Assembly (NCBI GenBank): GCA_963806185.1
Contig: CAWDXE010000001.1
Span: forward strand, 672,001-736,000
DNA: 64,000 nucleotides
Reading direction: 5' to 3'
Source of the DNA: an uncultured candidate division Zixibacteria bacterium
Lineage (GTDB): Bacteria; Zixibacteria; MSB-5A5; GN15; FEB-12
Under the pieces are notes generated by a model that was not told the origin of the DNA, made no database searches, and saw only the letters and a list, made by a program, of their open reading frames with translations. Below are positions 1 to 64,000 of the stretch, piece by piece. A program made the translations under genes and the position numbers. Within the stretch, counting starts at the first letter, position 1. Each line of letters begins with the position of its first letter.

Positions 1-2
1 TC

Positions 3-482
3 GTACCGGTCGATATTGTGGGCAATCTCAAATACGCACTCTTCGCCGCCGCCTGTCTTCTTCTTCTGTCCGGATTAGGGGCGAACTGGTATTCCCTCGA
101 CCGCGTGGCTAAGTATGGTCTGACCAACGCGGCATTGGTGGTGTTGGCGGTGCTTTGCGGTGCCGTTCTGCCCGCGGTATTGGTCCCCTGGTTACCCGGC
201 CGGGCGTTTTCGGTTAAGGGGGCATTCGCCGGAATTGTCCCGATGCTTGGCCTGGTGTTTCTCCACTGGCTGCACCCGGAAATCTTCCGCAGTTGGCTGA
301 ACTATGCGAGTTGGCTCCTCTTCTTCCCGGCACTATCCAGTTTCATTGGCATGAATTTCACGGGCAGCTCAACGTACACGTCGCTGTCGGGCGTCAAGAA
401 AGAGATGCGCGTCGCCCTGCCAGTGCAAATCGGCGCGGCCGTGTGCGGCTTGGTACTGTGGATCACAGGATTATTCGTATGA
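3..482 (+). CDS. hgcA: Mercury methylation corrinoid protein HgcA, C-terminal membrane part (5' end outside the window)
   Basis: Frame is open from the window edge. Several TM helices with PWLPGRAFSVKG and the HgcA C-terminal motif MNFTGSSTYTSLSGVKKEM. Its stop overlaps (ATGA) the start of an HgcB-type ferredoxin. The cap-helix motif is not in the window. Confidence 0.88.
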   Translation, partial: VPVDIVGNLKYALFAAACLLLLSGLGANWYSLDRVAKYGLTNAALVVLAVLCGAVLPAVLVPWLPGRAFSVKGAFAGIVPMLGLVFLHWLHPEIFRSWLNYASWLLFFPALSSFIGMNFTGSSTYTSLSGVKKEMRVALPVQIGAAVCGLVLWITGLFV

Positions 483-775
483 GAACAATGTATCTTCCTG
501 AAGTTGTCACTCTCGAATTCTATGTCGAGAAATGCAATGGGTGCGGCATGTGTGTTCAGGTTTGTCCGCACGCCGTCTTTGCAATCGAGAATAAACGAGC
601 AAAGCTCATAGATCGCGATGCCTGCATGGAATGTGGCGCCTGCGCCTTGAATTGCCCGGTAGGTGCGATTAGCGTTAGAGCGGGAGTCGGCTGTGCTGCG
701 GGTATTTTGAACGGAGCACTGCGTGGAACTGAACCCACTTGCGATTGCGGAGAGGACACGGGGAATTGCTGCTGA
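479..775 (+). CDS. hgcB: Mercury methylation ferredoxin HgcB (2x[4Fe-4S])
   Basis: CNGCGMCVQVCP and CMECGACALNCP (HgcB signature C(M/I)ECGAC), GVGCA, and Cys-rich tail CDCGEDTGNCC. ATG at 479 overlaps the hgcA stop; alternative start 488. Confidence 0.92.
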   Translation: MRTMYLPEVVTLEFYVEKCNGCGMCVQVCPHAVFAIENKRAKLIDRDACMECGACALNCPVGAISVRAGVGCAAGILNGALRGTEPTCDCGEDTGNCC

Positions 776-1068
776 AACGATATTCCGACTCCTATAGACT
801 CTTTTCCAGTCACCGTCAATCCGTCCCCGACATCACCTGTATTTGATTCTCTTACAACGCGTTTCATCTATCACGGCATAGTGTAATGCTATTGGGAATC
901 GGAACTTCACAAAAGTTTGGAGAAAGTGAGGTCGGGGCCGCCATGATAGTCTCCTCCATACTAATAAATGACAAACACACGAGAGGGCCGACCTCACGCT
1001 CGCAGAACGACTGCCTGTCATCGAGAGAGATCGATTCTGTTCGCGGTAGCGATTTGATAATCAAGAGC

Positions 1069-1971
1069 CTATGCGATCTCAGCAACAGCCATCTGACGCA
1101 AGCTGGTGATGTCGCGAAGCGGTGAATTGCCGAAAAGTCGGCTATACTCGCGACTGAACTGGGACTGGCTCTCGTAGCCGACCTGAAAGGCTGCGGTCGC
1201 TGCATCCAGACGTTCAATAAGCATCAACCGCCGGGCTTCGTTCAAACGCAACCACTTTTGATACTGAAGCGGACTCATAGCAGTCAAGGCGCGGAAATGA
1301 TGATGGAAGGTCGATGGACTCATGTTGACTTGCGTCGCAAGGTCATCGATACGCAGGGACTGTGTGAAATTCCCCTTCAGCCAGTCGATCGCCCGCGCCA
1401 CCTGACGGCTCTGGCTCCCCGCCGATGCCATCTGGCGCAGACGAGCTCCCTGATCGCCCACAAGCAAACGGTATAAAATCTCTCGCTGGATAATCGGCGC
1501 GAGAATCGGAATATCCTGCGGTTCATCAAGCAAATCTATCAATCGTTGCAAAGCAGCCAGAAGAGGCGATGTGATCTCGCCGTTCGCCATGCCACGGCTT
1601 GACTTCTGGGCGGGCGGCGAGGGAAGATTGCTGTCAACCATTAGTTGTGAAATCTCGCGGCGGTCCAGCTTCAATACAAGTCCTAAACACGGCTTCTCCC
1701 GGCTCGCCTTGATAACTTGTACGACCGTGGGGATGTCCACTGACGTGACCAGAAAGTGACGCGAGTCATACACATATGAGTCCTCTCCCAGAAACACGCG
1801 TTTGGCGCCTTGCACGACCACACAGATACTCGGCTCGTACATGGCGCTCACCGGTTCAGTCGGCTTCTCCCGACGATACAACATCAGTCCCGGGATCGCG
1901 GTCGTGAGCCGCTCCCCCTTCTCAGTCCATCGGGCAATGCTCCTTACGAGCCCTTCAGTCCAACCTTTCAT
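1069..1971 (-). CDS. AraC family transcriptional regulator (YqhC-like, AraC_N + HTH)
   Basis: N-terminal YEPSICVVVQGAK; C-terminal double HTH MSPSTFHHHFR...SPLQYQK...VGYESQSQFSREY. Divergent from ADH/AKR genes. Confidence 0.92.
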   Translation of the reverse strand: MKGWTEGLVRSIARWTEKGERLTTAIPGLMLYRREKPTEPVSAMYEPSICVVVQGAKRVFLGEDSYVYDSRHFLVTSVDIPTVVQVIKASREKPCLGLVLKLDRREISQLMVDSNLPSPPAQKSSRGMANGEITSPLLAALQRLIDLLDEPQDIPILAPIIQREILYRLLVGDQGARLRQMASAGSQSRQVARAIDWLKGNFTQSLRIDDLATQVNMSPSTFHHHFRALTAMSPLQYQKWLRLNEARRLMLIERLDAATAAFQVGYESQSQFSREYSRLFGNSPLRDITSLRQMAVAEIA

Positions 1972-2027
1972 GCGGGAAAGGTACTAAACGACACCAGGGT
2001 GAACAACACAATTTTTGCACCCCTCGG

Positions 2028-2088
2028 AGGATTAGGCAAGAATCAAACAGGATTGCTATGTCTAACTTCATCTGAATTGCAGTATGAT
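2028..2088 (+). promoter_or_regulatory. Putative AraC-activated promoter: AGGATT direct repeat at 21-bp spacing plus a -10 TATGAT
   Basis: AGGATT at 2028-2033 and 2049-2054, TATGAT at 2083-2088, lying between the divergent AraC gene and the ADH gene. Confidence 0.5.
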
Positions 2089-2121
2089 AGGTCAAAAGAA
2101 ATTGAAAAGGAGAACAACGAT

Positions 2122-3171
2122 ATGTATAACGCAAAGGCATTCTCCGCGGTCAGCCCGACGTCAGGGTTGGCATCTACGAAGATTCCTCGGCGAAACCCAA
2201 CCGAACACGACGTGCAGATTGACATACTTTTCTGCGGAGTCTGCCACTCGGATCTTCACACTGTCCGCAACGAATGGGGCGGAACGGTCTATCCGTGCGT
2301 TCCAGGGCATGAAATAGTCGGACGCGTCACCAAGGTCGGTTCCCACGTCACCAATTTCAAGCCTGGCGACATGGTGGCAGTTGGTTGTCTGGTCGGATCC
2401 GACCGAACCTGTCCGGAATGTCAGGCTGGCTTGGAGCAATACTGCGCCCATTGGGTAGGTACCTATAATTCACCGGATGAACACACGGGCCCCGTTACTT
2501 ACGGCGGCTATTCGGATAGCATAGTGGTCGATGATCACTTCGTCCTGCGAGTGCCCACCAATCTTGGTCTTGCCGGCACCGCGCCCCTCTTGTGCGCCGG
2601 GATCACCACCTACTCGCCCTTACGCCATTGGGGTGTCACCAAAGGGAAGAAAGTCGGCGTAGTCGGACTTGGCGGATTGGGTCATATGGGAGTGAAGTTC
2701 GCGCATGCCTTCGGCGCTCACGTTGTCGTCTTTACCACTTCGGGTGGCAAGATTGAAGACGCTCGTCGGCTAGGTGCAGATGAGGTAGTGGTTTCTCGCA
2801 ATGGCGATGAAATGCAGAAACACGCGCGCAGCTTTGATTTCATTCTCGATACTGTCTCAGCCGACCACGACATCAATGCCTACATGAATCTCCTGCATCG
2901 CGACGGCAATCTGACTCTCGTGGGTGCCCCGGAGAAACCGCTTGCGGTTGCCGCTTTTCCACTGATTCTGCAGCGCCGCAGCTTTTCCGGCTCGCTCATT
3001 GGCGGTATTGCCGAGACGCAAGAGATGCTCGATTTCTGCGGCAAGAATAATATTACCGCCGATGTCGAAGTCATCCCTATCCAGAAAGTCAATGAAGCCT
3101 ACGAACGAATGCTCAAGTCCGACGTGAAGTACCGCTTCTCGATTGATATGGCCTCGCTTAAATCGGAGTAA
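2122..3171 (+). CDS. Zn-dependent NAD(P)-dependent alcohol dehydrogenase (cinnamyl-ADH/YahK-like)
   Basis: CGVCHSDLH, GHEIVG, GLGGLGHMG, YRFSID. Start ATG 2122 follows AAGGAG; the ORF-track start at 1810 is an over-extension. Confidence 0.93.
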   Translation: MYNAKAFSAVSPTSGLASTKIPRRNPTEHDVQIDILFCGVCHSDLHTVRNEWGGTVYPCVPGHEIVGRVTKVGSHVTNFKPGDMVAVGCLVGSDRTCPECQAGLEQYCAHWVGTYNSPDEHTGPVTYGGYSDSIVVDDHFVLRVPTNLGLAGTAPLLCAGITTYSPLRHWGVTKGKKVGVVGLGGLGHMGVKFAHAFGAHVVVFTTSGGKIEDARRLGADEVVVSRNGDEMQKHARSFDFILDTVSADHDINAYMNLLHRDGNLTLVGAPEKPLAVAAFPLILQRRSFSGSLIGGIAETQEMLDFCGKNNITADVEVIPIQKVNEAYERMLKSDVKYRFSIDMASLKSE

Positions 3172-4188
<1,017 letters not shown>

Positions 4189-4248
4189 ACAAAACGTCGC
4201 TTTAGAGTCTGGGGGGACTGAGGTCGGGATCGCGTTGATCAAAATTCC

Positions 4249-4280
4249 GCCCCTTTGAGGAGTATGTCGAAGGGGCTTTT
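4249..4280 (+). terminator. Probable intrinsic terminator after the AKR gene
   Basis: Stem GCCCCTTTGA / TCGAAGGGGC (one G-U pair) followed by TTTT. Confidence 0.6.
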
Positions 4281-4480
4281 GTATGTGGGACAAAGCGTTC
4301 CGCGCATTAAGGTCTAGTTCGAGAGTGACGTTGTAAGCATTTCGATCTTTTCTGATTCATGTTGAGCGAAGCACTAACCTTAGCGCTGTATTATTTCCGG
4401 GGATGAGCGTGAAATTGCTCTTGACCTGGGGTGCAAATGTCGATATATAGGATATAAGACTCTTAAATCTGGAACTGGTT

Positions 4481-4915
4481 GTGCTATTTTCAAAAGGGTG
4501 TACCTACGCAATTCGAGCCGCCCTGCTTGTCTCGGTCAAGGAGACTAGTGACGGGCGGAAGTTCATCCCTATACGTGAGCTCGCGGACGAACTGGAACTC
4601 TCCTTCCATTTCCTCACCAAGATCATGCAGGTGCTCACCGAAGCACGGATTATGGAGTCGTTTCGCGGTCCGAACGGTGGCGTCGGTCTGGCCCGACCAG
4701 CCAGGGAGATCACTCTTGTGGATGTCATCGCGGCTGTGGACGGCATGGCCCTCTTCAAGGAGTGCGCCCTGGGACTCCCGGGTTGCGGTGAAAGAACCCC
4801 CTGCCCGCTCCACGTAGCCTGGGCAAAACGGCGCGAAGATCTGAAGCGGATGTTTGAAAAAACAACGCTGGCAAGCCTCGCGAAAGATTTGGATACCAAC
4901 TCATTTAGGAACTAA
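4481..4915 (+). CDS. Rrf2 family transcriptional regulator with a likely Fe-S-binding Cys motif
   Basis: YAIRA, SFRGPNGG, ITLVDVIAAVDG, and C-x6-C-x5-C-x2-H (CALGLPGCGERTPCPLH). GTG start; heads the nos operon. Confidence 0.92.
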   Translation: MLFSKGCTYAIRAALLVSVKETSDGRKFIPIRELADELELSFHFLTKIMQVLTEARIMESFRGPNGGVGLARPAREITLVDVIAAVDGMALFKECALGLPGCGERTPCPLHVAWAKRREDLKRMFEKTTLASLAKDLDTNSFRN

Positions 4916-5054
4916 TGGAAAGAGATGAGCGGGATGTTGTCGATACGATGCGTTCATATTTCGGATATCACACTCCGAAATCCGCTATTCATCCTCCAAC
5001 CCACGTTGCCAATCAATTCAGTCATTTCATCAAATAACCGAAGGATTATCTCTC

Positions 5055-5597
5055 ATGCGCAAGACCTTCACCTCGCGGGCAGTCATCATCCTGGCCTCCC
5101 TGGTTGGCTGCTGCATAATCGGCGGCTGTTCCTCCTCGCCCGAAACCGACGCCGAACGTCAGGCTCGATGGGCACATGGCAATCTGACAGAGTGGGAAAC
5201 GGAAAACGGCATCGGTCCGATATCGGCCGATGTACAACTCAGCGCAATTGACGCAGCCATGGCCGAACAGGGCAGGCAGCACTTCGCGCAGAAGTGCGCC
5301 ACTTGCCACTATCTCGATATGCGCAAAACCGGCCCGGCGCTGCGTGACGTTACCAAGCGTCGGAGTGCCGCCTACGTGCTCAACCAAGTGCAGAATCCTG
5401 AAACGATGGGCAAAGTGCATCCGGAAGGAAAGAAACTGGTGGCTCAGTATGCACAGTATATGACGATTCAGGGGATTACTCCGGAGATCGCCCGACAGCT
5501 ACTGGAATTTCTGCGCTCTGAGGCTGACAGGCCGGCCGTTGCCGCAGAGCAGCAGCCGGGTTTTGGAGTTCCCGCGCCACCTGCAACCGGCAAGTAA
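5055..5597 (+). CDS. Monoheme cytochrome c lipoprotein of the clade II nos cluster
   Basis: Lipoprotein-like signal ending IIGGC, heme motif CATCH, GPAL, distal Met. Immediately upstream of nosZ. Confidence 0.88.
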   Translation: MRKTFTSRAVIILASLVGCCIIGGCSSSPETDAERQARWAHGNLTEWETENGIGPISADVQLSAIDAAMAEQGRQHFAQKCATCHYLDMRKTGPALRDVTKRRSAAYVLNQVQNPETMGKVHPEGKKLVAQYAQYMTIQGITPEIARQLLEFLRSEADRPAVAAEQQPGFGVPAPPATGK

Positions 5598-5646
5598 GAA
5601 TCAGATTGCAGGAGAAAGATGTCATTTCCCGAGAGGAGGATATAAG

Positions 5647-7560
5647 ATGCTTCAAGGTAAACGACTGGTGCCGGCTGGATTTGTTCTTCTGCTGGCAATT
5701 GGGCTGGGTTCCGGCTGCTCCAGGAAACAGGAAGCGGGCGGTTTCGGCGACGCCGCCGCAAAAGTGTATGTGGCGCCGGGCAGCTACGACGAGTTCTATG
5801 CCTTCATGTCTGGTGGCTTCAGTGGTCAAGTCTCGGTGTATGGACTGCCGTCCGGAAGGCTCTTGAAGGTTATTCCGGTGTTTGGGCAGGATCCGGAGAA
5901 GGGCTACGGGTACTCCGAGGAAACAAAACCACTCCTCATGACCACGCACGGATTCGTTCCGTGGGATGATGCGCACCATCCTCAGCTGTCGATGACCGAT
6001 GGGCAGACGGATGGCCGATGGCTCTTCATCAATGGTAACAACACGCCGCGAATTGCACGAATCGATTTGACTACCTTCGAGACCGTTGAGACAATTGAAA
6101 TACCCAATTCCGGCGGTAATCACGGCTCACCGTACCTGACCCCCGGCACGGAGTATGTTGTCGCATCGACCCGCTTCAGCGTGCCCATCCCGCAGAAAGA
6201 CGTACCGATAAGTTCCTACAAGGAGAACTTCAAGGGAACTATCTCCTATGTCAAAGTGGATTCGGCCACCGGTCGAATGAAGATCGCGTTCCAGATTCTG
6301 GTTCCGGGAATCAACTATGACCTTTCGCGTTCCGGCAAGGGCCCGTCATATGGCTGGTCGTTCTTCACTTCCTATAATACAGAACAGGCCAATACCCAGC
6401 TTGAAGTGAACGCCTCGCAAAACGACAAGGACTTTGTGGCGGCTGTTAACTGGAAGCTGGCCGAACAGCTGATCGCGCAGGGAAAAGGGCAGATCTGGAA
6501 AGCACCGCATTATCACAACTATATGGACAGCGCGGATGTCGGTAAGAGCGAGGTGATCTCTGAAGTTCCGATGCTTGTCGCCAAGGACAACCCGGGACTG
6601 GTCTATTTTCTTCCGACGCCCAAGTCGCCGCACGGTTGTGATGTCGATCCGTCGGGAGAGTACATCGTGGCCTCCGGAAAACTGGCGGCCCTCATTCCGG
6701 TGCACTCCTTCAGCAAGTTTCAGACAGCGGTCGCAAACAAGGAATTCGACGGAGAATTCGACGGCATTCCGATTCTCAAATATGAATCGGTATTGGCCGG
6801 TGAGGTGAAGGAGCCTGGTCTCGGGCCGCTGCACACCGAGTTTGACGGCAAAGGTTTCGGTTATACCTCGATGTTCCTCTCTTCCGAAATCGTCAAGTGG
6901 AAGATCGGGACGTGGGAAGTGGTCGATCGCATACCGACCTATTACTCCATCGGGCACCTGATGATCCCCGGCGGCGACACGAAACAGCCGTACGGCAAGT
7001 ATGTCATCGCCCTCAACAAGATCACCAAGGATCGTTACCTGCCAACCGGTCCCGAGCTTGCACAGGCGGCGCAACTGATCGATATCAGCGGCGACAAGAT
7101 GAAACTGCTGCTCGATTTTCCGACCATTGGCGAGCCGCACTATGCGCAGGCCTGCCCAGCGTCACTTATCAAGGATAAGTCGGTTCGCTGGTATCCGATC
7201 GAAAATAACCACAATCCATACGCAATTCATGCTGAAGGAGAGGCGCGGGTGGAACGGGATGGACGGAACGTGCACGTCTATATAAGCACCATACGCACTC
7301 ACTTTGCCCCTGACAACATCGAGGGGGTCAAGGTCGGAGACAAGGTCTATTTCCACGTTACCAACCTGGAGCAGGACTGGGATGTGCCGCACGGCTTTGC
7401 GGTCATGGGCTCGAACAACTCGGAGTTGTTGATTATGCCCGGCCAGACACGGACTATCCTGTGGGAGCCTAAGGAAGTCGGCGTGATCCCGTTCTACTGC
7501 ACCGATTTCTGCTCCGCTCTGCATCAGGAAATGCAGGGTTGGATTCGCGTGTCGATTTGA
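5647..7560 (+). CDS. nosZ: Sec-dependent (clade II) nitrous-oxide reductase
   Basis: YAFMSGGFSGQ; CuZ His motifs DAHH, GNHG, SPHG, GPLH, EPH; CuA motif CTDFCSALHQEM. Signal ends in GSGC with no twin-Arg. Start ATG 5647 follows GAGGAGG. Confidence 0.97.
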   Translation: MLQGKRLVPAGFVLLLAIGLGSGCSRKQEAGGFGDAAAKVYVAPGSYDEFYAFMSGGFSGQVSVYGLPSGRLLKVIPVFGQDPEKGYGYSEETKPLLMTTHGFVPWDDAHHPQLSMTDGQTDGRWLFINGNNTPRIARIDLTTFETVETIEIPNSGGNHGSPYLTPGTEYVVASTRFSVPIPQKDVPISSYKENFKGTISYVKVDSATGRMKIAFQILVPGINYDLSRSGKGPSYGWSFFTSYNTEQANTQLEVNASQNDKDFVAAVNWKLAEQLIAQGKGQIWKAPHYHNYMDSADVGKSEVISEVPMLVAKDNPGLVYFLPTPKSPHGCDVDPSGEYIVASGKLAALIPVHSFSKFQTAVANKEFDGEFDGIPILKYESVLAGEVKEPGLGPLHTEFDGKGFGYTSMFLSSEIVKWKIGTWEVVDRIPTYYSIGHLMIPGGDTKQPYGKYVIALNKITKDRYLPTGPELAQAAQLIDISGDKMKLLLDFPTIGEPHYAQACPASLIKDKSVRWYPIENNHNPYAIHAEGEARVERDGRNVHVYISTIRTHFAPDNIEGVKVGDKVYFHVTNLEQDWDVPHGFAVMGSNNSELLIMPGQTRTILWEPKEVGVIPFYCTDFCSALHQEMQGWIRVSI

Positions 7561-7577
7561 CAACGAAAGAGATGTGA

Positions 7578-8738
7578 GTGAAACCTGACATTCCAATAGG
7601 CGATCCCGCAAATGCCGCGGGGTCGCTTGCCCGGTCGAACCCCCGTCATGACGGTGCGGGTCGGCGCCGGCGCATGCATCCCGGACTGCGAGTGCTGCTG
7701 GCTGTTGCTGCTCTGCTGCTGTCTCTCACCTACTTCTTTCCGCTTTGGGAGATATCGTTGGACGCTCCCCAGTATCCGGAGGGGCTCGGCCTGGAGATTT
7801 GGATCAATCAGATGCAGGGGCAACACCCGGGTGATCTGAACAAGATCAACAATTTGAATCATTATATAGGGATGAAGCACATCCAGCCGAAATCCATTCC
7901 GGAGCTGAAAATCATGCCCTGGATTATGCGTGGCGTGATGATTATTGGCCTCATAGCCGCAGCGACCGGACGACGATCGATTCTGATACTCTGGCTCCTC
8001 GTGTTCCTGGTGATGGCCATTGCGGGGCTCGTTGATTTCTATATGTGGGGGTATGATTACGGGCACAATCTCGACACGCAACATGCCATCATCAAGGTCC
8101 CGGGGATGAGCTATCAGCCCCCGTTGATCGGCTCCAAGAAATTACTGAATTTCAAGGCGATCTCACTTCCGGGTATCGGGGGATGGTTTGCCATCGCTTC
8201 GTTCGTCATTGGTGCTTTGATCTGGCTGTATGATCGGAGGCGATTCGGTCGCCGAGCTCGGGTCACAGCGGGTGCGATGGCTGGGGTAACAGTGGGTCTG
8301 ATGTTCCTGCTCGCACTCGGCTGCGGTACAACCGGACCGACGCCCATTCAGTATGGAGTAGACCAGTGCGATTACTGCAGGATGACCATCGCGGACCGGA
8401 GATTCGGCACAGAATTGATCACCGACAAAGGAAAGTCGCACAAATACGATTCTATCGAGTGTCTTGCCGCCGCCGAGTTGAAGTCGGCACAGGATGCAAA
8501 GAAGATACGCTCTCAGTGGGTGACCGACTTTGCACATCCGGGAACCTTCCTGGACGTGCGGGCCGCTACGTTCGTTGCCACCGAGCGGCAAAAGAGTCCC
8601 ATGGGCGTGGGACTAGTTGCGGTTGGCACAGACTCCGACGCCGCTGTTCTCATACAATCGGTGGGCGGAGCCGTGGTCGACTGGAACGGCGCAAAGCGCC
8701 TGGTGGCAGAAACATGGAAACTCTCGGAAGAAGAATGA
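7578..8738 (+). CDS. nosL: NosB-like membrane domain fused to a NosL copper chaperone domain
   Basis: N-part PLWEISLDAPQYPEGL...INNLNHYIGM...WGYDYGHNLD...YQPPLIG (clade II NosB-type). C-part CDYCRMTI...YDSIECL...SPMG (NosL). Confidence 0.85.
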   Translation: MKPDIPIGDPANAAGSLARSNPRHDGAGRRRRMHPGLRVLLAVAALLLSLTYFFPLWEISLDAPQYPEGLGLEIWINQMQGQHPGDLNKINNLNHYIGMKHIQPKSIPELKIMPWIMRGVMIIGLIAAATGRRSILILWLLVFLVMAIAGLVDFYMWGYDYGHNLDTQHAIIKVPGMSYQPPLIGSKKLLNFKAISLPGIGGWFAIASFVIGALIWLYDRRRFGRRARVTAGAMAGVTVGLMFLLALGCGTTGPTPIQYGVDQCDYCRMTIADRRFGTELITDKGKSHKYDSIECLAAAELKSAQDAKKIRSQWVTDFAHPGTFLDVRAATFVATERQKSPMGVGLVAVGTDSDAAVLIQSVGGAVVDWNGAKRLVAETWKLSEEE

Positions 8739-10027
8739 GGCGTCGGATGTCGCGCGATTCTCGGCTCTTCCCGCTGTCATTTCGCCGGCTGATTATCCTG
8801 TTCTGGATCAGCGGCGCAATAGAACTCCTGGGATCTTTCGACAGTAATGCGTCCACCATTCACGTGCAGCCTGCCGGTCATGTGCGATCGATCGCCGAAG
8901 CGATCGCCGGGGCCTCCCCAGGCGACACCATACGAGTCGCCGCCGGACGCTACGAGGAATTCGACCTGCACATCACCAAGCCGATGACGCTGCTTGGTCA
9001 GGCCTGGCCGGTCATTGATGCGAACGGACGAGGTCCTATTTTCGAGATAACCGCCCCGGGGGTGACTGTCTCGGGCTTTGAGTTACGCGGTGTGCCGGTG
9101 AGTTTTGTGAAAGAGTATGCCGCCATCCTTGTGAGCAACTCAGCCGATTGTGAAATTCGCGGCAATCGCTTCATTGACGATTTCTTTGCCGTCTATCTGG
9201 CAAAATCCCAGTTTTGCCGCATTCTTGACAATGCAATCACGGGATCAGCGAAGGAGCTCACCACAGCCGGCAATGGCATCCATCTCTGGAGTTGCTCCAA
9301 CATCGATATTACCAACAACGTGATTCGGGGACACCGTGACGGCATCTACTTCGAATTCGTGACCCACAGCGCGATAGTGAACAACTCGAGCGAAGACAAC
9401 CTCCGATACGGATTGCACTTCATGTTTTCGGATACCTGCCGGTACGAACGGAATCGCTTCATTCACAACGGGGCCGGCGTCGCCGTTATGTATACGGATT
9501 TCGTCGACATGATCGACAACACCTTCGAGGACAACTGGGGTGGCGCATCCTACGGCCTGCTCCTGAAGGATATCAAGGCCAGCCGGGTGCTTCACAATCA
9601 GTTCACGCGCAATTCAATCGGAATCCACATGGAAGGCTCGGATTACGTTCACATTGAAAGGAATCGTTTTACCGCCAACGGATGGGCCATAAAGATCATG
9701 GCCAACTGCGTGCAAAGTTCGATTGAACAGAATGACTTCATCGACAATTCCTTTCAGGTAGCGACCAACAGCCGTCACACCTTCAGCAGCTTCTCGGGCA
9801 ACTACTGGAGCCCGTACTGTGGCTTTGATCTGGATCGGGACGGGTATGGTGATGAGCCCTACCGTCCGGTAAGCCTTTACAGCTTATTGGTGGAGTCGGA
9901 TCCATCCACGCTCGTGTTAGTGCGAAGCCTGCTCATCGATGTTCTGAATCTGGCTGAACGAATGGTGCCGACCTTCACTCCGGAAGCGCTGGTTGATACC
10001 AAACCGCGCATGAGGCCCGTTACATGA
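8735..10027 (+). CDS. nosD: Nitrous oxide reductase maturation protein NosD
   Basis: Beta-helix repeats; GNGIHLW, RDGIYFE, RYGLHFMFS, GNYWS, DLDRDGYGD. ATG at 8735 overlaps the upstream stop (ATGA). Confidence 0.93.
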   Translation: MRRRMSRDSRLFPLSFRRLIILFWISGAIELLGSFDSNASTIHVQPAGHVRSIAEAIAGASPGDTIRVAAGRYEEFDLHITKPMTLLGQAWPVIDANGRGPIFEITAPGVTVSGFELRGVPVSFVKEYAAILVSNSADCEIRGNRFIDDFFAVYLAKSQFCRILDNAITGSAKELTTAGNGIHLWSCSNIDITNNVIRGHRDGIYFEFVTHSAIVNNSSEDNLRYGLHFMFSDTCRYERNRFIHNGAGVAVMYTDFVDMIDNTFEDNWGGASYGLLLKDIKASRVLHNQFTRNSIGIHMEGSDYVHIERNRFTANGWAIKIMANCVQSSIEQNDFIDNSFQVATNSRHTFSSFSGNYWSPYCGFDLDRDGYGDEPYRPVSLYSLLVESDPSTLVLVRSLLIDVLNLAERMVPTFTPEALVDTKPRMRPVT

Positions 10028-10734
10028 TTGAGATCAGTCGCCTGCATAAACGTTTCGGACGATTCGTGGCGCTCCATGAGATTGACCTTTTCATCGAACG
10101 CGGAAAGGTTACCGGAATTATCGGACCCAACGGTTCGGGCAAATCTACGTTGATGAAATCATTGCTTGGACTGGTGACGCCGACGTCGGGCACCATCACC
10201 ATTAATGGCTATCTCCTGAATGGTGCGAGTGATTACCGCCGGTCGTTGGGGTACGTACCACAATTGGCTCGCTTCCCCCTGGATCTGACGGGACGGGAGG
10301 TTATTGACGTAGTCAAGGGTCTGCGGGATGAGGGCGCTCGCTTGGAGTCGGAACTCATTCGCCTATTCGGCCTGGAGTCGGAGATCTCGAAGCGGGTGCG
10401 GGCAATGTCGGGTGGTACCCGCCAGAAGCTGAGTGTGGTACTCGCCTGCATGTATGACCCTGCTCTGCTGATCTGCGATGAGCCTACGGCCGGACTCGAT
10501 CCAATTGCGAACACCCGACTGAAAGATCTGTTGCTCTCTTTGAAAGAGAAGAAACGGACCGTGCTCATCACAACCCACATCATGAGCGATTTGGAAGAGG
10601 TCGCCGACAATGTCGTGGTTCTGCTCGAAGGTCGAGTTCGCTTTGCCGGTGCGATCCGAGAATTGAAGCTGGCGACCGATGAACCACGCCTCGAGGCAGC
10701 CGTAGCCCGCCTGCTGGAAAAGGGGGCCGCGTGA
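10024..10734 (+). CDS. nosF: ABC transporter ATP-binding protein NosF
   Basis: Walker A GPNGSGKST, signature MSGG, Walker B ICDEP. Lies between nosD and nosY. Confidence 0.92.
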   Translation: MIEISRLHKRFGRFVALHEIDLFIERGKVTGIIGPNGSGKSTLMKSLLGLVTPTSGTITINGYLLNGASDYRRSLGYVPQLARFPLDLTGREVIDVVKGLRDEGARLESELIRLFGLESEISKRVRAMSGGTRQKLSVVLACMYDPALLICDEPTAGLDPIANTRLKDLLLSLKEKKRTVLITTHIMSDLEEVADNVVVLLEGRVRFAGAIRELKLATDEPRLEAAVARLLEKGAA

Positions 10735-11522
10735 AATTGACTATGCACATGGCCTGGTACGCGATCCGGGACCTCATGCGTAATCGCTGGGGTCTGCTCT
10801 ACACGGCGTTCTTTGCGGTGCTCACCGTCGGCCTGTTCCAACTGCAGGCGCAATCGGCCAAGGTTGCCGTCAGCCTCATGAGTATCTGTCTTTTTCTCAT
10901 CCCGCTGGTCGCTTCAATATTCGGTACGATCTATTTCTACAATTCGCGTGAATTTGTAGAACTGGTATTGACTCAGCCGGTTGCTCGCAGAACTGTCTTT
11001 CTCGGTATGTTTCTGGGGTTGTCGTTCGCTCTGGTAGCCGGATTTGTTCTCGGCGTTGGTATTCCCACAGTTATATTGGGCGACTGGTCGAGTGGCCAGC
11101 TTGTCTCAATGACTCTTCTGTTAACGGTTGGTTCACTCCTGACCGTCATCTTCCTGGCTATCTCATTCTTGCTGGCGATCATTTTTGATGATCGGGGCAA
11201 GGGGCTGGCCGCAGTGCTGGCGGTCTGGCTCTTCACCGCTCTCGTGTACGACGGGCTGGTGCTATTAGCCGCCATGACTTTCTCGGATTATCCGCTCGAA
11301 ACGCCACTCCTGGTGGCCTCAATGGCCAATCCGATCGACCTGGCGCGGGTTACCTTGCTCATTCAGACGGATTGGGCCGCTCTCATGGGCTACACCGGAG
11401 CCGTCTTCAATCGCTTTTTCGGGACAGCTCTCGGAGTTACGATTGCAGCAATTTCGTTGGGACTCTGGACGGCGGTGCCGTTACTCGCGGGCATTCGGAA
11501 GTTTAGACTCAAAGATCTTTAG
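10731..11522 (+). CDS. nosY: ABC transporter permease NosY
   Basis: About six TM helices; YFYNSREFVELVLTQP, NPIDLAR, ALMGYTGA. Confidence 0.9.
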   Translation: MKLTMHMAWYAIRDLMRNRWGLLYTAFFAVLTVGLFQLQAQSAKVAVSLMSICLFLIPLVASIFGTIYFYNSREFVELVLTQPVARRTVFLGMFLGLSFALVAGFVLGVGIPTVILGDWSSGQLVSMTLLLTVGSLLTVIFLAISFLLAIIFDDRGKGLAAVLAVWLFTALVYDGLVLLAAMTFSDYPLETPLLVASMANPIDLARVTLLIQTDWAALMGYTGAVFNRFFGTALGVTIAAISLGLWTAVPLLAGIRKFRLKDL

Positions 11523-11593
11523 ACGTTTCAGGCTTTGGGGTCGTTCCGGAACCTGCAACGTATTCGTCTCAAATTCGGAGGATATGGTCAGTT

Positions 11594-13096
11594 ATGCAAT
11601 TGATGCAGTCAGCGAAGAATATGATTAATCGGCTGAAGACGGCACATTCACAGAGCGTCGCATCACTCTACTTACTCACCTTCGGCCTTTTCACACTCGT
11701 CGGTGCCTGTGCGGCTCTGGCGATGCAGCTCGAGCTCTGGAGTGCTTCCTCAACATTGTTCAGTGGCCAGCTATTTGCGCGCCTGCTCACCCAGCACGGT
11801 ATGGTGATGACCTTCGTCGTACTCATACCCCTGATCCCGGCAGTGCTCGGCAACTTCATCTTGCCGTCAGCTGTGGGCTCGCGCGACATGGCCATGAGGA
11901 GATCAAACATAGCCGGTTGGTTTATGCATCTGGTCGGCGCCATTGCGATAGTTGTGGCAGTGGAGTTGGGTGCTTATGACACCGGCTGGACCATGAACAC
12001 GCCGCCCGGTTCGTCAAAGAGCTTCCAGTTGCTCATCGTCGGTCTTGGCCTGATTGCCGTGTCCACCCTTTTGCTCAACCTCGCGATTGCCAGAATCGTT
12101 CTGTCGCGCAAGTATCGCACCATACCTCTCGGTAAGCTTCCGGTACTGGCATGGTTCTTCCTGATCGGCTCTTTGGTTGTACTCATTGTCAGCCCGGTGC
12201 GGATCTTCACGCTGGCACTGTTGTCTCTTCACCAATTTGGCCACACGCCGGTCTTTTCGCTGCTGGACGCCGGCGGCATCATTCGGTATGAACACCTGTT
12301 CTGGGCTTATGCGGGACCGGCGACTTATGCCGCTGTCCTTCCGGCACTGGGCGTCACTTTTGAGGTTCTGGCCGCTTGTGCCGGCACTCCTTTGTTTGCC
12401 CGTCGCGTCGTCATCGTGGCTGCTGTCATATTGGGTCAGCTCGGCCTGGTTTCGTGGGGTCAGCACCTGCTTGTAACAACTGATTCGGAGCTGTTGGCAT
12501 TGACCGGCAGCCTGTTCGGTTTGCTTACTGCCGTTCCGACCTCACTGATACTCCTGAGCTGGTTGATGATGTTGTCTCGGGCAAGAAGTTGGCAGTCGGT
12601 TCCGCTGCTGATCACCTGGCTCCAGACTAGTCTCATAGCACTCGGCGGGCTCGCAGGGATCGTGCTTGCTATTCCTTCGACAGGTCTGACATTTCACAAT
12701 AGTTATTTGACAACCGGCCATCTCCACCTGGTCGCCCTTGGCCTTGTCCTTCTATCATTCCTGGCCGGTCTCATCCACTGGTGGCCTTCCTTCATGCAAA
12801 GGCGCATCGCGCCCGCGGCCGGACGGGCCGTCGCTATCACCATCGTGGTTGGGATCATGACGACTTATCTCCCCATGCTCATCAATGGTGTCGGGGGATC
12901 GCCGAAAGCGCTCAATGTCTATCCCGTTCAATATGAACCGATGCACATGGTATCGACCGCCGGTACGGTCATCCTTCTGGCGGGTCTGCTTGGCGCCGTA
13001 TGGCTTTTTGCTCGAGGCATTCTTGGTGGAAGATTGTCGACTCAGTCAGTAAGGACAGTCTCAAGTGGTGAAGTTGTCTTCCTCGATATACAGTAA
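11594..13096 (+). CDS. Heme-copper oxidase subunit I-like membrane protein with a degenerate binuclear centre
   Basis: About 12 TM helices; HGMVMTF..P...GNFILP...RDMA, GWT..PP, YEHLFW, HNSY..GHLH. GHPEVY appears as AGPATY and WAHH as WGQH. Confidence 0.85.
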   Translation: MQLMQSAKNMINRLKTAHSQSVASLYLLTFGLFTLVGACAALAMQLELWSASSTLFSGQLFARLLTQHGMVMTFVVLIPLIPAVLGNFILPSAVGSRDMAMRRSNIAGWFMHLVGAIAIVVAVELGAYDTGWTMNTPPGSSKSFQLLIVGLGLIAVSTLLLNLAIARIVLSRKYRTIPLGKLPVLAWFFLIGSLVVLIVSPVRIFTLALLSLHQFGHTPVFSLLDAGGIIRYEHLFWAYAGPATYAAVLPALGVTFEVLAACAGTPLFARRVVIVAAVILGQLGLVSWGQHLLVTTDSELLALTGSLFGLLTAVPTSLILLSWLMMLSRARSWQSVPLLITWLQTSLIALGGLAGIVLAIPSTGLTFHNSYLTTGHLHLVALGLVLLSFLAGLIHWWPSFMQRRIAPAAGRAVAITIVVGIMTTYLPMLINGVGGSPKALNVYPVQYEPMHMVSTAGTVILLAGLLGAVWLFARGILGGRLSTQSVRTVSSGEVVFLDIQ

Positions 13097-13119
13097 CCAA
13101 TAAAACAGGAGGAGTAGCG

Positions 13120-13740
13120 ATGAAGAAAGCATCCGGGCCCCGCACATCTCTCATCCAGGTTCTGGTAGAAGAACACCGACACATCAAGCTAGGCTTGTCC
13201 ATTCTCAACGCCATGCACAAACGCATAACAAGACGCCTTGCCGTCCCCCCGGCAGACCTCGCGACATTGGTCCGCTTCATAAGTGAGTACGCCGACAAGA
13301 TTCATCACCACGGCGAAGAGGAACTGCTGTTCCCGGCGCTGGAGCGGACGTCCAATCGGCAATTGAAGCAGATGGCGGGAAAACTGGGGACTCAACATCT
13401 CATGGGTCGATTATTTGTGAGTGAGATGAAGGATGCCCTCAGGGAGGCTCGGACCAATCGAAGAGGTTGGCGGAACTGCTTTCTGGAGAACGCCAGGGCG
13501 TATCACACACTGCTGACTATTCATATCTGCGATGAAAACAATATGTTCTTTCCGTTGGCCGAGAAAGCACTCAGTCGTGCGAAGGCGACTGTAGGGTCTA
13601 CTCCCGAGGCATTGGCTCCAAGTAAGAAGAGATGGGAAGCGCGTGTGGAGCGGCTGTACCAAAAGTACTGTCCAGGGGTCTCATCTCCCTGTGGCGGCGG
13701 GTCGTCGACGGCCAGCTGTGATTGCGAGAATCGAACCTAA
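13120..13740 (+). CDS. Hemerythrin (HHE cation-binding) domain protein with a Cys-rich tail
   Basis: EEHRHI, HHHGEEELLFP, QH..GR, HICDENNMFFP. Strong RBS AGGAGGAG. Confidence 0.88.
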   Translation: MKKASGPRTSLIQVLVEEHRHIKLGLSILNAMHKRITRRLAVPPADLATLVRFISEYADKIHHHGEEELLFPALERTSNRQLKQMAGKLGTQHLMGRLFVSEMKDALREARTNRRGWRNCFLENARAYHTLLTIHICDENNMFFPLAEKALSRAKATVGSTPEALAPSKKRWEARVERLYQKYCPGVSSPCGGGSSTASCDCENRT

Positions 13741-13870
13741 ATCAGGTAGGCGATTGCCTGCGTCAAAAGTTGTCGTTCAGCCACAGCGACATTCCATCGG
13801 CCCACTGGGGCAATCCCAGTTGGGTATAGATACGTCCGCCCGCATCCCCACCTGATTATTTCGCGGGATT

Positions 13871-13909
13871 CTAAGCCTTTCCCAACACTTCGCTAACACA
13901 CGCTCGACA
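13871..13909 (+). promoter_or_regulatory. Pho-box-like direct repeats with an 11-bp period
   Basis: CTAAGC (13871), CCAACA (13882), CTAACA (13893), TCGACA (13904), upstream of the TonB-dependent receptor. Confidence 0.5.
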
Positions 13910-13992
13910 ATTTCCCTGCATCCAATGGTCCGGCCGCCATGGCTATTTTCCGATCGGCCGCGCCGCAACATCAGGATTTGTGAGGGAATCGT

Positions 13993-16926
13993 ATGGAAGG
14001 TGTTAAGGGAAGACCGTCTGCTCACGTCGGCCGGCAATTGCTGCTATTCATCACGCTTGTCGCTCTGGTCGCAACGTCAGTCATCGCCAATAGCGCGATT
14101 GACCCCGTAGGCGCAGGCAGTATCAGCGGAACGGTGGTTGATGCACAGTCGGGCGAGCCTCTTGTTGGCGTCAGTGTGGCGGTGAACGGCACGAAGCTGG
14201 GCGCCATGACTGATCCGGACGGGCGATTCATGGTCCGCAGCGTTCCCGCGGGCCAATACGCTCTTACGGTTTCGTCAATCGGATATGCCAGGCTCTCGAT
14301 CACTGAGCTCACCCTAACGGACCGTCAGTTAATACAATTGTCCCTGAAACTCACTCCTGAATCTGTTCGACTACACAATGAAATCACGGTCACGGCAAGA
14401 GCCCTGCGCAATACCGAGGCTTCATTGCTCAAGCAACGCCGGCAATCGCAGACGGTCACTGACGCTATCAGCAGCGACGAAATGTCCCGGTCTGCCAGCG
14501 GCAATGCAGCGTTGGCGATGACCAAAGTGGTTGGCGCATCCCTGGTGGCCGGCAAATATGTGTATGTCCGCGGACTGGGCGATCGTTACGGCAATACGCA
14601 ACTCAACGGCAGCCAGCTCCCCAGCCCAGATCCGGAGAAGCAGGCGGCGCCGCTGGACCTCATTCCTTCCGGTCTGCTCGACAACATCGTCGTAACCAAG
14701 AGTTTCAGCCCGGATATGTCAGGGAATTTCACCGGCGGTAGCGTGAACCTGACGACTAAAGACTTTCCCGAGTCTCGGACCATGTCGTTCAGCGCCGGCA
14801 GTTCCTATAATACGCTCTCTACTTTCGAAAATGGGTTGAGTTACTCAGGCGGCAAGCGCGACTGGCTCGGCTTTGATGATGGCTCGCGCGACGTGCCGAG
14901 CGTTCTGCAGGATCCGGACAACATCGCCAGGATGCCGAATGGCCGCGTGATCTTCAAGGATAGCGCCCAAGCTCACCTGGTCGACCAGGCATCTCGCGCT
15001 TTCAGCAAGCAACTCACTCCGACCAAGACGCAAGCGCCTCTCAACCAGAGCTACAGCTTCGCTTTTGGAAATACCTATCAGATGTTCGGTCGTCCGCTCG
15101 GGCTGACCAGCAGTCTTTCCTATACGCGTAACCACACCTATTATGAAGGCGGTCAGCGCAACTTCTACGAGGCCGCGGAAATACAGCCCGGCCAGGTGAT
15201 CCTTGAGCCGCAGGACATCTTTACCGACTCCCGCAGTACTGACGACGTACTGTGGGGAACGCTGGGTGGTATCACCTTCAGTCTGGCCCCCAATCACAAG
15301 ATTGGCGTAAACATCGTTTACGATCGCAGCGGTTCCTCAGAGGCGCGGTATCTTCAGGGATACTCGCTCGAACGGGCCGACAGCAACACGATCTATCGGT
15401 CCCGCGTACTCGGCTACACCGAACGCACCCTGTCCACAGTGCAGCTTCGGGGCGAGCACATTTTCAAGCATGTTCGTCCATCTTGGCAGATCAGCCGCTC
15501 CAATATTCGCGAGGAGCAGCCGGACCTTCGCCAGTCACCGGACGAGTATTATATCGATCGCGAAAGTGACCCGATCGATACCTTTTATCAGTTCGGCTCC
15601 AACTACGCCCCGCCGGCCCGATTCTGGCGCAATACCCACGAAACCAATGATGAGTACAAGCTCGACGTGGCCGTGCCGGTAAGCCATCGCTTGAATTTCA
15701 AACTGGGGTCCAATTACCTTGAGAAGTCCCGCACCAACCGCCAGACACAGTTTAACCTGATCGAAAGCTCACTGCGGTACAACGATTACGGCGACTTTGA
15801 CGAATATCTTCAGCACGCCGGACTCATCGACAGCGTCTCGCTGGACAACCCACGCACGCCGGAAATAGAACCCGGTTATCGATACACCTTTGCATCGTAC
15901 TGGACAAACTCGACATTCCTTCGCGATCAGTACGACGCGTATCAAAAGATCAACGCCAATTACATCATGGCCAACTTCGAGGTTGCGGGACCATTCACGC
16001 TCAGTGGCGGCATTCGGTACGAAAATACGCTCATGAAATCACAGAACCAGGATCCGGCTTCAAGGACCGGATTCATTCACCAGACAGACTGGCTACCGGC
16101 AGTGACACTCAAGTACCAGATCTCCGAAGCCATGAATGCCCGTTTGGCCTACGGCCGCACCTTGGCCCGACCCAGCCTGCGCGAAATGTCGGCCTTTTCA
16201 ACGGAGGAGTTCGCCGGCGCTCGCTTCTTCTCGGGCAATCCGGATCTCAAAATCACCAGGGTCAGGAATTACGACCTGCGCTGGGAATGGTATCAACGGC
16301 CTGGAGAGATATTGGCGGTCAGTGGCTTCTACAAGTCATTCACCAATCCAGTCGAGATTCGGTATTTCGGCACCAACGGTGAGCGGCAACCGGCCAACGT
16401 CGACCGAGCCAAAAGCGTGGGTGCGGAATTTGAATTTCGCAAACGTCTCGATCAGTTGTCCGGAGGGCTTCGACACTTCGAATTGGGCGGAAACCTGACG
16501 CTGGTCCATAGCGAGGTTTCGATTCCCGACGGCGAACTCGCGCTCATGCGCATGCTCGACCCGACCGCCGAAGCCACTCGACCAATGGCCTATCAGTCGC
16601 CCTATGTAGTCAACGTCAGCCTCAGCTACTCACACGACCGCCTCGGCCTGAGCACGGCCGTCTACTGCAATATCGTAGGTCGTCGTTTTTACTACAACTC
16701 GTCGAACCAAACTCCCGATGTCTACGAACTCGGCCGCACGTCGTTGGATATCACGGCCTCTCAGCGTCTGATGGGCGGCATTTCTCTGAAAGTTGCCGCC
16801 AGGAATCTGACCAATGACGATTTCCGTGCCGTCTACCTGCAAACAGGCAGCAATGCCCAGTCCGTATTCGAGCAGCGTGATCTCGGCCGTACTTATTCAT
16901 TCGGCCTGAGCGCCCAAGTCTTCTGA
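13993..16926 (+). CDS. TonB-dependent receptor with an N-terminal carboxypeptidase-regulatory-like domain
   Basis: Signal peptide; ISGTVVDAQSGEPLVGVSV; plug YVYVRGLGDRY...VTKSFSPD; GNPDL..TRVRNYDLRWEWY; NLTN; C-terminal Phe. Confidence 0.93.
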   Translation: MEGVKGRPSAHVGRQLLLFITLVALVATSVIANSAIDPVGAGSISGTVVDAQSGEPLVGVSVAVNGTKLGAMTDPDGRFMVRSVPAGQYALTVSSIGYARLSITELTLTDRQLIQLSLKLTPESVRLHNEITVTARALRNTEASLLKQRRQSQTVTDAISSDEMSRSASGNAALAMTKVVGASLVAGKYVYVRGLGDRYGNTQLNGSQLPSPDPEKQAAPLDLIPSGLLDNIVVTKSFSPDMSGNFTGGSVNLTTKDFPESRTMSFSAGSSYNTLSTFENGLSYSGGKRDWLGFDDGSRDVPSVLQDPDNIARMPNGRVIFKDSAQAHLVDQASRAFSKQLTPTKTQAPLNQSYSFAFGNTYQMFGRPLGLTSSLSYTRNHTYYEGGQRNFYEAAEIQPGQVILEPQDIFTDSRSTDDVLWGTLGGITFSLAPNHKIGVNIVYDRSGSSEARYLQGYSLERADSNTIYRSRVLGYTERTLSTVQLRGEHIFKHVRPSWQISRSNIREEQPDLRQSPDEYYIDRESDPIDTFYQFGSNYAPPARFWRNTHETNDEYKLDVAVPVSHRLNFKLGSNYLEKSRTNRQTQFNLIESSLRYNDYGDFDEYLQHAGLIDSVSLDNPRTPEIEPGYRYTFASYWTNSTFLRDQYDAYQKINANYIMANFEVAGPFTLSGGIRYENTLMKSQNQDPASRTGFIHQTDWLPAVTLKYQISEAMNARLAYGRTLARPSLREMSAFSTEEFAGARFFSGNPDLKITRVRNYDLRWEWYQRPGEILAVSGFYKSFTNPVEIRYFGTNGERQPANVDRAKSVGAEFEFRKRLDQLSGGLRHFELGGNLTLVHSEVSIPDGELALMRMLDPTAEATRPMAYQSPYVVNVSLSYSHDRLGLSTAVYCNIVGRRFYYNSSNQTPDVYELGRTSLDITASQRLMGGISLKVAARNLTNDDFRAVYLQTGSNAQSVFEQRDLGRTYSFGLSAQVF

Positions 16927-17211
16927 TTAATGGAAAACGAACAGAACATGCATACAACTCTACCTTCTCGCGGCCAACTTGTCACGCGTAAACCAGCCCT
17001 CAGCGGAATGCGGGGGAACTGGGCGCGTGCAACACGAAATACGGCTGCGCACTCGAGAGCCAAGCGACAGTCGCAACCCGCGCGGTTTTCATCGATGGAC
17101 AGGCCCACGGGCCGGAAATAGGAGGTAGATGATTTCGCACTTGCAGAATAATTCGACTGGACGAATTGGCTTATTGGGTCACACAATTCACAGTAGCGGA
17201 GGATACATTTC

Positions 17212-18963
17212 ATGTTGCGTAAAGCTCTCTTGACGTTCACGCTCCTGCTCGCACCGGCGTTCGCCTTTGGACAGGTGTCCGAGGCCGGCAAACCGGTCAA
17301 GCAGGTATTCGACGCCGACATAGTCGGCGCAATGACTTTTCACGCGGACACCGTTTATGTCCTGAATGGATTTGTCTTTGTCGACTCCGGCGAAGTGCTC
17401 ACCGTTCAATCCGGCACCATCATCAAGGGTCAGCCGGGCACGGGCGCCAACGCCACCGCGCTGATTGTCTCGCGTTTCGGCAAGCTCATGGCTGCCGGTA
17501 CACAGTCTGCGCCTATTATCTTCACGGCTCTCTCTGATGACGTGGATAATCCGACTGATCTGCCCGACGATGCCTCATCGAAGGGTCTCTGGGGTGGCGT
17601 CGTTCTCCTGGGCCTGTCGCACATAAGTGTGGCCGGCGACTCAAATTTTGTGGAGGGTATTCCTGTCGCGACCTACGGCGCTCGCATAGCCTACGGTCCG
17701 GGGAGTAGTTACACTGGCAATGATGACGATAATTCCGGCGTCTTGCAGTACGTGTCCATCCGCTATCCCGGTTCCGTATTGGCGCCCAATAACGAGATCA
17801 ACGGTCTGACGTTTGGGGCAGTGGGTCGCGGAACCACCATCGACCACATTGAGGTGTTTTATTCGGCGGATGATTCCTACGAGTGGTTTGGCGGTACCGT
17901 CAATTGCCGCTATCTCGTATCTGCTTTTGACGACGATGACGCGTTTGACACGGATGAAGGGTATCGCGGCGTGCGCCAATTCGTGTTCGAGATAAAAGAC
18001 CCGCGCTGGGGTGACCGGCTGACCGAAAACGACGGCGGTAACGCCAATTGTTTCTCGTGCACGCCGTATGCGCGGGCGGTTTTGGCCAATGCCACCATGA
18101 TAGGACAGGGAGCCTCCGGTTCAAGCGGTGGCACACGCGACCGCATGACTTGGCGTGACTACGCCGGCGCGTACATTTATAACAACATATTTACCGAGGT
18201 TCCGAAAGATTTCTTGGAGATCGAAGTAAAGGGTGGCGATGCAGGCATCGATGGAATCACATCCTCGACTCGCTGGTTGCCGAGCGGCCAGGGTTCGCTG
18301 GTCGATTTTGCGGGAACACCGCAATTCGATTTCGTGAAGAACTTCTTCTTCAAGGCAGGCAACGCCGGCCCGACCCGCCAGCGGATTTACGCAACCGGGG
18401 ATTCAACCACGGCTCCGTTGTCAACTTCCCGCGTCCGAAGCGACATCTTCACCGCCGGTGACACGACCATCACCGGTAAGAATCAGGTGCTGGATCCAGA
18501 AATCCAGTTTATCGATTGGACCCGCAGTCAATTGCTCGATCCCCGTGTCAAGACGACCGGTCCGGCCGCAACCGGAGCCGCTGCGGTTCCGGCATACGCT
18601 GACCCCAGCGGGTTCATTCAACCAGTTACCTATCGCGGTGCCTTTGATCCGAGCCAATCGCTCACTTCCAGCTGGATTTGGGGCTGGAGTTTCCTCTCCT
18701 TCGGCGGTTTCCTGAATCCGACGGGTGGCGGTTGCTGCATCGCCAACGTGGGGAATGTCGATAACGACCCTGGGGATCAAGTCGATATCGGCGACTTGAC
18801 AGCCCTGATCAACAACCTGTTCATCACCTTCGAGCCAATAGCTTGCGTAGCCGAAGCCAATTGCGATGGCGACCCAGGCAACAACATCGACATCGGTGAT
18901 CTTACCGCCCTGATCAACAACCTGTTCATTACCTTTGATCCGCTTCCTGCTTGCCAGAACTAG
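17212..18963 (+). CDS. Secreted beta-helix-like protein with a C-terminal dockerin-like domain
   Basis: Signal peptide; WGGVVLLG, SGVLQYVSIRYPG, NEINGLTFGAVG, DDSYEWFGGTV. Tail has two D-x-D-x(5)-DIGDLTALINNLF repeats. Confidence 0.8.
   Translation: MLRKALLTFTLLLAPAFAFGQVSEAGKPVKQVFDADIVGAMTFHADTVYVLNGFVFVDSGEVLTVQSGTIIKGQPGTGANATALIVSRFGKLMAAGTQSAPIIFTALSDDVDNPTDLPDDASSKGLWGGVVLLGLSHISVAGDSNFVEGIPVATYGARIAYGPGSSYTGNDDDNSGVLQYVSIRYPGSVLAPNNEINGLTFGAVGRGTTIDHIEVFYSADDSYEWFGGTVNCRYLVSAFDDDDAFDTDEGYRGVRQFVFEIKDPRWGDRLTENDGGNANCFSCTPYARAVLANATMIGQGASGSSGGTRDRMTWRDYAGAYIYNNIFTEVPKDFLEIEVKGGDAGIDGITSSTRWLPSGQGSLVDFAGTPQFDFVKNFFFKAGNAGPTRQRIYATGDSTTAPLSTSRVRSDIFTAGDTTITGKNQVLDPEIQFIDWTRSQLLDPRVKTTGPAATGAAAVPAYADPSGFIQPVTYRGAFDPSQSLTSSWIWGWSFLSFGGFLNPTGGGCCIANVGNVDNDPGDQVDIGDLTALINNLFITFEPIACVAEANCDGDPGNNIDIGDLTALINNLFITFDPLPACQN
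18733..18960 (+). repeat. Dockerin-like duplicated Ca-binding repeat
   Basis: GNVDNDPGDQVDIGDLTALINNLFITF / ANCDGDPGNNIDIGDLTALINNLFITF. DNA repeat GCCCTGATCAACAACCTGTTCAT at 18802 and 18907. Confidence 0.85.
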
Positions 18964-19023
18964 GGAGTGATGGGCAAAAGAATAATCTGACGTAACAAGT
19001 TCCCTCTTCCATCCTGTTCACGC

Positions 19024-19055
19024 CGGCCACCTTCGCAGTCATGCGGGGGTGGCCG
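19024..19055 (+). terminator. GC-rich hairpin after the dockerin-protein gene (possible terminator)
   Basis: CGGCCACCTTCGCA-GTCA-TGCGGGGGTGGCCG; the U-tract is weak. Confidence 0.45.
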
Positions 19056-19412
19056 TAATTGTGCCCCGTGACTTCTGACCAGGCAGAAGACGTCTCATAA
19101 ACGCAGTTATTAACTACAACCTCTATCCCGTTTAGTCTGCTTCGCACTCTGTTGTCACTTCCTGGCCAATGCCTGACATTCAACGCACCATCGGGCGAGC
19201 CTTCCTCACGCCTACGCCCTGTTTTTGCTTGCATACAAAGGACACTGATTCGTCTGTACATAGAGTTGTGTGCGGTGGGTTATACCCGGGGCATGGAATG
19301 CGCCTCCAACCGGAGCAGCGAGCGGTAGCTGAGCTACGGAATTGACCGTCAGGTAGGTCCTTCATAACTCGCACCACTCGTGAATGACAGTTCAACCAAG
19401 GAGCCCCATTAC

Positions 19413-20351
19413 GTGAGACAGTCTTCGTGGCATACGGCATATCTAGCCTCTTATCTTCTGGTCGCCCTGGCCGTTAGTGGAATGGCCCAAACTGATAAAC
19501 GCGACATACTCAACGTGCCCTTTACACAGGAAAGGCATCGCGTCATCATTCCGACATCGGTGAACGGTTCGCGGCCACTCAAGCTGATACTCGATACTGG
19601 TATGAAATTTGACGGCGTATACCTGTTTCATCGAGAGGCGATAAACCTCATCGATACTACCGGAGCTATCGAAGTTCGGGTTGGCGGTGCCGGAAGTGGT
19701 GAAGCCTCCAAAGCGACCATGATCGAGACCGGTCGCCTGGTCTTTGGCGATGTCTCTCTTTCCAACCAGCGTATAGTGATCTCGCACAGCGATCAGACTC
19801 AGACCTTTTCAACCGATGGCGTGATCGGGTGGAATCTGTTTGGTCACTACATTGTCGAGATCGATTATGATCAGGAGCTGATTTTCCTGCACGACACAGC
19901 GCAAGTGCTGTCAGATTCGAATTGGCAGGTCATTTCGATTGACCTGAAGAAGGACCTTCCGTTTCTCCCGGTGACGGTTGAGGTCACGGCGGGCGAGGTA
20001 GTCCCGATGAGCGTGTACATTGACCTGGCGTCCGAAGAAGCTCTCGAGTTGCTCGTTCACGGAAAACAGAAATTCACGATGCCCGATAGCCTCACCGAGA
20101 GTCATCTCGGAGTGGGCTTGAGTGGTGACATATACGGCCAATATGGAAAGACATTACGGGTGAGCATCGGCAAGTACGAGCTGAGCGGCGTGCGCACAGC
20201 TTTCGCCCCCGCCCAAACAAGATCGAAGCAGGAAGGCGCCGATGGTATTCTTGGAAACAACTTCATACGGCGCTTCAATGTCATCTTTGACTACCCCCAT
20301 AAACGCCTGTATCTAAGGCCCAACAAGGCATTTAGCTCGCCGTTTGACTGA
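19413..20351 (+). CDS. Secreted retropepsin-like aspartyl protease (two-lobed)
   Basis: LILDTGM, DGVIG, second lobe IDLAS...DGILG, FDY. GTG at 19413 follows AAGGAG. Confidence 0.8.
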   Translation: MRQSSWHTAYLASYLLVALAVSGMAQTDKRDILNVPFTQERHRVIIPTSVNGSRPLKLILDTGMKFDGVYLFHREAINLIDTTGAIEVRVGGAGSGEASKATMIETGRLVFGDVSLSNQRIVISHSDQTQTFSTDGVIGWNLFGHYIVEIDYDQELIFLHDTAQVLSDSNWQVISIDLKKDLPFLPVTVEVTAGEVVPMSVYIDLASEEALELLVHGKQKFTMPDSLTESHLGVGLSGDIYGQYGKTLRVSIGKYELSGVRTAFAPAQTRSKQEGADGILGNNFIRRFNVIFDYPHKRLYLRPNKAFSSPFD

Positions 20352-20515
20352 ACATTGTACCGGAAAGAAGCCCATGAAAAGCTGTGCAGAGAGAGCTGCC
20401 CTGATGGGGCAAGTTGGCCGGCACGAGTCATTGCAGCGACTCATCCGGTGAGCCCATTCCTGCCCGCGCTCCTGCTGAACGCAATCTACGAGTAACAGGG
20501 TCCAGTCCCTGTACG

Positions 20516-20989
20516 TCACCCTTTCTTGTTCAATGGCAACGTGAACTTCGCGGCCTTATACCATCCGCGCGCCACTGACGGCACTAGTTTGAATACGGTG
20601 TGATCCGGTGAATCGTAGCCGCCCTGATAATACTGCTCCCATCCCTTCTGCCAGATCGCCTTCTTAATCTTCAAATCCTTGACAATTTGTATCCGTCCGC
20701 CAAGCATGAGACCGTGAAACTTCTTCGAGTCGCAGTAATAGACGGAGACGTATGGATGCTTCATCACGTGTTTTACCTTGTCCGAAGACGTATTGGTAGT
20801 GAAATAGGCGACCAGTTCCCCCTTTTGCGCCGCAAAGAACTTGACCAGGGACGGGTAGTCCCTGCGATTTCTCAAATTGAGCATTGCCCGGGTGAAGGGA
20901 ATGCCATGTCCGCTCACGGTCGTGAAGTAGACTGATGCCGAGGTCTGCAACAGACGTCGGCTTGATTCAAGGAGTTGTTTCCGGTTCAT
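20516..20989 (-). CDS. Pyridoxamine 5'-phosphate oxidase-like FMN-binding protein (general stress protein 26-like)
   Basis: PFTRAM, YFTTNTSSDKV, VSVYYC, KKAIW...YY.GG.DSPD. Confidence 0.82.
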   Translation of the reverse strand: MNRKQLLESSRRLLQTSASVYFTTVSGHGIPFTRAMLNLRNRRDYPSLVKFFAAQKGELVAYFTTNTSSDKVKHVMKHPYVSVYYCDSKKFHGLMLGGRIQIVKDLKIKKAIWQKGWEQYYQGGYDSPDHTVFKLVPSVARGWYKAAKFTLPLNKKG

Positions 20990-21359
20990 AAAGGCTCCGC
21001 ATCTTATTGGTGATTCCTAAATCCGATACCCAATCGCGGCCGTAATGTCAATCAGAATAATGGTGTCGGGAGTCCGGTTTTCCGCAGAGCCGATGATTGC
21101 CATGTTCTCCTTCGGTCCGGAAACGACCAAGAGCGCCAAATCTCGCCTCTGTGCCAGGGTCAGAGTGATCACTCTTCCCGAGATGACTCCGAAAACTCAG
21201 AGTTGACTTGCCACGGGAATTTGTTCATTCTGCTAAATGATTATGCGAAACTCGGATGCGTGCTTTCTCGCATTGTACAGGCTTGCGACTATGGATCTCG
21301 CGTCGAGGAACGGAAGCTATGCCGACGGGTCCAGCCTGTAGGTTGTTGCAGGTAATATT

Positions 21360-24300
21360 ATGTCGTCTACTCGATCAAAACTCTTGTTGGTTCTTCGAAG
21401 CTACAGCCAGTTCGGATTCCAGATATCCCGAAAATCATGGGACTGGCTGGAACTTCCGGAACTCATGAGTTCGCCTCCCGGTGAAACACCTGCAGCAGAG
21501 ATCTACCAGTTGCGTCGGTTGGCCGATCGAGTCAACGAGAAACGTTCCCAGGGCGCTCAATCACCTGACCTGATTCACGGGGGCGAGTTGGCTTCCGTAA
21601 GCTTCATTGTCGATGCGTTTCGCTACGTCATGGAAGTATATAGCCAGAACGAACAACCCGGCGTGATACACCGGGGGCTTGACGCGACCGCTCAACAGCT
21701 TGGCCCGGTGACGGTGACCGAACCTCCCCCTTCGTTCGTCAGGCTCTTTCCTCCGATTCCGGTGCTTCAGGGCAGTCAGACCGTCGCGGAATACGTGAAC
21801 GGCGCCATGAGTGCCTCGCTGTCCTTCGACCGAATCGTGCGTGAGATAATCCTCTTGTCTCTCTCCACGTCAGACCCGGCTTTCCGGCCGTTTCAGGTCC
21901 TGTTCGATGACCGCGACCTCAAGGGCGAGGCGCCGTATGTTCCATTGGTGAAGGGGTTGGAACAGTTTTTCGCCCAGCAGTCGCCGTTCGCACCGGTCGG
22001 CCTCACGCTTTTTGATTGCCTGTATGCACCCATACGCGCCTACCCCACCTCCTTGCGAGACCAGGTCAATTACATCCGCACTCACTGGGCCCATTTTCTC
22101 CCGGAGGAGCTCCTGGCAAGAGCGCAGCTGGCGCTCGATGTCCTGGAGGAGGAGCAGACCCTTCGCGGCCATGGCCCCGGCTTAAGCGAACCACTCCGGT
22201 TTGACAGTGATATTCACCGGAAGTACCTCGGCTATTCTGAAACGGCCGCCTTCAGCCAGGATGCAGACTGGATGTCCAACACCATCCTGATTGCCAAGAC
22301 GGTCTATGTGTGGCTGTATCAGCTCTCGCGCAAGTATCAGCGTGATATTCATCTGTTGAGCGATATCCCCGACGAGGAGCTCGACCGTCTTTCGGCCTGG
22401 GGGATTACCGGACTGTGGCTAATCGGTATCTGGGAACGATCGTCGGCGTCGCGCCACATAAAGCAGATCATGGGCAATCCTGAGGCGGCATCGTCAGCGT
22501 ACTCGCTATATGATTATGTCATAGCCTACGATTTGGGCGGCGAAGAGGCTTTTCAACAGCTTAAGCATCGTGCCTGGCAGCGTGGCATCCGGCTGGCCAG
22601 TGATATGGTCCCCAATCACATGGGGATTTACTCAAAGTGGATGATCGAGCATCCCCAGTGGTTCATGCAGAGCGACTACCCGCCCTTCCCGGCATATCAA
22701 TTTACCGGCGTCGATCTATCCGAAGATCAACGAGTCTGCATTCAAATTGAGGACGGCTATTGGCAGCATCGCGACGCTGCGGTAGTTTTCAAGCGAATTG
22801 ATCGATGGACAGGTGATACGAGGTATATCTATCACGGCAATGACGGCACCAGTATGCCGTGGAATGACACCGCGCAGTTGAATTTCCTGTTGCCCGATGT
22901 GCGCGAGGCGGTCATCCAGATGATTCTCCACGTAGCTCGCAAATTCCCGATCATCCGTTTTGACGCCGCCATGACGCTGGCGAAAAAGCATTTCCAGCGA
23001 CTGTGGTTTCCTCAGCCGGGCGACGGCGGGGCTATCCCCTCCCGTGCCGGGCTCGGCATGACCAGGGAGGATTTCGACCTTGTCATGCCCAAGGAGTTCT
23101 GGCGGGAAGTGGTTGATCGAATGGCTCATGAACTGCCGGACACGCTTCTTCTGGCCGAGGCCTTCTGGCTGATGGAAGGGTACTTTGTCCGGACGCTGGG
23201 TATGCACCGGGTCTACAACAGCGCTTTCATGAACATGCTCCAGACGGAAGACAACGCCAACTATCGCATGACGATCAAGAATGTGCTGGAATTCAGCCCC
23301 GAAGTACTCAAGCGCCTCGTCAATTTCATGAACAACCCCGACGAGCGCACGGCGGTGGATCAATTCGGCCGGGATGACAAGTACTATGGTGTAGCCGTCA
23401 TGATGGTCACCATGCCCGGGCTGCCTATGTTCGGTCACGGTCAGATTGAGGGGCTGGCCGAAAAGTACGGCATGGAGTATCGACGCGCGTATTGGGATGA
23501 ACCTGTTGACGAGGCTATGGTGCATCGTCACGAGACTGAGATATTCCCGCTCATGCGACGGCGTCACATCTTCAGTGGAGCCACCAATTTTGCTCTCTTC
23601 GACTTCATTACACCGGGCGGTTGGGTTGATGAAAACGTTTTTGCGTATTCCAACCGGGTTGGCTCAGAGCGCGCCATTATCATATACAACAATGCGTATA
23701 CTACTACCCGCGGCGCTATTCACCGGTCTACCGCCATCAATATTGGCGATGGCGCTCAAACGACGCTGGTCCGTCGCACATTGGCTGAAGCGCTTGATCT
23801 CAACACCGGTGACAATTCGATCTACGCGTTTCGGGATTATCGGACCGGGTTGGAGTACATCCGCTCGGGTCGCCAACTGTCCGAACAGGGGCTGTTTGCG
23901 GAGTTGCACGCCTATCAGTATCACGCGTTCCTGGACTTTCGACATCTTGATGACTCGAACGGCAGTTGGCGTGAGCTGGAGCGACGCCTCGGTGGCGCCG
24001 GCGTCTCCAATCTCGAGGATGTCTACCGCGAGTTGCAGGTCGAGCCGATTCTCGGACCCTACCGGGAACTCATGAATGCGGCGGTAGTACGTGAGCTTCT
24101 GACCGACCGTTCCAAGGTACCCGACCAGGTTGGGACGGCCATCAGGATTTTTTTCGAATCGGTCGGGCGAGCCACAAACTCTCCTGCTCAGGTCGAACCA
24201 CTGGTTCAGAGGTTTATGACACGCTTGAAGATCAAGGAGTCGAGCCGGCCTGCCCCCGTCACGAAAGTGAAATCACGCAAACCGAAGGTCGAGGACTCGC

Positions 24301-24839
24301 GCGGGGAACGGCTGGCGGCATCGGAACTTGCGCATGTCGCTTTCGCCTGGCTAACCCTTGAGCCGCTCGGAGAATTCCGCGCCGATCAACGTTCTGCGCC
24401 ACCGCCCGGACTTGCCGCGGCCCGGGTCGACCAATGGCTGCTACTGAGACCGATCAAGGCGGCCTTTGAAGAGTGGCTGTCGGACGGTGACACGGCTTAC
24501 TGGGATTCGCGCCTGGTGCTATTACTGCTATCGCATCCTGACTTGCTCACCCCTGGAGGGAGCCGCGCTATCGGTGAGTCCTTCAGGCAAGCCCTTCTCG
24601 ACACTGCAGTTCGCGACTACTTACAGGTTAACACGTATGAAAATGTGCTCTGGCTGAATAAGGACCGGCTGGAGCGGCTGACAGCGGCCCTGTACATGAC
24701 GACTCAGCTCGATACCAAGTCCGGACTCCCATCTTCGAAGACAACTGCCGCGGGGGCCAGGAAGAATGCCCAACGGCTGCTTGCTGCAGCAGACACTGCC
24801 GGCTACAGGGTTGAGACAATGATCGAACTTCTGGGTTGA
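21360..24839 (+). CDS. Large cytoplasmic alpha-amylase family (GH13) glycoside hydrolase
   Basis: SDMVPNH (region I), IRFDAAMT (nucleophile), LAEAFW (acid/base), NNPDE (region IV). No signal peptide. Confidence 0.88.
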   Translation: MSSTRSKLLLVLRSYSQFGFQISRKSWDWLELPELMSSPPGETPAAEIYQLRRLADRVNEKRSQGAQSPDLIHGGELASVSFIVDAFRYVMEVYSQNEQPGVIHRGLDATAQQLGPVTVTEPPPSFVRLFPPIPVLQGSQTVAEYVNGAMSASLSFDRIVREIILLSLSTSDPAFRPFQVLFDDRDLKGEAPYVPLVKGLEQFFAQQSPFAPVGLTLFDCLYAPIRAYPTSLRDQVNYIRTHWAHFLPEELLARAQLALDVLEEEQTLRGHGPGLSEPLRFDSDIHRKYLGYSETAAFSQDADWMSNTILIAKTVYVWLYQLSRKYQRDIHLLSDIPDEELDRLSAWGITGLWLIGIWERSSASRHIKQIMGNPEAASSAYSLYDYVIAYDLGGEEAFQQLKHRAWQRGIRLASDMVPNHMGIYSKWMIEHPQWFMQSDYPPFPAYQFTGVDLSEDQRVCIQIEDGYWQHRDAAVVFKRIDRWTGDTRYIYHGNDGTSMPWNDTAQLNFLLPDVREAVIQMILHVARKFPIIRFDAAMTLAKKHFQRLWFPQPGDGGAIPSRAGLGMTREDFDLVMPKEFWREVVDRMAHELPDTLLLAEAFWLMEGYFVRTLGMHRVYNSAFMNMLQTEDNANYRMTIKNVLEFSPEVLKRLVNFMNNPDERTAVDQFGRDDKYYGVAVMMVTMPGLPMFGHGQIEGLAEKYGMEYRRAYWDEPVDEAMVHRHETEIFPLMRRRHIFSGATNFALFDFITPGGWVDENVFAYSNRVGSERAIIIYNNAYTTTRGAIHRSTAINIGDGAQTTLVRRTLAEALDLNTGDNSIYAFRDYRTGLEYIRSGRQLSEQGLFAELHAYQYHAFLDFRHLDDSNGSWRELERRLGGAGVSNLEDVYRELQVEPILGPYRELMNAAVVRELLTDRSKVPDQVGTAIRIFFESVGRATNSPAQVEPLVQRFMTRLKIKESSRPAPVTKVKSRKPKVEDSRGERLAASELAHVAFAWLTLEPLGEFRADQRSAPPPGLAAARVDQWLLLRPIKAAFEEWLSDGDTAYWDSRLVLLLLSHPDLLTPGGSRAIGESFRQALLDTAVRDYLQVNTYENVLWLNKDRLERLTAALYMTTQLDTKSGLPSSKTTAAGARKNAQRLLAAADTAGYRVETMIELLG

Positions 24840-24842
24840 AGC

Positions 24843-25169
24843 ATGAATTACACGGACTATGAACAGCGCTGTAAAGAGTTCACCGCTGCCGAGTGGCAGG
24901 CGCTGGAGGTACACCGGTACTACCTGTCGGAGCGGGCGGGACATGATGTCGGCATAGTCGCGACAGTCGAAGACTGGCTGCTTCACTATTCGGCTGACTG
25001 GCGCAAAGGAAGATTGCAGAAGGATCTCGACGACCAGGCCAAAGAGATTATGAAGCACAAGTGGATCGAATCCGAGAAGGCGGGAATTGACCTGGGGGAC
25101 TCGGCCGTTCTTGATTGGGTGCGAAAACACGCCTGCGAATGGCGGTGCTGGCGTGACCAGAGCCGGTAG
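24843..25169 (+). CDS. Small protein with two DUF4032-like repeats
   Basis: HRYYLSERAGHDVG...DW...W / HKWIESEKAGIDLG...DW...W. Starts 3 nt after the GH13 stop. Confidence 0.7.
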   Translation: MNYTDYEQRCKEFTAAEWQALEVHRYYLSERAGHDVGIVATVEDWLLHYSADWRKGRLQKDLDDQAKEIMKHKWIESEKAGIDLGDSAVLDWVRKHACEWRCWRDQSR

Positions 25170-25562
25170 GCGATTGGCTTGACCGGGCACCCGCCCGGCT
25201 GATACATTTTGATACAATCCTCTTCTTCCATTAGGGCAGCATCGCCCTTATCCATATTCTCATTAGTTCACGTTAAGAGACTAGCACACTGTCTGGCGCA
25301 TGAAGTCAAATCCGCGATCCTATCCGATGCTGTTTCTATGGCCGTCCATGAGAATTGCCATGGCAGTGCGCGTGTCGTTTCCGAATTAGGTAATTGACCG
25401 ATTATCATCCAGGGCAATTGCGGCGCTTCTGGGTGTTCGGGATGGCCGCATAGCCTCAACTATTGAATCAAGGGAGGAATCTCAATGGCAGAGTTTTGAT
25501 GCGTTTTGGTTATCCGTGTAACACAACCCTCACAGTGTTCATGAAAGGAAGAAGGTAGGTCA

Positions 25563-28166
25563 ATGAGAGTAATAACTACATTACTATTGGTTGTTGTATT
25601 AGTCAACTTCGCCTTCGCCGCCGAGGACTTCAAAATCGGACAGACGTGTTCCTCTCCGACGACCGACGAATACGCCCCGGGCGAAATCATTGTGAAGTTC
25701 CATGACGGCGTAACCCGCTCGGAAGTCAGCGCCGTACTGGCCGATCTCGGCACCTCTCTCATTTCAACCAACACTCAGATTGGGATCAATCTACTGGCCA
25801 TCCCGGCCGACAAGACGGTCGAAGAAATGGTTGCGGCTTACAGGAGCCGTCCGGACGTCGAGTACGCCGAACCGAACTATATTGCCCATGCGTTCATGAC
25901 CCCGAACGATCCTTACTACACGTATCAGTGGCATATGCCTTTGATCAACATGCCGGCCGCCTGGGATCAGTCGACCGGTTCGGGTGTGGTCGTAGCAGTG
26001 ATTGACTGCGGCGTCGCCTACGAGACTTATGGCGCGTACACGCAGGCCCCTGATCTGGCCGGCACCACGTTTGTCCAGGGGTACGATTACGTAAATAACG
26101 ACACCCACCCGAATGACGACTGCGCCCACGGGACACACGTAGCGGGCACGATCGCTCAGACGACCAACAACAGCCTTGGGGTGACCGGCGTTGCGTTCAA
26201 CTGCAGTATCATGCCGGTGAAGGTCCTCGATGCGTCGGGAAATGGCACCTATACCGCCATCGTTAACGGCATCACCTATGCGGCCGATCATGGAGCCAAG
26301 GTGATCAATATGAGTCTTGGCGGCTCGTCCGGCTCTACTGCCCTGCAAAACGCCGTAATTTATGCCTACAATCTCGGCGTCACGATCGTTTGCGCCGCCG
26401 GAAATACAGGGACATCGGTCCCGCAGTATCCCGCGTCGTACACTCAGTGCATCTCCGTCTCCGCAGTCCGCTATGACAAGACGTATACTTCGTACACGTC
26501 ATATGGCTCCAACATCGACATCTGCGCCCCAGGCGGCGACGTGACCATCGATCAGAACGGTGATGGCTATGTCGACGGCGTGCTACAGCAGACACACGAC
26601 GGAACCAATTATGGAACCTTTGGCTACTACTTCTACGAAGGCACGTCGATGGCCTGTCCGCACGTGGCCGGCGTGGCCGCTCTGTTGATTGCCAAGAACG
26701 GCGGCACTATGACCCCCGCCGCTGTGCGTGCTGCCCTGCAGAACACCGCTCAGGACCTCGGCGCCACCGGCTGGGATCAGTATTACGGCTACGGTTTCCT
26801 TAACGCCAACGCCGCCCTGCTGTCGATTTCGACCAACAATCCACCGGTCGCTGCCTTCTCCGGCACGCCGACTTCTGGCACCTATCCGTTGGCGGTCACC
26901 TTCACCGACGCCTCGACCTACACTCCGACCAGTTGGGCATGGGACTTCGGCGACGGCGGTACCTCAACTGCCCAGAATCCCTCGCATACCTACACTGCGG
27001 CGGGTACATATACGGTCGTCCTTACGGCCACCAATGCCTATGGTTCCGACAGCGAGACCAAGGCCGGCTACATCACCGTGACGGCTCCGAATACGAATCC
27101 ACCGGTGGCCGCCTTCTCGGGCACGCCGACCTCGGGCAACGTGCCGCTGGCGGTGACCTTCACCGATGCCTCGACCAACACTCCGACGAGTTGGGCTTGG
27201 GACTTCGGTGATGGCGGCACTTCAACCGCCCAGAATCCCTCGCACACCTATACGGTGGCAGGAACTTACACCGTCACCTTGACGGCTACCAATGCCTACG
27301 GTTCTGATGGCGAGACCAAAACCGGCTACATCACGGCGTCCGCGGTGACCTCGCAGTGTGACGATTTCGCTGACGGCAATTACACTGGCTGGATCAACGC
27401 ATCCGGCACCTGGTCAGCGGCGAACTATTATCTGAAGGGTAACTCGACCACGACCACGGCCAGGTTGATATCACCCTTCGGCACGTTCTCGACCAATACG
27501 ATCACGTGCAATGTGCGGATGAACACCGGGCGGACAAACCGCAAGGCACGTATCATTTTTGGCTACACCAGCAGCACCAATTATCGCTATGCAGAATTTG
27601 ACGATGTCAACAATCGCGTCTACATCGGTGAGATTCTGAACGGCACCACATATACTCGAGCAAACGGAAGCTACACCTTCAGCTCGGCTACCTGGTACGC
27701 CGTCACGGTCAGCGTCGCGTCCAGTGGCACTGTTACCGCCAAGGTTGGCACCACCACGGTCGTATCCTACGCCTTCTCCGTTCGTACGGGGTCGGTTGGC
27801 GTCGGCTATAACCGATCCAACAGCGACTTCGATGACTACTGCGTGAGCGCGACAGCAAGCTGGGAGGATCAGGAGGCGCCGGTGGCCTCGTCGCTGACTC
27901 CAAGTACCTATGAGCTGGCGCAGAACTATCCGAACCCGTTTAACCCCGCCACAACCGTCAGTTTCACCCTGCCGGCGGCCGGTCAGGTTTCTCTCGAGGT
28001 CTACAACATTCTTGGTCAGCGCGTTGCTGTCCTCGCCGACGGCTACTTCGGTGCCGGCACCCATCAGGTAACCTGGGATGCTTCCAGTGTCTCCAGCGGT
28101 GTCTACCTGTATCGTCTGTCTGCCGGCGACTTCAATCAAACCCGCAAGATGCTCCTCGTGAAGTAG
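25563..28166 (+). CDS. S8 (subtilisin) serine peptidase with propeptide, two PKD domains and a T9SS type A-like C-terminal sorting domain
   Basis: Signal peptide; triad VIDCG / HGTHVAG / GTSMACPHVAG; WDFGDG twice; QNYPNPFNP...GVYLYRL...KMLLVK. Confidence 0.95.
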   Translation: MRVITTLLLVVVLVNFAFAAEDFKIGQTCSSPTTDEYAPGEIIVKFHDGVTRSEVSAVLADLGTSLISTNTQIGINLLAIPADKTVEEMVAAYRSRPDVEYAEPNYIAHAFMTPNDPYYTYQWHMPLINMPAAWDQSTGSGVVVAVIDCGVAYETYGAYTQAPDLAGTTFVQGYDYVNNDTHPNDDCAHGTHVAGTIAQTTNNSLGVTGVAFNCSIMPVKVLDASGNGTYTAIVNGITYAADHGAKVINMSLGGSSGSTALQNAVIYAYNLGVTIVCAAGNTGTSVPQYPASYTQCISVSAVRYDKTYTSYTSYGSNIDICAPGGDVTIDQNGDGYVDGVLQQTHDGTNYGTFGYYFYEGTSMACPHVAGVAALLIAKNGGTMTPAAVRAALQNTAQDLGATGWDQYYGYGFLNANAALLSISTNNPPVAAFSGTPTSGTYPLAVTFTDASTYTPTSWAWDFGDGGTSTAQNPSHTYTAAGTYTVVLTATNAYGSDSETKAGYITVTAPNTNPPVAAFSGTPTSGNVPLAVTFTDASTNTPTSWAWDFGDGGTSTAQNPSHTYTVAGTYTVTLTATNAYGSDGETKTGYITASAVTSQCDDFADGNYTGWINASGTWSAANYYLKGNSTTTTARLISPFGTFSTNTITCNVRMNTGRTNRKARIIFGYTSSTNYRYAEFDDVNNRVYIGEILNGTTYTRANGSYTFSSATWYAVTVSVASSGTVTAKVGTTTVVSYAFSVRTGSVGVGYNRSNSDFDDYCVSATASWEDQEAPVASSLTPSTYELAQNYPNPFNPATTVSFTLPAAGQVSLEVYNILGQRVAVLADGYFGAGTHQVTWDASSVSSGVYLYRLSAGDFNQTRKMLLVK
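26838..27338 (+). repeat. Tandem PKD-domain duplication (258-bp period)
   Basis: Highly similar copies at 26838-27080 and 27096-27338 (NPPVAAFSGTPTSG...GYIT). Confidence 0.9.
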
Positions 28167-28200
28167 TATCTCTCCGGGTTTCCGTTCGTCCAGTACGCAG

Positions 28201-28234
28201 CCGGGCGAGTCAGATGACTCGCCCGGTTCTTATT
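28201..28234 (+). terminator. Intrinsic terminator after the S8 peptidase gene
   Basis: Perfect stem CCGGGCGAGTC-AGAT-GACTCGCCCGG followed by TTCTTATT. Confidence 0.8.
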
Positions 28235-28340
28235 GCCTGAATTGGCCGGCTGTTGATATCGAGCGGCAAACATCTTATCTTGAAACTTAACTGTGCTGCA
28301 CATGTACGACGGCACACAACGCAGGGCTGGAGTTCCCACT

Positions 28341-29084
28341 ATGCTCAGGAAAATTATACTCGCTGTAATCGTTATCGTAGTTGCCGGGCTGGCCGTGGCA
28401 TATTTCGTTCGCAATATGCTGGTCGAGAAGGCAGTCGAAGCGGGCTCGACGTATGCTCTCGGAGTCCAATCCAACCTCGGTTCGGCATCTCTCGAAATCG
28501 GCGGCGGGAGCCTGGGAATGAAGAACCTCGCGATCAGAAATCCGGATGGGTTTACAGCGGAACACTTTCTGACCCTGCGGCGGGGTGTACTTGATGTCGA
28601 CGCCGGATCGGTGTTGGACAAAGAGGTCGTGGTAGATTCCTTCATTATCGCAGGTATCACGCTCAATCTTGAGCAGATCGACAAGAAGGGGAATTATCAG
28701 GTACTGCTGGACAATATCAAGCGCCTTGATATTTCTTCATCGGGAGAATCCCAGAAATTCCGTATCGGCCTGATCGCTCTGCGGGACATAAACGTCACCG
28801 GATCGCTGAGCCTGTTGGGGAAGAACGTGGAGAAGTCATTCACACTTGAGAATTTCTCGCTACGCAATGTCGGCAGTGACAACGGAGCTAAGATAAGCGA
28901 GGTGACCGCCCTGGTGGTGAAGACACTCATTACGAAAGCGCTCGCCGCCGGGGGCGGACTGCTTCCGGAGGGCTTTGGCAAAAATCTCGGTGACCTGAAA
29001 GACAAGGCCACGGAAGAGATCAAGACCGAGGCAACGGACAAGCTCAAGGACCTGGGCAAGTCGCTGACGGGGGGACCAGAATAG
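28341..29084 (+). CDS. AsmA/DUF748-like membrane-anchored protein
   Basis: N-terminal TM anchor; LAIRNPDGF, LNLEQ...NYQVLLDNI. ATG at 28341 follows GGAG. Confidence 0.7.
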   Translation: MLRKIILAVIVIVVAGLAVAYFVRNMLVEKAVEAGSTYALGVQSNLGSASLEIGGGSLGMKNLAIRNPDGFTAEHFLTLRRGVLDVDAGSVLDKEVVVDSFIIAGITLNLEQIDKKGNYQVLLDNIKRLDISSSGESQKFRIGLIALRDINVTGSLSLLGKNVEKSFTLENFSLRNVGSDNGAKISEVTALVVKTLITKALAAGGGLLPEGFGKNLGDLKDKATEEIKTEATDKLKDLGKSLTGGPE

Positions 29085-29122
29085 GACACGCCGATTCGTG
29101 AGTAAATCTGGATGAGAGTAAT

Positions 29123-30385
29123 CTAGATCACCCGACGTAAGATCAGCGTCGTGTCAAATGTGGTGGTGCCTCGGATACCGGACATATGAATTGACTGGTT
29201 CTCCCGCGTAAACATGCGTTCCATCTCAATAAACGAGAGCGAGGAACTGCTTCGACCTGCAATCATCGTGATCAGATCACCTCTCCTGATACCAGCTGCA
29301 TGGCCGGGAGAATTCGGCAGCACATCCTCGACTTCCTTTAGTCCGTTTCGGAGCGTTCGAAGTACCAGTCCCGCCATGTTCATCTCAAACGGATCATTGA
29401 AATGGGAATTCGGTTTCAGGTACATTCTCGAGTGAATGTAGTCAAAGGTCACTTTAAATCGACGCTGGGCGTCGAGTCCAAAGAAACCATTCTGTCCAAT
29501 AATATCCTTTACCTCATTGAATCCATCGGTCGGGTGAAGGACTATGCAATTGCGCATGCTCAGCGTACCAAAACGAACTGCGTCAAGCCTGGACCACTTG
29601 CCATGGACAGCACCCTTGATCCCCTCTGAAAAATAGCTCGAGGGTGCGTCTTCCGGAGGTTGCAGGTCCAGACCATCGTAGGAGTGAAGGGAAAACGGAA
29701 CATCGGCCCCTGTATCGACCAGCAGTTTCACCTTTCCGACTGTCTTCCCCTTCTCTTCGATCGTCGCAGTCATAACTGGAATCCCCTGCGAAAAGGTGAT
29801 GTCAAGGGCATCTCCTGCACCCTGCCCGTCAAACTGATTACACCTGTATAAGTTAAGAACGGTCTTCTCGTGATCGATTTCTACCACACAGGAGTTTAGT
29901 ATCGTTCCCCCTATGATCCCGCTGGCGAGCCATTTGTTGTATCTCCGACAGTCACGCGCGACAAGTACTTGTTGATCGTCAAAAGACACACCCGGAAGTG
30001 CTATCGTCGCCCCTTGAGCAACATCCGCAACCGAGGATCCGTCACCGGCTCCGCCCAGCGGGGTATATCCAACGTACGTCAGTCCCAATGCGGCACCTAC
30101 CGCGGAATCAATGATCAATACACCGTTCAAGGGAAAGCCGGAATCAAAAGCTACCTTCACCTCGACCGAATCGTTGATCTTAATTGTGAGATACATGTTA
30201 TTATCAACGACCTCGAATGGAATGCTGAAGGCGTCGGTTCCATTCGCGAAATGAACCTGAGATGGCTGCAATGGACCGGAAGAGGATCCCGGACTGCTCG
30301 ATCGGCAGGCGAATAGCGCCAAGAGACTGCATGCGAAGAGCGGTGCTATGCTGCTGATCTTCCGGGAGGTACCCAGTGATTTCAT
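29123..30385 (-). CDS. Aspartyl protease family lipoprotein with a C-terminal PDZ domain
   Basis: Lipobox LFAC; FDSG and LVDTGA lobes; NSPGHAAGIRRGDLIT (PDZ). ATG at 30385 follows GGAG. Confidence 0.85.
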   Translation of the reverse strand: MKSLGTSRKISSIAPLFACSLLALFACRSSSPGSSSGPLQPSQVHFANGTDAFSIPFEVVDNNMYLTIKINDSVEVKVAFDSGFPLNGVLIIDSAVGAALGLTYVGYTPLGGAGDGSSVADVAQGATIALPGVSFDDQQVLVARDCRRYNKWLASGIIGGTILNSCVVEIDHEKTVLNLYRCNQFDGQGAGDALDITFSQGIPVMTATIEEKGKTVGKVKLLVDTGADVPFSLHSYDGLDLQPPEDAPSSYFSEGIKGAVHGKWSRLDAVRFGTLSMRNCIVLHPTDGFNEVKDIIGQNGFFGLDAQRRFKVTFDYIHSRMYLKPNSHFNDPFEMNMAGLVLRTLRNGLKEVEDVLPNSPGHAAGIRRGDLITMIAGRSSSSLSFIEMERMFTRENQSIHMSGIRGTTTFDTTLILRRVI

Positions 30386-30546
30386 CTCAACTCCTCCGTC
30401 AGGTTCCTGCACATGGAACGAGATATCTTCACTCTCACATACGCCTGTCATGGCCTAAGGTTTCGCTATTCGCTCATCTCCAAGGTGTAACGATGACCAT
30501 CAGGTCATGATCAAGACTATGTCAGGGACCCGCCGAATTGCTGCGC

Positions 30547-32145
30547 TCACTTCTCCAGCGGTGACCACTCGCCGATGTTCTCCACTACCACCTTGCACTT
30601 CCCCTGCGAGGTCCACCGTTCGTTGCCGTTGTATCCCCACTCCATATACTCGGAACCGCCTCCGCCGACAGTGGTGATCAGGCAGCTATTGGCCAGAAAC
30701 CCGAAAGATCCGGCCACATCCGCCGGCCATTTGCTGTCGCCCCGCGACGGATCGACGGGTATCCAGCCGTACCCGGGCAGAAAGACCTCGACCCACCGGT
30801 GAAAGACGTCGTCGTACGAGGCGTCGTCATTGCGTACCACGATCGCCCCGGCGTAACGGGCCGGCAGGCCGGCGGCACGACACATGGCGATATAGACAAA
30901 CGTGTATTCAGAGCAAGAGCCCGTCCCCCGTTTTAGCACGGCCGGCGCCACATTCCATCCGCCCACTCGTTCATAGGTGAGTTTGTCCACACAGTATTGT
31001 TGAATACGCCGCGCGATCCAGTACGGATTGGTCTCCTTCCCGACGGCCGCCTGCACGGCGTTACGAATAGTCGAGTCGCCGATAATGAACTTGGCGTCAT
31101 CGACAAGGTACTTATCGCGAATATCCTTTGGAATCTCTTCCAGCTTGCCGACCTTGGCCGGAAAAACGAAGAATCTCGTCTCGTACATCTTTGCAGAAAC
31201 GCTCATGCGTACATTGCTGAATTCGTCAGGCCCGAGATTCGCGAAACGGAAATGGGCTACCTTCTGCCCCCATTTGTCGGTGAGAATGTCAGTCGCCTGT
31301 GGTGCAAACTCAATTGTGCTTGTCAGCTCCTGACTCGCCGCGTTGCCCGGGATCGCCAGATAAACATCGAGCGTCTTCACCGTATCCGGACCGAAGTTGC
31401 GTACCTGATGTAGAAAATCAACCTTCTCGGCTTTCTCCTTTGTGCGCGCATACGCAACACCATCGTCGAGTTTGAGTTGATAGATGCGATCAGTTTGGTA
31501 ATCTACCGTCCAAAGGCTTTTGCCGTCCCATGCCATTCCACAGGCGTACGGACCCGGCGACGCAATGCTCAAGACAACATCTCCGCGGGCCGGCTCGACC
31601 ATCAAGAGCCGGTCGGCGAAGCGGTCGGCCACCCAGAGATAAGTCCCGTCAAACGAGAGGGCGTCCGAATGCGAGCTCGGAGATGGAATCGAGGATATCG
31701 TGGTACCGTCGTCCGTACTGATGAGATCGATCCTATCGTACCCGTCGCCGCAGATCCAGAGGTTTTTGCCGTCCCAGGCCAGTCCGCTTGGTTCGCTGAT
31801 TGGGCAGAGTATCGTCTTTTCCACTATCCGGCTGGCAGTGTTGATTGCGTACAAACGCATTTCCTCTGCATCGGCCACCCAAAGCAATCGGCCGTCAAAC
31901 GCCAGCCCTCGCGGGACATACCCAGGTGTGGGAATAGAATCTGTCACGGTTCCCGTCGCAGGGTCGACGGCGTAAATTTGATCGCTCCGTCGATCGACAC
32001 ACCACAACTGTTTGCCGTCAAACGCCAGCCCCTGCGGGCAACGATACGGCGACGCAATCGAGCGAACAGTATCGCCCGGCGTGGCCAAGATGCTCCCGGC
32101 CAGAATCTGAATAGTCAGAATAACGCAGATTAGTAAGCTCTTCAT
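30547..32145 (-). CDS. Secreted transglutaminase-like protein with an N-terminal beta-propeller
   Basis: Signal peptide; five GL(A/S)(F/W)DG..LW-type repeats; triad GSCSEY / HRW / VDP. Confidence 0.88.
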   Translation of the reverse strand: MKSLLICVILTIQILAGSILATPGDTVRSIASPYRCPQGLAFDGKQLWCVDRRSDQIYAVDPATGTVTDSIPTPGYVPRGLAFDGRLLWVADAEEMRLYAINTASRIVEKTILCPISEPSGLAWDGKNLWICGDGYDRIDLISTDDGTTISSIPSPSSHSDALSFDGTYLWVADRFADRLLMVEPARGDVVLSIASPGPYACGMAWDGKSLWTVDYQTDRIYQLKLDDGVAYARTKEKAEKVDFLHQVRNFGPDTVKTLDVYLAIPGNAASQELTSTIEFAPQATDILTDKWGQKVAHFRFANLGPDEFSNVRMSVSAKMYETRFFVFPAKVGKLEEIPKDIRDKYLVDDAKFIIGDSTIRNAVQAAVGKETNPYWIARRIQQYCVDKLTYERVGGWNVAPAVLKRGTGSCSEYTFVYIAMCRAAGLPARYAGAIVVRNDDASYDDVFHRWVEVFLPGYGWIPVDPSRGDSKWPADVAGSFGFLANSCLITTVGGGGSEYMEWGYNGNERWTSQGKCKVVVENIGEWSPLEK

Positions 32146-32205
32146 GAGATTCTCCTCTGAACAGGACGCCAAAACCGACGCCGATGGTCTGGTAATATTG
32201 AAAAT

Positions 32206-32233
32206 ATGATAGCGTTTGTGGCGATGCTGTCAA
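32206..32233 (-). promoter_or_regulatory. Sigma70-type promoter for the transglutaminase gene
   Basis: TTGACA-N16-TATCAT on the minus strand. Confidence 0.55.
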
Positions 32234-32347
32234 GAGAATCAAGACAAGTGAGTGGTGCTGTGTCTTCATGATCTTATCCTTAAGGTGAAATCGGTGAAGA
32301 ACAGTGTTCTTTCGGCCCGTGATGGCCCTGGCTGTACTGCCGCGACG

Positions 32348-32376
32348 TTGACTTTGTGCTTGCCAGCCTCTATAGT
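32348..32376 (+). promoter_or_regulatory. Sigma70-type promoter for the FISUMP gene
   Basis: TTGACT-N17-TATAGT. Confidence 0.65.
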
Positions 32377-32474
32377 GTTGCGAAATCTCGAATCACGAGC
32401 GTGACGCATCCGCCTTATGCGGCCGTAGATCATGAATCAATCGCAGCATCACAACACGTGTGAGGAATTCCTAT

Positions 32475-33467
32475 ATGCCGAGATATGCTATTCCGGTCAT
32501 CACTGCCATGGTCGCGTTTTGCACTTTGCTTCTTTTCGTCTCTTGTGCAGATGACAAATCGACCAATCCCGCCTCCGCGCCCGTGTTAGTCACCGTCGTT
32601 GCCAGCACAGTAACGCAGACTACAGCTCAGTGTGGAGGGAATATTACCTCTGACGGTGGATCAACTCCGACGGCGCGGGGTGTATGCTGGAGTACCGGCG
32701 CAACACCAACGGTGGCTGATAGCAAGACAACGGATGGCTCCGGAACGGGGAGTTTTGTCAGCTCGATTACCGGTTTGTCCGGTCGCACACCCTATTATTT
32801 CAGGGCTTATGCCACCAACAGTACCGGGACCGGCTACGGCAGCATTCTGTCGTTCACCACGACGGATTCGATGGGGTCAGTGACGGACATCGATGGAAAC
32901 ACGTACCGGACGGTAAAAATAGGCAGCCTATGGTGGATGGCTGAGAATCTCAAGGTTACCCACTATCGGAACGGCATTGCCATACCGAATGTCACCGACA
33001 GCGCGACCTGGGGAGATCTACTCTCCGGCGCCTACTGCGATCCGGCGAATGCCGCCACCAACGTAGCCGTGTACGGTCGATTGTATAATTTCTATGCGGT
33101 GAACGACAGCAGCATTCTCGCACCGGCCGGATGGCATGTGGCAAGTGACGCAGAGTGGCAAACGTTGGTTGATTATAACAGCGGGGATAGCGTGGCGGGC
33201 GGCAAACTGAAGGAAACTGGAACGACCCATTGGATTACCCCCAACGCCGGAGCTACCAACGAATGCGGCTTTTCCGGCTTGCCGGCCGGCTTCCGCTGGC
33301 CCACTGGCGGTTTCTACGGTTTGGGCGCCCATGGCAACTTCTGGACCGCGACTGGGGCCAGCGGCGTCACGGCATGGTATCGCTACATGCACTGCACGAA
33401 TACTGAAGTGGGTCATTTCAGTTCGTCGCTGCAGGCTGGTTTTGCTGTCCGCTGTGTCAGGGATTGA
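32475..33467 (+). CDS. Lipoprotein with an FN3-like domain and a Fibrobacter succinogenes major paralogous (FISUMP) domain
   Basis: Lipobox FVSC; YYFRAYATN; DIDGNTYRTVKIG..WWMAENL, YGRLYN, P.GWHV, GFAVRCVRD. Confidence 0.9.
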   Translation: MPRYAIPVITAMVAFCTLLLFVSCADDKSTNPASAPVLVTVVASTVTQTTAQCGGNITSDGGSTPTARGVCWSTGATPTVADSKTTDGSGTGSFVSSITGLSGRTPYYFRAYATNSTGTGYGSILSFTTTDSMGSVTDIDGNTYRTVKIGSLWWMAENLKVTHYRNGIAIPNVTDSATWGDLLSGAYCDPANAATNVAVYGRLYNFYAVNDSSILAPAGWHVASDAEWQTLVDYNSGDSVAGGKLKETGTTHWITPNAGATNECGFSGLPAGFRWPTGGFYGLGAHGNFWTATGASGVTAWYRYMHCTNTEVGHFSSSLQAGFAVRCVRD

Positions 33468-33625
33468 GCGGCCCACGGGCAATGGAGCCGTACGAGCTTT
33501 ACGGTGAATCAGTTGAAACCTGCCGAGGTTAGTTGGAGAAGATGCAGCTGACGTGCCCCCTGTGGAGAGTTTCCACATTTGTCCTCAGGGGCATCGTAGC
33601 AGCCACTTGTGATTGACGGCAGGAC

Positions 33626-33778
33626 CTAGAATTGCAACCAACGCTGGCCGACATACATCCCCAACCCGGTGCCGACCATACTGAGAATGAAGGCTGTCAT
33701 CAGCCCAAACCGGGCTCCTACCCACCAGCCGAGCCAGCTACCCAATATTGACGCTAGCGTAATGAGGAGCTTTCTCAT
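33626..33778 (-). CDS. Small 50-aa two-helix membrane protein (absent from the ORF track)
   Basis: Translated by hand: MRKLLITLASILGSWLGWWVGARFGLMTAFILSMVGTGLGMYVGQRWLQF*. Gly-zipper-like hydrophobic hairpin; AAGGAG immediately upstream. Confidence 0.7.
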   Translation of the reverse strand: MRKLLITLASILGSWLGWWVGARFGLMTAFILSMVGTGLGMYVGQRWLQF

Positions 33779-33836
33779 ACTCCTTGATTTCGGATGCGAT
33801 TGAGCAGAACTTTAGTAACCAATTGGCTGTGGGCAA

Positions 33837-34655
33837 CTACCTGGCGAACATGATTCCGATGCCGATTCTGCTCAGAGACCTTTTATAGTCTACCAGACTC
33901 TCCCCGTACCCGTGCGAAATCCTGATGATGAAGTAGCTCATTTCGCTTCTGGGAACCGGCAGACTATACGTCAGCACGACACCTCCCTTGCCGGTACTTA
34001 TGTTCCCTCGAAGAGTCAGATGCAGCGTGTGATTCGACTTGGATTTGTGCGACAAGTGAATATCGCTGTATCCGAGATAGTCAGTAATATCGGGGTTATC
34101 ATCACCTACCGCATCGTCAGGGGATGTTTTTTCGTCCTCAGGCAGTCGATACCTCAGTTTGACATACAACAGGAAGTTTGGCTGGTAGTAATATGGGCAT
34201 GCATACAACAAGTTCCAGCTTCGTGAAATAGGAGGCTTCTGCCCGTTTGATTCATGCTCAAATCCCAGATCCGCGCCAACCTCTCCGGCGTGGAAGGGAA
34301 ATCGCTTGGTGCGGTAAAACAGCTCCGGGTTGTAGTTGGTCTCCCGAAATGGCGCCGAATTATGGTGATCATATGCCTGCCAGAAAGAGATCTGACTATA
34401 GGCAAAATATATCGGCGTGTTGAATATCCGGTACTTGGCGCTCACCTGAAACACGGCCTCTGTTGTTGCGCGCTTGTATTCGTCAGAAATCGTGACGGGC
34501 AACATGAACGTTTCTTTGTGCATGGACAAACCGGGCCCCGTCCGTATCATCTGAAACCTCTCCGGCGCCTCCTGTGCCCGGGCAGATACGGCCAGGAACA
34601 CCATTAACACCAGATGTCCAGCACGAATGTATTTGCCTTCGGCCGTAGGTCTCAT
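33837..34655 (-). CDS. pldA: Outer membrane phospholipase A (PldA/OMPLA family)
   Basis: FQVSAK, YFAYSQISFWQ, PFRETNYNPE, catalytic HESNG, SRSWN, GYGESLVDY. Start codon uncertain. Confidence 0.85.
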   Translation of the reverse strand: MRPTAEGKYIRAGHLVLMVFLAVSARAQEAPERFQMIRTGPGLSMHKETFMLPVTISDEYKRATTEAVFQVSAKYRIFNTPIYFAYSQISFWQAYDHHNSAPFRETNYNPELFYRTKRFPFHAGEVGADLGFEHESNGQKPPISRSWNLLYACPYYYQPNFLLYVKLRYRLPEDEKTSPDDAVGDDNPDITDYLGYSDIHLSHKSKSNHTLHLTLRGNISTGKGGVVLTYSLPVPRSEMSYFIIRISHGYGESLVDYKRSLSRIGIGIMFAR

Positions 34656-34739
34656 CGAAGCAACCTCCAAAGCAGCACACTGGTTTGTGCCGTGTTTCAA
34701 CGCTTTAGGTGCCGTTGCGGCTTCACTCGGACCAGGGAA

Positions 34740-35399
34740 TCAGAACCGATAGCCAAGAGTGAACGCCAGGCACCTGTTCTTCATGTAGTCGTCGGTTATC
34801 ATGTGGTAGATATCTGCGGGATCCTCAGCCTCCAACAATCGGTTCCATTCCGCCGGATCATAAGCGTTGACCATACCAACTGTATATCTGATATCGAACA
34901 CCAGATGTCGGTAGTCAACCGCCCCGCCAATGGCGATGCCGACATCAAAACCCTTCATGGCATTTTTGGTATCGATGACATCTGATATCACAGACCCCCT
35001 GAAGTCCGCCGACATCAGGATACTCATCGCCGGACCCAGGTACACTGACGGTTTCAGCTTGCCGTTAACCGACAGACAATACTTCAAGACCACCGGGACT
35101 TCCAGATAGTTGTGCCTCCAGCGTCGCCCGCCCAGGATGCCACCGCCGGCCCCTTTCTCAACGTAGATCAACTCCGGCTGCAACGCCACTTCTGGTGTGA
35201 GATTGTAAGTCAGGAAGACACCAATAACTGGCCCCGCGTAACTGTCATATCCCTCAAACTCATCGATCGATGTGCTGAGGGTAGAAAACCCGAGCCCCAG
35301 TTTAATCCCCTTGCCGGAGATTCCCGGGATCTTTCCCTCCGCCTGAACGCTCAGACACAGCACGAGTAGGATCGACAACGCGGCAAGAAACGGTTTCAT
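34740..35399 (-). CDS. Outer membrane beta-barrel (porin/PorT-like) protein
   Basis: Signal peptide; GIKLG, LQPELIYVEKG, YLEVPVVLKY, DIRYTVG; terminal GYRF. Confidence 0.85.
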   Translation of the reverse strand: MKPFLAALSILLVLCLSVQAEGKIPGISGKGIKLGLGFSTLSTSIDEFEGYDSYAGPVIGVFLTYNLTPEVALQPELIYVEKGAGGGILGGRRWRHNYLEVPVVLKYCLSVNGKLKPSVYLGPAMSILMSADFRGSVISDVIDTKNAMKGFDVGIAIGGAVDYRHLVFDIRYTVGMVNAYDPAEWNRLLEAEDPADIYHMITDDYMKNRCLAFTLGYRF

Positions 35400-35939
35400 G
35401 ATCTGTCCTTTCCTATTTGTGTCCGGCCTCACACTCCGGATGTGTGGCCACCCTGAGCCGGAAATAGCTTTTATCCGGACGAATTCCCCGGCTTGGGTTA
35501 CGGTGATTCAATGAGAACATGCCAACGGGAGGTCCGAAAACATTCATACAATTTCGTACGTCCGCACAGAAGTGCCTCATCATAGTTGCAATCGAAAGAG
35601 TCGTCATGATGACACCCGGTGCCGACCTTTTCCCGAATTACCGTTAACAGAATTGCCAATGTCACCATAGTAATGTGGTCAACGAGCGCAATGCAATATT
35701 GAATACCGGCCGGGAGATGACGCCATCAGATTGGCGAAACGGAAAAGCCTATAGAATCAGTATGATATCTCTTGAGATGTGTTTTTGTCAGACTCAACTG
35801 TGGCGTGATGAGTCTTCGTACCCGGTATGATGTCAATTCGCTGGACGGAATCGTTGTCGTGGATTCACACGCCAGTATGGACTGAGAATTGGCCGGTGTT
35901 GGTGTTGCCTTCAACGGAGATGGAGTTGTGGACGGCAAT

Positions 35940-37562
35940 TCATGAAAGGGGGAAGCGAAATTCAAACGTGGTCCCGAATCCGATCCGACTCTCAATCGAT
36001 ACCCCGGCCCCGTGATTCTCAAGAATTCGGGCACAGGTCGTCAAGCCGTAACCATGTCCCTGCGGCTTGGTAGTGAGGTGGATCTTGAACAATTTCTCCC
36101 TCACCTCGGGAGTCATTCCCCTACCGTTGTCCGAAACCCGGAGAACCAGCTCACCTTTGTCCAGACACGTGGACACGATAATGATGCCGTCGCGACGACC
36201 GGTCTCGAGGATGGCGTCGGCCGCGTTATTGATGATATTGATAATCACCTGAGCAATCTGATCCCGGTCCACCTGCAGCTCGGGCAGCTGCGGAGTCAGA
36301 TTGGCATTCAGTTTTATGGCACTGAATCTCTTCTGGATAGCCGCGAACGATATCACATCGGTGACGATATCGTTCATTAACGCGGGCAGCTTCTGCGGAT
36401 TAATTCGAGCATAGTCCATCAGACCGGCTGTGAATCGCTCCATGCGGGTGACACTGTCGCGCAATTTGACAAGTGTTTCTTTGAGCTTGGGTTGATTCCC
36501 CCGGTCCAACGCGATCATCGCCAGTTCAACGCCCCCAAGAATCATCCCCAGATGGTTGTTCAGCTCGTGAGATATAGACGACGCCATGACACCTCGTTCG
36601 GCAAATTTCTCCAGCTCAAACATCCGGCGTTCGTTACTGATTTCTTCTGTCTTGTCGTCCAGCGTGATGATCATACCCTTTTCGGACGCCGAGAGCTCAA
36701 CACCGAGGCGCACGCTGACGCTGAACACTCGTTCTCCATCCGCACCCTTCGCAATCATCGCCGCAGGCAAACGGGCCGATTGATCCGTCTGAAGCTTGCG
36801 CAAGCGCTCAGCCCATCCGGCGTAGACGTCATCGGGAAATACGGTTTCAATGCTTCCACCGATTTCGAGGGAGTCTCCGGCTCTGCCCCTCGTTGACGCC
36901 GTCAGGTCATTGGCCGCCCGGTTGGCGGAAACCAGCGTGCCGCCGCTGTCGAACACGAGCATCGCCTGGCGGACACTGTCAAGAATTTGAATGTGGCGCG
37001 CACTCAATGCTGCCATCTCGGCGTAAATTACGGTGGTTGCGAGAAGCGGCGTGATGCTGGCGACGAAATGCTGAAGGAGTTGGAGATTCTCGTCAGAACA
37101 CTCCCGGTCTCCGACGCAGGGCCCCATCAGGATAGCGCCGATCGCCGAATCGTTCACGACCAGGGGCACAAATAACCGTACGCCCAGCGTTTTCCACTCC
37201 ATCAGAATCTCAGCGTCACCGTCATCCGGATTGAGCTCACTCAAATCAATCGGCCGGGGGGCGGCCATGGCCTCTGCAAATCTCAGCGCGGCGCGAAGGT
37301 GCCCTATACTGACCGACCACCCGCGAAATTTCCCTATTGCAGAGTGGGTGACCTTCCGAGTATCGAGATTGTTGTTTCGGGTCAAAATCACCGCACTGGT
37401 GACGGCGAACTGACCTGCCACCGACAGGGCGACCGAATCAATGAGTGTCTGCAGATCGGGGTTGTGAGCAAACTGGTCGGCGAGGCTGGACAGGGCCTCG
37501 AAGCCGAGCACTTTGCGCTCTTGCTCGTATGACCGGTCTGCGTACGTCGGCGTATTGCTCAT
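35940..37562 (-). CDS. Cytoplasmic sensor histidine kinase (GAF-like + PAS-like + HisKA + HATPase)
   Basis: H-box ISHELNN, N-box NIINNAADA, DNGRGM, TTKPQGHGYGL. No TM segment; no receiver gene nearby. Confidence 0.92.
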   Translation of the reverse strand: MSNTPTYADRSYEQERKVLGFEALSSLADQFAHNPDLQTLIDSVALSVAGQFAVTSAVILTRNNNLDTRKVTHSAIGKFRGWSVSIGHLRAALRFAEAMAAPRPIDLSELNPDDGDAEILMEWKTLGVRLFVPLVVNDSAIGAILMGPCVGDRECSDENLQLLQHFVASITPLLATTVIYAEMAALSARHIQILDSVRQAMLVFDSGGTLVSANRAANDLTASTRGRAGDSLEIGGSIETVFPDDVYAGWAERLRKLQTDQSARLPAAMIAKGADGERVFSVSVRLGVELSASEKGMIITLDDKTEEISNERRMFELEKFAERGVMASSISHELNNHLGMILGGVELAMIALDRGNQPKLKETLVKLRDSVTRMERFTAGLMDYARINPQKLPALMNDIVTDVISFAAIQKRFSAIKLNANLTPQLPELQVDRDQIAQVIINIINNAADAILETGRRDGIIIVSTCLDKGELVLRVSDNGRGMTPEVREKLFKIHLTTKPQGHGYGLTTCARILENHGAGVSIESRIGFGTTFEFRFPLS

Positions 37563-37590
37563 GGCTATTTTGCTCGTTACATGACGCCTG

Positions 37591-37944
37591 TCAACGCGTG
37601 ACACAGACGGCAAGAGCGGCCTCTCTGGTTTCCTTGATAGACAGGAAGTCGAGCAGGTCGAGCACCCCTAACACGTGACTGATCGTAGCGGACACGTTGC
37701 ACAACACGATGTCGCCGCCCACGTCGCGGAAGGATTCAATGGTGCCGAGAATTGCTCCAACGCCCGCAGAAGAGAGAAACTCGAGCCTTTCGCAGTCCAG
37801 GATGACAAAGCCACAACCTCGCTGCCGTGCGCCTACGATGGCTTGAACGACTGCCTCGGCGTTGTTGTTATCAAGCATAGTACCGAGAAGGATCGAGCTG
37901 ATGTGCTCCGTGATCGGCTGTTCGCAAAAATTAGTCACACTCAT
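37591..37944 (-). CDS. STAS-domain anti-sigma factor antagonist (RsbV/SpoIIAA-like)
   Basis: VILDCERLEFLSSAGVGAIL with the phospho-acceptor Ser motif; GGDIVLCNV. Confidence 0.9.
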   Translation of the reverse strand: MSVTNFCEQPITEHISSILLGTMLDNNNAEAVVQAIVGARQRGCGFVILDCERLEFLSSAGVGAILGTIESFRDVGGDIVLCNVSATISHVLGVLDLLDFLSIKETREAALAVCVTR

Positions 37945-37945
37945 A

Positions 37946-38713
37946 TTAGCAGCGCCATTTCTTAGTCACGGTGAGGACATTGCGTGACTCTCCGTCACGT
38001 TCATAAGCAACACTATCGGCAAGCTGGTGAATCATCGGCAGTCCAAAACCTCTCTTCTGTCGGCTGTGGGATGCCGCAGCGGCATCGAGACGGTGTAGCT
38101 TGGCAGTTGGGTCGAAGTACTCTCCGGCATCGACGAACGTGATGGTCAGGGCATCTCCGTCGGCAACTGCGCGGACCTGAAATCTATCCTGCCCTGTTAA
38201 GCCGGAATGTATGCGAATATTTGTGGCAATTTCATAGAACATCGTACGCAGTTCCAGAATAGTGGTGGCACTGGCGTGGATATCCGCGAGAAACGCCATG
38301 AAACGGGCCAAGGCAGCGTCAATGTCGTCAATAACAGCCGGGATGTCGTCGGCAAACGACTTCGATGCCTCAAGCCTTGGCTGGTCGTGCTCCACCTGCC
38401 GCCCGAGCCATGGGGCGGCACCCTCGTATTCGAAGGCGTCCTCCAAATCCAGCAGTTGAAGAATTCTAAGAAGAGCCTGAGGTGGATTGGATAGTCGCAG
38501 AGGGATGCCATGATCATGACAAAGAGTATGCGCGCTCCAAAGCATGTTAATATGACTTGAGACTACGCGCTCAAGTGAACGGCAGTCCATCCTGAGCAGA
38601 GTGGGGTTGCCGGCGATTGCCTCACGCACCACCTGGTCGAAGCCACTCAGGGTGCCCGGCGAAATATCGCATGGCAGCAGAATAGTGTGAATCTGATTAG
38701 CGAGCAGCGACAT
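37946..38713 (-). CDS. Degenerate STAS domain fused to an RsbW/SpoIIAB-like anti-sigma Ser kinase
   Basis: N-terminal STAS-like region (MDCRSLERVVSS...LRLSNP); kinase boxes EIATNIRIH, DAGEYFDP, RGFGLPMI, NVLTVTK. Confidence 0.85.
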   Translation of the reverse strand: MSLLANQIHTILLPCDISPGTLSGFDQVVREAIAGNPTLLRMDCRSLERVVSSHINMLWSAHTLCHDHGIPLRLSNPPQALLRILQLLDLEDAFEYEGAAPWLGRQVEHDQPRLEASKSFADDIPAVIDDIDAALARFMAFLADIHASATTILELRTMFYEIATNIRIHSGLTGQDRFQVRAVADGDALTITFVDAGEYFDPTAKLHRLDAAAASHSRQKRGFGLPMIHQLADSVAYERDGESRNVLTVTKKWRC

Positions 38714-40301
38714 ACTGTCTTTCTTTCGGTGTATCTGTCGGTTGATTAGTGAGCCGTCGGGCCCATTTCAGTGAGACTAGGGTAATATCGTCGGCTTGTG
38801 GCGATGCACCCACAAATGACTCGATATCATCCATGATCGCTCGTGTGAAATCGGCCGCGGGCAGGGCCGCACTTCTGTTTGCGATCGATAAGAAGCGATC
38901 CATGCCGTATTCGGCATTGCTTGCGTTCATCGCCTCGTTGATTCCATCAGTGTAAAGGACGCACCAATCGTCATCTGCTAATTGAATCTGACCCGACTCG
39001 ATACGCCGGTCAAATTGATCGGCACTCATCAGTCCGAGCGGGTATCCCTTCGTCTTAATCAGTCTTTGCTCCTGCGTCGCCGACACGACGTGAATGAGTG
39101 GATTATGTCCGGCCGATGCGAATCTGAGTAATCCCGTGGTAGTGTCGAGTATACCGCAGAACATTGTCACAAACGTGCCCTTGCGCACTTCGGGTAACAG
39201 ATCCTTGTTGACGGCCGAAAGCAATTCGGCCGGTCCGACGCTTCGACGGGCATGCTTCAGGACCAGATCGCGAGTCAATAGCATAACCAGCATGCCGGGA
39301 AGAGATTTTCCGGACACGTCGCCGATGATGACGGCGAGTTTATCAGCTCCCAGCTCGATAAAATCAAAGTAATCACCCCCAACTGTCCGGGCGCTTCGAT
39401 AGGTTCCGGCAAATTGGTATCCGTCGCCCTCGGGATAGCTCTTGGGCAGGATATTCGATTGAATTTCACGAGCAATGTCAAGTTCGCGGCTCATGCGATC
39501 CGCTTCCACAGCCAGTTGTTTGGCATGCTCAAGCCTGGTCCCCATCACTCGAAGCGTGTCGGCCAGGAATCCGAATTCGTTCTTGTCGCGTACGGGCGGG
39601 TCCAGAGTCAGAGAACCCGTCTCGACGTTGCGTAGCGAATCGGTGATCAGGCTCAACGGCCTGAGCCGACGTCGGAGGACGACGGCGGTCAGAGCGACAC
39701 CTATGGCGGCCATGACCAGAGTAAACACCGACATGGTGACCAGGGCGGACCGTCGAACGGCAGCGATCTGACGTTTTGAGGAACTGGTGACAAGGGTTCC
39801 CAGAATCAGACCCTGTTCGATAATCGGCACGGCGACGATGATGGAGTCTGCGTTCACCTGGAGAATCTCGCCCTTGCGGAGCGTTCCGTCGTATCCGCTT
39901 GAGGGTATCAGGTGGAAACTTGTCCCGCTGATAACCTGCCGCATATCGGTATGCGCCAGAAACCTGCCATCACCGCCGGCGATCGCGGCCCAGCCGCAAG
40001 GCGGACTCTCAGCTTTTAACTTGCTGCAGATATCGGTTAGCATGAGGACATCGGGGCCGTCTGCGGCAATCACTTGCTTTGCGGCCGCACCCGCTGATGA
40101 CCGCGCCTGGACGAGCAACGTTTCCACGACATTCTGAGTGACGGTCGTCACCAGCTTGTTAGTTATAATGATTCCTGTCACGAGCATGAGGATGACAACC
40201 AGACCGCCGACATAGATTGCGAACTCACGCCGGATCGAACGCCGGTATTTCGACGCCGATGGCCAGGGGAGCATTGGATCTTTCGGGGCCTCACTCGTCA
40301 T
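38697..40301 (-). CDS. Membrane-bound SpoIIE/RsbU-type PP2C phosphatase with an extracytoplasmic domain and HAMP
   Basis: Two TM helices flank a ~140-aa domain; HAMP; ELDIAREIQ, GGDYFD, GDVSGK, SAGHNP, YTDG, DDIT. Confidence 0.93.
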   Translation of the reverse strand: MTSEAPKDPMLPWPSASKYRRSIRREFAIYVGGLVVILMLVTGIIITNKLVTTVTQNVVETLLVQARSSAGAAAKQVIAADGPDVLMLTDICSKLKAESPPCGWAAIAGGDGRFLAHTDMRQVISGTSFHLIPSSGYDGTLRKGEILQVNADSIIVAVPIIEQGLILGTLVTSSSKRQIAAVRRSALVTMSVFTLVMAAIGVALTAVVLRRRLRPLSLITDSLRNVETGSLTLDPPVRDKNEFGFLADTLRVMGTRLEHAKQLAVEADRMSRELDIAREIQSNILPKSYPEGDGYQFAGTYRSARTVGGDYFDFIELGADKLAVIIGDVSGKSLPGMLVMLLTRDLVLKHARRSVGPAELLSAVNKDLLPEVRKGTFVTMFCGILDTTTGLLRFASAGHNPLIHVVSATQEQRLIKTKGYPLGLMSADQFDRRIESGQIQLADDDWCVLYTDGINEAMNASNAEYGMDRFLSIANRSAALPAADFTRAIMDDIESFVGASPQADDITLVSLKWARRLTNQPTDTPKERQYVAAR

Positions 40302-42303
40302 ACGACAGCTCCTTCAGTTTTTCAATCTCGTTACGCGTGCGACGGGCATAGGCCGCGATCTCAGAGTTGTTCGGCGCAACTTTGAGCGCCTTTTCCCATA
40401 TCGTCAGTGCCTCGCGCAGACGATTCTGCCCGTATAGGTCCACACCCACAAAGCGATATGCCTTTAAGAGGTACTCCCGCACCGATTGATAGCCGGGGGC
40501 GAGTCGTTCCACTTCTTCCCATGCCTCAATAGCCTGCGACAGGTCGCCCCGGTTGAAGGCGGTTTGGGCTTGATCATATGAATGTTGTACCTGCTTGAGA
40601 ACGTCGCGGCTCAGAGCGACCGCCTTAACGGTCGGCATCTTCAACCCCGATTGCAGGTTCTGGATTTCGTTTCGACAGGTCTTCTGGAGTTCGAGGCATC
40701 GTGCCTGGCCGGGGAACCGAACCAGCGCCGAGTCAAGCAGGTCTATGGAACGCTGATACTCCCTATTGACCATTTCCTTTTCCGCGGTCGCTTTGAAGCA
40801 CTCGAATTCCGCCTTCTTGAGCGCAACCTGAGCAAGCGCATTGTCGGGTGCCATGTTGTGCAGGGACTGAGCGGCTGTCAACGCCTGTATGGGGGCTCCG
40901 TAACTTATGAGGGAGTCGATCAACCAGACTCGCCGCTGAACAAATTCCTGCTGTCGAGCAACTTCGGCGCTCGCTTCAGCAGCTTGATGCGACATGTCCA
41001 TCGCCTCGGTCGAGGTCGAATCCACAGAAAGGGCCAGGCCGGCGAAATACCGGCATCCTGAGAAGTCGAGCGCCGCCAGATGGGCCCGCGCTGAGTCAAG
41101 ATGCGCGGCCAGCTCAATTCGTCGACTCGTTTGAAGAATCTGGGTGCGTACTCGTGCCGCCAGCATTGCGTACTCAGTAGTATCGATACCACTGTTGCGT
41201 GCAAGGAACAGGGCACGATCGAAGCTCGCGTCGGCGGCGGCCAGATCACCGGCGGAAAGGGCTCGTTTGCCCGATTCCAGAAGCTCGTTAGCCCGCTCCC
41301 CGTTCTTCTGGGTCAATCGTTCGCTCATGAGCCGATTGAAGGCAGCCTCTCGGCGCTCGGCACGAATGGAACGTCTTTCACTCACCGACTTGCCGATGCT
41401 CGTGGTCAGGGAAATCATGTGCAGTGCACCCAGCTCCCGATCCACCATAGCATAGTCAAAACTAATGCCGTTATACGAAATGCCGGCCCCACCGGAGAAC
41501 TTGTCTTCCTGAATACTGCCGCGGAGTTGCAGAATGTCGAAGAGTGAGAGTTCCAGTCCAAGAGATCCGCTGCCGGGAGTATTATCCCGTTTCGTGAGAC
41601 CACCGCTTATTTCCAGCGTTTGCCGATGATCCGGACTCATCAGCAACATACCGCTGAGCCCGGCTTGAAATTCAAACGGCGATTTGATCGACTCGTCGAC
41701 TAGGCGCATCGACGGCGCGATGATATTTCTTCCCACCAAAGTGAGACATATATCGTCGCACCAGCCGTACGGCGAGGGTATCTTTCTGGTGGCCGCTATG
41801 TCAAGGCCCGGCGTCGAGGTTGCTTTGTAGGTATCAAGCGAATGTGTTTCGATCGAGAACGTTGCACCCAGATCGAAAGAGCCGACCGACCGACCGTACG
41901 CCAACCGCAGTCCGAGGCGGCTGTCGGAGATTGAATCCAGCAGGAGATTCGATGCGTCGCGCTTCTCGATACCGTCGATGCCCAGTCGAGTGATCCCTAT
42001 GCCCAGCGATCCCCAATCCAGTGTGGGAAGAACAAGGCCGAGATACTGGTAAGTCACGTCAGAATCAAACAAGCGCGAGTGGAAACCCATAACCGTGTAC
42101 TTCTCTGCCCGGGCCAGACGGGCCGGATTCCAGAAGGGTGCGGTGGCATAGTCGCAAACCGCTACATCGGCGCCTCCGAGGGCCAAATCGCGCGCGCCGA
42201 CCCCAAACCCAAACGGCGACGCGGCGCCGCCGGTCTGCGCCAGAGTTCCGGTGCCGGCAAACAACAGCAAAAGCAAGCTGGCGAAAGTAAGAGACGTCTT
42301 CAT
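40291..42303 (-). CDS. PorV/FadL-like outer-membrane beta-barrel fused to a C-terminal helical TPR region
   Basis: Signal peptide; GVGARDLALGGA...WNPARLA (PorV-family N-motif); amphipathic strands to about aa 305, then TPR-like helices (AIEAWEEVERLAP, ALTIWEKALKVAPNN). Confidence 0.8.
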   Translation of the reverse strand: MKTSLTFASLLLLLFAGTGTLAQTGGAASPFGFGVGARDLALGGADVAVCDYATAPFWNPARLARAEKYTVMGFHSRLFDSDVTYQYLGLVLPTLDWGSLGIGITRLGIDGIEKRDASNLLLDSISDSRLGLRLAYGRSVGSFDLGATFSIETHSLDTYKATSTPGLDIAATRKIPSPYGWCDDICLTLVGRNIIAPSMRLVDESIKSPFEFQAGLSGMLLMSPDHRQTLEISGGLTKRDNTPGSGSLGLELSLFDILQLRGSIQEDKFSGGAGISYNGISFDYAMVDRELGALHMISLTTSIGKSVSERRSIRAERREAAFNRLMSERLTQKNGERANELLESGKRALSAGDLAAADASFDRALFLARNSGIDTTEYAMLAARVRTQILQTSRRIELAAHLDSARAHLAALDFSGCRYFAGLALSVDSTSTEAMDMSHQAAEASAEVARQQEFVQRRVWLIDSLISYGAPIQALTAAQSLHNMAPDNALAQVALKKAEFECFKATAEKEMVNREYQRSIDLLDSALVRFPGQARCLELQKTCRNEIQNLQSGLKMPTVKAVALSRDVLKQVQHSYDQAQTAFNRGDLSQAIEAWEEVERLAPGYQSVREYLLKAYRFVGVDLYGQNRLREALTIWEKALKVAPNNSEIAAYARRTRNEIEKLKELSYDE

Positions 42304-45300
42304 CGCACCACCGCAACCTTTCGCCTGAATGTCTCGGTCCGTCCCGAATCATAGGTCGCGATTATGCGACAGAAATAGACTCCGGGCACGACGGTTCGGC
42401 CGTCGCCGTTCATCCCGTTCCAGGTGTCACTCTGATAGGCACCAGCCGGGCGAAATGACTGATTGGAAATCCGAGAGACGGCGTCTCCGGTGATGGAGAA
42501 TATGTCTATGTCTACCATGGCATTCTCAGTCAGGACAAAGCCGATGGTTGTAACTTCCCCCCGCCCCGGGTTGAACGGATTGGGATAGTTCGTGAAGGAT
42601 GTCTCGAGTTCCGCCGCCACAATTGATATCTCACCGGCCGCAACGGGATACGTCGTGCCTGAGAGAACTGGATATACCGGCGTCTGCAGGCTCTTATCCA
42701 CAACGGTGATGAAGGACGAATCAAGAAAAGTAAGCACGATATTTCCGGGTTCGGCATCACCGGACAGATCGCAGGTCACGCGGATTGGCACACTCTCCCC
42801 GCGACTCATCGTTACGGGCGTCGACGCGATAATGGCAAGTGTATCGCCGGTCATCATGGTATCAGTGCCAATCTCTGCGCCGCCAATTTCCATGTGGAAT
42901 GCCGCCACAGACGCACTGATCGGACCGGCCGCGGAACCAGTTGAGACTCTGCGGCTCAGCGCAGCGGTCATTCCGCGAATTTCAATCTGCCCCAACGGAG
43001 AAGAAGATTGATACGCCAGTGTGCCCTCGAAAATGGTGACTTTGTGAGTTCCAGCGGGAGCCATTTGCACGGGTCTCACGGTTCGGACGGCAATTGGCCG
43101 ACCGGCCGGGAGTAATATAGACGTCGTGCCGGTCGTAAAGGGGAAGGTGGCAACACAACCGGCCGCCGCATTTGCCCCGACCGTTCGGCTCGGATCGCTC
43201 ATGTCATTGATGCTGAAGTCGGTCAGCCCGACTATGTGAAGGGCAAATGATCCGTAGGGCGCCTCGAGCCGGAAATCGCCCACCAGATCTATCTGAAGAC
43301 TATCGCCGGCCGACAGCACCAAACCGGAATCCGCCAACGTCAGGTCCATCGCCCCTCCCGGTGCCGGCACGATTTCACAGTCTCGAATTGCGCCACCATT
43401 GACGCTGACGCCCATTTTGTCGAATAATTGATCCGGATCGATTCCGCCGCCGCTGCCGTCCTCAATCTTCAGGTTCAGCCGGCTCAGTCGCACAGCCGAA
43501 TGTTGAGGCAAGGTGGGATACGTCACGCCAAGGGAGACCAGCGGCACCGCTCCGGCGCCACCGGCGATTGATGACGGCGCGATATCATCGAGGCAGATTG
43601 AGACCGGCTCGGCGGGCAACCGGAACGCTGACCAGTTTGATACGATCGGGAAGACATTGCCGCTCGCCAACGTAGTATCTGAGACAGCCAGCAGGGCCGA
43701 ACCGGTGTTCAAGTCCCGCACGGTAAACAGACTGCTATCGGCAATCCGGAGTTGGAATCCGGCCGCCGGAACTGATGGTCTGACGGAAACTGCAACTACG
43801 ATGGAATCGATCTCCTGTGCCGATAGATTCACGGGAGTGGATAATGGTATATCAATGTTTGACGAATCCTGAAACGCGAGTGTCACTTCACCGATGAGGT
43901 AGTTGTGTCGCCAGACAGTCAGCTTGCTGAAGAGATCTCCGGCCGGCAATCCGTTCCCGATTGAGTCAGTGACTTCCAGTGATACTTCAGTCAACTGCAC
44001 CGCGGAGCTTCCCGATTCGCCCCCATGTCTCACCAGCAATTTGAGAATGTTTGCGTCCTGCTGGCCGTTGTTGATTGTCGGCAAGGTGCAGGAAGCGGCT
44101 GAAACGGCAATCTGTTGAGACGGTTCGTCGATTCGCGTGGATGCGGTCCGCATGGGATACGTGACAGATTGTGCATTTGGAACCGTTTGTCCGGTGTTGG
44201 CATCAAGCAGCGGTATCCATGACGCACTGTCTACTGATATGCTGAAGTCAGGCGCGACAGTACTGGGGACAATATCGACGATCAAGAGGAGTGTTTGTAC
44301 GCCGCTCGGCCCAATTGACACCGGATGACTGAAGGCAAGCTGCACTGCTGATTCAGTTGGAACCGTCGTGAGCACCGAGAGAATTTCATATCCGGCCGCT
44401 ATCATCATCCGGCTGAAAACTGAGTTGGCTGGAACTGCGGCTCCCTGCCCATCGGCCACACGGAAACGCAGGTATTGAATCTCCATGGCCGCTACGGCCG
44501 TACTGGTGTCCGGATGGGCACATTCCAGGGTCATGGGAAAGATATAGCTCTGGCCCTTTGTTACCGCGGTGGGACTGGTATTGAGCAACCGCGGCGTGAC
44601 GGGAGATATCGCGCGTTGAATGCACGACGGAAGTGTTTGAATCAGGATTGAGGAGTCCACGGGTGCTCTTGAAACCGCCTGGAATGACCAGGATTCACGG
44701 CCTTCGCCGGTAGCTGTGAAATAGAAATGGCGGGTGATCGATTCGCCTGACGCCAGATTCACCGGGCCGTTCGAACTGCTATCCAGCCGCACGAGCGACG
44801 GATTCTCTATCTCCACCAGACTGGCGAACACGGAGTCAATCGGGCTGCCCGTGAGATTGGTGACGGTAAGGGGGACCTCGATCGATTGGCCCACAGAGTA
44901 CGTCTCCCGCATCGGTCCCAGCGAAACTTTCAATCCCGAAGTCGACACCGTGAACGTACCCGGCGCCAAGATTGACGAATCGATCGGACCGTCGTTGTCC
45001 GATTCAAAGTCACAGCCTGCTTGCGGAATCTCCAGCCGGATGGTGGCATTCGGCTCCGCCGAGATCGCAATGTCTCCTGCAATGAATAGTTGGGGCGGGG
45101 TTGACGAAACAAACAAGCCCAGGTCACTCAAGGACCACGTCCCCGCACCATAGGCGAATGAGCCCAGCATCGAATCACCCGCATCGAGCTGGTGATTGGT
45201 ATTGACGTCGTGCCACAGGGAAAGCTCCGCAATGGTCGTATTGTTGGCCGTCCCGAGATTGCTCACATATATATTGTGGAGCCAATCCGGCCGATCACCG

Positions 45301-48300
45301 TTGAAGGCCGGAGAGAACGACAATAGAACAACATTGGTATCACCCGGAGCCAGCGAGCGGCCGGTGGGGCCATAGATCGCGTACTGACGCCGAATAGAAC
45401 CATCGACGACAAGCTCTCCCCGGCTGGAAAGTGGTAAGTCACCATTGAGATTGACAATCTCGGAAAACGAGAAATTAGTAGCCTTCGCAATAGTGGTTGA
45501 CAGCGTATCGCCATCAATCGGATCGAGCGGCAGATCGGAGATGACAAAGAAATACGCCAACGACTCAGGCGGGAGCGTGGCGGTGAACCCCTCAAACCGC
45601 AATGTCCCGTTGGAAAACAGTCCCGTCCCGATAAGCTGATCGTTGTCCAGAATCCGGTTCCGGTTGGTGTCCCAGAATAATGACACTTGACCCAATTCGT
45701 GATCGGCAAAATCCGTCGACCCAGCCGAGCGAGTGCTGTTGGTGAGCGTCAATTGAGTCAGCGTCTTCGGCTGACTGACATACCCGTTGTACAGGGCAAA
45801 CGTCAAGAGCCCCAGATCGGCCGAACCGGGATATACCGGCGCCGACGGAGTGGGAATCGATATTGCGGTCACCCGGTTTGACGGGAAAATGAGAAATGAT
45901 GACGTATTGGCGACCGCGACATCATCCGGTCCCGTCGTCCCGGCGGTGGTCGTCACACCCAGCGGCGGAAGGTCAAGACGCAATGTCCCGCCTTCGAATT
46001 GCTCTGCCGAGACAGATGTCGTGACGACAAATCGATTTAGCGGCGAATCCAGGGCAGTGCTGATGCCGCTGAGTCTCCATTCCTCCCCGATCAACCCGAA
46101 TTGCCCGACCGCTGCATCATCGGTGCTGAATCCGTTTCCAGTGCGATCTTTCCAGAGCCGTACGTTTTCCAGCACATCATGTTCAGACAGGGTGCCCGAA
46201 TTCACAACCTTTATGGACGTCAGCCTGTCGGCCGCGTAACCGTTGCGGGGAATTTCGAAATCCAGAACCGGTTGATCGACCTGCCCCGCGTAAAGATTGC
46301 CGGATGGGAGCGAATGTACGACCACCGCTGCCGCCGGGAAAGCGTCGATCGAGAATGTCGATGGATTCGTCAGCGGAAAACTACCGGTCAACCTGACCGC
46401 CTGATCAAATACTATTGCCGACGAGTCCGCCAGCGAGAAACCGATCGAGTTGCCATTCTTACACTTGAGTAGACTAAGCTTTGCCGCCACCACGACAGTG
46501 CAGCTTCCGCCACTTCCTGCTACCGCGAGCCCTCCTACATGAAAGTCGGCGTAACCGCTTTGCACGCGGCCGAGGGTAACCAACGAGTCAGCGGCGGATA
46601 TCGATCCCGGTACGCCGTCACGGTCGAGATACAAGTAGACCGAGTCGACTTGCGATGCCAGTTGTGCCGCGCTCGCGCCCTGCGGGTCGGTGCCCAGAAA
46701 CGCAAAGCGACACGAATCTATGGCGACTGACTGCGTGTATCCATTGGTCATTTGTATTGCGAAAAGCGGCCCGGTCGACTGGCCGGGAATGCAGGGATGG
46801 GCAGACACGGCCACCCTCGACGCAATGATTGCCTGCGGCCCCTCAATAGTGAGTGTGTCCGGAGAAGGTACCTCCTGATCGATCGGCCCATCGTTGCCCG
46901 AGCTGACGCGAATACCATCTATCGGAACCGCCAGTGCCACGGTCGCGCCGTCATTCGGATACCGATTCAACCTGGCGGCGACAAAAAGCCTCGACGCTGG
47001 GTCGTCCAAGGTGAGCGCCAGGCCGCCTCGCGACCAGCTTTCACCGTTGAATACCATGCTGCCAAGTGAAGATTCTGCGGACGAGCCACCCCAGAGACCA
47101 TCGCCGTCGTCCGCAAAGATCACGAGCGAATCGAAATCGGTTTCAGAAGAAGTTCCAGCGTTGACAAGGGTGATGGCCCTGAGCGTATCAGCGTCGTAGC
47201 CGTTGCGCGGCAAATCCAAAGTCAGACAGAGCTGGAGACTGTCGGCTACGGTCAGCGTACTGAAACCCGTCGAGACGGCCGTGACTTGTGATGCCACCAA
47301 ACCGTTCACCTCGGTTAAGCCCAACGAATTTGACAGCGGCGGCCCCGCGACGATCGTCAGATCGGCGGTCTCGATATCCGCTCCGGGAATCAGGGCAACA
47401 TCGACAGTATCACCATCCCTCGCCATCATTGCGGATACAGCCGTGATAATGAATGTAAGGCCGCTGTCCGCCGGTATTTCGATAGGTTGAACGGCAAACG
47501 CCATCTCACCCGACCCGTATGCGGTCTCGGCCAACAGGCTATCGGCAACGGAGAGCAATGAATCATCGTCGCGGTCGACATACAGCCGCGCCGCCACCAT
47601 GTTGGCCGCCAGTTGCTCAGCTGTCCCCGTTCCCGTCGACAGATCCCGGACTGCCATCGCCGTCACGGTCTTCGAAGCGCTGAAGTAATTGTCGATTCGG
47701 AACTCTGCGACCGGCGCCTCAGCACCGTCAGGATGAATCGTGCCGTTACCAAGCGGGATCGTTGAAAAATACAGTTCCTCCACGCGAAGGTCTGCAGTGG
47801 TATCGACTATGCCGGCTATCTGGTTGCTCACACTCACCGCGCCGAGCCCGGGAGCAGTGGCAATGTATGTTCCGGATGCGTCGATTCTCCCAACTCGCCC
47901 GAGCGACCGCCAGGACACGACTCCCGGATCAGTCGCGTTGCCGAGACTATCAAGTCCAATGGCCGTGAATTTGATCGTGTCGCCAATGCCTGCCCGAACT
48001 GAGTCCGGCTCCACTCTGATACTCACCAGCGGTCCGGGTATGACAGTGATAGTGCCGCTCGTGTCGACCAATCCGCCCGCTTCGACGACAACATGGCCGG
48101 TGCCGGTTGTTTGGGCGGTGAATAGTCCATCTGCGGCGATTGTACCGAGACCGCCCAACATGTCCCAGGCAGTGACAGGCTGGGGAACCGTGATATTGTG
48201 ATCTGCGTCTCGCGAAACCATTTCAAAGCGGAGTGAATCGCCTGCTTGCAGCGTTCCCGTATCCGGAATAATCTCCAGCGAAACCGGCTCGCCGCTCGAT

Positions 48301-50261
48301 ACGGTAATGTCACCGGTGGTATCAGCCAGACCGCTGGCGTGCACGGCAACAACCTTGATCAGCCCGAGTCTGCGTAATGAGAGAACCGTGGACGGTCCGG
48401 TGTTTGGCGTGAGTTCACCGATTGATGGAGTACCGAGCAGGCTCCAATCGACCGACACATCGCTGATTAGATTATTGAGAGCGGTATAGCCACGGGCAAA
48501 AAGTTGGGTTGTGTCATTGTCAGTGGTGACCCCAAGAGTGTCTACCACCGTGCCGTCGAAGAGTTCGATTCGCACATGATCGAGACCACCACCGAGGGTG
48601 ACGCTTACTTCTCCCGAATCTCTGATACCGCTGTATGAAGCCTTCACCCAGTAAGAACCGATCAGCCCCGCAGTGTACAGACCGCTCGCGCTGATGTTCC
48701 CAACGATATCAGTCGTGTACCAGCTCACTGAATCGGTGTAATCCGCGATGAAGTTCGCCAAAGCGTCGTACCCCAGGGCGGAGTACTGATGAGACTCCAG
48801 CGTCGGGACAACATTCGTCGACGGTAGCACATCGATATTCGCCAGCGGCCCCGGGGTCACCCGGATCGTGTCGCTTTCCGCGCTCAGTCCCAGAGTATCC
48901 TGAACGGTGATCAATCCTGATCCCGAATGCGCTGCAACGAACAGTCCAGTCGAATCAATCTCGCCTATGTTGCCGCTGACATTCCAACTGAGCGTCCCGA
49001 CATCCGTAATAGTATCACCGTGCTGATCCAGGCCGATCACCGAGAACAACTGAGAATCGCCGGCCTGAATTGTCAGACTGTCCGGAATGATCTCCAACGC
49101 CACCGGAGCACCCGCTTTGACGTACATGGGCCCGGATTGCGCAGTGACGCCGTCGATATTGGAAGTGACAGAGATAAACCCCGTACCGGCACGGTCAGGA
49201 ACAAAGAGACCGGTCGAATCAACGGAACCAGTAGCAAACGTGTGCGACCAGGTCAGAATACCTTCGGGTGCAGGATTGTCTGCACTGTCGTGAGCTATGG
49301 CTATGAATTGGTACGTGGAGTCGCTCGACAGCGTATCCAGCAGGGGCAGAATTGCCAGATGGTCCAGCCCGCCCGTCTCTAAAGCGCCGAGATCCGGGGC
49401 GAGTCCGGTGTACGCACATCCGATATCAATGCCGGCGTCGATAGCCGGCGATCCGAAATCGAGGTGAAAGTCACCCGCCGCCGTATCGACGAACAATGGA
49501 TCCAGCGACAATCCGCCCGCAGAGTCCGCCACGCCCCCAAAGAAGTCTCCGGCGTTGTTGTCCCAAAGCAGATTGAAGGCGCAGATATTGCCGGTTACAC
49601 CCGAAATCCCTTGAACGCACGATGCAATGATGTTGTCAACGATGCGGGCTGTGTTTTCGTTCACCTGGATATCGATACCGGTGTTGGCGACGTAGATCGT
49701 ATTGCCGAGAATCGATGTGCTTTTCGCGTCATGCAGATTGTACACACCAGCTCTCCCTGAGCGAAGCAACAATGAGCGAACAACACGGTTACCCGAACCT
49801 TCGATCTGGATAGCATTCTCTTTAGCATCGTGAACATAACAGTATGCGATGACACACGAGTCTCCCTCGACTCGTATGCCGTGCTTCCTTGTTGACAACA
49901 GTTCCAGTCCTTCGACACGGATGAACGACTCTGAGAGTGAAATGATCGTGATATCATGATCCTGCGCATCAATGGTCGGTAGGCCACCGTATCCTCGATA
50001 GACAATTGGAGCCACCGCTGTTCCGTGGGTTTTCAAATCAATTGTACTGCCGACGGTATACACTCCGGAGAGAATATTGATAGTGTCACCAGGATGGAGG
50101 AGATGATCTTCTTCGCCATTGTCAATCGTTGCCCAGGCTTCTGTTTCACTCAATCCCGATTTCGAATCGTCTCCCGTGGGTGCGACAAAATACGACGTCG
50201 CGCCTGCGGACATCGCCAGAGACGAGATGAGCACCACCCTTTTGAGCAGCCGATATATCAT
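42300..50261 (-). CDS. Giant (2653 aa) secreted surface protein: beta-helix, Ig-like repeats, alternating beta-sandwich repeats, FlgD-Ig/T9SS-like C-terminal domain
   Basis: Signal peptide; YFVAPTGDD; parallel beta-helix ending DPLFVD..GDFHL..GSPAIDAG; multiple W...G.ID..GLF.A Ig repeats; tail NYPNPFNP...WNG...GVYFCRI...KVAVVR. Confidence 0.88.
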   Translation of the reverse strand: MIYRLLKRVVLISSLAMSAGATSYFVAPTGDDSKSGLSETEAWATIDNGEEDHLLHPGDTINILSGVYTVGSTIDLKTHGTAVAPIVYRGYGGLPTIDAQDHDITIISLSESFIRVEGLELLSTRKHGIRVEGDSCVIAYCYVHDAKENAIQIEGSGNRVVRSLLLRSGRAGVYNLHDAKSTSILGNTIYVANTGIDIQVNENTARIVDNIIASCVQGISGVTGNICAFNLLWDNNAGDFFGGVADSAGGLSLDPLFVDTAAGDFHLDFGSPAIDAGIDIGCAYTGLAPDLGALETGGLDHLAILPLLDTLSSDSTYQFIAIAHDSADNPAPEGILTWSHTFATGSVDSTGLFVPDRAGTGFISVTSNIDGVTAQSGPMYVKAGAPVALEIIPDSLTIQAGDSQLFSVIGLDQHGDTITDVGTLSWNVSGNIGEIDSTGLFVAAHSGSGLITVQDTLGLSAESDTIRVTPGPLANIDVLPSTNVVPTLESHQYSALGYDALANFIADYTDSVSWYTTDIVGNISASGLYTAGLIGSYWVKASYSGIRDSGEVSVTLGGGLDHVRIELFDGTVVDTLGVTTDNDTTQLFARGYTALNNLISDVSVDWSLLGTPSIGELTPNTGPSTVLSLRRLGLIKVVAVHASGLADTTGDITVSSGEPVSLEIIPDTGTLQAGDSLRFEMVSRDADHNITVPQPVTAWDMLGGLGTIAADGLFTAQTTGTGHVVVEAGGLVDTSGTITVIPGPLVSIRVEPDSVRAGIGDTIKFTAIGLDSLGNATDPGVVSWRSLGRVGRIDASGTYIATAPGLGAVSVSNQIAGIVDTTADLRVEELYFSTIPLGNGTIHPDGAEAPVAEFRIDNYFSASKTVTAMAVRDLSTGTGTAEQLAANMVAARLYVDRDDDSLLSVADSLLAETAYGSGEMAFAVQPIEIPADSGLTFIITAVSAMMARDGDTVDVALIPGADIETADLTIVAGPPLSNSLGLTEVNGLVASQVTAVSTGFSTLTVADSLQLCLTLDLPRNGYDADTLRAITLVNAGTSSETDFDSLVIFADDGDGLWGGSSAESSLGSMVFNGESWSRGGLALTLDDPASRLFVAARLNRYPNDGATVALAVPIDGIRVSSGNDGPIDQEVPSPDTLTIEGPQAIIASRVAVSAHPCIPGQSTGPLFAIQMTNGYTQSVAIDSCRFAFLGTDPQGASAAQLASQVDSVYLYLDRDGVPGSISAADSLVTLGRVQSGYADFHVGGLAVAGSGGSCTVVVAAKLSLLKCKNGNSIGFSLADSSAIVFDQAVRLTGSFPLTNPSTFSIDAFPAAAVVVHSLPSGNLYAGQVDQPVLDFEIPRNGYAADRLTSIKVVNSGTLSEHDVLENVRLWKDRTGNGFSTDDAAVGQFGLIGEEWRLSGISTALDSPLNRFVVTTSVSAEQFEGGTLRLDLPPLGVTTTAGTTGPDDVAVANTSSFLIFPSNRVTAISIPTPSAPVYPGSADLGLLTFALYNGYVSQPKTLTQLTLTNSTRSAGSTDFADHELGQVSLFWDTNRNRILDNDQLIGTGLFSNGTLRFEGFTATLPPESLAYFFVISDLPLDPIDGDTLSTTIAKATNFSFSEIVNLNGDLPLSSRGELVVDGSIRRQYAIYGPTGRSLAPGDTNVVLLSFSPAFNGDRPDWLHNIYVSNLGTANNTTIAELSLWHDVNTNHQLDAGDSMLGSFAYGAGTWSLSDLGLFVSSTPPQLFIAGDIAISAEPNATIRLEIPQAGCDFESDNDGPIDSSILAPGTFTVSTSGLKVSLGPMRETYSVGQSIEVPLTVTNLTGSPIDSVFASLVEIENPSLVRLDSSSNGPVNLASGESITRHFYFTATGEGRESWSFQAVSRAPVDSSILIQTLPSCIQRAISPVTPRLLNTSPTAVTKGQSYIFPMTLECAHPDTSTAVAAMEIQYLRFRVADGQGAAVPANSVFSRMMIAAGYEILSVLTTVPTESAVQLAFSHPVSIGPSGVQTLLLIVDIVPSTVAPDFSISVDSASWIPLLDANTGQTVPNAQSVTYPMRTASTRIDEPSQQIAVSAASCTLPTINNGQQDANILKLLVRHGGESGSSAVQLTEVSLEVTDSIGNGLPAGDLFSKLTVWRHNYLIGEVTLAFQDSSNIDIPLSTPVNLSAQEIDSIVVAVSVRPSVPAAGFQLRIADSSLFTVRDLNTGSALLAVSDTTLASGNVFPIVSNWSAFRLPAEPVSICLDDIAPSSIAGGAGAVPLVSLGVTYPTLPQHSAVRLSRLNLKIEDGSGGGIDPDQLFDKMGVSVNGGAIRDCEIVPAPGGAMDLTLADSGLVLSAGDSLQIDLVGDFRLEAPYGSFALHIVGLTDFSINDMSDPSRTVGANAAAGCVATFPFTTGTTSILLPAGRPIAVRTVRPVQMAPAGTHKVTIFEGTLAYQSSSPLGQIEIRGMTAALSRRVSTGSAAGPISASVAAFHMEIGGAEIGTDTMMTGDTLAIIASTPVTMSRGESVPIRVTCDLSGDAEPGNIVLTFLDSSFITVVDKSLQTPVYPVLSGTTYPVAAGEISIVAAELETSFTNYPNPFNPGRGEVTTIGFVLTENAMVDIDIFSITGDAVSRISNQSFRPAGAYQSDTWNGMNGDGRTVVPGVYFCRIIATYDSGRTETFRRKVAVVR

Positions 50262-50296
50262 GTTTAGTTATCTGCCCCTACCCCCGATTAACTTAT

Positions 50297-50324
50297 TTAT
50301 CGGCACCCACTTAAAGATGTTGAG
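50297..50324 (-). promoter_or_regulatory. Sigma28 (FliA/SigD)-type promoter upstream of the giant-protein operon
   Basis: Minus strand CTCAA-N15-GCCGATAA (consensus TAAA-N15-GCCGATAA), 35 nt before the ATG at 50261. Confidence 0.7.
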
Positions 50325-51006
50325 CGCGCAATCCAGACGGCCAGGATTGCGTCATAAAACCGGAGGTCTTTAGGTCTCATTTACGCGTCTCATTCCTGAA
50401 GAATGCCCCGGGCTGCAGCATCGGCTGATAACCCCTTGGCGTCCTGCCAAGTACCAGCGGTCACCCCCTCCCCTTCGCTTAAGGTAATCGTCGAACCCTG
50501 CCGGATGCCGATTGTAGCGATCTATGGGTGAGAAAGTCGTTGGATAGGTTGAATCGGAATATATGCTGAAGTATAGCAGTACTTGATCGGCCGATGCCCA
50601 TTGGCACGACTCAGTAGAGGCCGACGTTCATAAGTAAATCTTCCAACGGAGAACACCAGAATGAAACGGTCGCTCGTTCTCATTTGTGTCCTGATCAGTA
50701 GCCCTTTCACCGTGGATCACTTTGCACAACGTCCGCATAAGACACATATCATTGTCCGGCTGTTGCGACAACGCGGCCTGCACCCACGATTCGCAATTAA
50801 GACTACTCTTCTGCCGATTCTGTCGCCCCACCTTCTGGTTACCGACACCATCCACCTTCTGTCTTGACTCATCCGACACCCGAGATATATTGTAGATACG
50901 ATCATCTCCCATCGTAACTGTAGGCACTCTGTCATTTGAAAAATATCAACCGACACCCGGCGATGGCTATTTGCCGGGGCATTTCTTCTTTCGAAGGAGA
51001 ACCAAT

Positions 51007-52479
51007 ATGCGAGCACCACTCTTCACACTGATCATCGTGCTTGGTGCGATAAGTTCAATGGCGGCCGCCGCTCCGGACACGCTCTGGACGCGCACCATCG
51101 GCGGCTCGAGCTATGAATGGGCCTGGGACGTTAAGGAGACTTCCGACCATCGCTACGTGATGGTTGGTTGGACCAAGTCGACCGCTCATGGTGACAGCGA
51201 CATTCGTATTGTCAAACTGAATCAGGACGGCAGCACTTACTGGGACAGAACTTACGGCGTTACTGATTGTGACGATGTGATGTCCGGCATTGTTGAGTCG
51301 GCGGATAGTTGCCTTTATCTGGGTGGTTATGGCACCGGACAGTTCGGCGTCGAGAGCGCCAACTTCTACATGATGAAGCTCGACCCGTTCGGGTTTAAGC
51401 TCGACGAGTACAACTACGACTGCGATTCCGCGACCGATTACGGTAACGATCTGTGTCGAATGCTTGACGGTGGCTTCCTGATGGTAGGTCATTCCTATTA
51501 CTGGTCGGATTCGCAAAGTAAATACGATTGGGCTCCGAGCATAATCCGGATCGACGCGGTCGGCAACAAGCTGCATCACGTGCTTAGCGACATTCCCGGA
51601 ATCCAGGAGCTGAATCGTGTCATCCCGACAACCGATAGCGGCGCTATCGCGATCGGCAGAGCCGGCGCCGTGTATGTGGTGAAGATCAATTCATCCGGTA
51701 ATCCCAGCTGGACCAAGGGGTACGGCGGCGTCGGCGTCGGAGCTGACATTGTACAGCTCGACGATGGTGGCTATATGGCTTTTGGCGATCGCGATTTTGG
51801 TTATCCCTACGAAGAAGACTTCTGGCTGCTGCGGCTCAACGCCAACGGCGACTCGTTGTGGACCAAACGATACCAGCACGGCGAGAGAGACCTTGCCTAT
51901 GGGCTCGATCAGACGGCCGATGGCGGCTTCGTAATGGTCGGCGATCAGTACCGCAACGAGGGCATGGACCCGACCGATATGTACATCATTCGAACGAATG
52001 CCAATGGTGACACCATCTGGACCAAAACGGTTGGCGGAGATCAATACGAATACGCCTATTCCGTGGAGCAGACATCCGACGGCGGCTACATTGTCGTCGG
52101 GCGCACAAGCTCCTACGGCTCGGGGATGGATGACTTCTATATCGTCAAGCTGGCTCCCGATGTCCCAACCGATGCACCGGAAATCAACGACGCACACCCG
52201 ATGACCTACAGCCTTAGTACGAACTACCCCAACCCCTTCAATCCGAGCACGACGATCGAGTACACGCTCCAAGGTCGGGGGCTGGTAGTAATTGAGATCC
52301 TCAATCCGTTGGGTCAGATGGTGCGAAACCTCGTTAACGAGGAACAGTCGGCCGGCTCACATCGCGTCATCTGGGATGGACTCGACCACAACAACCGACC
52401 GGTCCCGACGGGAATCTACTTGTATAGGATGTCCACCGACGGTGTTTCGCAGTCCAAGAAGATGCTCCTGCTGAAATAG
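51007..52479 (+). CDS. Secreted beta-propeller repeat protein with a FlgD-Ig/T9SS type A-like C-terminal domain
   Basis: Signal peptide; repeated W.KT(Y/V)GG...QT.DGG(Y/F)..VG...D.Y..K units; NYPNPFNP...KMLLLK. ATG at 51007 follows AAGGAG. Confidence 0.85.
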   Translation: MRAPLFTLIIVLGAISSMAAAAPDTLWTRTIGGSSYEWAWDVKETSDHRYVMVGWTKSTAHGDSDIRIVKLNQDGSTYWDRTYGVTDCDDVMSGIVESADSCLYLGGYGTGQFGVESANFYMMKLDPFGFKLDEYNYDCDSATDYGNDLCRMLDGGFLMVGHSYYWSDSQSKYDWAPSIIRIDAVGNKLHHVLSDIPGIQELNRVIPTTDSGAIAIGRAGAVYVVKINSSGNPSWTKGYGGVGVGADIVQLDDGGYMAFGDRDFGYPYEEDFWLLRLNANGDSLWTKRYQHGERDLAYGLDQTADGGFVMVGDQYRNEGMDPTDMYIIRTNANGDTIWTKTVGGDQYEYAYSVEQTSDGGYIVVGRTSSYGSGMDDFYIVKLAPDVPTDAPEINDAHPMTYSLSTNYPNPFNPSTTIEYTLQGRGLVVIEILNPLGQMVRNLVNEEQSAGSHRVIWDGLDHNNRPVPTGIYLYRMSTDGVSQSKKMLLLK

Positions 52480-52962
52480 TGCCGCCATTATGCGGTTTCG
52501 TGGCGAGGCAGTTCGCAGAGACTTGCCTTGATTTTTCCCTGAGCTCGGGCTGTCGTCTCGGTACGGCCCGATGCCGGTCAAGGGAGTAACTGTCCCGGTA
52601 GTGACGGCTCTATGCGGCTTTCTGTCCACGCATCAATCATCCTCTCCCCCTGGCGGGCCGCGGCATGCCTATCTCCCATAACAAACTAATGTCATCCCGT
52701 ATCGAATGATAGACCGCAGGTCATTCACCCTCGGAATCACGATCGCTTAATTCGTACTAAACAGTATCAAATTGTCGGCGACGATCCTTGCCTGGCTGCA
52801 ATTCAATCCAGCGCATGCTATTGAATTCCCGGAAGGACAAGATACCGGTCGAACCGGCAGAAACTTGTTTGCACGGTTGGCTGAACCACATTACCTTGGG
52901 TGGAAAATGGAGGCAAAGCACCCCGCTTGGCCTATGCCGGCGGCCCGCAGGAGACCACACCT

Positions 52963-54918
52963 ATGTCGACACATGAACAGCCACCGCGTCCAGCGAAAAG
53001 CGTCGATGCGGCAGTCCCGCACGATCCCTACGAAGATTACGAACTTCCCGTCGGGGGATTCACAGGAACACCTGACGAGATTGAGCGTCAGTGGTACGAA
53101 AAGTGCTATCTCACCCGCGGTGATACTATCAAGCAGCTCACCTGGCGGTCTATCATTATGGGATCGGTGCTGGGTGCCGTTCTCTCGCTGACCAATATCT
53201 ACATCGGACTCAAGGCCGGCTGGGGCTTTGGCGTCGCCATTACCGCCTGCATTTTGTCGTACGCGATCTGGACGGCTCTTTACAAGATACGAGTCGCGAA
53301 GACGCCGATGACTATCCTGGAGAACAACTGCATGCAATCCTGCGCCAGCGCGGCGGGTTACTCCACGGGTGGGACTCTGGTATCGGCGTTCGCCGCCTAT
53401 ATTATGCTCAACAACGCCACCCTCCCGTACTGGATCATGATCGGCTGGGTGTTCTTCATCGCCATCCTCGGCGTGACAATGGCCGTGCCCATGAAGCGAC
53501 AGATGATTAATCTGGAGCAGCTTAGATTCCCGAGCGGGATTGCCGCCGCTGAGACACTTCGGGCCCTGCACGCCAAAGGGCAGAAAGGGATGCGTGCCGC
53601 GCGCGCGCTGGGGATATGGGGACTGCTGGCAATGATCAGCGAAGTCCTGACTAACCAACTTCATTTGATTAGCGAAAAGTTGACCGCTTTCGAGCTCTCA
53701 GGATATGTGAGCCGGTTCAGTACGGCCACGCTCGGTGAGGCCTGGATCGGCCGAACGGTTACCTGGTTGTGGGATCCGATCTTCATAGCCGCCGGCATGT
53801 TTGTCGGCATGCGGGTGGCCATCAGCATGTTTGTGGGCTCTATTCTCTGCTGGATGATATTTGTTCCGTGGGTACAGGCGACCGTACCGGAGGCGGCCGG
53901 GCTCGTCGGCTTCAGAAATCTCGTCCAGTGGTCGCTGTGGGGCGGGACGGCGTGCATGGTCACCTCGGGAATCCTGTCGGTGCTTTTCCAGTGGCGGAGC
54001 GCCATGCGCGCGTTTAAGGGCCTTGGCGACATGATTTTCAATCGCAAGAGTGGAAAGGGCGACGAAATCGACGCGATCGAGACGCCGAGTTCGTGGTTCT
54101 TGATTGGGCAAGTCGTGGCGCTGGCGGGCCTCGCGATCCTGGCGCAAAAGACGTTCGACATGCCGTACTGGCAGAGTGTCATCGCGGTGTTACTCAGCTT
54201 TGCGTTGGCGCTGGTCGCTTGCCGAGTTACGGGCGAGACTGATACGACACCAGTTGGAGCCATGGGCAAAATCACACAACTTACTTTCGGTGCCCTCTCT
54301 CCTGGCAATATGAACGTGAACCTGATGGCCGCCAACATCACCGCCGGAGCGGCAACTTCCTCAGCCGATTTGCTTACCGATCTCAAGAGCGGATATCTTC
54401 TGGGCGCCAATCCGCGCAAACAGTTTATCGCGCAATTTTCGGGTATCTTCATCGGTACGATTGTCACCGTGACCGCTTTCCGCGTGCTGGTTCCCGATGC
54501 CAGTGTGCTAGGCACCGACCAGTTCCCGGCACCGGCCGCGCAAACCTGGAAGGGTGTCGCTGAGGCGCTCTCCGCCGGGTTGAGCCACATGCACCCGGTG
54601 AAAGTATGGGGTATCGTGATTGGCGGACTCGTCGGCCTTATCCTTCCGATTCTCTCTAAACTCTTCCCGAAACAGCAGAAGTGGATTCCCTCGGCCTCCG
54701 GCCTCGGGCTGGCCTGGGTCTTCCAGTGGTTCTACGGCCTGTTGTTCTTTATTGGCGCCGTGATTGGCTGGCTCTGGCAGAAGAAGAATCCGGCGCAATG
54801 TGAGGAATATTTGTTCCCCGTCGCATCCGGTGTTGTCGCCGGTGGCGCTATCATGGGAGTCATCGCCGTCTTCTGGGAAAGCGGCGCGGAGATCGTGAGG
54901 CAATTCTTCGCCCACTAG
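52963..54918 (+). CDS. OPT family oligopeptide transporter
   Basis: QLTWRS, YIGLKAG, ENNCMQ, LRFPSGIAAAE, GETDTTP, DLKSGYLLGANPRKQ, APAA. Start at 52963 or 52900. Confidence 0.93.
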   Translation: MSTHEQPPRPAKSVDAAVPHDPYEDYELPVGGFTGTPDEIERQWYEKCYLTRGDTIKQLTWRSIIMGSVLGAVLSLTNIYIGLKAGWGFGVAITACILSYAIWTALYKIRVAKTPMTILENNCMQSCASAAGYSTGGTLVSAFAAYIMLNNATLPYWIMIGWVFFIAILGVTMAVPMKRQMINLEQLRFPSGIAAAETLRALHAKGQKGMRAARALGIWGLLAMISEVLTNQLHLISEKLTAFELSGYVSRFSTATLGEAWIGRTVTWLWDPIFIAAGMFVGMRVAISMFVGSILCWMIFVPWVQATVPEAAGLVGFRNLVQWSLWGGTACMVTSGILSVLFQWRSAMRAFKGLGDMIFNRKSGKGDEIDAIETPSSWFLIGQVVALAGLAILAQKTFDMPYWQSVIAVLLSFALALVACRVTGETDTTPVGAMGKITQLTFGALSPGNMNVNLMAANITAGAATSSADLLTDLKSGYLLGANPRKQFIAQFSGIFIGTIVTVTAFRVLVPDASVLGTDQFPAPAAQTWKGVAEALSAGLSHMHPVKVWGIVIGGLVGLILPILSKLFPKQQKWIPSASGLGLAWVFQWFYGLLFFIGAVIGWLWQKKNPAQCEEYLFPVASGVVAGGAIMGVIAVFWESGAEIVRQFFAH

Positions 54919-54964
54919 TTCGGGCAAGATATTGCAGCTTCCGGCCGTGAATCAGTGTATATGC

Positions 54965-54999
54965 GAAGGCGGGTTGTAATCAACCCGCCTTCTTGTTTT
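54965..54999 (+). terminator. Intrinsic terminator after the OPT gene
   Basis: Perfect 12-bp stem GAAGGCGGGTTG-TAAT-CAACCCGCCTTC followed by TTGTTTT. Confidence 0.82.
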
Positions 55000-55246
55000 A
55001 TCATACCTGCCATCGCGACAACATCACTTGAGCGGGAGCCTCTTGCGGCTTTCGCGAAAAGCCCCTGCGCAAAACTGATAGAGGTAGATGCAGGCATACA
55101 GCAGAAGTTCAACGCAGTCCAAAGACAATTATCGACGTTGTCGTGGAAAGCTGGTAATACGTAAGGCAGAGTTCGGCAACAGCCGTCCGCCTGCGGGACT
55201 GGCTTGAAATAATCCGAGCTAATGAGTGCCTGGGGGAAGACTGTGT

Positions 55247-57157
55247 CTAGAGAGCCGTAGGCGCGGGGGCTGCCATCCCCTGCATTAATCCGGCCTGTAC
55301 CTTTGCGGCACGCTTACGCTGCTCGGAGTCGAGGATCGCCTTGCGCATCCGAATCGCCTTCGGGGTCACTTCGACCAGCTCGTCGGGGCCGATCCACTCA
55401 ATCGCCTGCTCCAGGGTCATTTTGCGCGGAACGGCCAGGGTGACGGCAATATCCTTGGTGGACGAACGATGGTTGGTGAGCTGCTTGCGCCGGGTCGGGT
55501 TGCACGGCAGGTCGTCCGGCCGGGAATTCTCTCCGACAATCTGTCCCGTGTACACGCGCGTGGTCGGCTCCACGAAGATCACCGACCGCTCCTGAAGTCC
55601 CTCAATTGCATATGCCGTGGCCGGACCGGTTTCCATGCTGACTACTGATCCCCGGTTCCGAGCGTTCACTTCGCCGCGCCACTGCCCATACCCGACAAAG
55701 CGCGCAGCCATAATTCCCATTCCGCGCGTATCGGTAAGAAATTCTGATCGATAGCCGATCAGCCCACGGGTCGGGATATCAAATTCAAGCCGCACAACAT
55801 TCGTGCCGGCATTGTCAACCTTGCGCAATTCTCCTTTGCGGCGAGCCAGCTTCTCAATAATGATCCCCTGGTACTCTTCGGGGACGTCGATGATCACCTG
55901 CTCCATCGGCTCCAGCGTATTCCCGTTTTTGTCCTGTTGCGTAATGACTTCCGGGCGGGAGACGCAGAACTCCAGTCCTTCGCGGCGCATCTCTTCAATC
56001 AGAATCGCCAGGTGAAGCTCACCGCGCCCCGATACCTTTACGCCGTCGGCGCGCCCCAGGTCCTCCATGCGCAGCGCCACGTTGGTGCGCAGTTCCTTGA
56101 CCAGTCGTTCTTTGAGCTGCCTGAGCATGATGGCGGTGCCGTCTTCTCCGGAGAATGGTCCGTTATTGACGAGAAAGAACATGGAGACGGTCGGTTCCTC
56201 AATGGCCAGCGGCGGGAGAGCCGATGATACATCTTCGATCGCGGAGAACGTATCGCCGATACCAATCTCATCCGGACCGGCCAGCCAGACGATATCGCCG
56301 GCACCGATCTTGTCGGCTTCAGCCCGCTGCAATCCGCGCGTTACCCAGAGATGTACGCCCTTTTCCCGTGATGTGCTGATATGATCATACCCGGCCTCCT
56401 GGTTCGCCGAGTCTTTCCAGCGCATGACGAACTTGGTGAAGTCGTCCCCCTTATTCAGACTCCCGCGAAGAACTCGGCCACAGCCGATCTGCCCGATATA
56501 ATCATTCCAGGCCAGGGTGCTGACTTGCATCAGGAAAGGACCGTCGGGATCCACTTGAGGCGCAGGGACCCTTTCAACAATCGTCTCGAAAAGAGCTTCC
56601 ATCCCCTTGTGAGACTTGTGGTGCAGATCGCGGACAAACCAGCCGTCGAGCCCGGATCCATACAACACCGGGAAATGTGCCTGCTCGTCGGTCGCTCCCA
56701 GGTCGATAAACAGATCAAATGTCTTGTTAAGTGCAAAATCGGGCCGGGCATTCGGGCGATCGACCTTGTTGATGATCACGATCGGCCGCAAGCCGAGTTT
56801 GAGAGCGCGCATCAGCACGTACCGCGTCTGCGGCATCGGTCCTTCATTGGCGTCAACCAGAAGAAGTACCGAATCGACCATCGACAGCACTCGCTCCACC
56901 TCGCCCGAAAAATCAGCGTGCCCCGGCGTATCGATGATATTGATGAGATAATCGCCCCAGGTCACGGTGCAATGCTTGGCCCGAATAGTGATACCCCGCT
57001 CGCGCTCGAGATCCTGGCTATCCATCAATCGCTCGGCAACCTGTTGGTTGTCCCGAAATGTCCGGGTGGCACGAAAGATGGAGTCAATCAGGGTTGTCTT
57101 GCCGTGATCAATATGCGCCACGATGGCCAAATTACGAATGCGCTCGACAGGGATCAT
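55247..57157 (-). CDS. typA: Translational GTPase TypA/BipA
   Basis: AHIDHGKTT, ERERGITI, DTPGHADF, NKVD, GRGELHL, PTRGLIG, ELVEVTP..IRMRK. Confidence 0.97.
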   Translation of the reverse strand: MIPVERIRNLAIVAHIDHGKTTLIDSIFRATRTFRDNQQVAERLMDSQDLERERGITIRAKHCTVTWGDYLINIIDTPGHADFSGEVERVLSMVDSVLLLVDANEGPMPQTRYVLMRALKLGLRPIVIINKVDRPNARPDFALNKTFDLFIDLGATDEQAHFPVLYGSGLDGWFVRDLHHKSHKGMEALFETIVERVPAPQVDPDGPFLMQVSTLAWNDYIGQIGCGRVLRGSLNKGDDFTKFVMRWKDSANQEAGYDHISTSREKGVHLWVTRGLQRAEADKIGAGDIVWLAGPDEIGIGDTFSAIEDVSSALPPLAIEEPTVSMFFLVNNGPFSGEDGTAIMLRQLKERLVKELRTNVALRMEDLGRADGVKVSGRGELHLAILIEEMRREGLEFCVSRPEVITQQDKNGNTLEPMEQVIIDVPEEYQGIIIEKLARRKGELRKVDNAGTNVVRLEFDIPTRGLIGYRSEFLTDTRGMGIMAARFVGYGQWRGEVNARNRGSVVSMETGPATAYAIEGLQERSVIFVEPTTRVYTGQIVGENSRPDDLPCNPTRRKQLTNHRSSTKDIAVTLAVPRKMTLEQAIEWIGPDELVEVTPKAIRMRKAILDSEQRKRAAKVQAGLMQGMAAPAPTAL

Positions 57158-57442
57158 ACTGTAGCAATGCCTTTCATATGATCGAGTTGACCTCGACCCA
57201 TTTTCCTTCTCTACACCGCGTCCTTGATCAAACCATTCACGGGAAGATCACGTAAAAGAAGACCCGGATCGGCTGACGCCGCCGGGTGAGTGCAGACGGA
57301 CACAAGTATAGCATACAACGTCAAAAACACCAACATGTTTCTGCATGAATTCCCCCTTGACAGCCCGTCCGGTGGCCTCTTGACATGCCGGTTTCGGTTC
57401 GGTATGTAGACTCTCCTGCAGGAGCTAACTGGAGGCAGGACC

Positions 57443-58315
57443 ATGGCTTTGGCATTTCGAGACGACTATTGGGACCATCCTGCCCTCAAGCAGGAGTTTA
57501 TCCGCTTTGTGAACAGCATGTTCGGCCTGGACCTGAGCCTGTGGGACAAAAGCGGTTTCTGGGACAACAATTACCGGCCCTTTTCCTTCTTTGAGGGCGA
57601 CAAACTGGTCGCCAGTCTCTGCCTTTATTCCATGTCCATGACTGTCCAGGGAAAGGATTGTCTGGCTGGACAATTCTCGGCGGTGGCCACGCTGCCGGAG
57701 TATCGCCGTCGGGGACTGAGCGCCAAGCTCATGAAGCTAGCGACCGAATGGGCGACGGACACGCACGCCTTCTTCTTTCTCTTTGCCAATGAAGAAGCGT
57801 TCCCGTTCTACGAGCGCTGCGGTTACCGTCGGTACTCGGAATATAAATATCACCTGCCGGTGGTCGGCCGACCGGCGATTCCTGGTCTCGTGAGGCTCGA
57901 TGTTCAAAACGCTGGACATCTCGGAATGATCTTTCGTTACGCTTCTGAACGAGCTCCGGTATCCAGCGCTCTCGGCGTGAATAGTCCGAAATTGCTTATG
58001 TTCTGGTGCCTGTATGGTCTGCGCGACCATATCTATCACGTACCCGAACTTGATCTTCTGGTGCTTCTGGGGCGCCAGGGGAATCTACTGACGATTTACG
58101 ATTTGGTTGGCCGAGACCTGCCCGCATTCACAACAATCTATCCTTACGTGGGCCACCCCGACGACCAGACGGTCAATTTTCTATTCCTGCCGGACAGGCT
58201 GGGATTACGGGATGGTGTCGAGAGAATCGAGGTCACCGAGAACGGGACGCATCTGTCCGGTCACTTTCCGCTGAGCGATACACCCTTTATCTTCCCGCTG
58301 ACTTCTCACGCATAG
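57443..58315 (+). CDS. GNAT family N-acetyltransferase
   Basis: VATLPEYRRRGLSAKLM acetyl-CoA motif; LFAN...FYERCGY. RBS GGAGG. Confidence 0.88.
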   Translation: MALAFRDDYWDHPALKQEFIRFVNSMFGLDLSLWDKSGFWDNNYRPFSFFEGDKLVASLCLYSMSMTVQGKDCLAGQFSAVATLPEYRRRGLSAKLMKLATEWATDTHAFFFLFANEEAFPFYERCGYRRYSEYKYHLPVVGRPAIPGLVRLDVQNAGHLGMIFRYASERAPVSSALGVNSPKLLMFWCLYGLRDHIYHVPELDLLVLLGRQGNLLTIYDLVGRDLPAFTTIYPYVGHPDDQTVNFLFLPDRLGLRDGVERIEVTENGTHLSGHFPLSDTPFIFPLTSHA

Positions 58316-58434
58316 GTTGGATAACCCAGACGATCCGGCACCGAAAAGTGATTGCTACATTTCTTGGACGCACGTACTGTAACCTGTCACACAACTCGGA
58401 GACTCCCGCCTTTCACTTTTTGGAGATTGGGTCT

Positions 58435-58941
58435 ATGGACACTGCTATCAAATTAATCATCTGGGGGCAGTTCGGCGCCGCCATCGATACGCTCGAGAAT
58501 GCCATCACGAATTGTCCCGAGGATCTCTGGGGTGATCGATCGCGCCAGCCGGAGTACTGGTACATCGCCTACCACACCCTGTTCTGGCTCGATTTCTACC
58601 TGTCTGATTCTCACGATGACTTTCGCCCGCCGGCCCCGTTTGGCCTTGAGGAAATGGATCCGGCCGGAGTACTTCCACCCCGCGTTTATTCCAAGGACGA
58701 GCTGCTGACTTATCTGAGGTACGGCCGCGAAAAGGGCCGTAACGCCATTGCTTCTCTAACCGACGATAAACTTCGGCAGCAATACAACTTCGGCAAGGTG
58801 AGTCTTCCGATCGTGGAACTTCATTTGTATACGATGCGCCACCTTCAGCACCACGCGGCACAACTCAATCTGATCCTGCGCCAGTCAGCTGACAGGGGCT
58901 CAGGCTGGGTATTCAAGTCGAAAACACCGCTTGAAATCTGA
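58435..58941 (+). CDS. DinB family protein
   Basis: CPEDLW, WYIAYHTLFWLD, RHLQHHAAQL. ATG at 58435 follows GGAG. Confidence 0.85.
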   Translation: MDTAIKLIIWGQFGAAIDTLENAITNCPEDLWGDRSRQPEYWYIAYHTLFWLDFYLSDSHDDFRPPAPFGLEEMDPAGVLPPRVYSKDELLTYLRYGREKGRNAIASLTDDKLRQQYNFGKVSLPIVELHLYTMRHLQHHAAQLNLILRQSADRGSGWVFKSKTPLEI

Positions 58942-59227
58942 ATATGGACGTTTATTATCGTCTTACTGTTCGGCATCAAGTTCAGCGGTCAATTGGCAGT
59001 CGGTAACTGGTAGTCGACAATAAAACGCTTTGAGGTTGGACCATTAATGGGTATTTTGTCGGAAATTGGCACTCGCACGTTGCAGAGACTTAAGTAGGTA
59101 ACACGTATCGTTTTGTTTTCTTTGGTTCAGCGTCCGTAGTTTCTTGTCCTGGTTCTGGAGATTTCCAACTGCACTTGGATCCCGCTGCTTACCGAGGTGA
59201 ACACCGCATGGAGAGGAGCCCCCAGCC

Positions 59228-60337
59228 GTGTCTGCCCTGAGTCGCAAACCATTGACCATTGGCGGCCACGTCGCTCGCTTTCCCATTATTCAAGGTGGCA
59301 TGGGGGTCGGCATTTCATTGTCCGGTCTCGCCTCCGCGGTCGCGAATGAAGGGGGTATCGGCGTCATCGCCGCCTCCGGCGTCGGCATGAACGAACGCGA
59401 CTTCCGATCGAACTTTCTCGAGGCAAACATCCGCGCCCTGCGACGTGAGATTCGGCGAGCTCGTGACGCGACTTCCGGTATTCTCGGCCTCAATGTCATG
59501 ATGGCCAACTCCAATCACGGCGATCTCTTCCGGACAGCCATCGAGGAAGGTATTGATATCATCTTCTCCGGTGCCGGTCTTCCGATGAACCTGCCTCAGT
59601 ACTTGAACGGTTCCACTCGCACCAAGCTGGTGCCGATAGTTTCTTCGGCGAGAGCTGCCAGCTTGATCTGCAAGCGCTGGCTTCACAAGTTCGATTATTT
59701 GCCGGACGCAGTGGTGGTCGAAGGACCACGGGCAGGTGGGCATCTTGGCTTTGCCGAAGATCAGATCTTTGACCCCGACTTTGCACTGGACAGGTTGATA
59801 CCAGCCGTGCTCGAGGAGGTCAATCAGTATTCGACGAAGTATGATAAAGCTATTCCCGTCATTGCTGCCGGCGGCGTGTACAGCGGGGGCGACATCCTGT
59901 CGTTTCTGGATATGGGTGCGGGCGGCGTTCAGATGGGTACTCGGTTTGTGGCCACTCACGAATGCGACGCCGACCTGTCGTTCAAGCAGATGTATATTGA
60001 TGCCCGCTCGGAGGACATTGTCATCATCAAGAGTCCGGTCGGGATGCCGGGGCGGGCGATTCGCAATGAGTACATTGACGATGTCTCTTCCGGCATGAAG
60101 AAGCCGTTCAACTGTCCCTATCACTGCATTTCAACGTGCGACATAGTCAATTCCCCGTACTGCATCGCCCATGCCCTCATGAGCGCCCAGAAGGGACGCT
60201 TCCGCTTCGGCTTCGCCTTCGCCGGTGCCAACGTACACCGGGTGACCGAGATCATCTCGACCAAGGAACTGTTCAAGCGACTGATCGCCGAATACGAAGA
60301 AGCGTTTTCCACTCTTCTGGCTGCTTCACTGGCCTGA
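59228..60337 (+). CDS. Nitronate monooxygenase / FabK-FabX family flavoprotein
   Basis: PIIQGGMGVGIS, EGPRAGGHLG, AAGG, GVQMGTRF, SPVGMPGRA, C-terminal CPYHCISTC...YCI. Confidence 0.9.
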   Translation: MSALSRKPLTIGGHVARFPIIQGGMGVGISLSGLASAVANEGGIGVIAASGVGMNERDFRSNFLEANIRALRREIRRARDATSGILGLNVMMANSNHGDLFRTAIEEGIDIIFSGAGLPMNLPQYLNGSTRTKLVPIVSSARAASLICKRWLHKFDYLPDAVVVEGPRAGGHLGFAEDQIFDPDFALDRLIPAVLEEVNQYSTKYDKAIPVIAAGGVYSGGDILSFLDMGAGGVQMGTRFVATHECDADLSFKQMYIDARSEDIVIIKSPVGMPGRAIRNEYIDDVSSGMKKPFNCPYHCISTCDIVNSPYCIAHALMSAQKGRFRFGFAFAGANVHRVTEIISTKELFKRLIAEYEEAFSTLLAASLA

Positions 60338-60431
60338 ACTGGTCCTTCTGGCCGCAATCGCCCATTTGCGATTTCCCGACAATCAGCATAATTTCTCAGC
60401 ACACGCAATCAACTCTTGTCAGGAGATTTCT

Positions 60432-60986
60432 GTGACCGTATTCAGTCTCCCCGGCCCGCACCTTACCCTGTCTATCCTCAGCCCCGATCAGGCCGAGTTG
60501 GTCCGACGGTATTATCTGGAGAACCGCGATCATCTTGAACCATGGGAACCGAGTCGCGATGAATCGTTTTATTCGCTGTCGGCAATCGAGACTCGCCTTC
60601 GCACCGGTGCCGACGCCTTCGCCGACGGCACATCGTTTTCCTTCGCCGTTATCGATAACGAATCAGGCCGGATGATTGGAATCTGCAATTTCTCCAATAT
60701 CGTGCGAGGCGTGTTTCAAGCCTGCCATCTTGGCTTTGCTATCGATGTGTCGTTTCAGGGAAGGGGAATGATGTTCGAGGCTGTGAAGATGGGGATTAAA
60801 TACATGTTCGACGAGGTAGGGCTGCATCGCATCATGGCCAACTACTTGCCAGACAACGAGCGGAGCGCCCGTTTGTTAACCCGGCTCGGATTCGAGCGCG
60901 AAGGTTACGCCCGGGCCTATCTGAAGATTGCTCGCCGGTGGCAGGACCATGTTCTCACCGCCCTGATAAATCCGAACGCCAAATGA
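60432..60986 (+). CDS. RimJ-like GNAT N-acetyltransferase
   Basis: ENRDHLEPWEP, NIVRGVFQACHLG, QGRGMM, LHRIMANY.P.NERS, WQDH. GTG at 60432 follows AGGAG. Confidence 0.9.
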   Translation: MTVFSLPGPHLTLSILSPDQAELVRRYYLENRDHLEPWEPSRDESFYSLSAIETRLRTGADAFADGTSFSFAVIDNESGRMIGICNFSNIVRGVFQACHLGFAIDVSFQGRGMMFEAVKMGIKYMFDEVGLHRIMANYLPDNERSARLLTRLGFEREGYARAYLKIARRWQDHVLTALINPNAK

Positions 60987-60994
60987 CTGTGCGA

Positions 60995-62890
60995 CTACCG
61001 GTCTATCCCCACACCGATCTCCACCGGCGTCGAGCTGGTCGAATCTGCCCGTGGCGTTATCCAGCGTCTTCCGTTTTGCGCCCATGACTCCTTGTAAGTG
61101 TCATTTCCACCGCCATCGACGAAGATGCCAAACGTGTTCAGGTATGCCCGTGGACCCTGCTTTAGACCTCTCGCTCCGCCGAGCATATACTGGCCGCTGG
61201 TGTTGTACACGTCGTCACCGGCCCAGTCGTCGAATATGCCGATCCCCTGGAAGTTTCCCCCACCCGCCGAAAGTCCCGGCGCAAAGTAGGTGTCGTTGCC
61301 GCTTCGGTCGTTGAAATACCCAATAGTAAAATCATGCCCCGACCCGATCGACATGTTCATGGTCGCATTGTACGTGTCGTTTCCGTCGAAATCGTCCAAA
61401 TAGCCGATCGCATAGTGCGCTCCCGAACCGAGTGTGTACCACACACTGTAATAGTCGTCATTGCCGGCACCGTCGATCAGCATGCCTAGGGCGAACCAGT
61501 ACCCGCACCCTTGCGCAAACAGGCCGGCGCGGTACTGATCATCACCGTTCACGTCGCAGAGAATGCCGACTCCTCCTGCCCAACTGTGACCGTCGACATA
61601 ATCTGCCCGCTTCCCGAATCCAACCCCCTGGGCCAACGATGAATTGTGCTCCTGCGTTTGCTGTCCCGGGCTGAAGAGAATGCTGTCCTCCGCCAAATAC
61701 ACATCGTCTCCCGAGTAGTTCAGGCACAAGCCGCACCCCTTCGTATATCCATACCCCTGCGCATTCGACCAGCAGTACAACGAATCGTTCCCGGTGCTGT
61801 CGGTCAGAATGCCGATACCGAATACCCCGCACCCCTGCGCATTGGACTTGCAGCGATAGACATCGCGACCGGTGTTGTCGATCACCACTCCGACACCGAA
61901 TACGCCGCACCCCTGCGCGACATTCTTCGCTTCGTACCGGTCATCACCCTCCCTGTCGATTACCACTGCCATCCCCAGCACGGCGCCGCCGACGCCGGGT
62001 ACGGTCGAATCCGACGACAGGTAGCGGTCATTTCCGGCGACATCAATGATCGCACACAACGGATAGCCAGTGGGATATCCCGAGATACGATAGGTATCAT
62101 CGCCCCCCGGATCGAGTATCAGGAGCGGCGGTGTGCGATACGTGTAGGTGTCCTTGCCCTTCGTGCCGATTACTATCAAACCCTTCTTGGACGGAATCTC
62201 GGTTTGGAAACTCGGAAAGGCGCAGAACTCGAGTGAATCGGCCACCCGGCTGAGTGCCTCCGCGATATCCTCGGCGCCACCCACCATTCTATTCAGGTCT
62301 ACCTTTGCCGCCAGTTCCTCGACCAGATCGTTGTATTGCTGACTGTCGGACACGAAATATTGGAAAACCTGCCGGCGGCACTTGTCAAGATCAACCTTCT
62401 CGAATGATCGTGTGAAATTGAACTCGGCATCATCGACAATCGCGTAGAGCAGATCGACCTTGTCCTTCAGCTTGTTGTATTTCTCCCCCGCCAGTAGATT
62501 GCGACTCCGGGTGAATGACGGCAGCGGTAAAGAGTCTTGCCGCTTAAGGTATTTCTCCAGAGGATCGCCAATCAGATTCCGCCGCACTGGGCAGTCTATT
62601 TTGCGCCCCGCATTAGCGACCAGAGCGCTGATATTGCCGATATCCGCCGAGTACGCCTCCAGGTTCATCTTCCCGTACTTTGGCAGTTTGAACGGATTCC
62701 GGTGAAACATGGTGAAGTACGTCAGGCGCCAGGTGTCCCCGCCGAAAGTCGCCATTTCGTCGGCGTCGAACCGGATGTCTTCGTGGGTCATACCCACCTG
62801 CGCCATCGCCGAATCAATCAAATCCAACTCCTGAGCGCTGACGAACGCCGGGACGAGACACACCACTGCGAGAACTGCTAATTGCTTCAT
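60995..62890 (-). CDS. Secreted hypothetical protein with Gly/Asp-rich QG.G..G.G...D..G.D.Y repeats
   Basis: Signal peptide; tandem repeats such as AQGCGVFGVGVVIDNTGRDVY and AQGCGYWFALGMLIDGAGNDDY. Confidence 0.8.
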   Translation of the reverse strand: MKQLAVLAVVCLVPAFVSAQELDLIDSAMAQVGMTHEDIRFDADEMATFGGDTWRLTYFTMFHRNPFKLPKYGKMNLEAYSADIGNISALVANAGRKIDCPVRRNLIGDPLEKYLKRQDSLPLPSFTRSRNLLAGEKYNKLKDKVDLLYAIVDDAEFNFTRSFEKVDLDKCRRQVFQYFVSDSQQYNDLVEELAAKVDLNRMVGGAEDIAEALSRVADSLEFCAFPSFQTEIPSKKGLIVIGTKGKDTYTYRTPPLLILDPGGDDTYRISGYPTGYPLCAIIDVAGNDRYLSSDSTVPGVGGAVLGMAVVIDREGDDRYEAKNVAQGCGVFGVGVVIDNTGRDVYRCKSNAQGCGVFGIGILTDSTGNDSLYCWSNAQGYGYTKGCGLCLNYSGDDVYLAEDSILFSPGQQTQEHNSSLAQGVGFGKRADYVDGHSWAGGVGILCDVNGDDQYRAGLFAQGCGYWFALGMLIDGAGNDDYYSVWYTLGSGAHYAIGYLDDFDGNDTYNATMNMSIGSGHDFTIGYFNDRSGNDTYFAPGLSAGGGNFQGIGIFDDWAGDDVYNTSGQYMLGGARGLKQGPRAYLNTFGIFVDGGGNDTYKESWAQNGRRWITPRADSTSSTPVEIGVGIDR

Positions 62891-63011
62891 TCGAGATCTC
62901 CCGATTTGCTGGATTCCAATATACCCGGGACATTGACTATAACCAGTTTTAATCCGGGTGGTGAGTCAACTGGCCCTTGCCGAGATCGGCCCGCCCAACT
63001 ACATTTCCCCC

Positions 63012-63527
63012 ATGACCGTTCGTAAACTCGCTGCCGATGACGTCGCCGCCTTCCGCGAACTGCGGATCGAAATGTGCCGATCACACCCCGAGGCATTCGG
63101 GCAGACACCCGACGAAGTTTCGGTCATGACGGATGAGAAGTTGCTTGAGTGGATGGCTCCCAGCGACGACTACCCTGAAAAGTTTGTGCTGGGTGAGTTC
63201 GACGGCGACAGGCTTATCGGCACAGTCGCCTTTCGCCGCGAAGATTCGGTGAAAGAACGCCACCGCGGCTGGATCTGGTCGGTGTATGTGCTTCCGGAAG
63301 GGCGTGGCAAGGGAATTAGTCGGAATCTCATGCAGATGACAATCGACGAGTCGCGCAGGATCAACGGCCTCGAGTTACTGACACTCGTCGTGGCGATGCC
63401 TCAAACCAGCGCCCGCACCCTTTACACCTCTCTTGGTTTCTTCACCACCGGGCTCATTCTCCACGGCTACAAGCTGCCCGATGGCCGGTATATTGATCAG
63501 GAAGAAATGATGCTCTGGTTGACGTAG
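63012..63527 (+). CDS. GNAT family N-acetyltransferase
   Basis: HPEAF, HRGWIWSVYVLPEGRGKG, ARTLYTSLGF. Confidence 0.88.
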   Translation: MTVRKLAADDVAAFRELRIEMCRSHPEAFGQTPDEVSVMTDEKLLEWMAPSDDYPEKFVLGEFDGDRLIGTVAFRREDSVKERHRGWIWSVYVLPEGRGKGISRNLMQMTIDESRRINGLELLTLVVAMPQTSARTLYTSLGFFTTGLILHGYKLPDGRYIDQEEMMLWLT

Positions 63528-63549
63528 TCTCGCGTTTGGTGACGATCCC

Positions 63550-64000
63550 ATGATCAGACTGATCTTCATATTCATACTTTCGGCGTTTCTGGCCGGCCTG
63601 GCATGCGAGAAGGACAGCACCATTGGCCCCGTTGACAATAATTCCGCGTATACCGATCTGACCGTCAACATCTTCGGTATGACGCCGGTCATCGGGCATC
63701 CGGCGGTCTTCGATGTCCGCACAGTTTCAAGTTCGCTGGTGGCCCGGGGCATTCTCGACCCGATCGGCAACGCCACTGTGACCTTCAAAATGCCGGGGGC
63801 TCTCCCTCCCGGTTCAAACGAGAATCTCGATTTCTACTCAGACCTGAATGACAACGGCACCTACGATGCCCCGCCCATCGATCACGCCTGGCGGGTGGCT
63901 ATCCCCGCCAACGGCGTTGTCAACTTCACTCACAACACCTCGTTCACCGATATTGGGACACTGGCCGGCCTTTTCAACTTCGAAATGAATTTTGACGCCG
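63550..64000 (+). CDS. Lipoprotein, 3'-truncated by the window edge (absent from the ORF track)
   Basis: MIRLIFIFILSAFLAGLAC lipoprotein signal; frame stays open to the window end; DLNDNGTYDAPPIDHAWR...FTHNTSFTDI. Confidence 0.75.
   Translation, partial: MIRLIFIFILSAFLAGLACEKDSTIGPVDNNSAYTDLTVNIFGMTPVIGHPAVFDVRTVSSSLVARGILDPIGNATVTFKMPGALPPGSNENLDFYSDLNDNGTYDAPPIDHAWRVAIPANGVVNFTHNTSFTDIGTLAGLFNFEMNFDA

What the first reader, a model, noticed from the sequence alone, without database searches (positions are those of the whole stretch)
3..775. hgcAB mercury-methylation genes in a probable Zixibacteria/FCB-type genome
Seen: HgcA C-terminal motif, translationally coupled to a ferredoxin with CMECGAC and terminal vicinal cysteines. 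Established: hgcAB are required for methylmercury production. Inference: other genes here point to an uncultured FCB-related host rather than a classical sulfate reducer, iron reducer or methanogen.
Basis: partly seen in the sequence, partly recalled or inferred. Interest (0 to 1): 0.7.

Follow-up and report, generated by a model that had tools for sequence, protein, structure and literature searches.

The report
Mercury-methylation genes in arsenic-methylase's slot
This uncultured bacterium, likely one of the Zixibacteria, carries two intact, long-diverged copies of the known mercury-methylation genes hgcAB behind a cysteine-rich membrane gene pair that in other genomes sits in front of the arsenic-methylating gene arsM instead, and across the phylum hgcA and arsM seldom share a genome, an untested hint that HgcAB may stand in for ArsM.

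Summary
Observation confirmed. Window 1-482 is the 3' end of an intact hgcA (385 aa, cap helix NVWCAAGK, NCBIfam 445 bits, cut-off 275). Window 479-775 is hgcB (127 bits, cut-off 99). TypA and the HgcA tree point to Zixibacteria. That much is published, and 48 of 285 genomes of the phylum carry hgcA.

Three things go further. (1) hgcAB ends a five-gene unit: arsR, a membrane-anchored thioredoxin-fold protein without CxxC, a Cys-rich CcdA-fold protein, hgcA, hgcB, with a palindrome over the arsR start. (2) A second copy (68% DNA identity) ends an arsenic-resistance cluster on another contig; no other of the 285 genomes has two full-length copies. (3) The CcdA-fold gene precedes hgcA in 15 of 19 other genomes and arsM in 3; the partner changes at least three times on its tree. 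arsM is in 8 of 49 hgcA-positive and 157 of 236 hgcA-negative genomes.

Against a stand-in role: this genome has arsM too, and strain ND132 made no detectable methylarsenic. Best reading: a true mercury methylase in an arsenic-type operon with a likely thiol relay. Arsenic as natural substrate: about 20%.

The parts
1..482 (+). hgcA, 3' part (membrane domain); reading frame from base 3. The whole gene is G000:C1:671325-672482, 385 aa; its N-terminal C16-C17, corrinoid domain and cap helix NVWCAAGK (C1:671721-671744) lie upstream of the window. Also upstream and outside the window, same strand: predicted promoter and palindrome TTCGA-N6-TCGAA over the arsR start (C1:669598-669643); arsR-family repressor, 118 aa (C1:669636-669992); unnamed 198-aa membrane-anchored thioredoxin-fold protein without CxxC (C1:670009-670605); Cys-rich CcdA-fold membrane protein, 233 aa (C1:670611-671312). 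A second copy of the whole unit lies at C7:92208-95355.
   Evidence: NF040863 445.2 bits, cut-off 275; ArsR NF033788 60.8, cut-off 55; PF03599 45.8; PF02683 44.3
479..775 (+). hgcB, 98 aa, two CX2CX2CX3CP motifs, C72, terminal C97-C98; its start overlaps the hgcA stop (ATGA at 479-482). A second ATG at 488 is a possible alternative start.
   Evidence: (NF040864 127.1 bits, cut-off 99)

Best explanation
The window holds an intact hgcA-hgcB pair, predicted to methylate mercury, at the end of a likely ArsR-repressed five-gene operon whose two middle genes likely form a cysteine relay that hands metal(loid) ions or their methylated products across the inner membrane. Core chemistry, taken from the characterised ND132 enzyme (PMC11588087, passages): HgcB's two [4Fe-4S] clusters reduce HgcA's cobalamin to Co(I); SAM methylates it; the cap-helix cysteine (C136 here) ligates cobalt; HgcB C72/C97/C98 (C73/C94/C95 in ND132) take part in passing the methyl group to Hg(II). 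Shown here: the genes, motifs, gene order, 5-16 nt gaps, the palindrome, the second copy and the swap of hgcA with arsM behind the same two genes. Inferred: co-transcription; release of ArsR from the palindrome on binding As(III) or a similar ion; the orientation of the thioredoxin-fold protein (N-terminal cysteines inside, fold outside); binding of the two middle proteins; and transport as their role. I put export or hand-over of the metal(loid) at about 0.35, electron transfer as in ordinary CcdA at about 0.3, and an arsenic role unrelated to HgcAB at about 0.3. The pair is accessory, not required.
For: Curated models passed; no other PF03599 gene, so no Wood-Ljungdahl corrinoid protein to confuse it with. 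Second full unit at C7:92208-95355, 68% DNA identity, HgcA 259/385 and HgcB 78/98 identical, while 87 of 136 four-fold sites differ, so both copies are likely kept by selection. Copy 2 follows arsD-arsA-acr3-arsC and arsP-like, arsF, arsG genes. CcdA-fold subfamily: 20 of 285 genomes; directly before hgcA in 15 of the 19 others, before arsM in 3 (one genus), at the end of an ars cluster in 1. In the best 80 of 328 metagenome loci the next gene is hgcA in 29 and arsM in 8 of 67 informative loci; 57 of 80 hold an hgc or ars gene; the unnamed partner is directly upstream in 51 of 64. Model matches CcdA 5vkv as the best hit (E 5.9e-3, probability 1.00); the partner matches thioredoxins but has no cysteine in the folded domain. 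Complex prediction: weak support, score 0.50 against best control 0.00, runs agree in at least 88% of contacts, partner pLDDT at least 78; the mark was reached by 116 of 157 solved and 2 of 215 mismatched pairs, but at 0.60 or under by only 18 of the 157 and by both mismatches. ArsG, a CcdA-like ars protein, is described as an organoarsenical efflux transporter (PMC9144182, passage). In ND132 hgcAB is under an arsenic-responsive ArsR (10.1101/2022.10.17.512643, passages).
Against: No activity, expression or binding data exist for this organism. The pair was not found next to hgcA in 33 of the 48 other hgcA-positive genomes of the phylum (single-protein query). The CcdA-fold match is above E 0.001 and the model's mean pLDDT is only 71.5. 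Among the cysteines only C36 is invariant in 24 aligned sequences. Four relatives fuse a SelT/W/H CxxU domain to the partner (two scanned), which fits electron transfer as well as transport. The metagenome loci were ranked by likeness to an hgcA-linked query and many are short, which favours hgcA and limits the count of 'both'. The copy-2 CcdA-fold gene has one frameshift; rpoB is broken into 11 pieces in this assembly, so a sequencing error is likely but not shown.
Confidence: 0.7

Rival explanations
1. HgcAB's natural job here is to methylate arsenic (or a similar metalloid) in place of ArsM; mercury methylation is a side reaction, and the two middle genes serve either methyltransferase.
For: arsM at E 1e-40 or better in 8 of 49 hgcA-positive and 157 of 236 hgcA-negative genomes. 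Within families 24.7 genomes with both were expected, 8 seen. Re-search with an ArsM protein found it in 0 of the 41 hgcA-only genomes and in 10 of 10 controls. By genus: arsM in 12 of 33 hgcA-positive against 68 of 97 others, p 8.5e-4 (counts read by hand). Four genera hold both an hgcA-only and an arsM-only genome. At least 3 hgcA/arsM changes on the CcdA-fold tree. Same direction in the class of a Phycisphaerales record: 1 of 6 against 91 of 155. Both enzymes use SAM (ArsM).
Against: This genome has an arsM (C1:1036025-1036927 as the longest frame; E 3.4e-84) plus two hgcAB; eight genomes in eight genera have both. In ND132 no mono- or dimethylarsenic was detected and the deletion strain was as resistant to As(III) as the wild type, though more sensitive to As(V). 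The second-class test is weak (p 0.085; 0.16 without the genome I chose as centre), and 2 of 5 hand-picked hgcA genomes of other phyla have arsM. Kin are not independent; no species tree was available. Full-length acr3 is also somewhat rarer in hgcA-only genomes (22 of 41 against 30 of 39, p 0.036).
Confidence: 0.2
2. The link is positional only: hgcAB travels as a cassette that lands in ars clusters and borrows their repressor; the CcdA-fold pair serves arsenic defence on its own, and the scarcity of arsM reflects habitat or loss of ars genes in hgcA carriers.
For: The pair also stands before acr3, arsD, arsA, arsP and unknown genes. The HgcA tree rejects a clade of this genome's copies with three of its own family's HgcAs (p-AU 3.6e-50; group named after a first tree was seen), so the cassette moves or is lost unevenly. 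All six hgcA genomes of family f3 also lack a full-length acr3. hgcAB beside ars genes, arsM included, is already reported (PMC7438021, passages).
Against: 22 of the 41 hgcA-only genomes keep a full-length acr3. The five-gene order and the palindrome persist across many families at about 35-65% protein identity. The subfamily is in 16 of 48 hgcA-positive but 3 of 236 hgcA-negative other genomes.
Confidence: 0.35
3. The CcdA-fold protein is an ordinary electron carrier that passes reducing power from a cytoplasmic thioredoxin or the fused CxxU domain to extracytoplasmic thiols.
For: PF02683 passed, CcdA best fold match, cysteines at the ends of two membrane helices; CxxU domain fusions in relatives.
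Against: The partner's thioredoxin fold lacks CxxC; extra vicinal cysteines resemble the CC/CU motifs of HgcA and HgcB; 57 of 80 loci hold Hg or As genes.
Confidence: 0.3
4. The two copies are an assembly or binning artefact.
For: The assembly has many indel errors and is 82% complete.
Against: The copies are only 68% identical, lie well inside contigs of over 1 Mb with matching 4-mer profiles, and fall in one small clade; contamination 0.86%.
Confidence: 0.03

Closest known systems
HgcA/HgcB of Pseudodesulfovibrio mercurii ND132 (NF040863, NF040864; PMC11588087, passages)
   Same: Cap helix with the cobalt-binding cysteine, corrinoid domain plus membrane domain, adjacent two-cluster ferredoxin with the three extra cysteines.
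   Different: N-terminal motif is Cys-Cys, not the PCUGP selenocysteine form (10.1101/2022.07.06.499078, passages), although selA and selD are present; two diverged copies; two extra genes between arsR and hgcA.
arsR2-hgcA-hgcB of ND132 (10.1101/2022.10.17.512643; passages and sections 19, 20)
   Same: A cysteine-rich ArsR-family gene heads the unit.
   Different: In ND132 arsR2 is directly upstream and no other ars genes are near; here two genes intervene and copy 2 ends a large ars cluster. I did not align this ArsR with ArsR2.
hgcAB flanked by acr3, arsC, arsR, arsM in diverse methylators (PMC7438021, passages)
   Same: Physical link of hgcAB with arsenic genes.
   Different: The passages read report closeness to arsM; they do not report a CcdA-fold pair, a swap of hgcA with arsM in one slot, or scarcity of arsM in hgcA genomes.
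hgcAB-bearing Zixibacteria from deep-sea sediment (PMC12484752, abstract and passages)
   Same: Same phylum, same motifs.
   Different: That work proposes MttB as methyl source; a word search of its main text found no 'arsR' and no 'two copies'.
ArsF/ArsG of the ArsEFG organoarsenical system (NF040494, NF040495; role of ArsG from PMC9144182, passage; original paper not held)
   Same: A membrane-anchored thioredoxin-like protein followed by a CcdA-like membrane protein inside ars clusters.
   Different: Scores far below the ArsG cut-off, separate clade; the partner lacks ArsF's CxxC and matches ArsF at only 11% probability. True arsF and arsG lie just upstream of copy 2.
CcdA membrane electron transporter (PDB 5vkv; PF02683)
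   Same: Predicted fold and cysteine-bearing helices.
   Different: Doubled cysteines, a partner without CxxC, and Hg/As neighbours. How CcdA works is recalled; the paper was not held.

Membership tests
HgcA | Cap helix N(V/I)WCA(A/G)GK | tested here: met
   NVWCAAGK at residues 133-140 (copy 1) and 132-139 (copy 2)
HgcA | Corrinoid-binding domain and score over the NF040863 cut-off | tested here: met
   PF03599 45.8 bits; NF040863 445.2 against 275; copy 2 449.5
HgcA | C-terminal domain of five membrane helices | tested here: inconclusive
   A simple hydropathy scan gave 4 segments over threshold in copy 1 and 3 in copy 2; the model match covers the whole domain
HgcA | Separate hgcB directly downstream; not the fused HgcAB-like form | tested here: met
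   ATGA overlap; NF043039 192.9 against cut-off 285
HgcA | N-terminal CU or CC motif | tested here: met
   C16-C17 in both copies; motif described in 10.1101/2022.07.06.499078
HgcB | Two CX2CX2CX3CP motifs, the C73-equivalent and terminal CC; NF040864 cut-off | tested here: met
   Residues 19-30, 49-60, C72, C97-C98; 127.1 against 99
HgcAB | Methylmercury formation | not testable with these tools
   Needs expression or culture
ArsR/SmtB repressor | Score over NF033788 cut-off | tested here: met
   60.8 against 55
ND132 ArsR2 type | Four-cysteine site (C47, C49, C86, C88 in ND132) | not tested
   No alignment with ArsR2 was made; this protein has cysteines at 34-36, 42, 50, 83, 89, 90
CcdA / DsbD membrane domain | PF02683 cut-off and fold | tested here: met
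   44.3 against 27.1; best fold match 5vkv, E 5.9e-3, TM 0.50
CcdA electron-transfer system | Partner thioredoxin with CxxC (recalled feature) | tested here: not met
   The adjacent thioredoxin-fold domain (residues 93-179) has no cysteine; a partner elsewhere in the genome was not sought
ArsG | NF040495 cut-off 200; same clade | tested here: not met
   34.1 bits; separate clade
ArsF | NF040494 match and CxxC | tested here: not met
   No family hit; profile probability 10.9%
Zixibacteria (host) | Marker-gene affinity | tested here: met
   7 of 7 organism-named TypA homologues; HgcA clade with a named record; 16S found but not classified

The most novel reading that the evidence does not exclude
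HgcAB is by nature a B12-dependent arsenic or metalloid methyltransferase that replaces ArsM. The Cys-rich CcdA-fold protein and its thioredoxin-fold partner are the shared membrane carrier for substrate or product of either enzyme, and so a named candidate for how Hg(II) enters or methylmercury leaves these methylators.
Probability: 0.2. Interest if true: 0.85.

Novelty: new variant of a known kind. Interest (0 to 1): 0.5.

Why it matters
The finding as flagged is ordinary: hgcAB is published for Zixibacteria and is in about one in six genomes of the phylum. What adds value bears on two open questions: what HgcAB is for, and how mercury reaches it and methylmercury leaves. A single slot that holds either hgcAB or arsM, and a strong shortage of genomes with both, gives a direct prediction that can be tested with the enzyme already purified from ND132. 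The two middle genes are concrete candidates for a carrier. If arsenic drives this operon, arsenic levels would help predict methylmercury formation in sediments. I found no paper that pairs hgcA with ccdA (0), with 'cytochrome c biogenesis' (0) or with dsbD beyond one review with single mentions, and none on hgcA/arsM exclusion or two hgcA copies. The library lacks most subscription papers, and supplements were not read.

Tried and rejected
Fused HgcAB-like protein or Wood-Ljungdahl corrinoid subunit: rejected. Chimera or duplicated assembly: rejected. ArsG or ArsF membership of the middle genes: rejected. A link with the nosZ cluster about 4.8 kb downstream: no nosZ, and no matching alcohol dehydrogenase, in any fetched locus, though many loci reach only 1.5-8 kb; treated as chance neighbourhood. 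The two copies as exact sisters: SH-aLRT 93 in the quick tree but 83/46 in the careful tree of 40 of those 102 rows, so duplication within this lineage and two gains from close kin both remain open. Other multi-copy genomes: G073's second copy is a 99% identical, broken piece beside a transposase-like gene; G167's matches are contig-end fragments in a bin with 8% contamination. merA: two matches under the cut-off. merB: none, but no control genome rang. Atlas look-ups gave only ferredoxin/HgcB and DsbD_TM-type clusters. RpoB was unusable as a marker because of frameshifts; the TypA search in 5 named Zixibacteria genomes hit 2, at 75-76%. Paper search on copy number returned unrelated papers. 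Two papers were not held. Rows left out: ten duplicate loci and two identical HgcA rows before the tree; 13 of 80 metagenome loci with under 300 bases downstream; G281 (spurious, 18.9 bits) dropped and G180 (partial) kept as hgcA-positive; the acr3 control used 39 of the 157 arsM-only genomes, chosen by me from the same families.

Full report
Observation. The window is G000:C1:672001-736000 of a 3.65-Mb assembly in 8 contigs. Bases 3-482 encode the membrane end of HgcA and 479-775 a 98-aa ferredoxin, joined by an ATGA overlap. The whole hgcA (C1:671325-672482, 385 aa) is unbroken and has the cap helix NVWCAAGK at residues 133-140. It scores 445.2 bits on NF040863 (cut-off 275) and only 192.9 on the fused HgcAB-like model (cut-off 285). 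HgcB scores 127.1 on NF040864 (cut-off 99) and has both cluster motifs, C72 and the terminal C97-C98.

Host. Of the 120 best TypA homologues, 7 name an organism and all 7 are Zixibacteria. In the careful HgcA tree of 40 rows both copies lie in a 100/97 clade with three other genomes of the phylum and one named Zixibacteria record. No dsrA was found and the only PF03599 genes are the two hgcA, but the genome is 82% complete. It has 23 frames with three or more heme motifs, so metal reduction stays possible. hgcA passes the cut-off in 48 of 285 genomes of the phylum, and hgcAB-bearing Zixibacteria are published (PMC12484752; abstract and passages). FCB-group hgcA is noted in PMC10083202 (passages). 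The host is therefore no surprise.

The unit. Upstream, outside the window, lie three genes on the same strand with gaps of 16, 5 and 12 bases. The first is an ArsR-family repressor. The second, 198 aa, has no family; it has two N-terminal cysteine pairs, one hydrophobic helix and a predicted thioredoxin fold with no cysteine in it. The third, 233 aa, passes PF02683; its model matches CcdA (5vkv) best, weakly by E-value, and it has C35-C36 and C151/C155-C156. It is not ArsG (34 bits against 200; separate clade in a quick tree that warned of long branches at the root), and the second is not ArsF. The palindrome TTCGA-N6-TCGAA covers the arsR start codon in 19 of 25 related starts. Read by eye from the same output, codon 2 is TCG in 24 of 25 and TTGAC stands 35-40 bases upstream in 24 of 25. 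This reads as a self-repressed, leaderless operon; that is inference. A complex prediction for the two middle proteins gave weak support: 0.50 against a best control of 0.00, runs agreeing in at least 88% of contacts, partner pLDDT at least 78. In the tool's test 116 of 157 solved and 2 of 215 mismatched pairs reached the mark, but at 0.60 or under only 18 of the 157 and both mismatches.

Two copies. A second unit lies at C7:92208-95355, 68-70% identical in DNA. HgcA is 259/385 and HgcB 78/98 identical, while 87 of 136 four-fold sites differ: an old split with both copies kept intact. Copy 2 ends a cluster with arsD, arsA, acr3, arsC, an arsP-like permease, two arsF-like genes (one scanned) and arsG (arsA, acr3 and arsC labelled by eye). 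Its CcdA-fold gene has one frameshift; rpoB is in 11 pieces in this assembly, so an indel error is likely. No other of the 285 genomes has two full-length copies, though a named Aminicenantes record gave two hgcA loci. Whether the copies are exact sisters is unsettled (93; 83/46). A clade with three HgcAs of its own family is rejected (p-AU 3.6e-50, group named after a first tree), which points to transfer within the phylum or uneven loss.

One slot, two methyltransferases. The CcdA-fold subfamily is in 20 of 285 genomes. In 15 of the 19 others it is directly before hgcA; in 3 (one genus) the next gene is arsM (329-343 bits, cut-off 263); in 1 it ends an ars cluster. In the best 80 of 328 metagenome loci the next gene is hgcA in 29 and arsM in 8 of 67 informative loci, the rest acr3 4, arsD 4, an unknown family 4, arsR 2, arsP 1, arsA 1, a second partner gene 1, unassigned 13. 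hgcA or hgcB is in 33 loci, arsM in 13, both in none. These loci are short, partly redundant (61 clusters at 90%) and ranked by likeness to an hgcA-linked query. On the subfamily's tree the partner changes between hgcA and arsM at least 3 times. Four relatives fuse a CxxU domain to the thioredoxin-fold protein; the two scanned match SelT/W/H models.

Genome-wide shortage of both. arsM is in 8 of 49 hgcA-positive and 157 of 236 hgcA-negative genomes; within families 24.7 with both were expected and 8 seen. Because one search scored only 8 candidates a genome, I re-searched: 0 of 41 hgcA-only genomes, 10 of 10 controls. By genus it is 12 of 33 against 68 of 97. Kin are not independent and no species tree was at hand, so the p-values overstate. 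As a control, full-length acr3 is in 22 of 41 hgcA-only and 30 of 39 arsM-only genomes: part of the effect may be a general loss of ars genes, but not all. In a second class (that of a Phycisphaerales record) arsM-like genes are in 1 of 6 hgcA genomes and 91 of 155 others, p 0.085, or 0.16 without the genome chosen as centre; 2 of 5 hand-picked hgcA genomes from other phyla have arsM. This genome itself has arsM.

How it likely works. Established for ND132 (PMC11588087, passages): HgcB reduces HgcA's cobalamin, SAM methylates it, the cap-helix cysteine binds cobalt, and three HgcB cysteines are needed for mercury methylation. All these residues are present, so mercury methylation is likely (about 0.9). 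ND132's hgcAB is under an arsenic-responsive ArsR (10.1101/2022.10.17.512643, passages), which fits the operator here (about 0.8). For the middle pair I favour a cysteine relay that moves the ion or its methylated product across the membrane, by analogy with ArsG (PMC9144182, passage) and because the partner lacks CxxC; electron transfer and an independent arsenic role are close rivals. The pair was not found beside hgcA in 33 of 48 other hgcA genomes, so it is accessory.

Against the boldest reading. In ND132 no mono- or dimethylarsenic was detected, about 15% of added As(III) went to an unidentified, probably thio-arsenic compound, and the deletion strain was equally resistant to As(III) but more sensitive to As(V) (sections 19 and 20 read whole). 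PMC7438021 reports hgcAB close to arsM in some genomes (passages). I put arsenic as natural substrate at 0.2.

Verdict. The flagged pair is a new member of a known family in a phylum already known to carry it. The five-gene unit with its CcdA-fold pair, the two diverged copies and the hgcA/arsM pattern make it a new variant; I did not find these in print (listings only, supplements unseen, most subscription papers not held). Interest 0.5.

Noticed in passing
window 4481-11522: Rrf2 regulator, small cytochrome c and a Sec-dependent (clade II) nosZ (931.7 bits, cut-off 625), followed by genes that look like nosL/D/F/Y by eye. N2O is recalled to inactivate Co(I) corrinoids, but nosZ was not beside hgcAB in any fetched locus.
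   Followed up: partly
window 11594-13740: Heme-copper oxidase subunit I-like gene below all cut-offs (best 277 against 671), standing without obvious subunit II, then a hemerythrin-like gene (label by eye).
   Followed up: partly
G000:C4:315388-319144: rpoB is broken into 11 matches in shifting frames, a sign of uncorrected indel errors in this assembly.
   Followed up: yes
G000:C1 near 7515; C7 near 303430-305265: Very large multiheme frames with 42, 31 and 20 CxxCH motifs; 23 frames with 3 or more.
   Followed up: no
L117:5135-6157, L105:6023-7072, L118, L164: The thioredoxin-fold partner carries an N-terminal SelT/W/H-type domain with CxxU (in-frame TGA), a likely selenoprotein fusion that ordinary gene calls would cut.
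   Followed up: partly
L102:3560-6135 (G073:C14): A 99% identical, truncated and frameshifted duplicate of hgcA with hgcB beside a transposase-like gene: likely insertion-sequence-linked copying of hgcAB.
   Followed up: partly
L034:982-1719, L135, L136, L138, L139: An unnamed, lipoprotein-like family of about 245 aa with repeated units and a near-terminal CC follows the CcdA-fold gene, once before hgcA and once (two copies) before arsM; no NCBIfam hit at 1e-8.
   Followed up: no
L070:2496-12252: A record labelled Cyanobacteriota holds hgcAB (cap helix variant NVWCAAAK) inside a full ars cluster; its HgcA groups with Bacillota, so misbinning or transfer is possible.
   Followed up: no
L030 and L069: Two closely related hgcAB loci in one named Aminicenantes assembly.
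   Followed up: no
G000:C4:103376-104707; C1:545430-546374: selA and selD are present, yet both HgcA copies use Cys-Cys rather than Cys-Sec at the N-terminus.
   Followed up: partly
G000:C1:667419-667922 and many other places: A roughly 70-residue C-terminal domain (dockerin-like, label recalled) recurs dozens of times on seven contigs.
   Followed up: no
window 42300-50261: A 2653-aa secreted-looking reading frame, not examined.
   Followed up: no
G000:C1:668194-669327: A DUF3541 gene lies divergently upstream of the arsR promoter.
   Followed up: no
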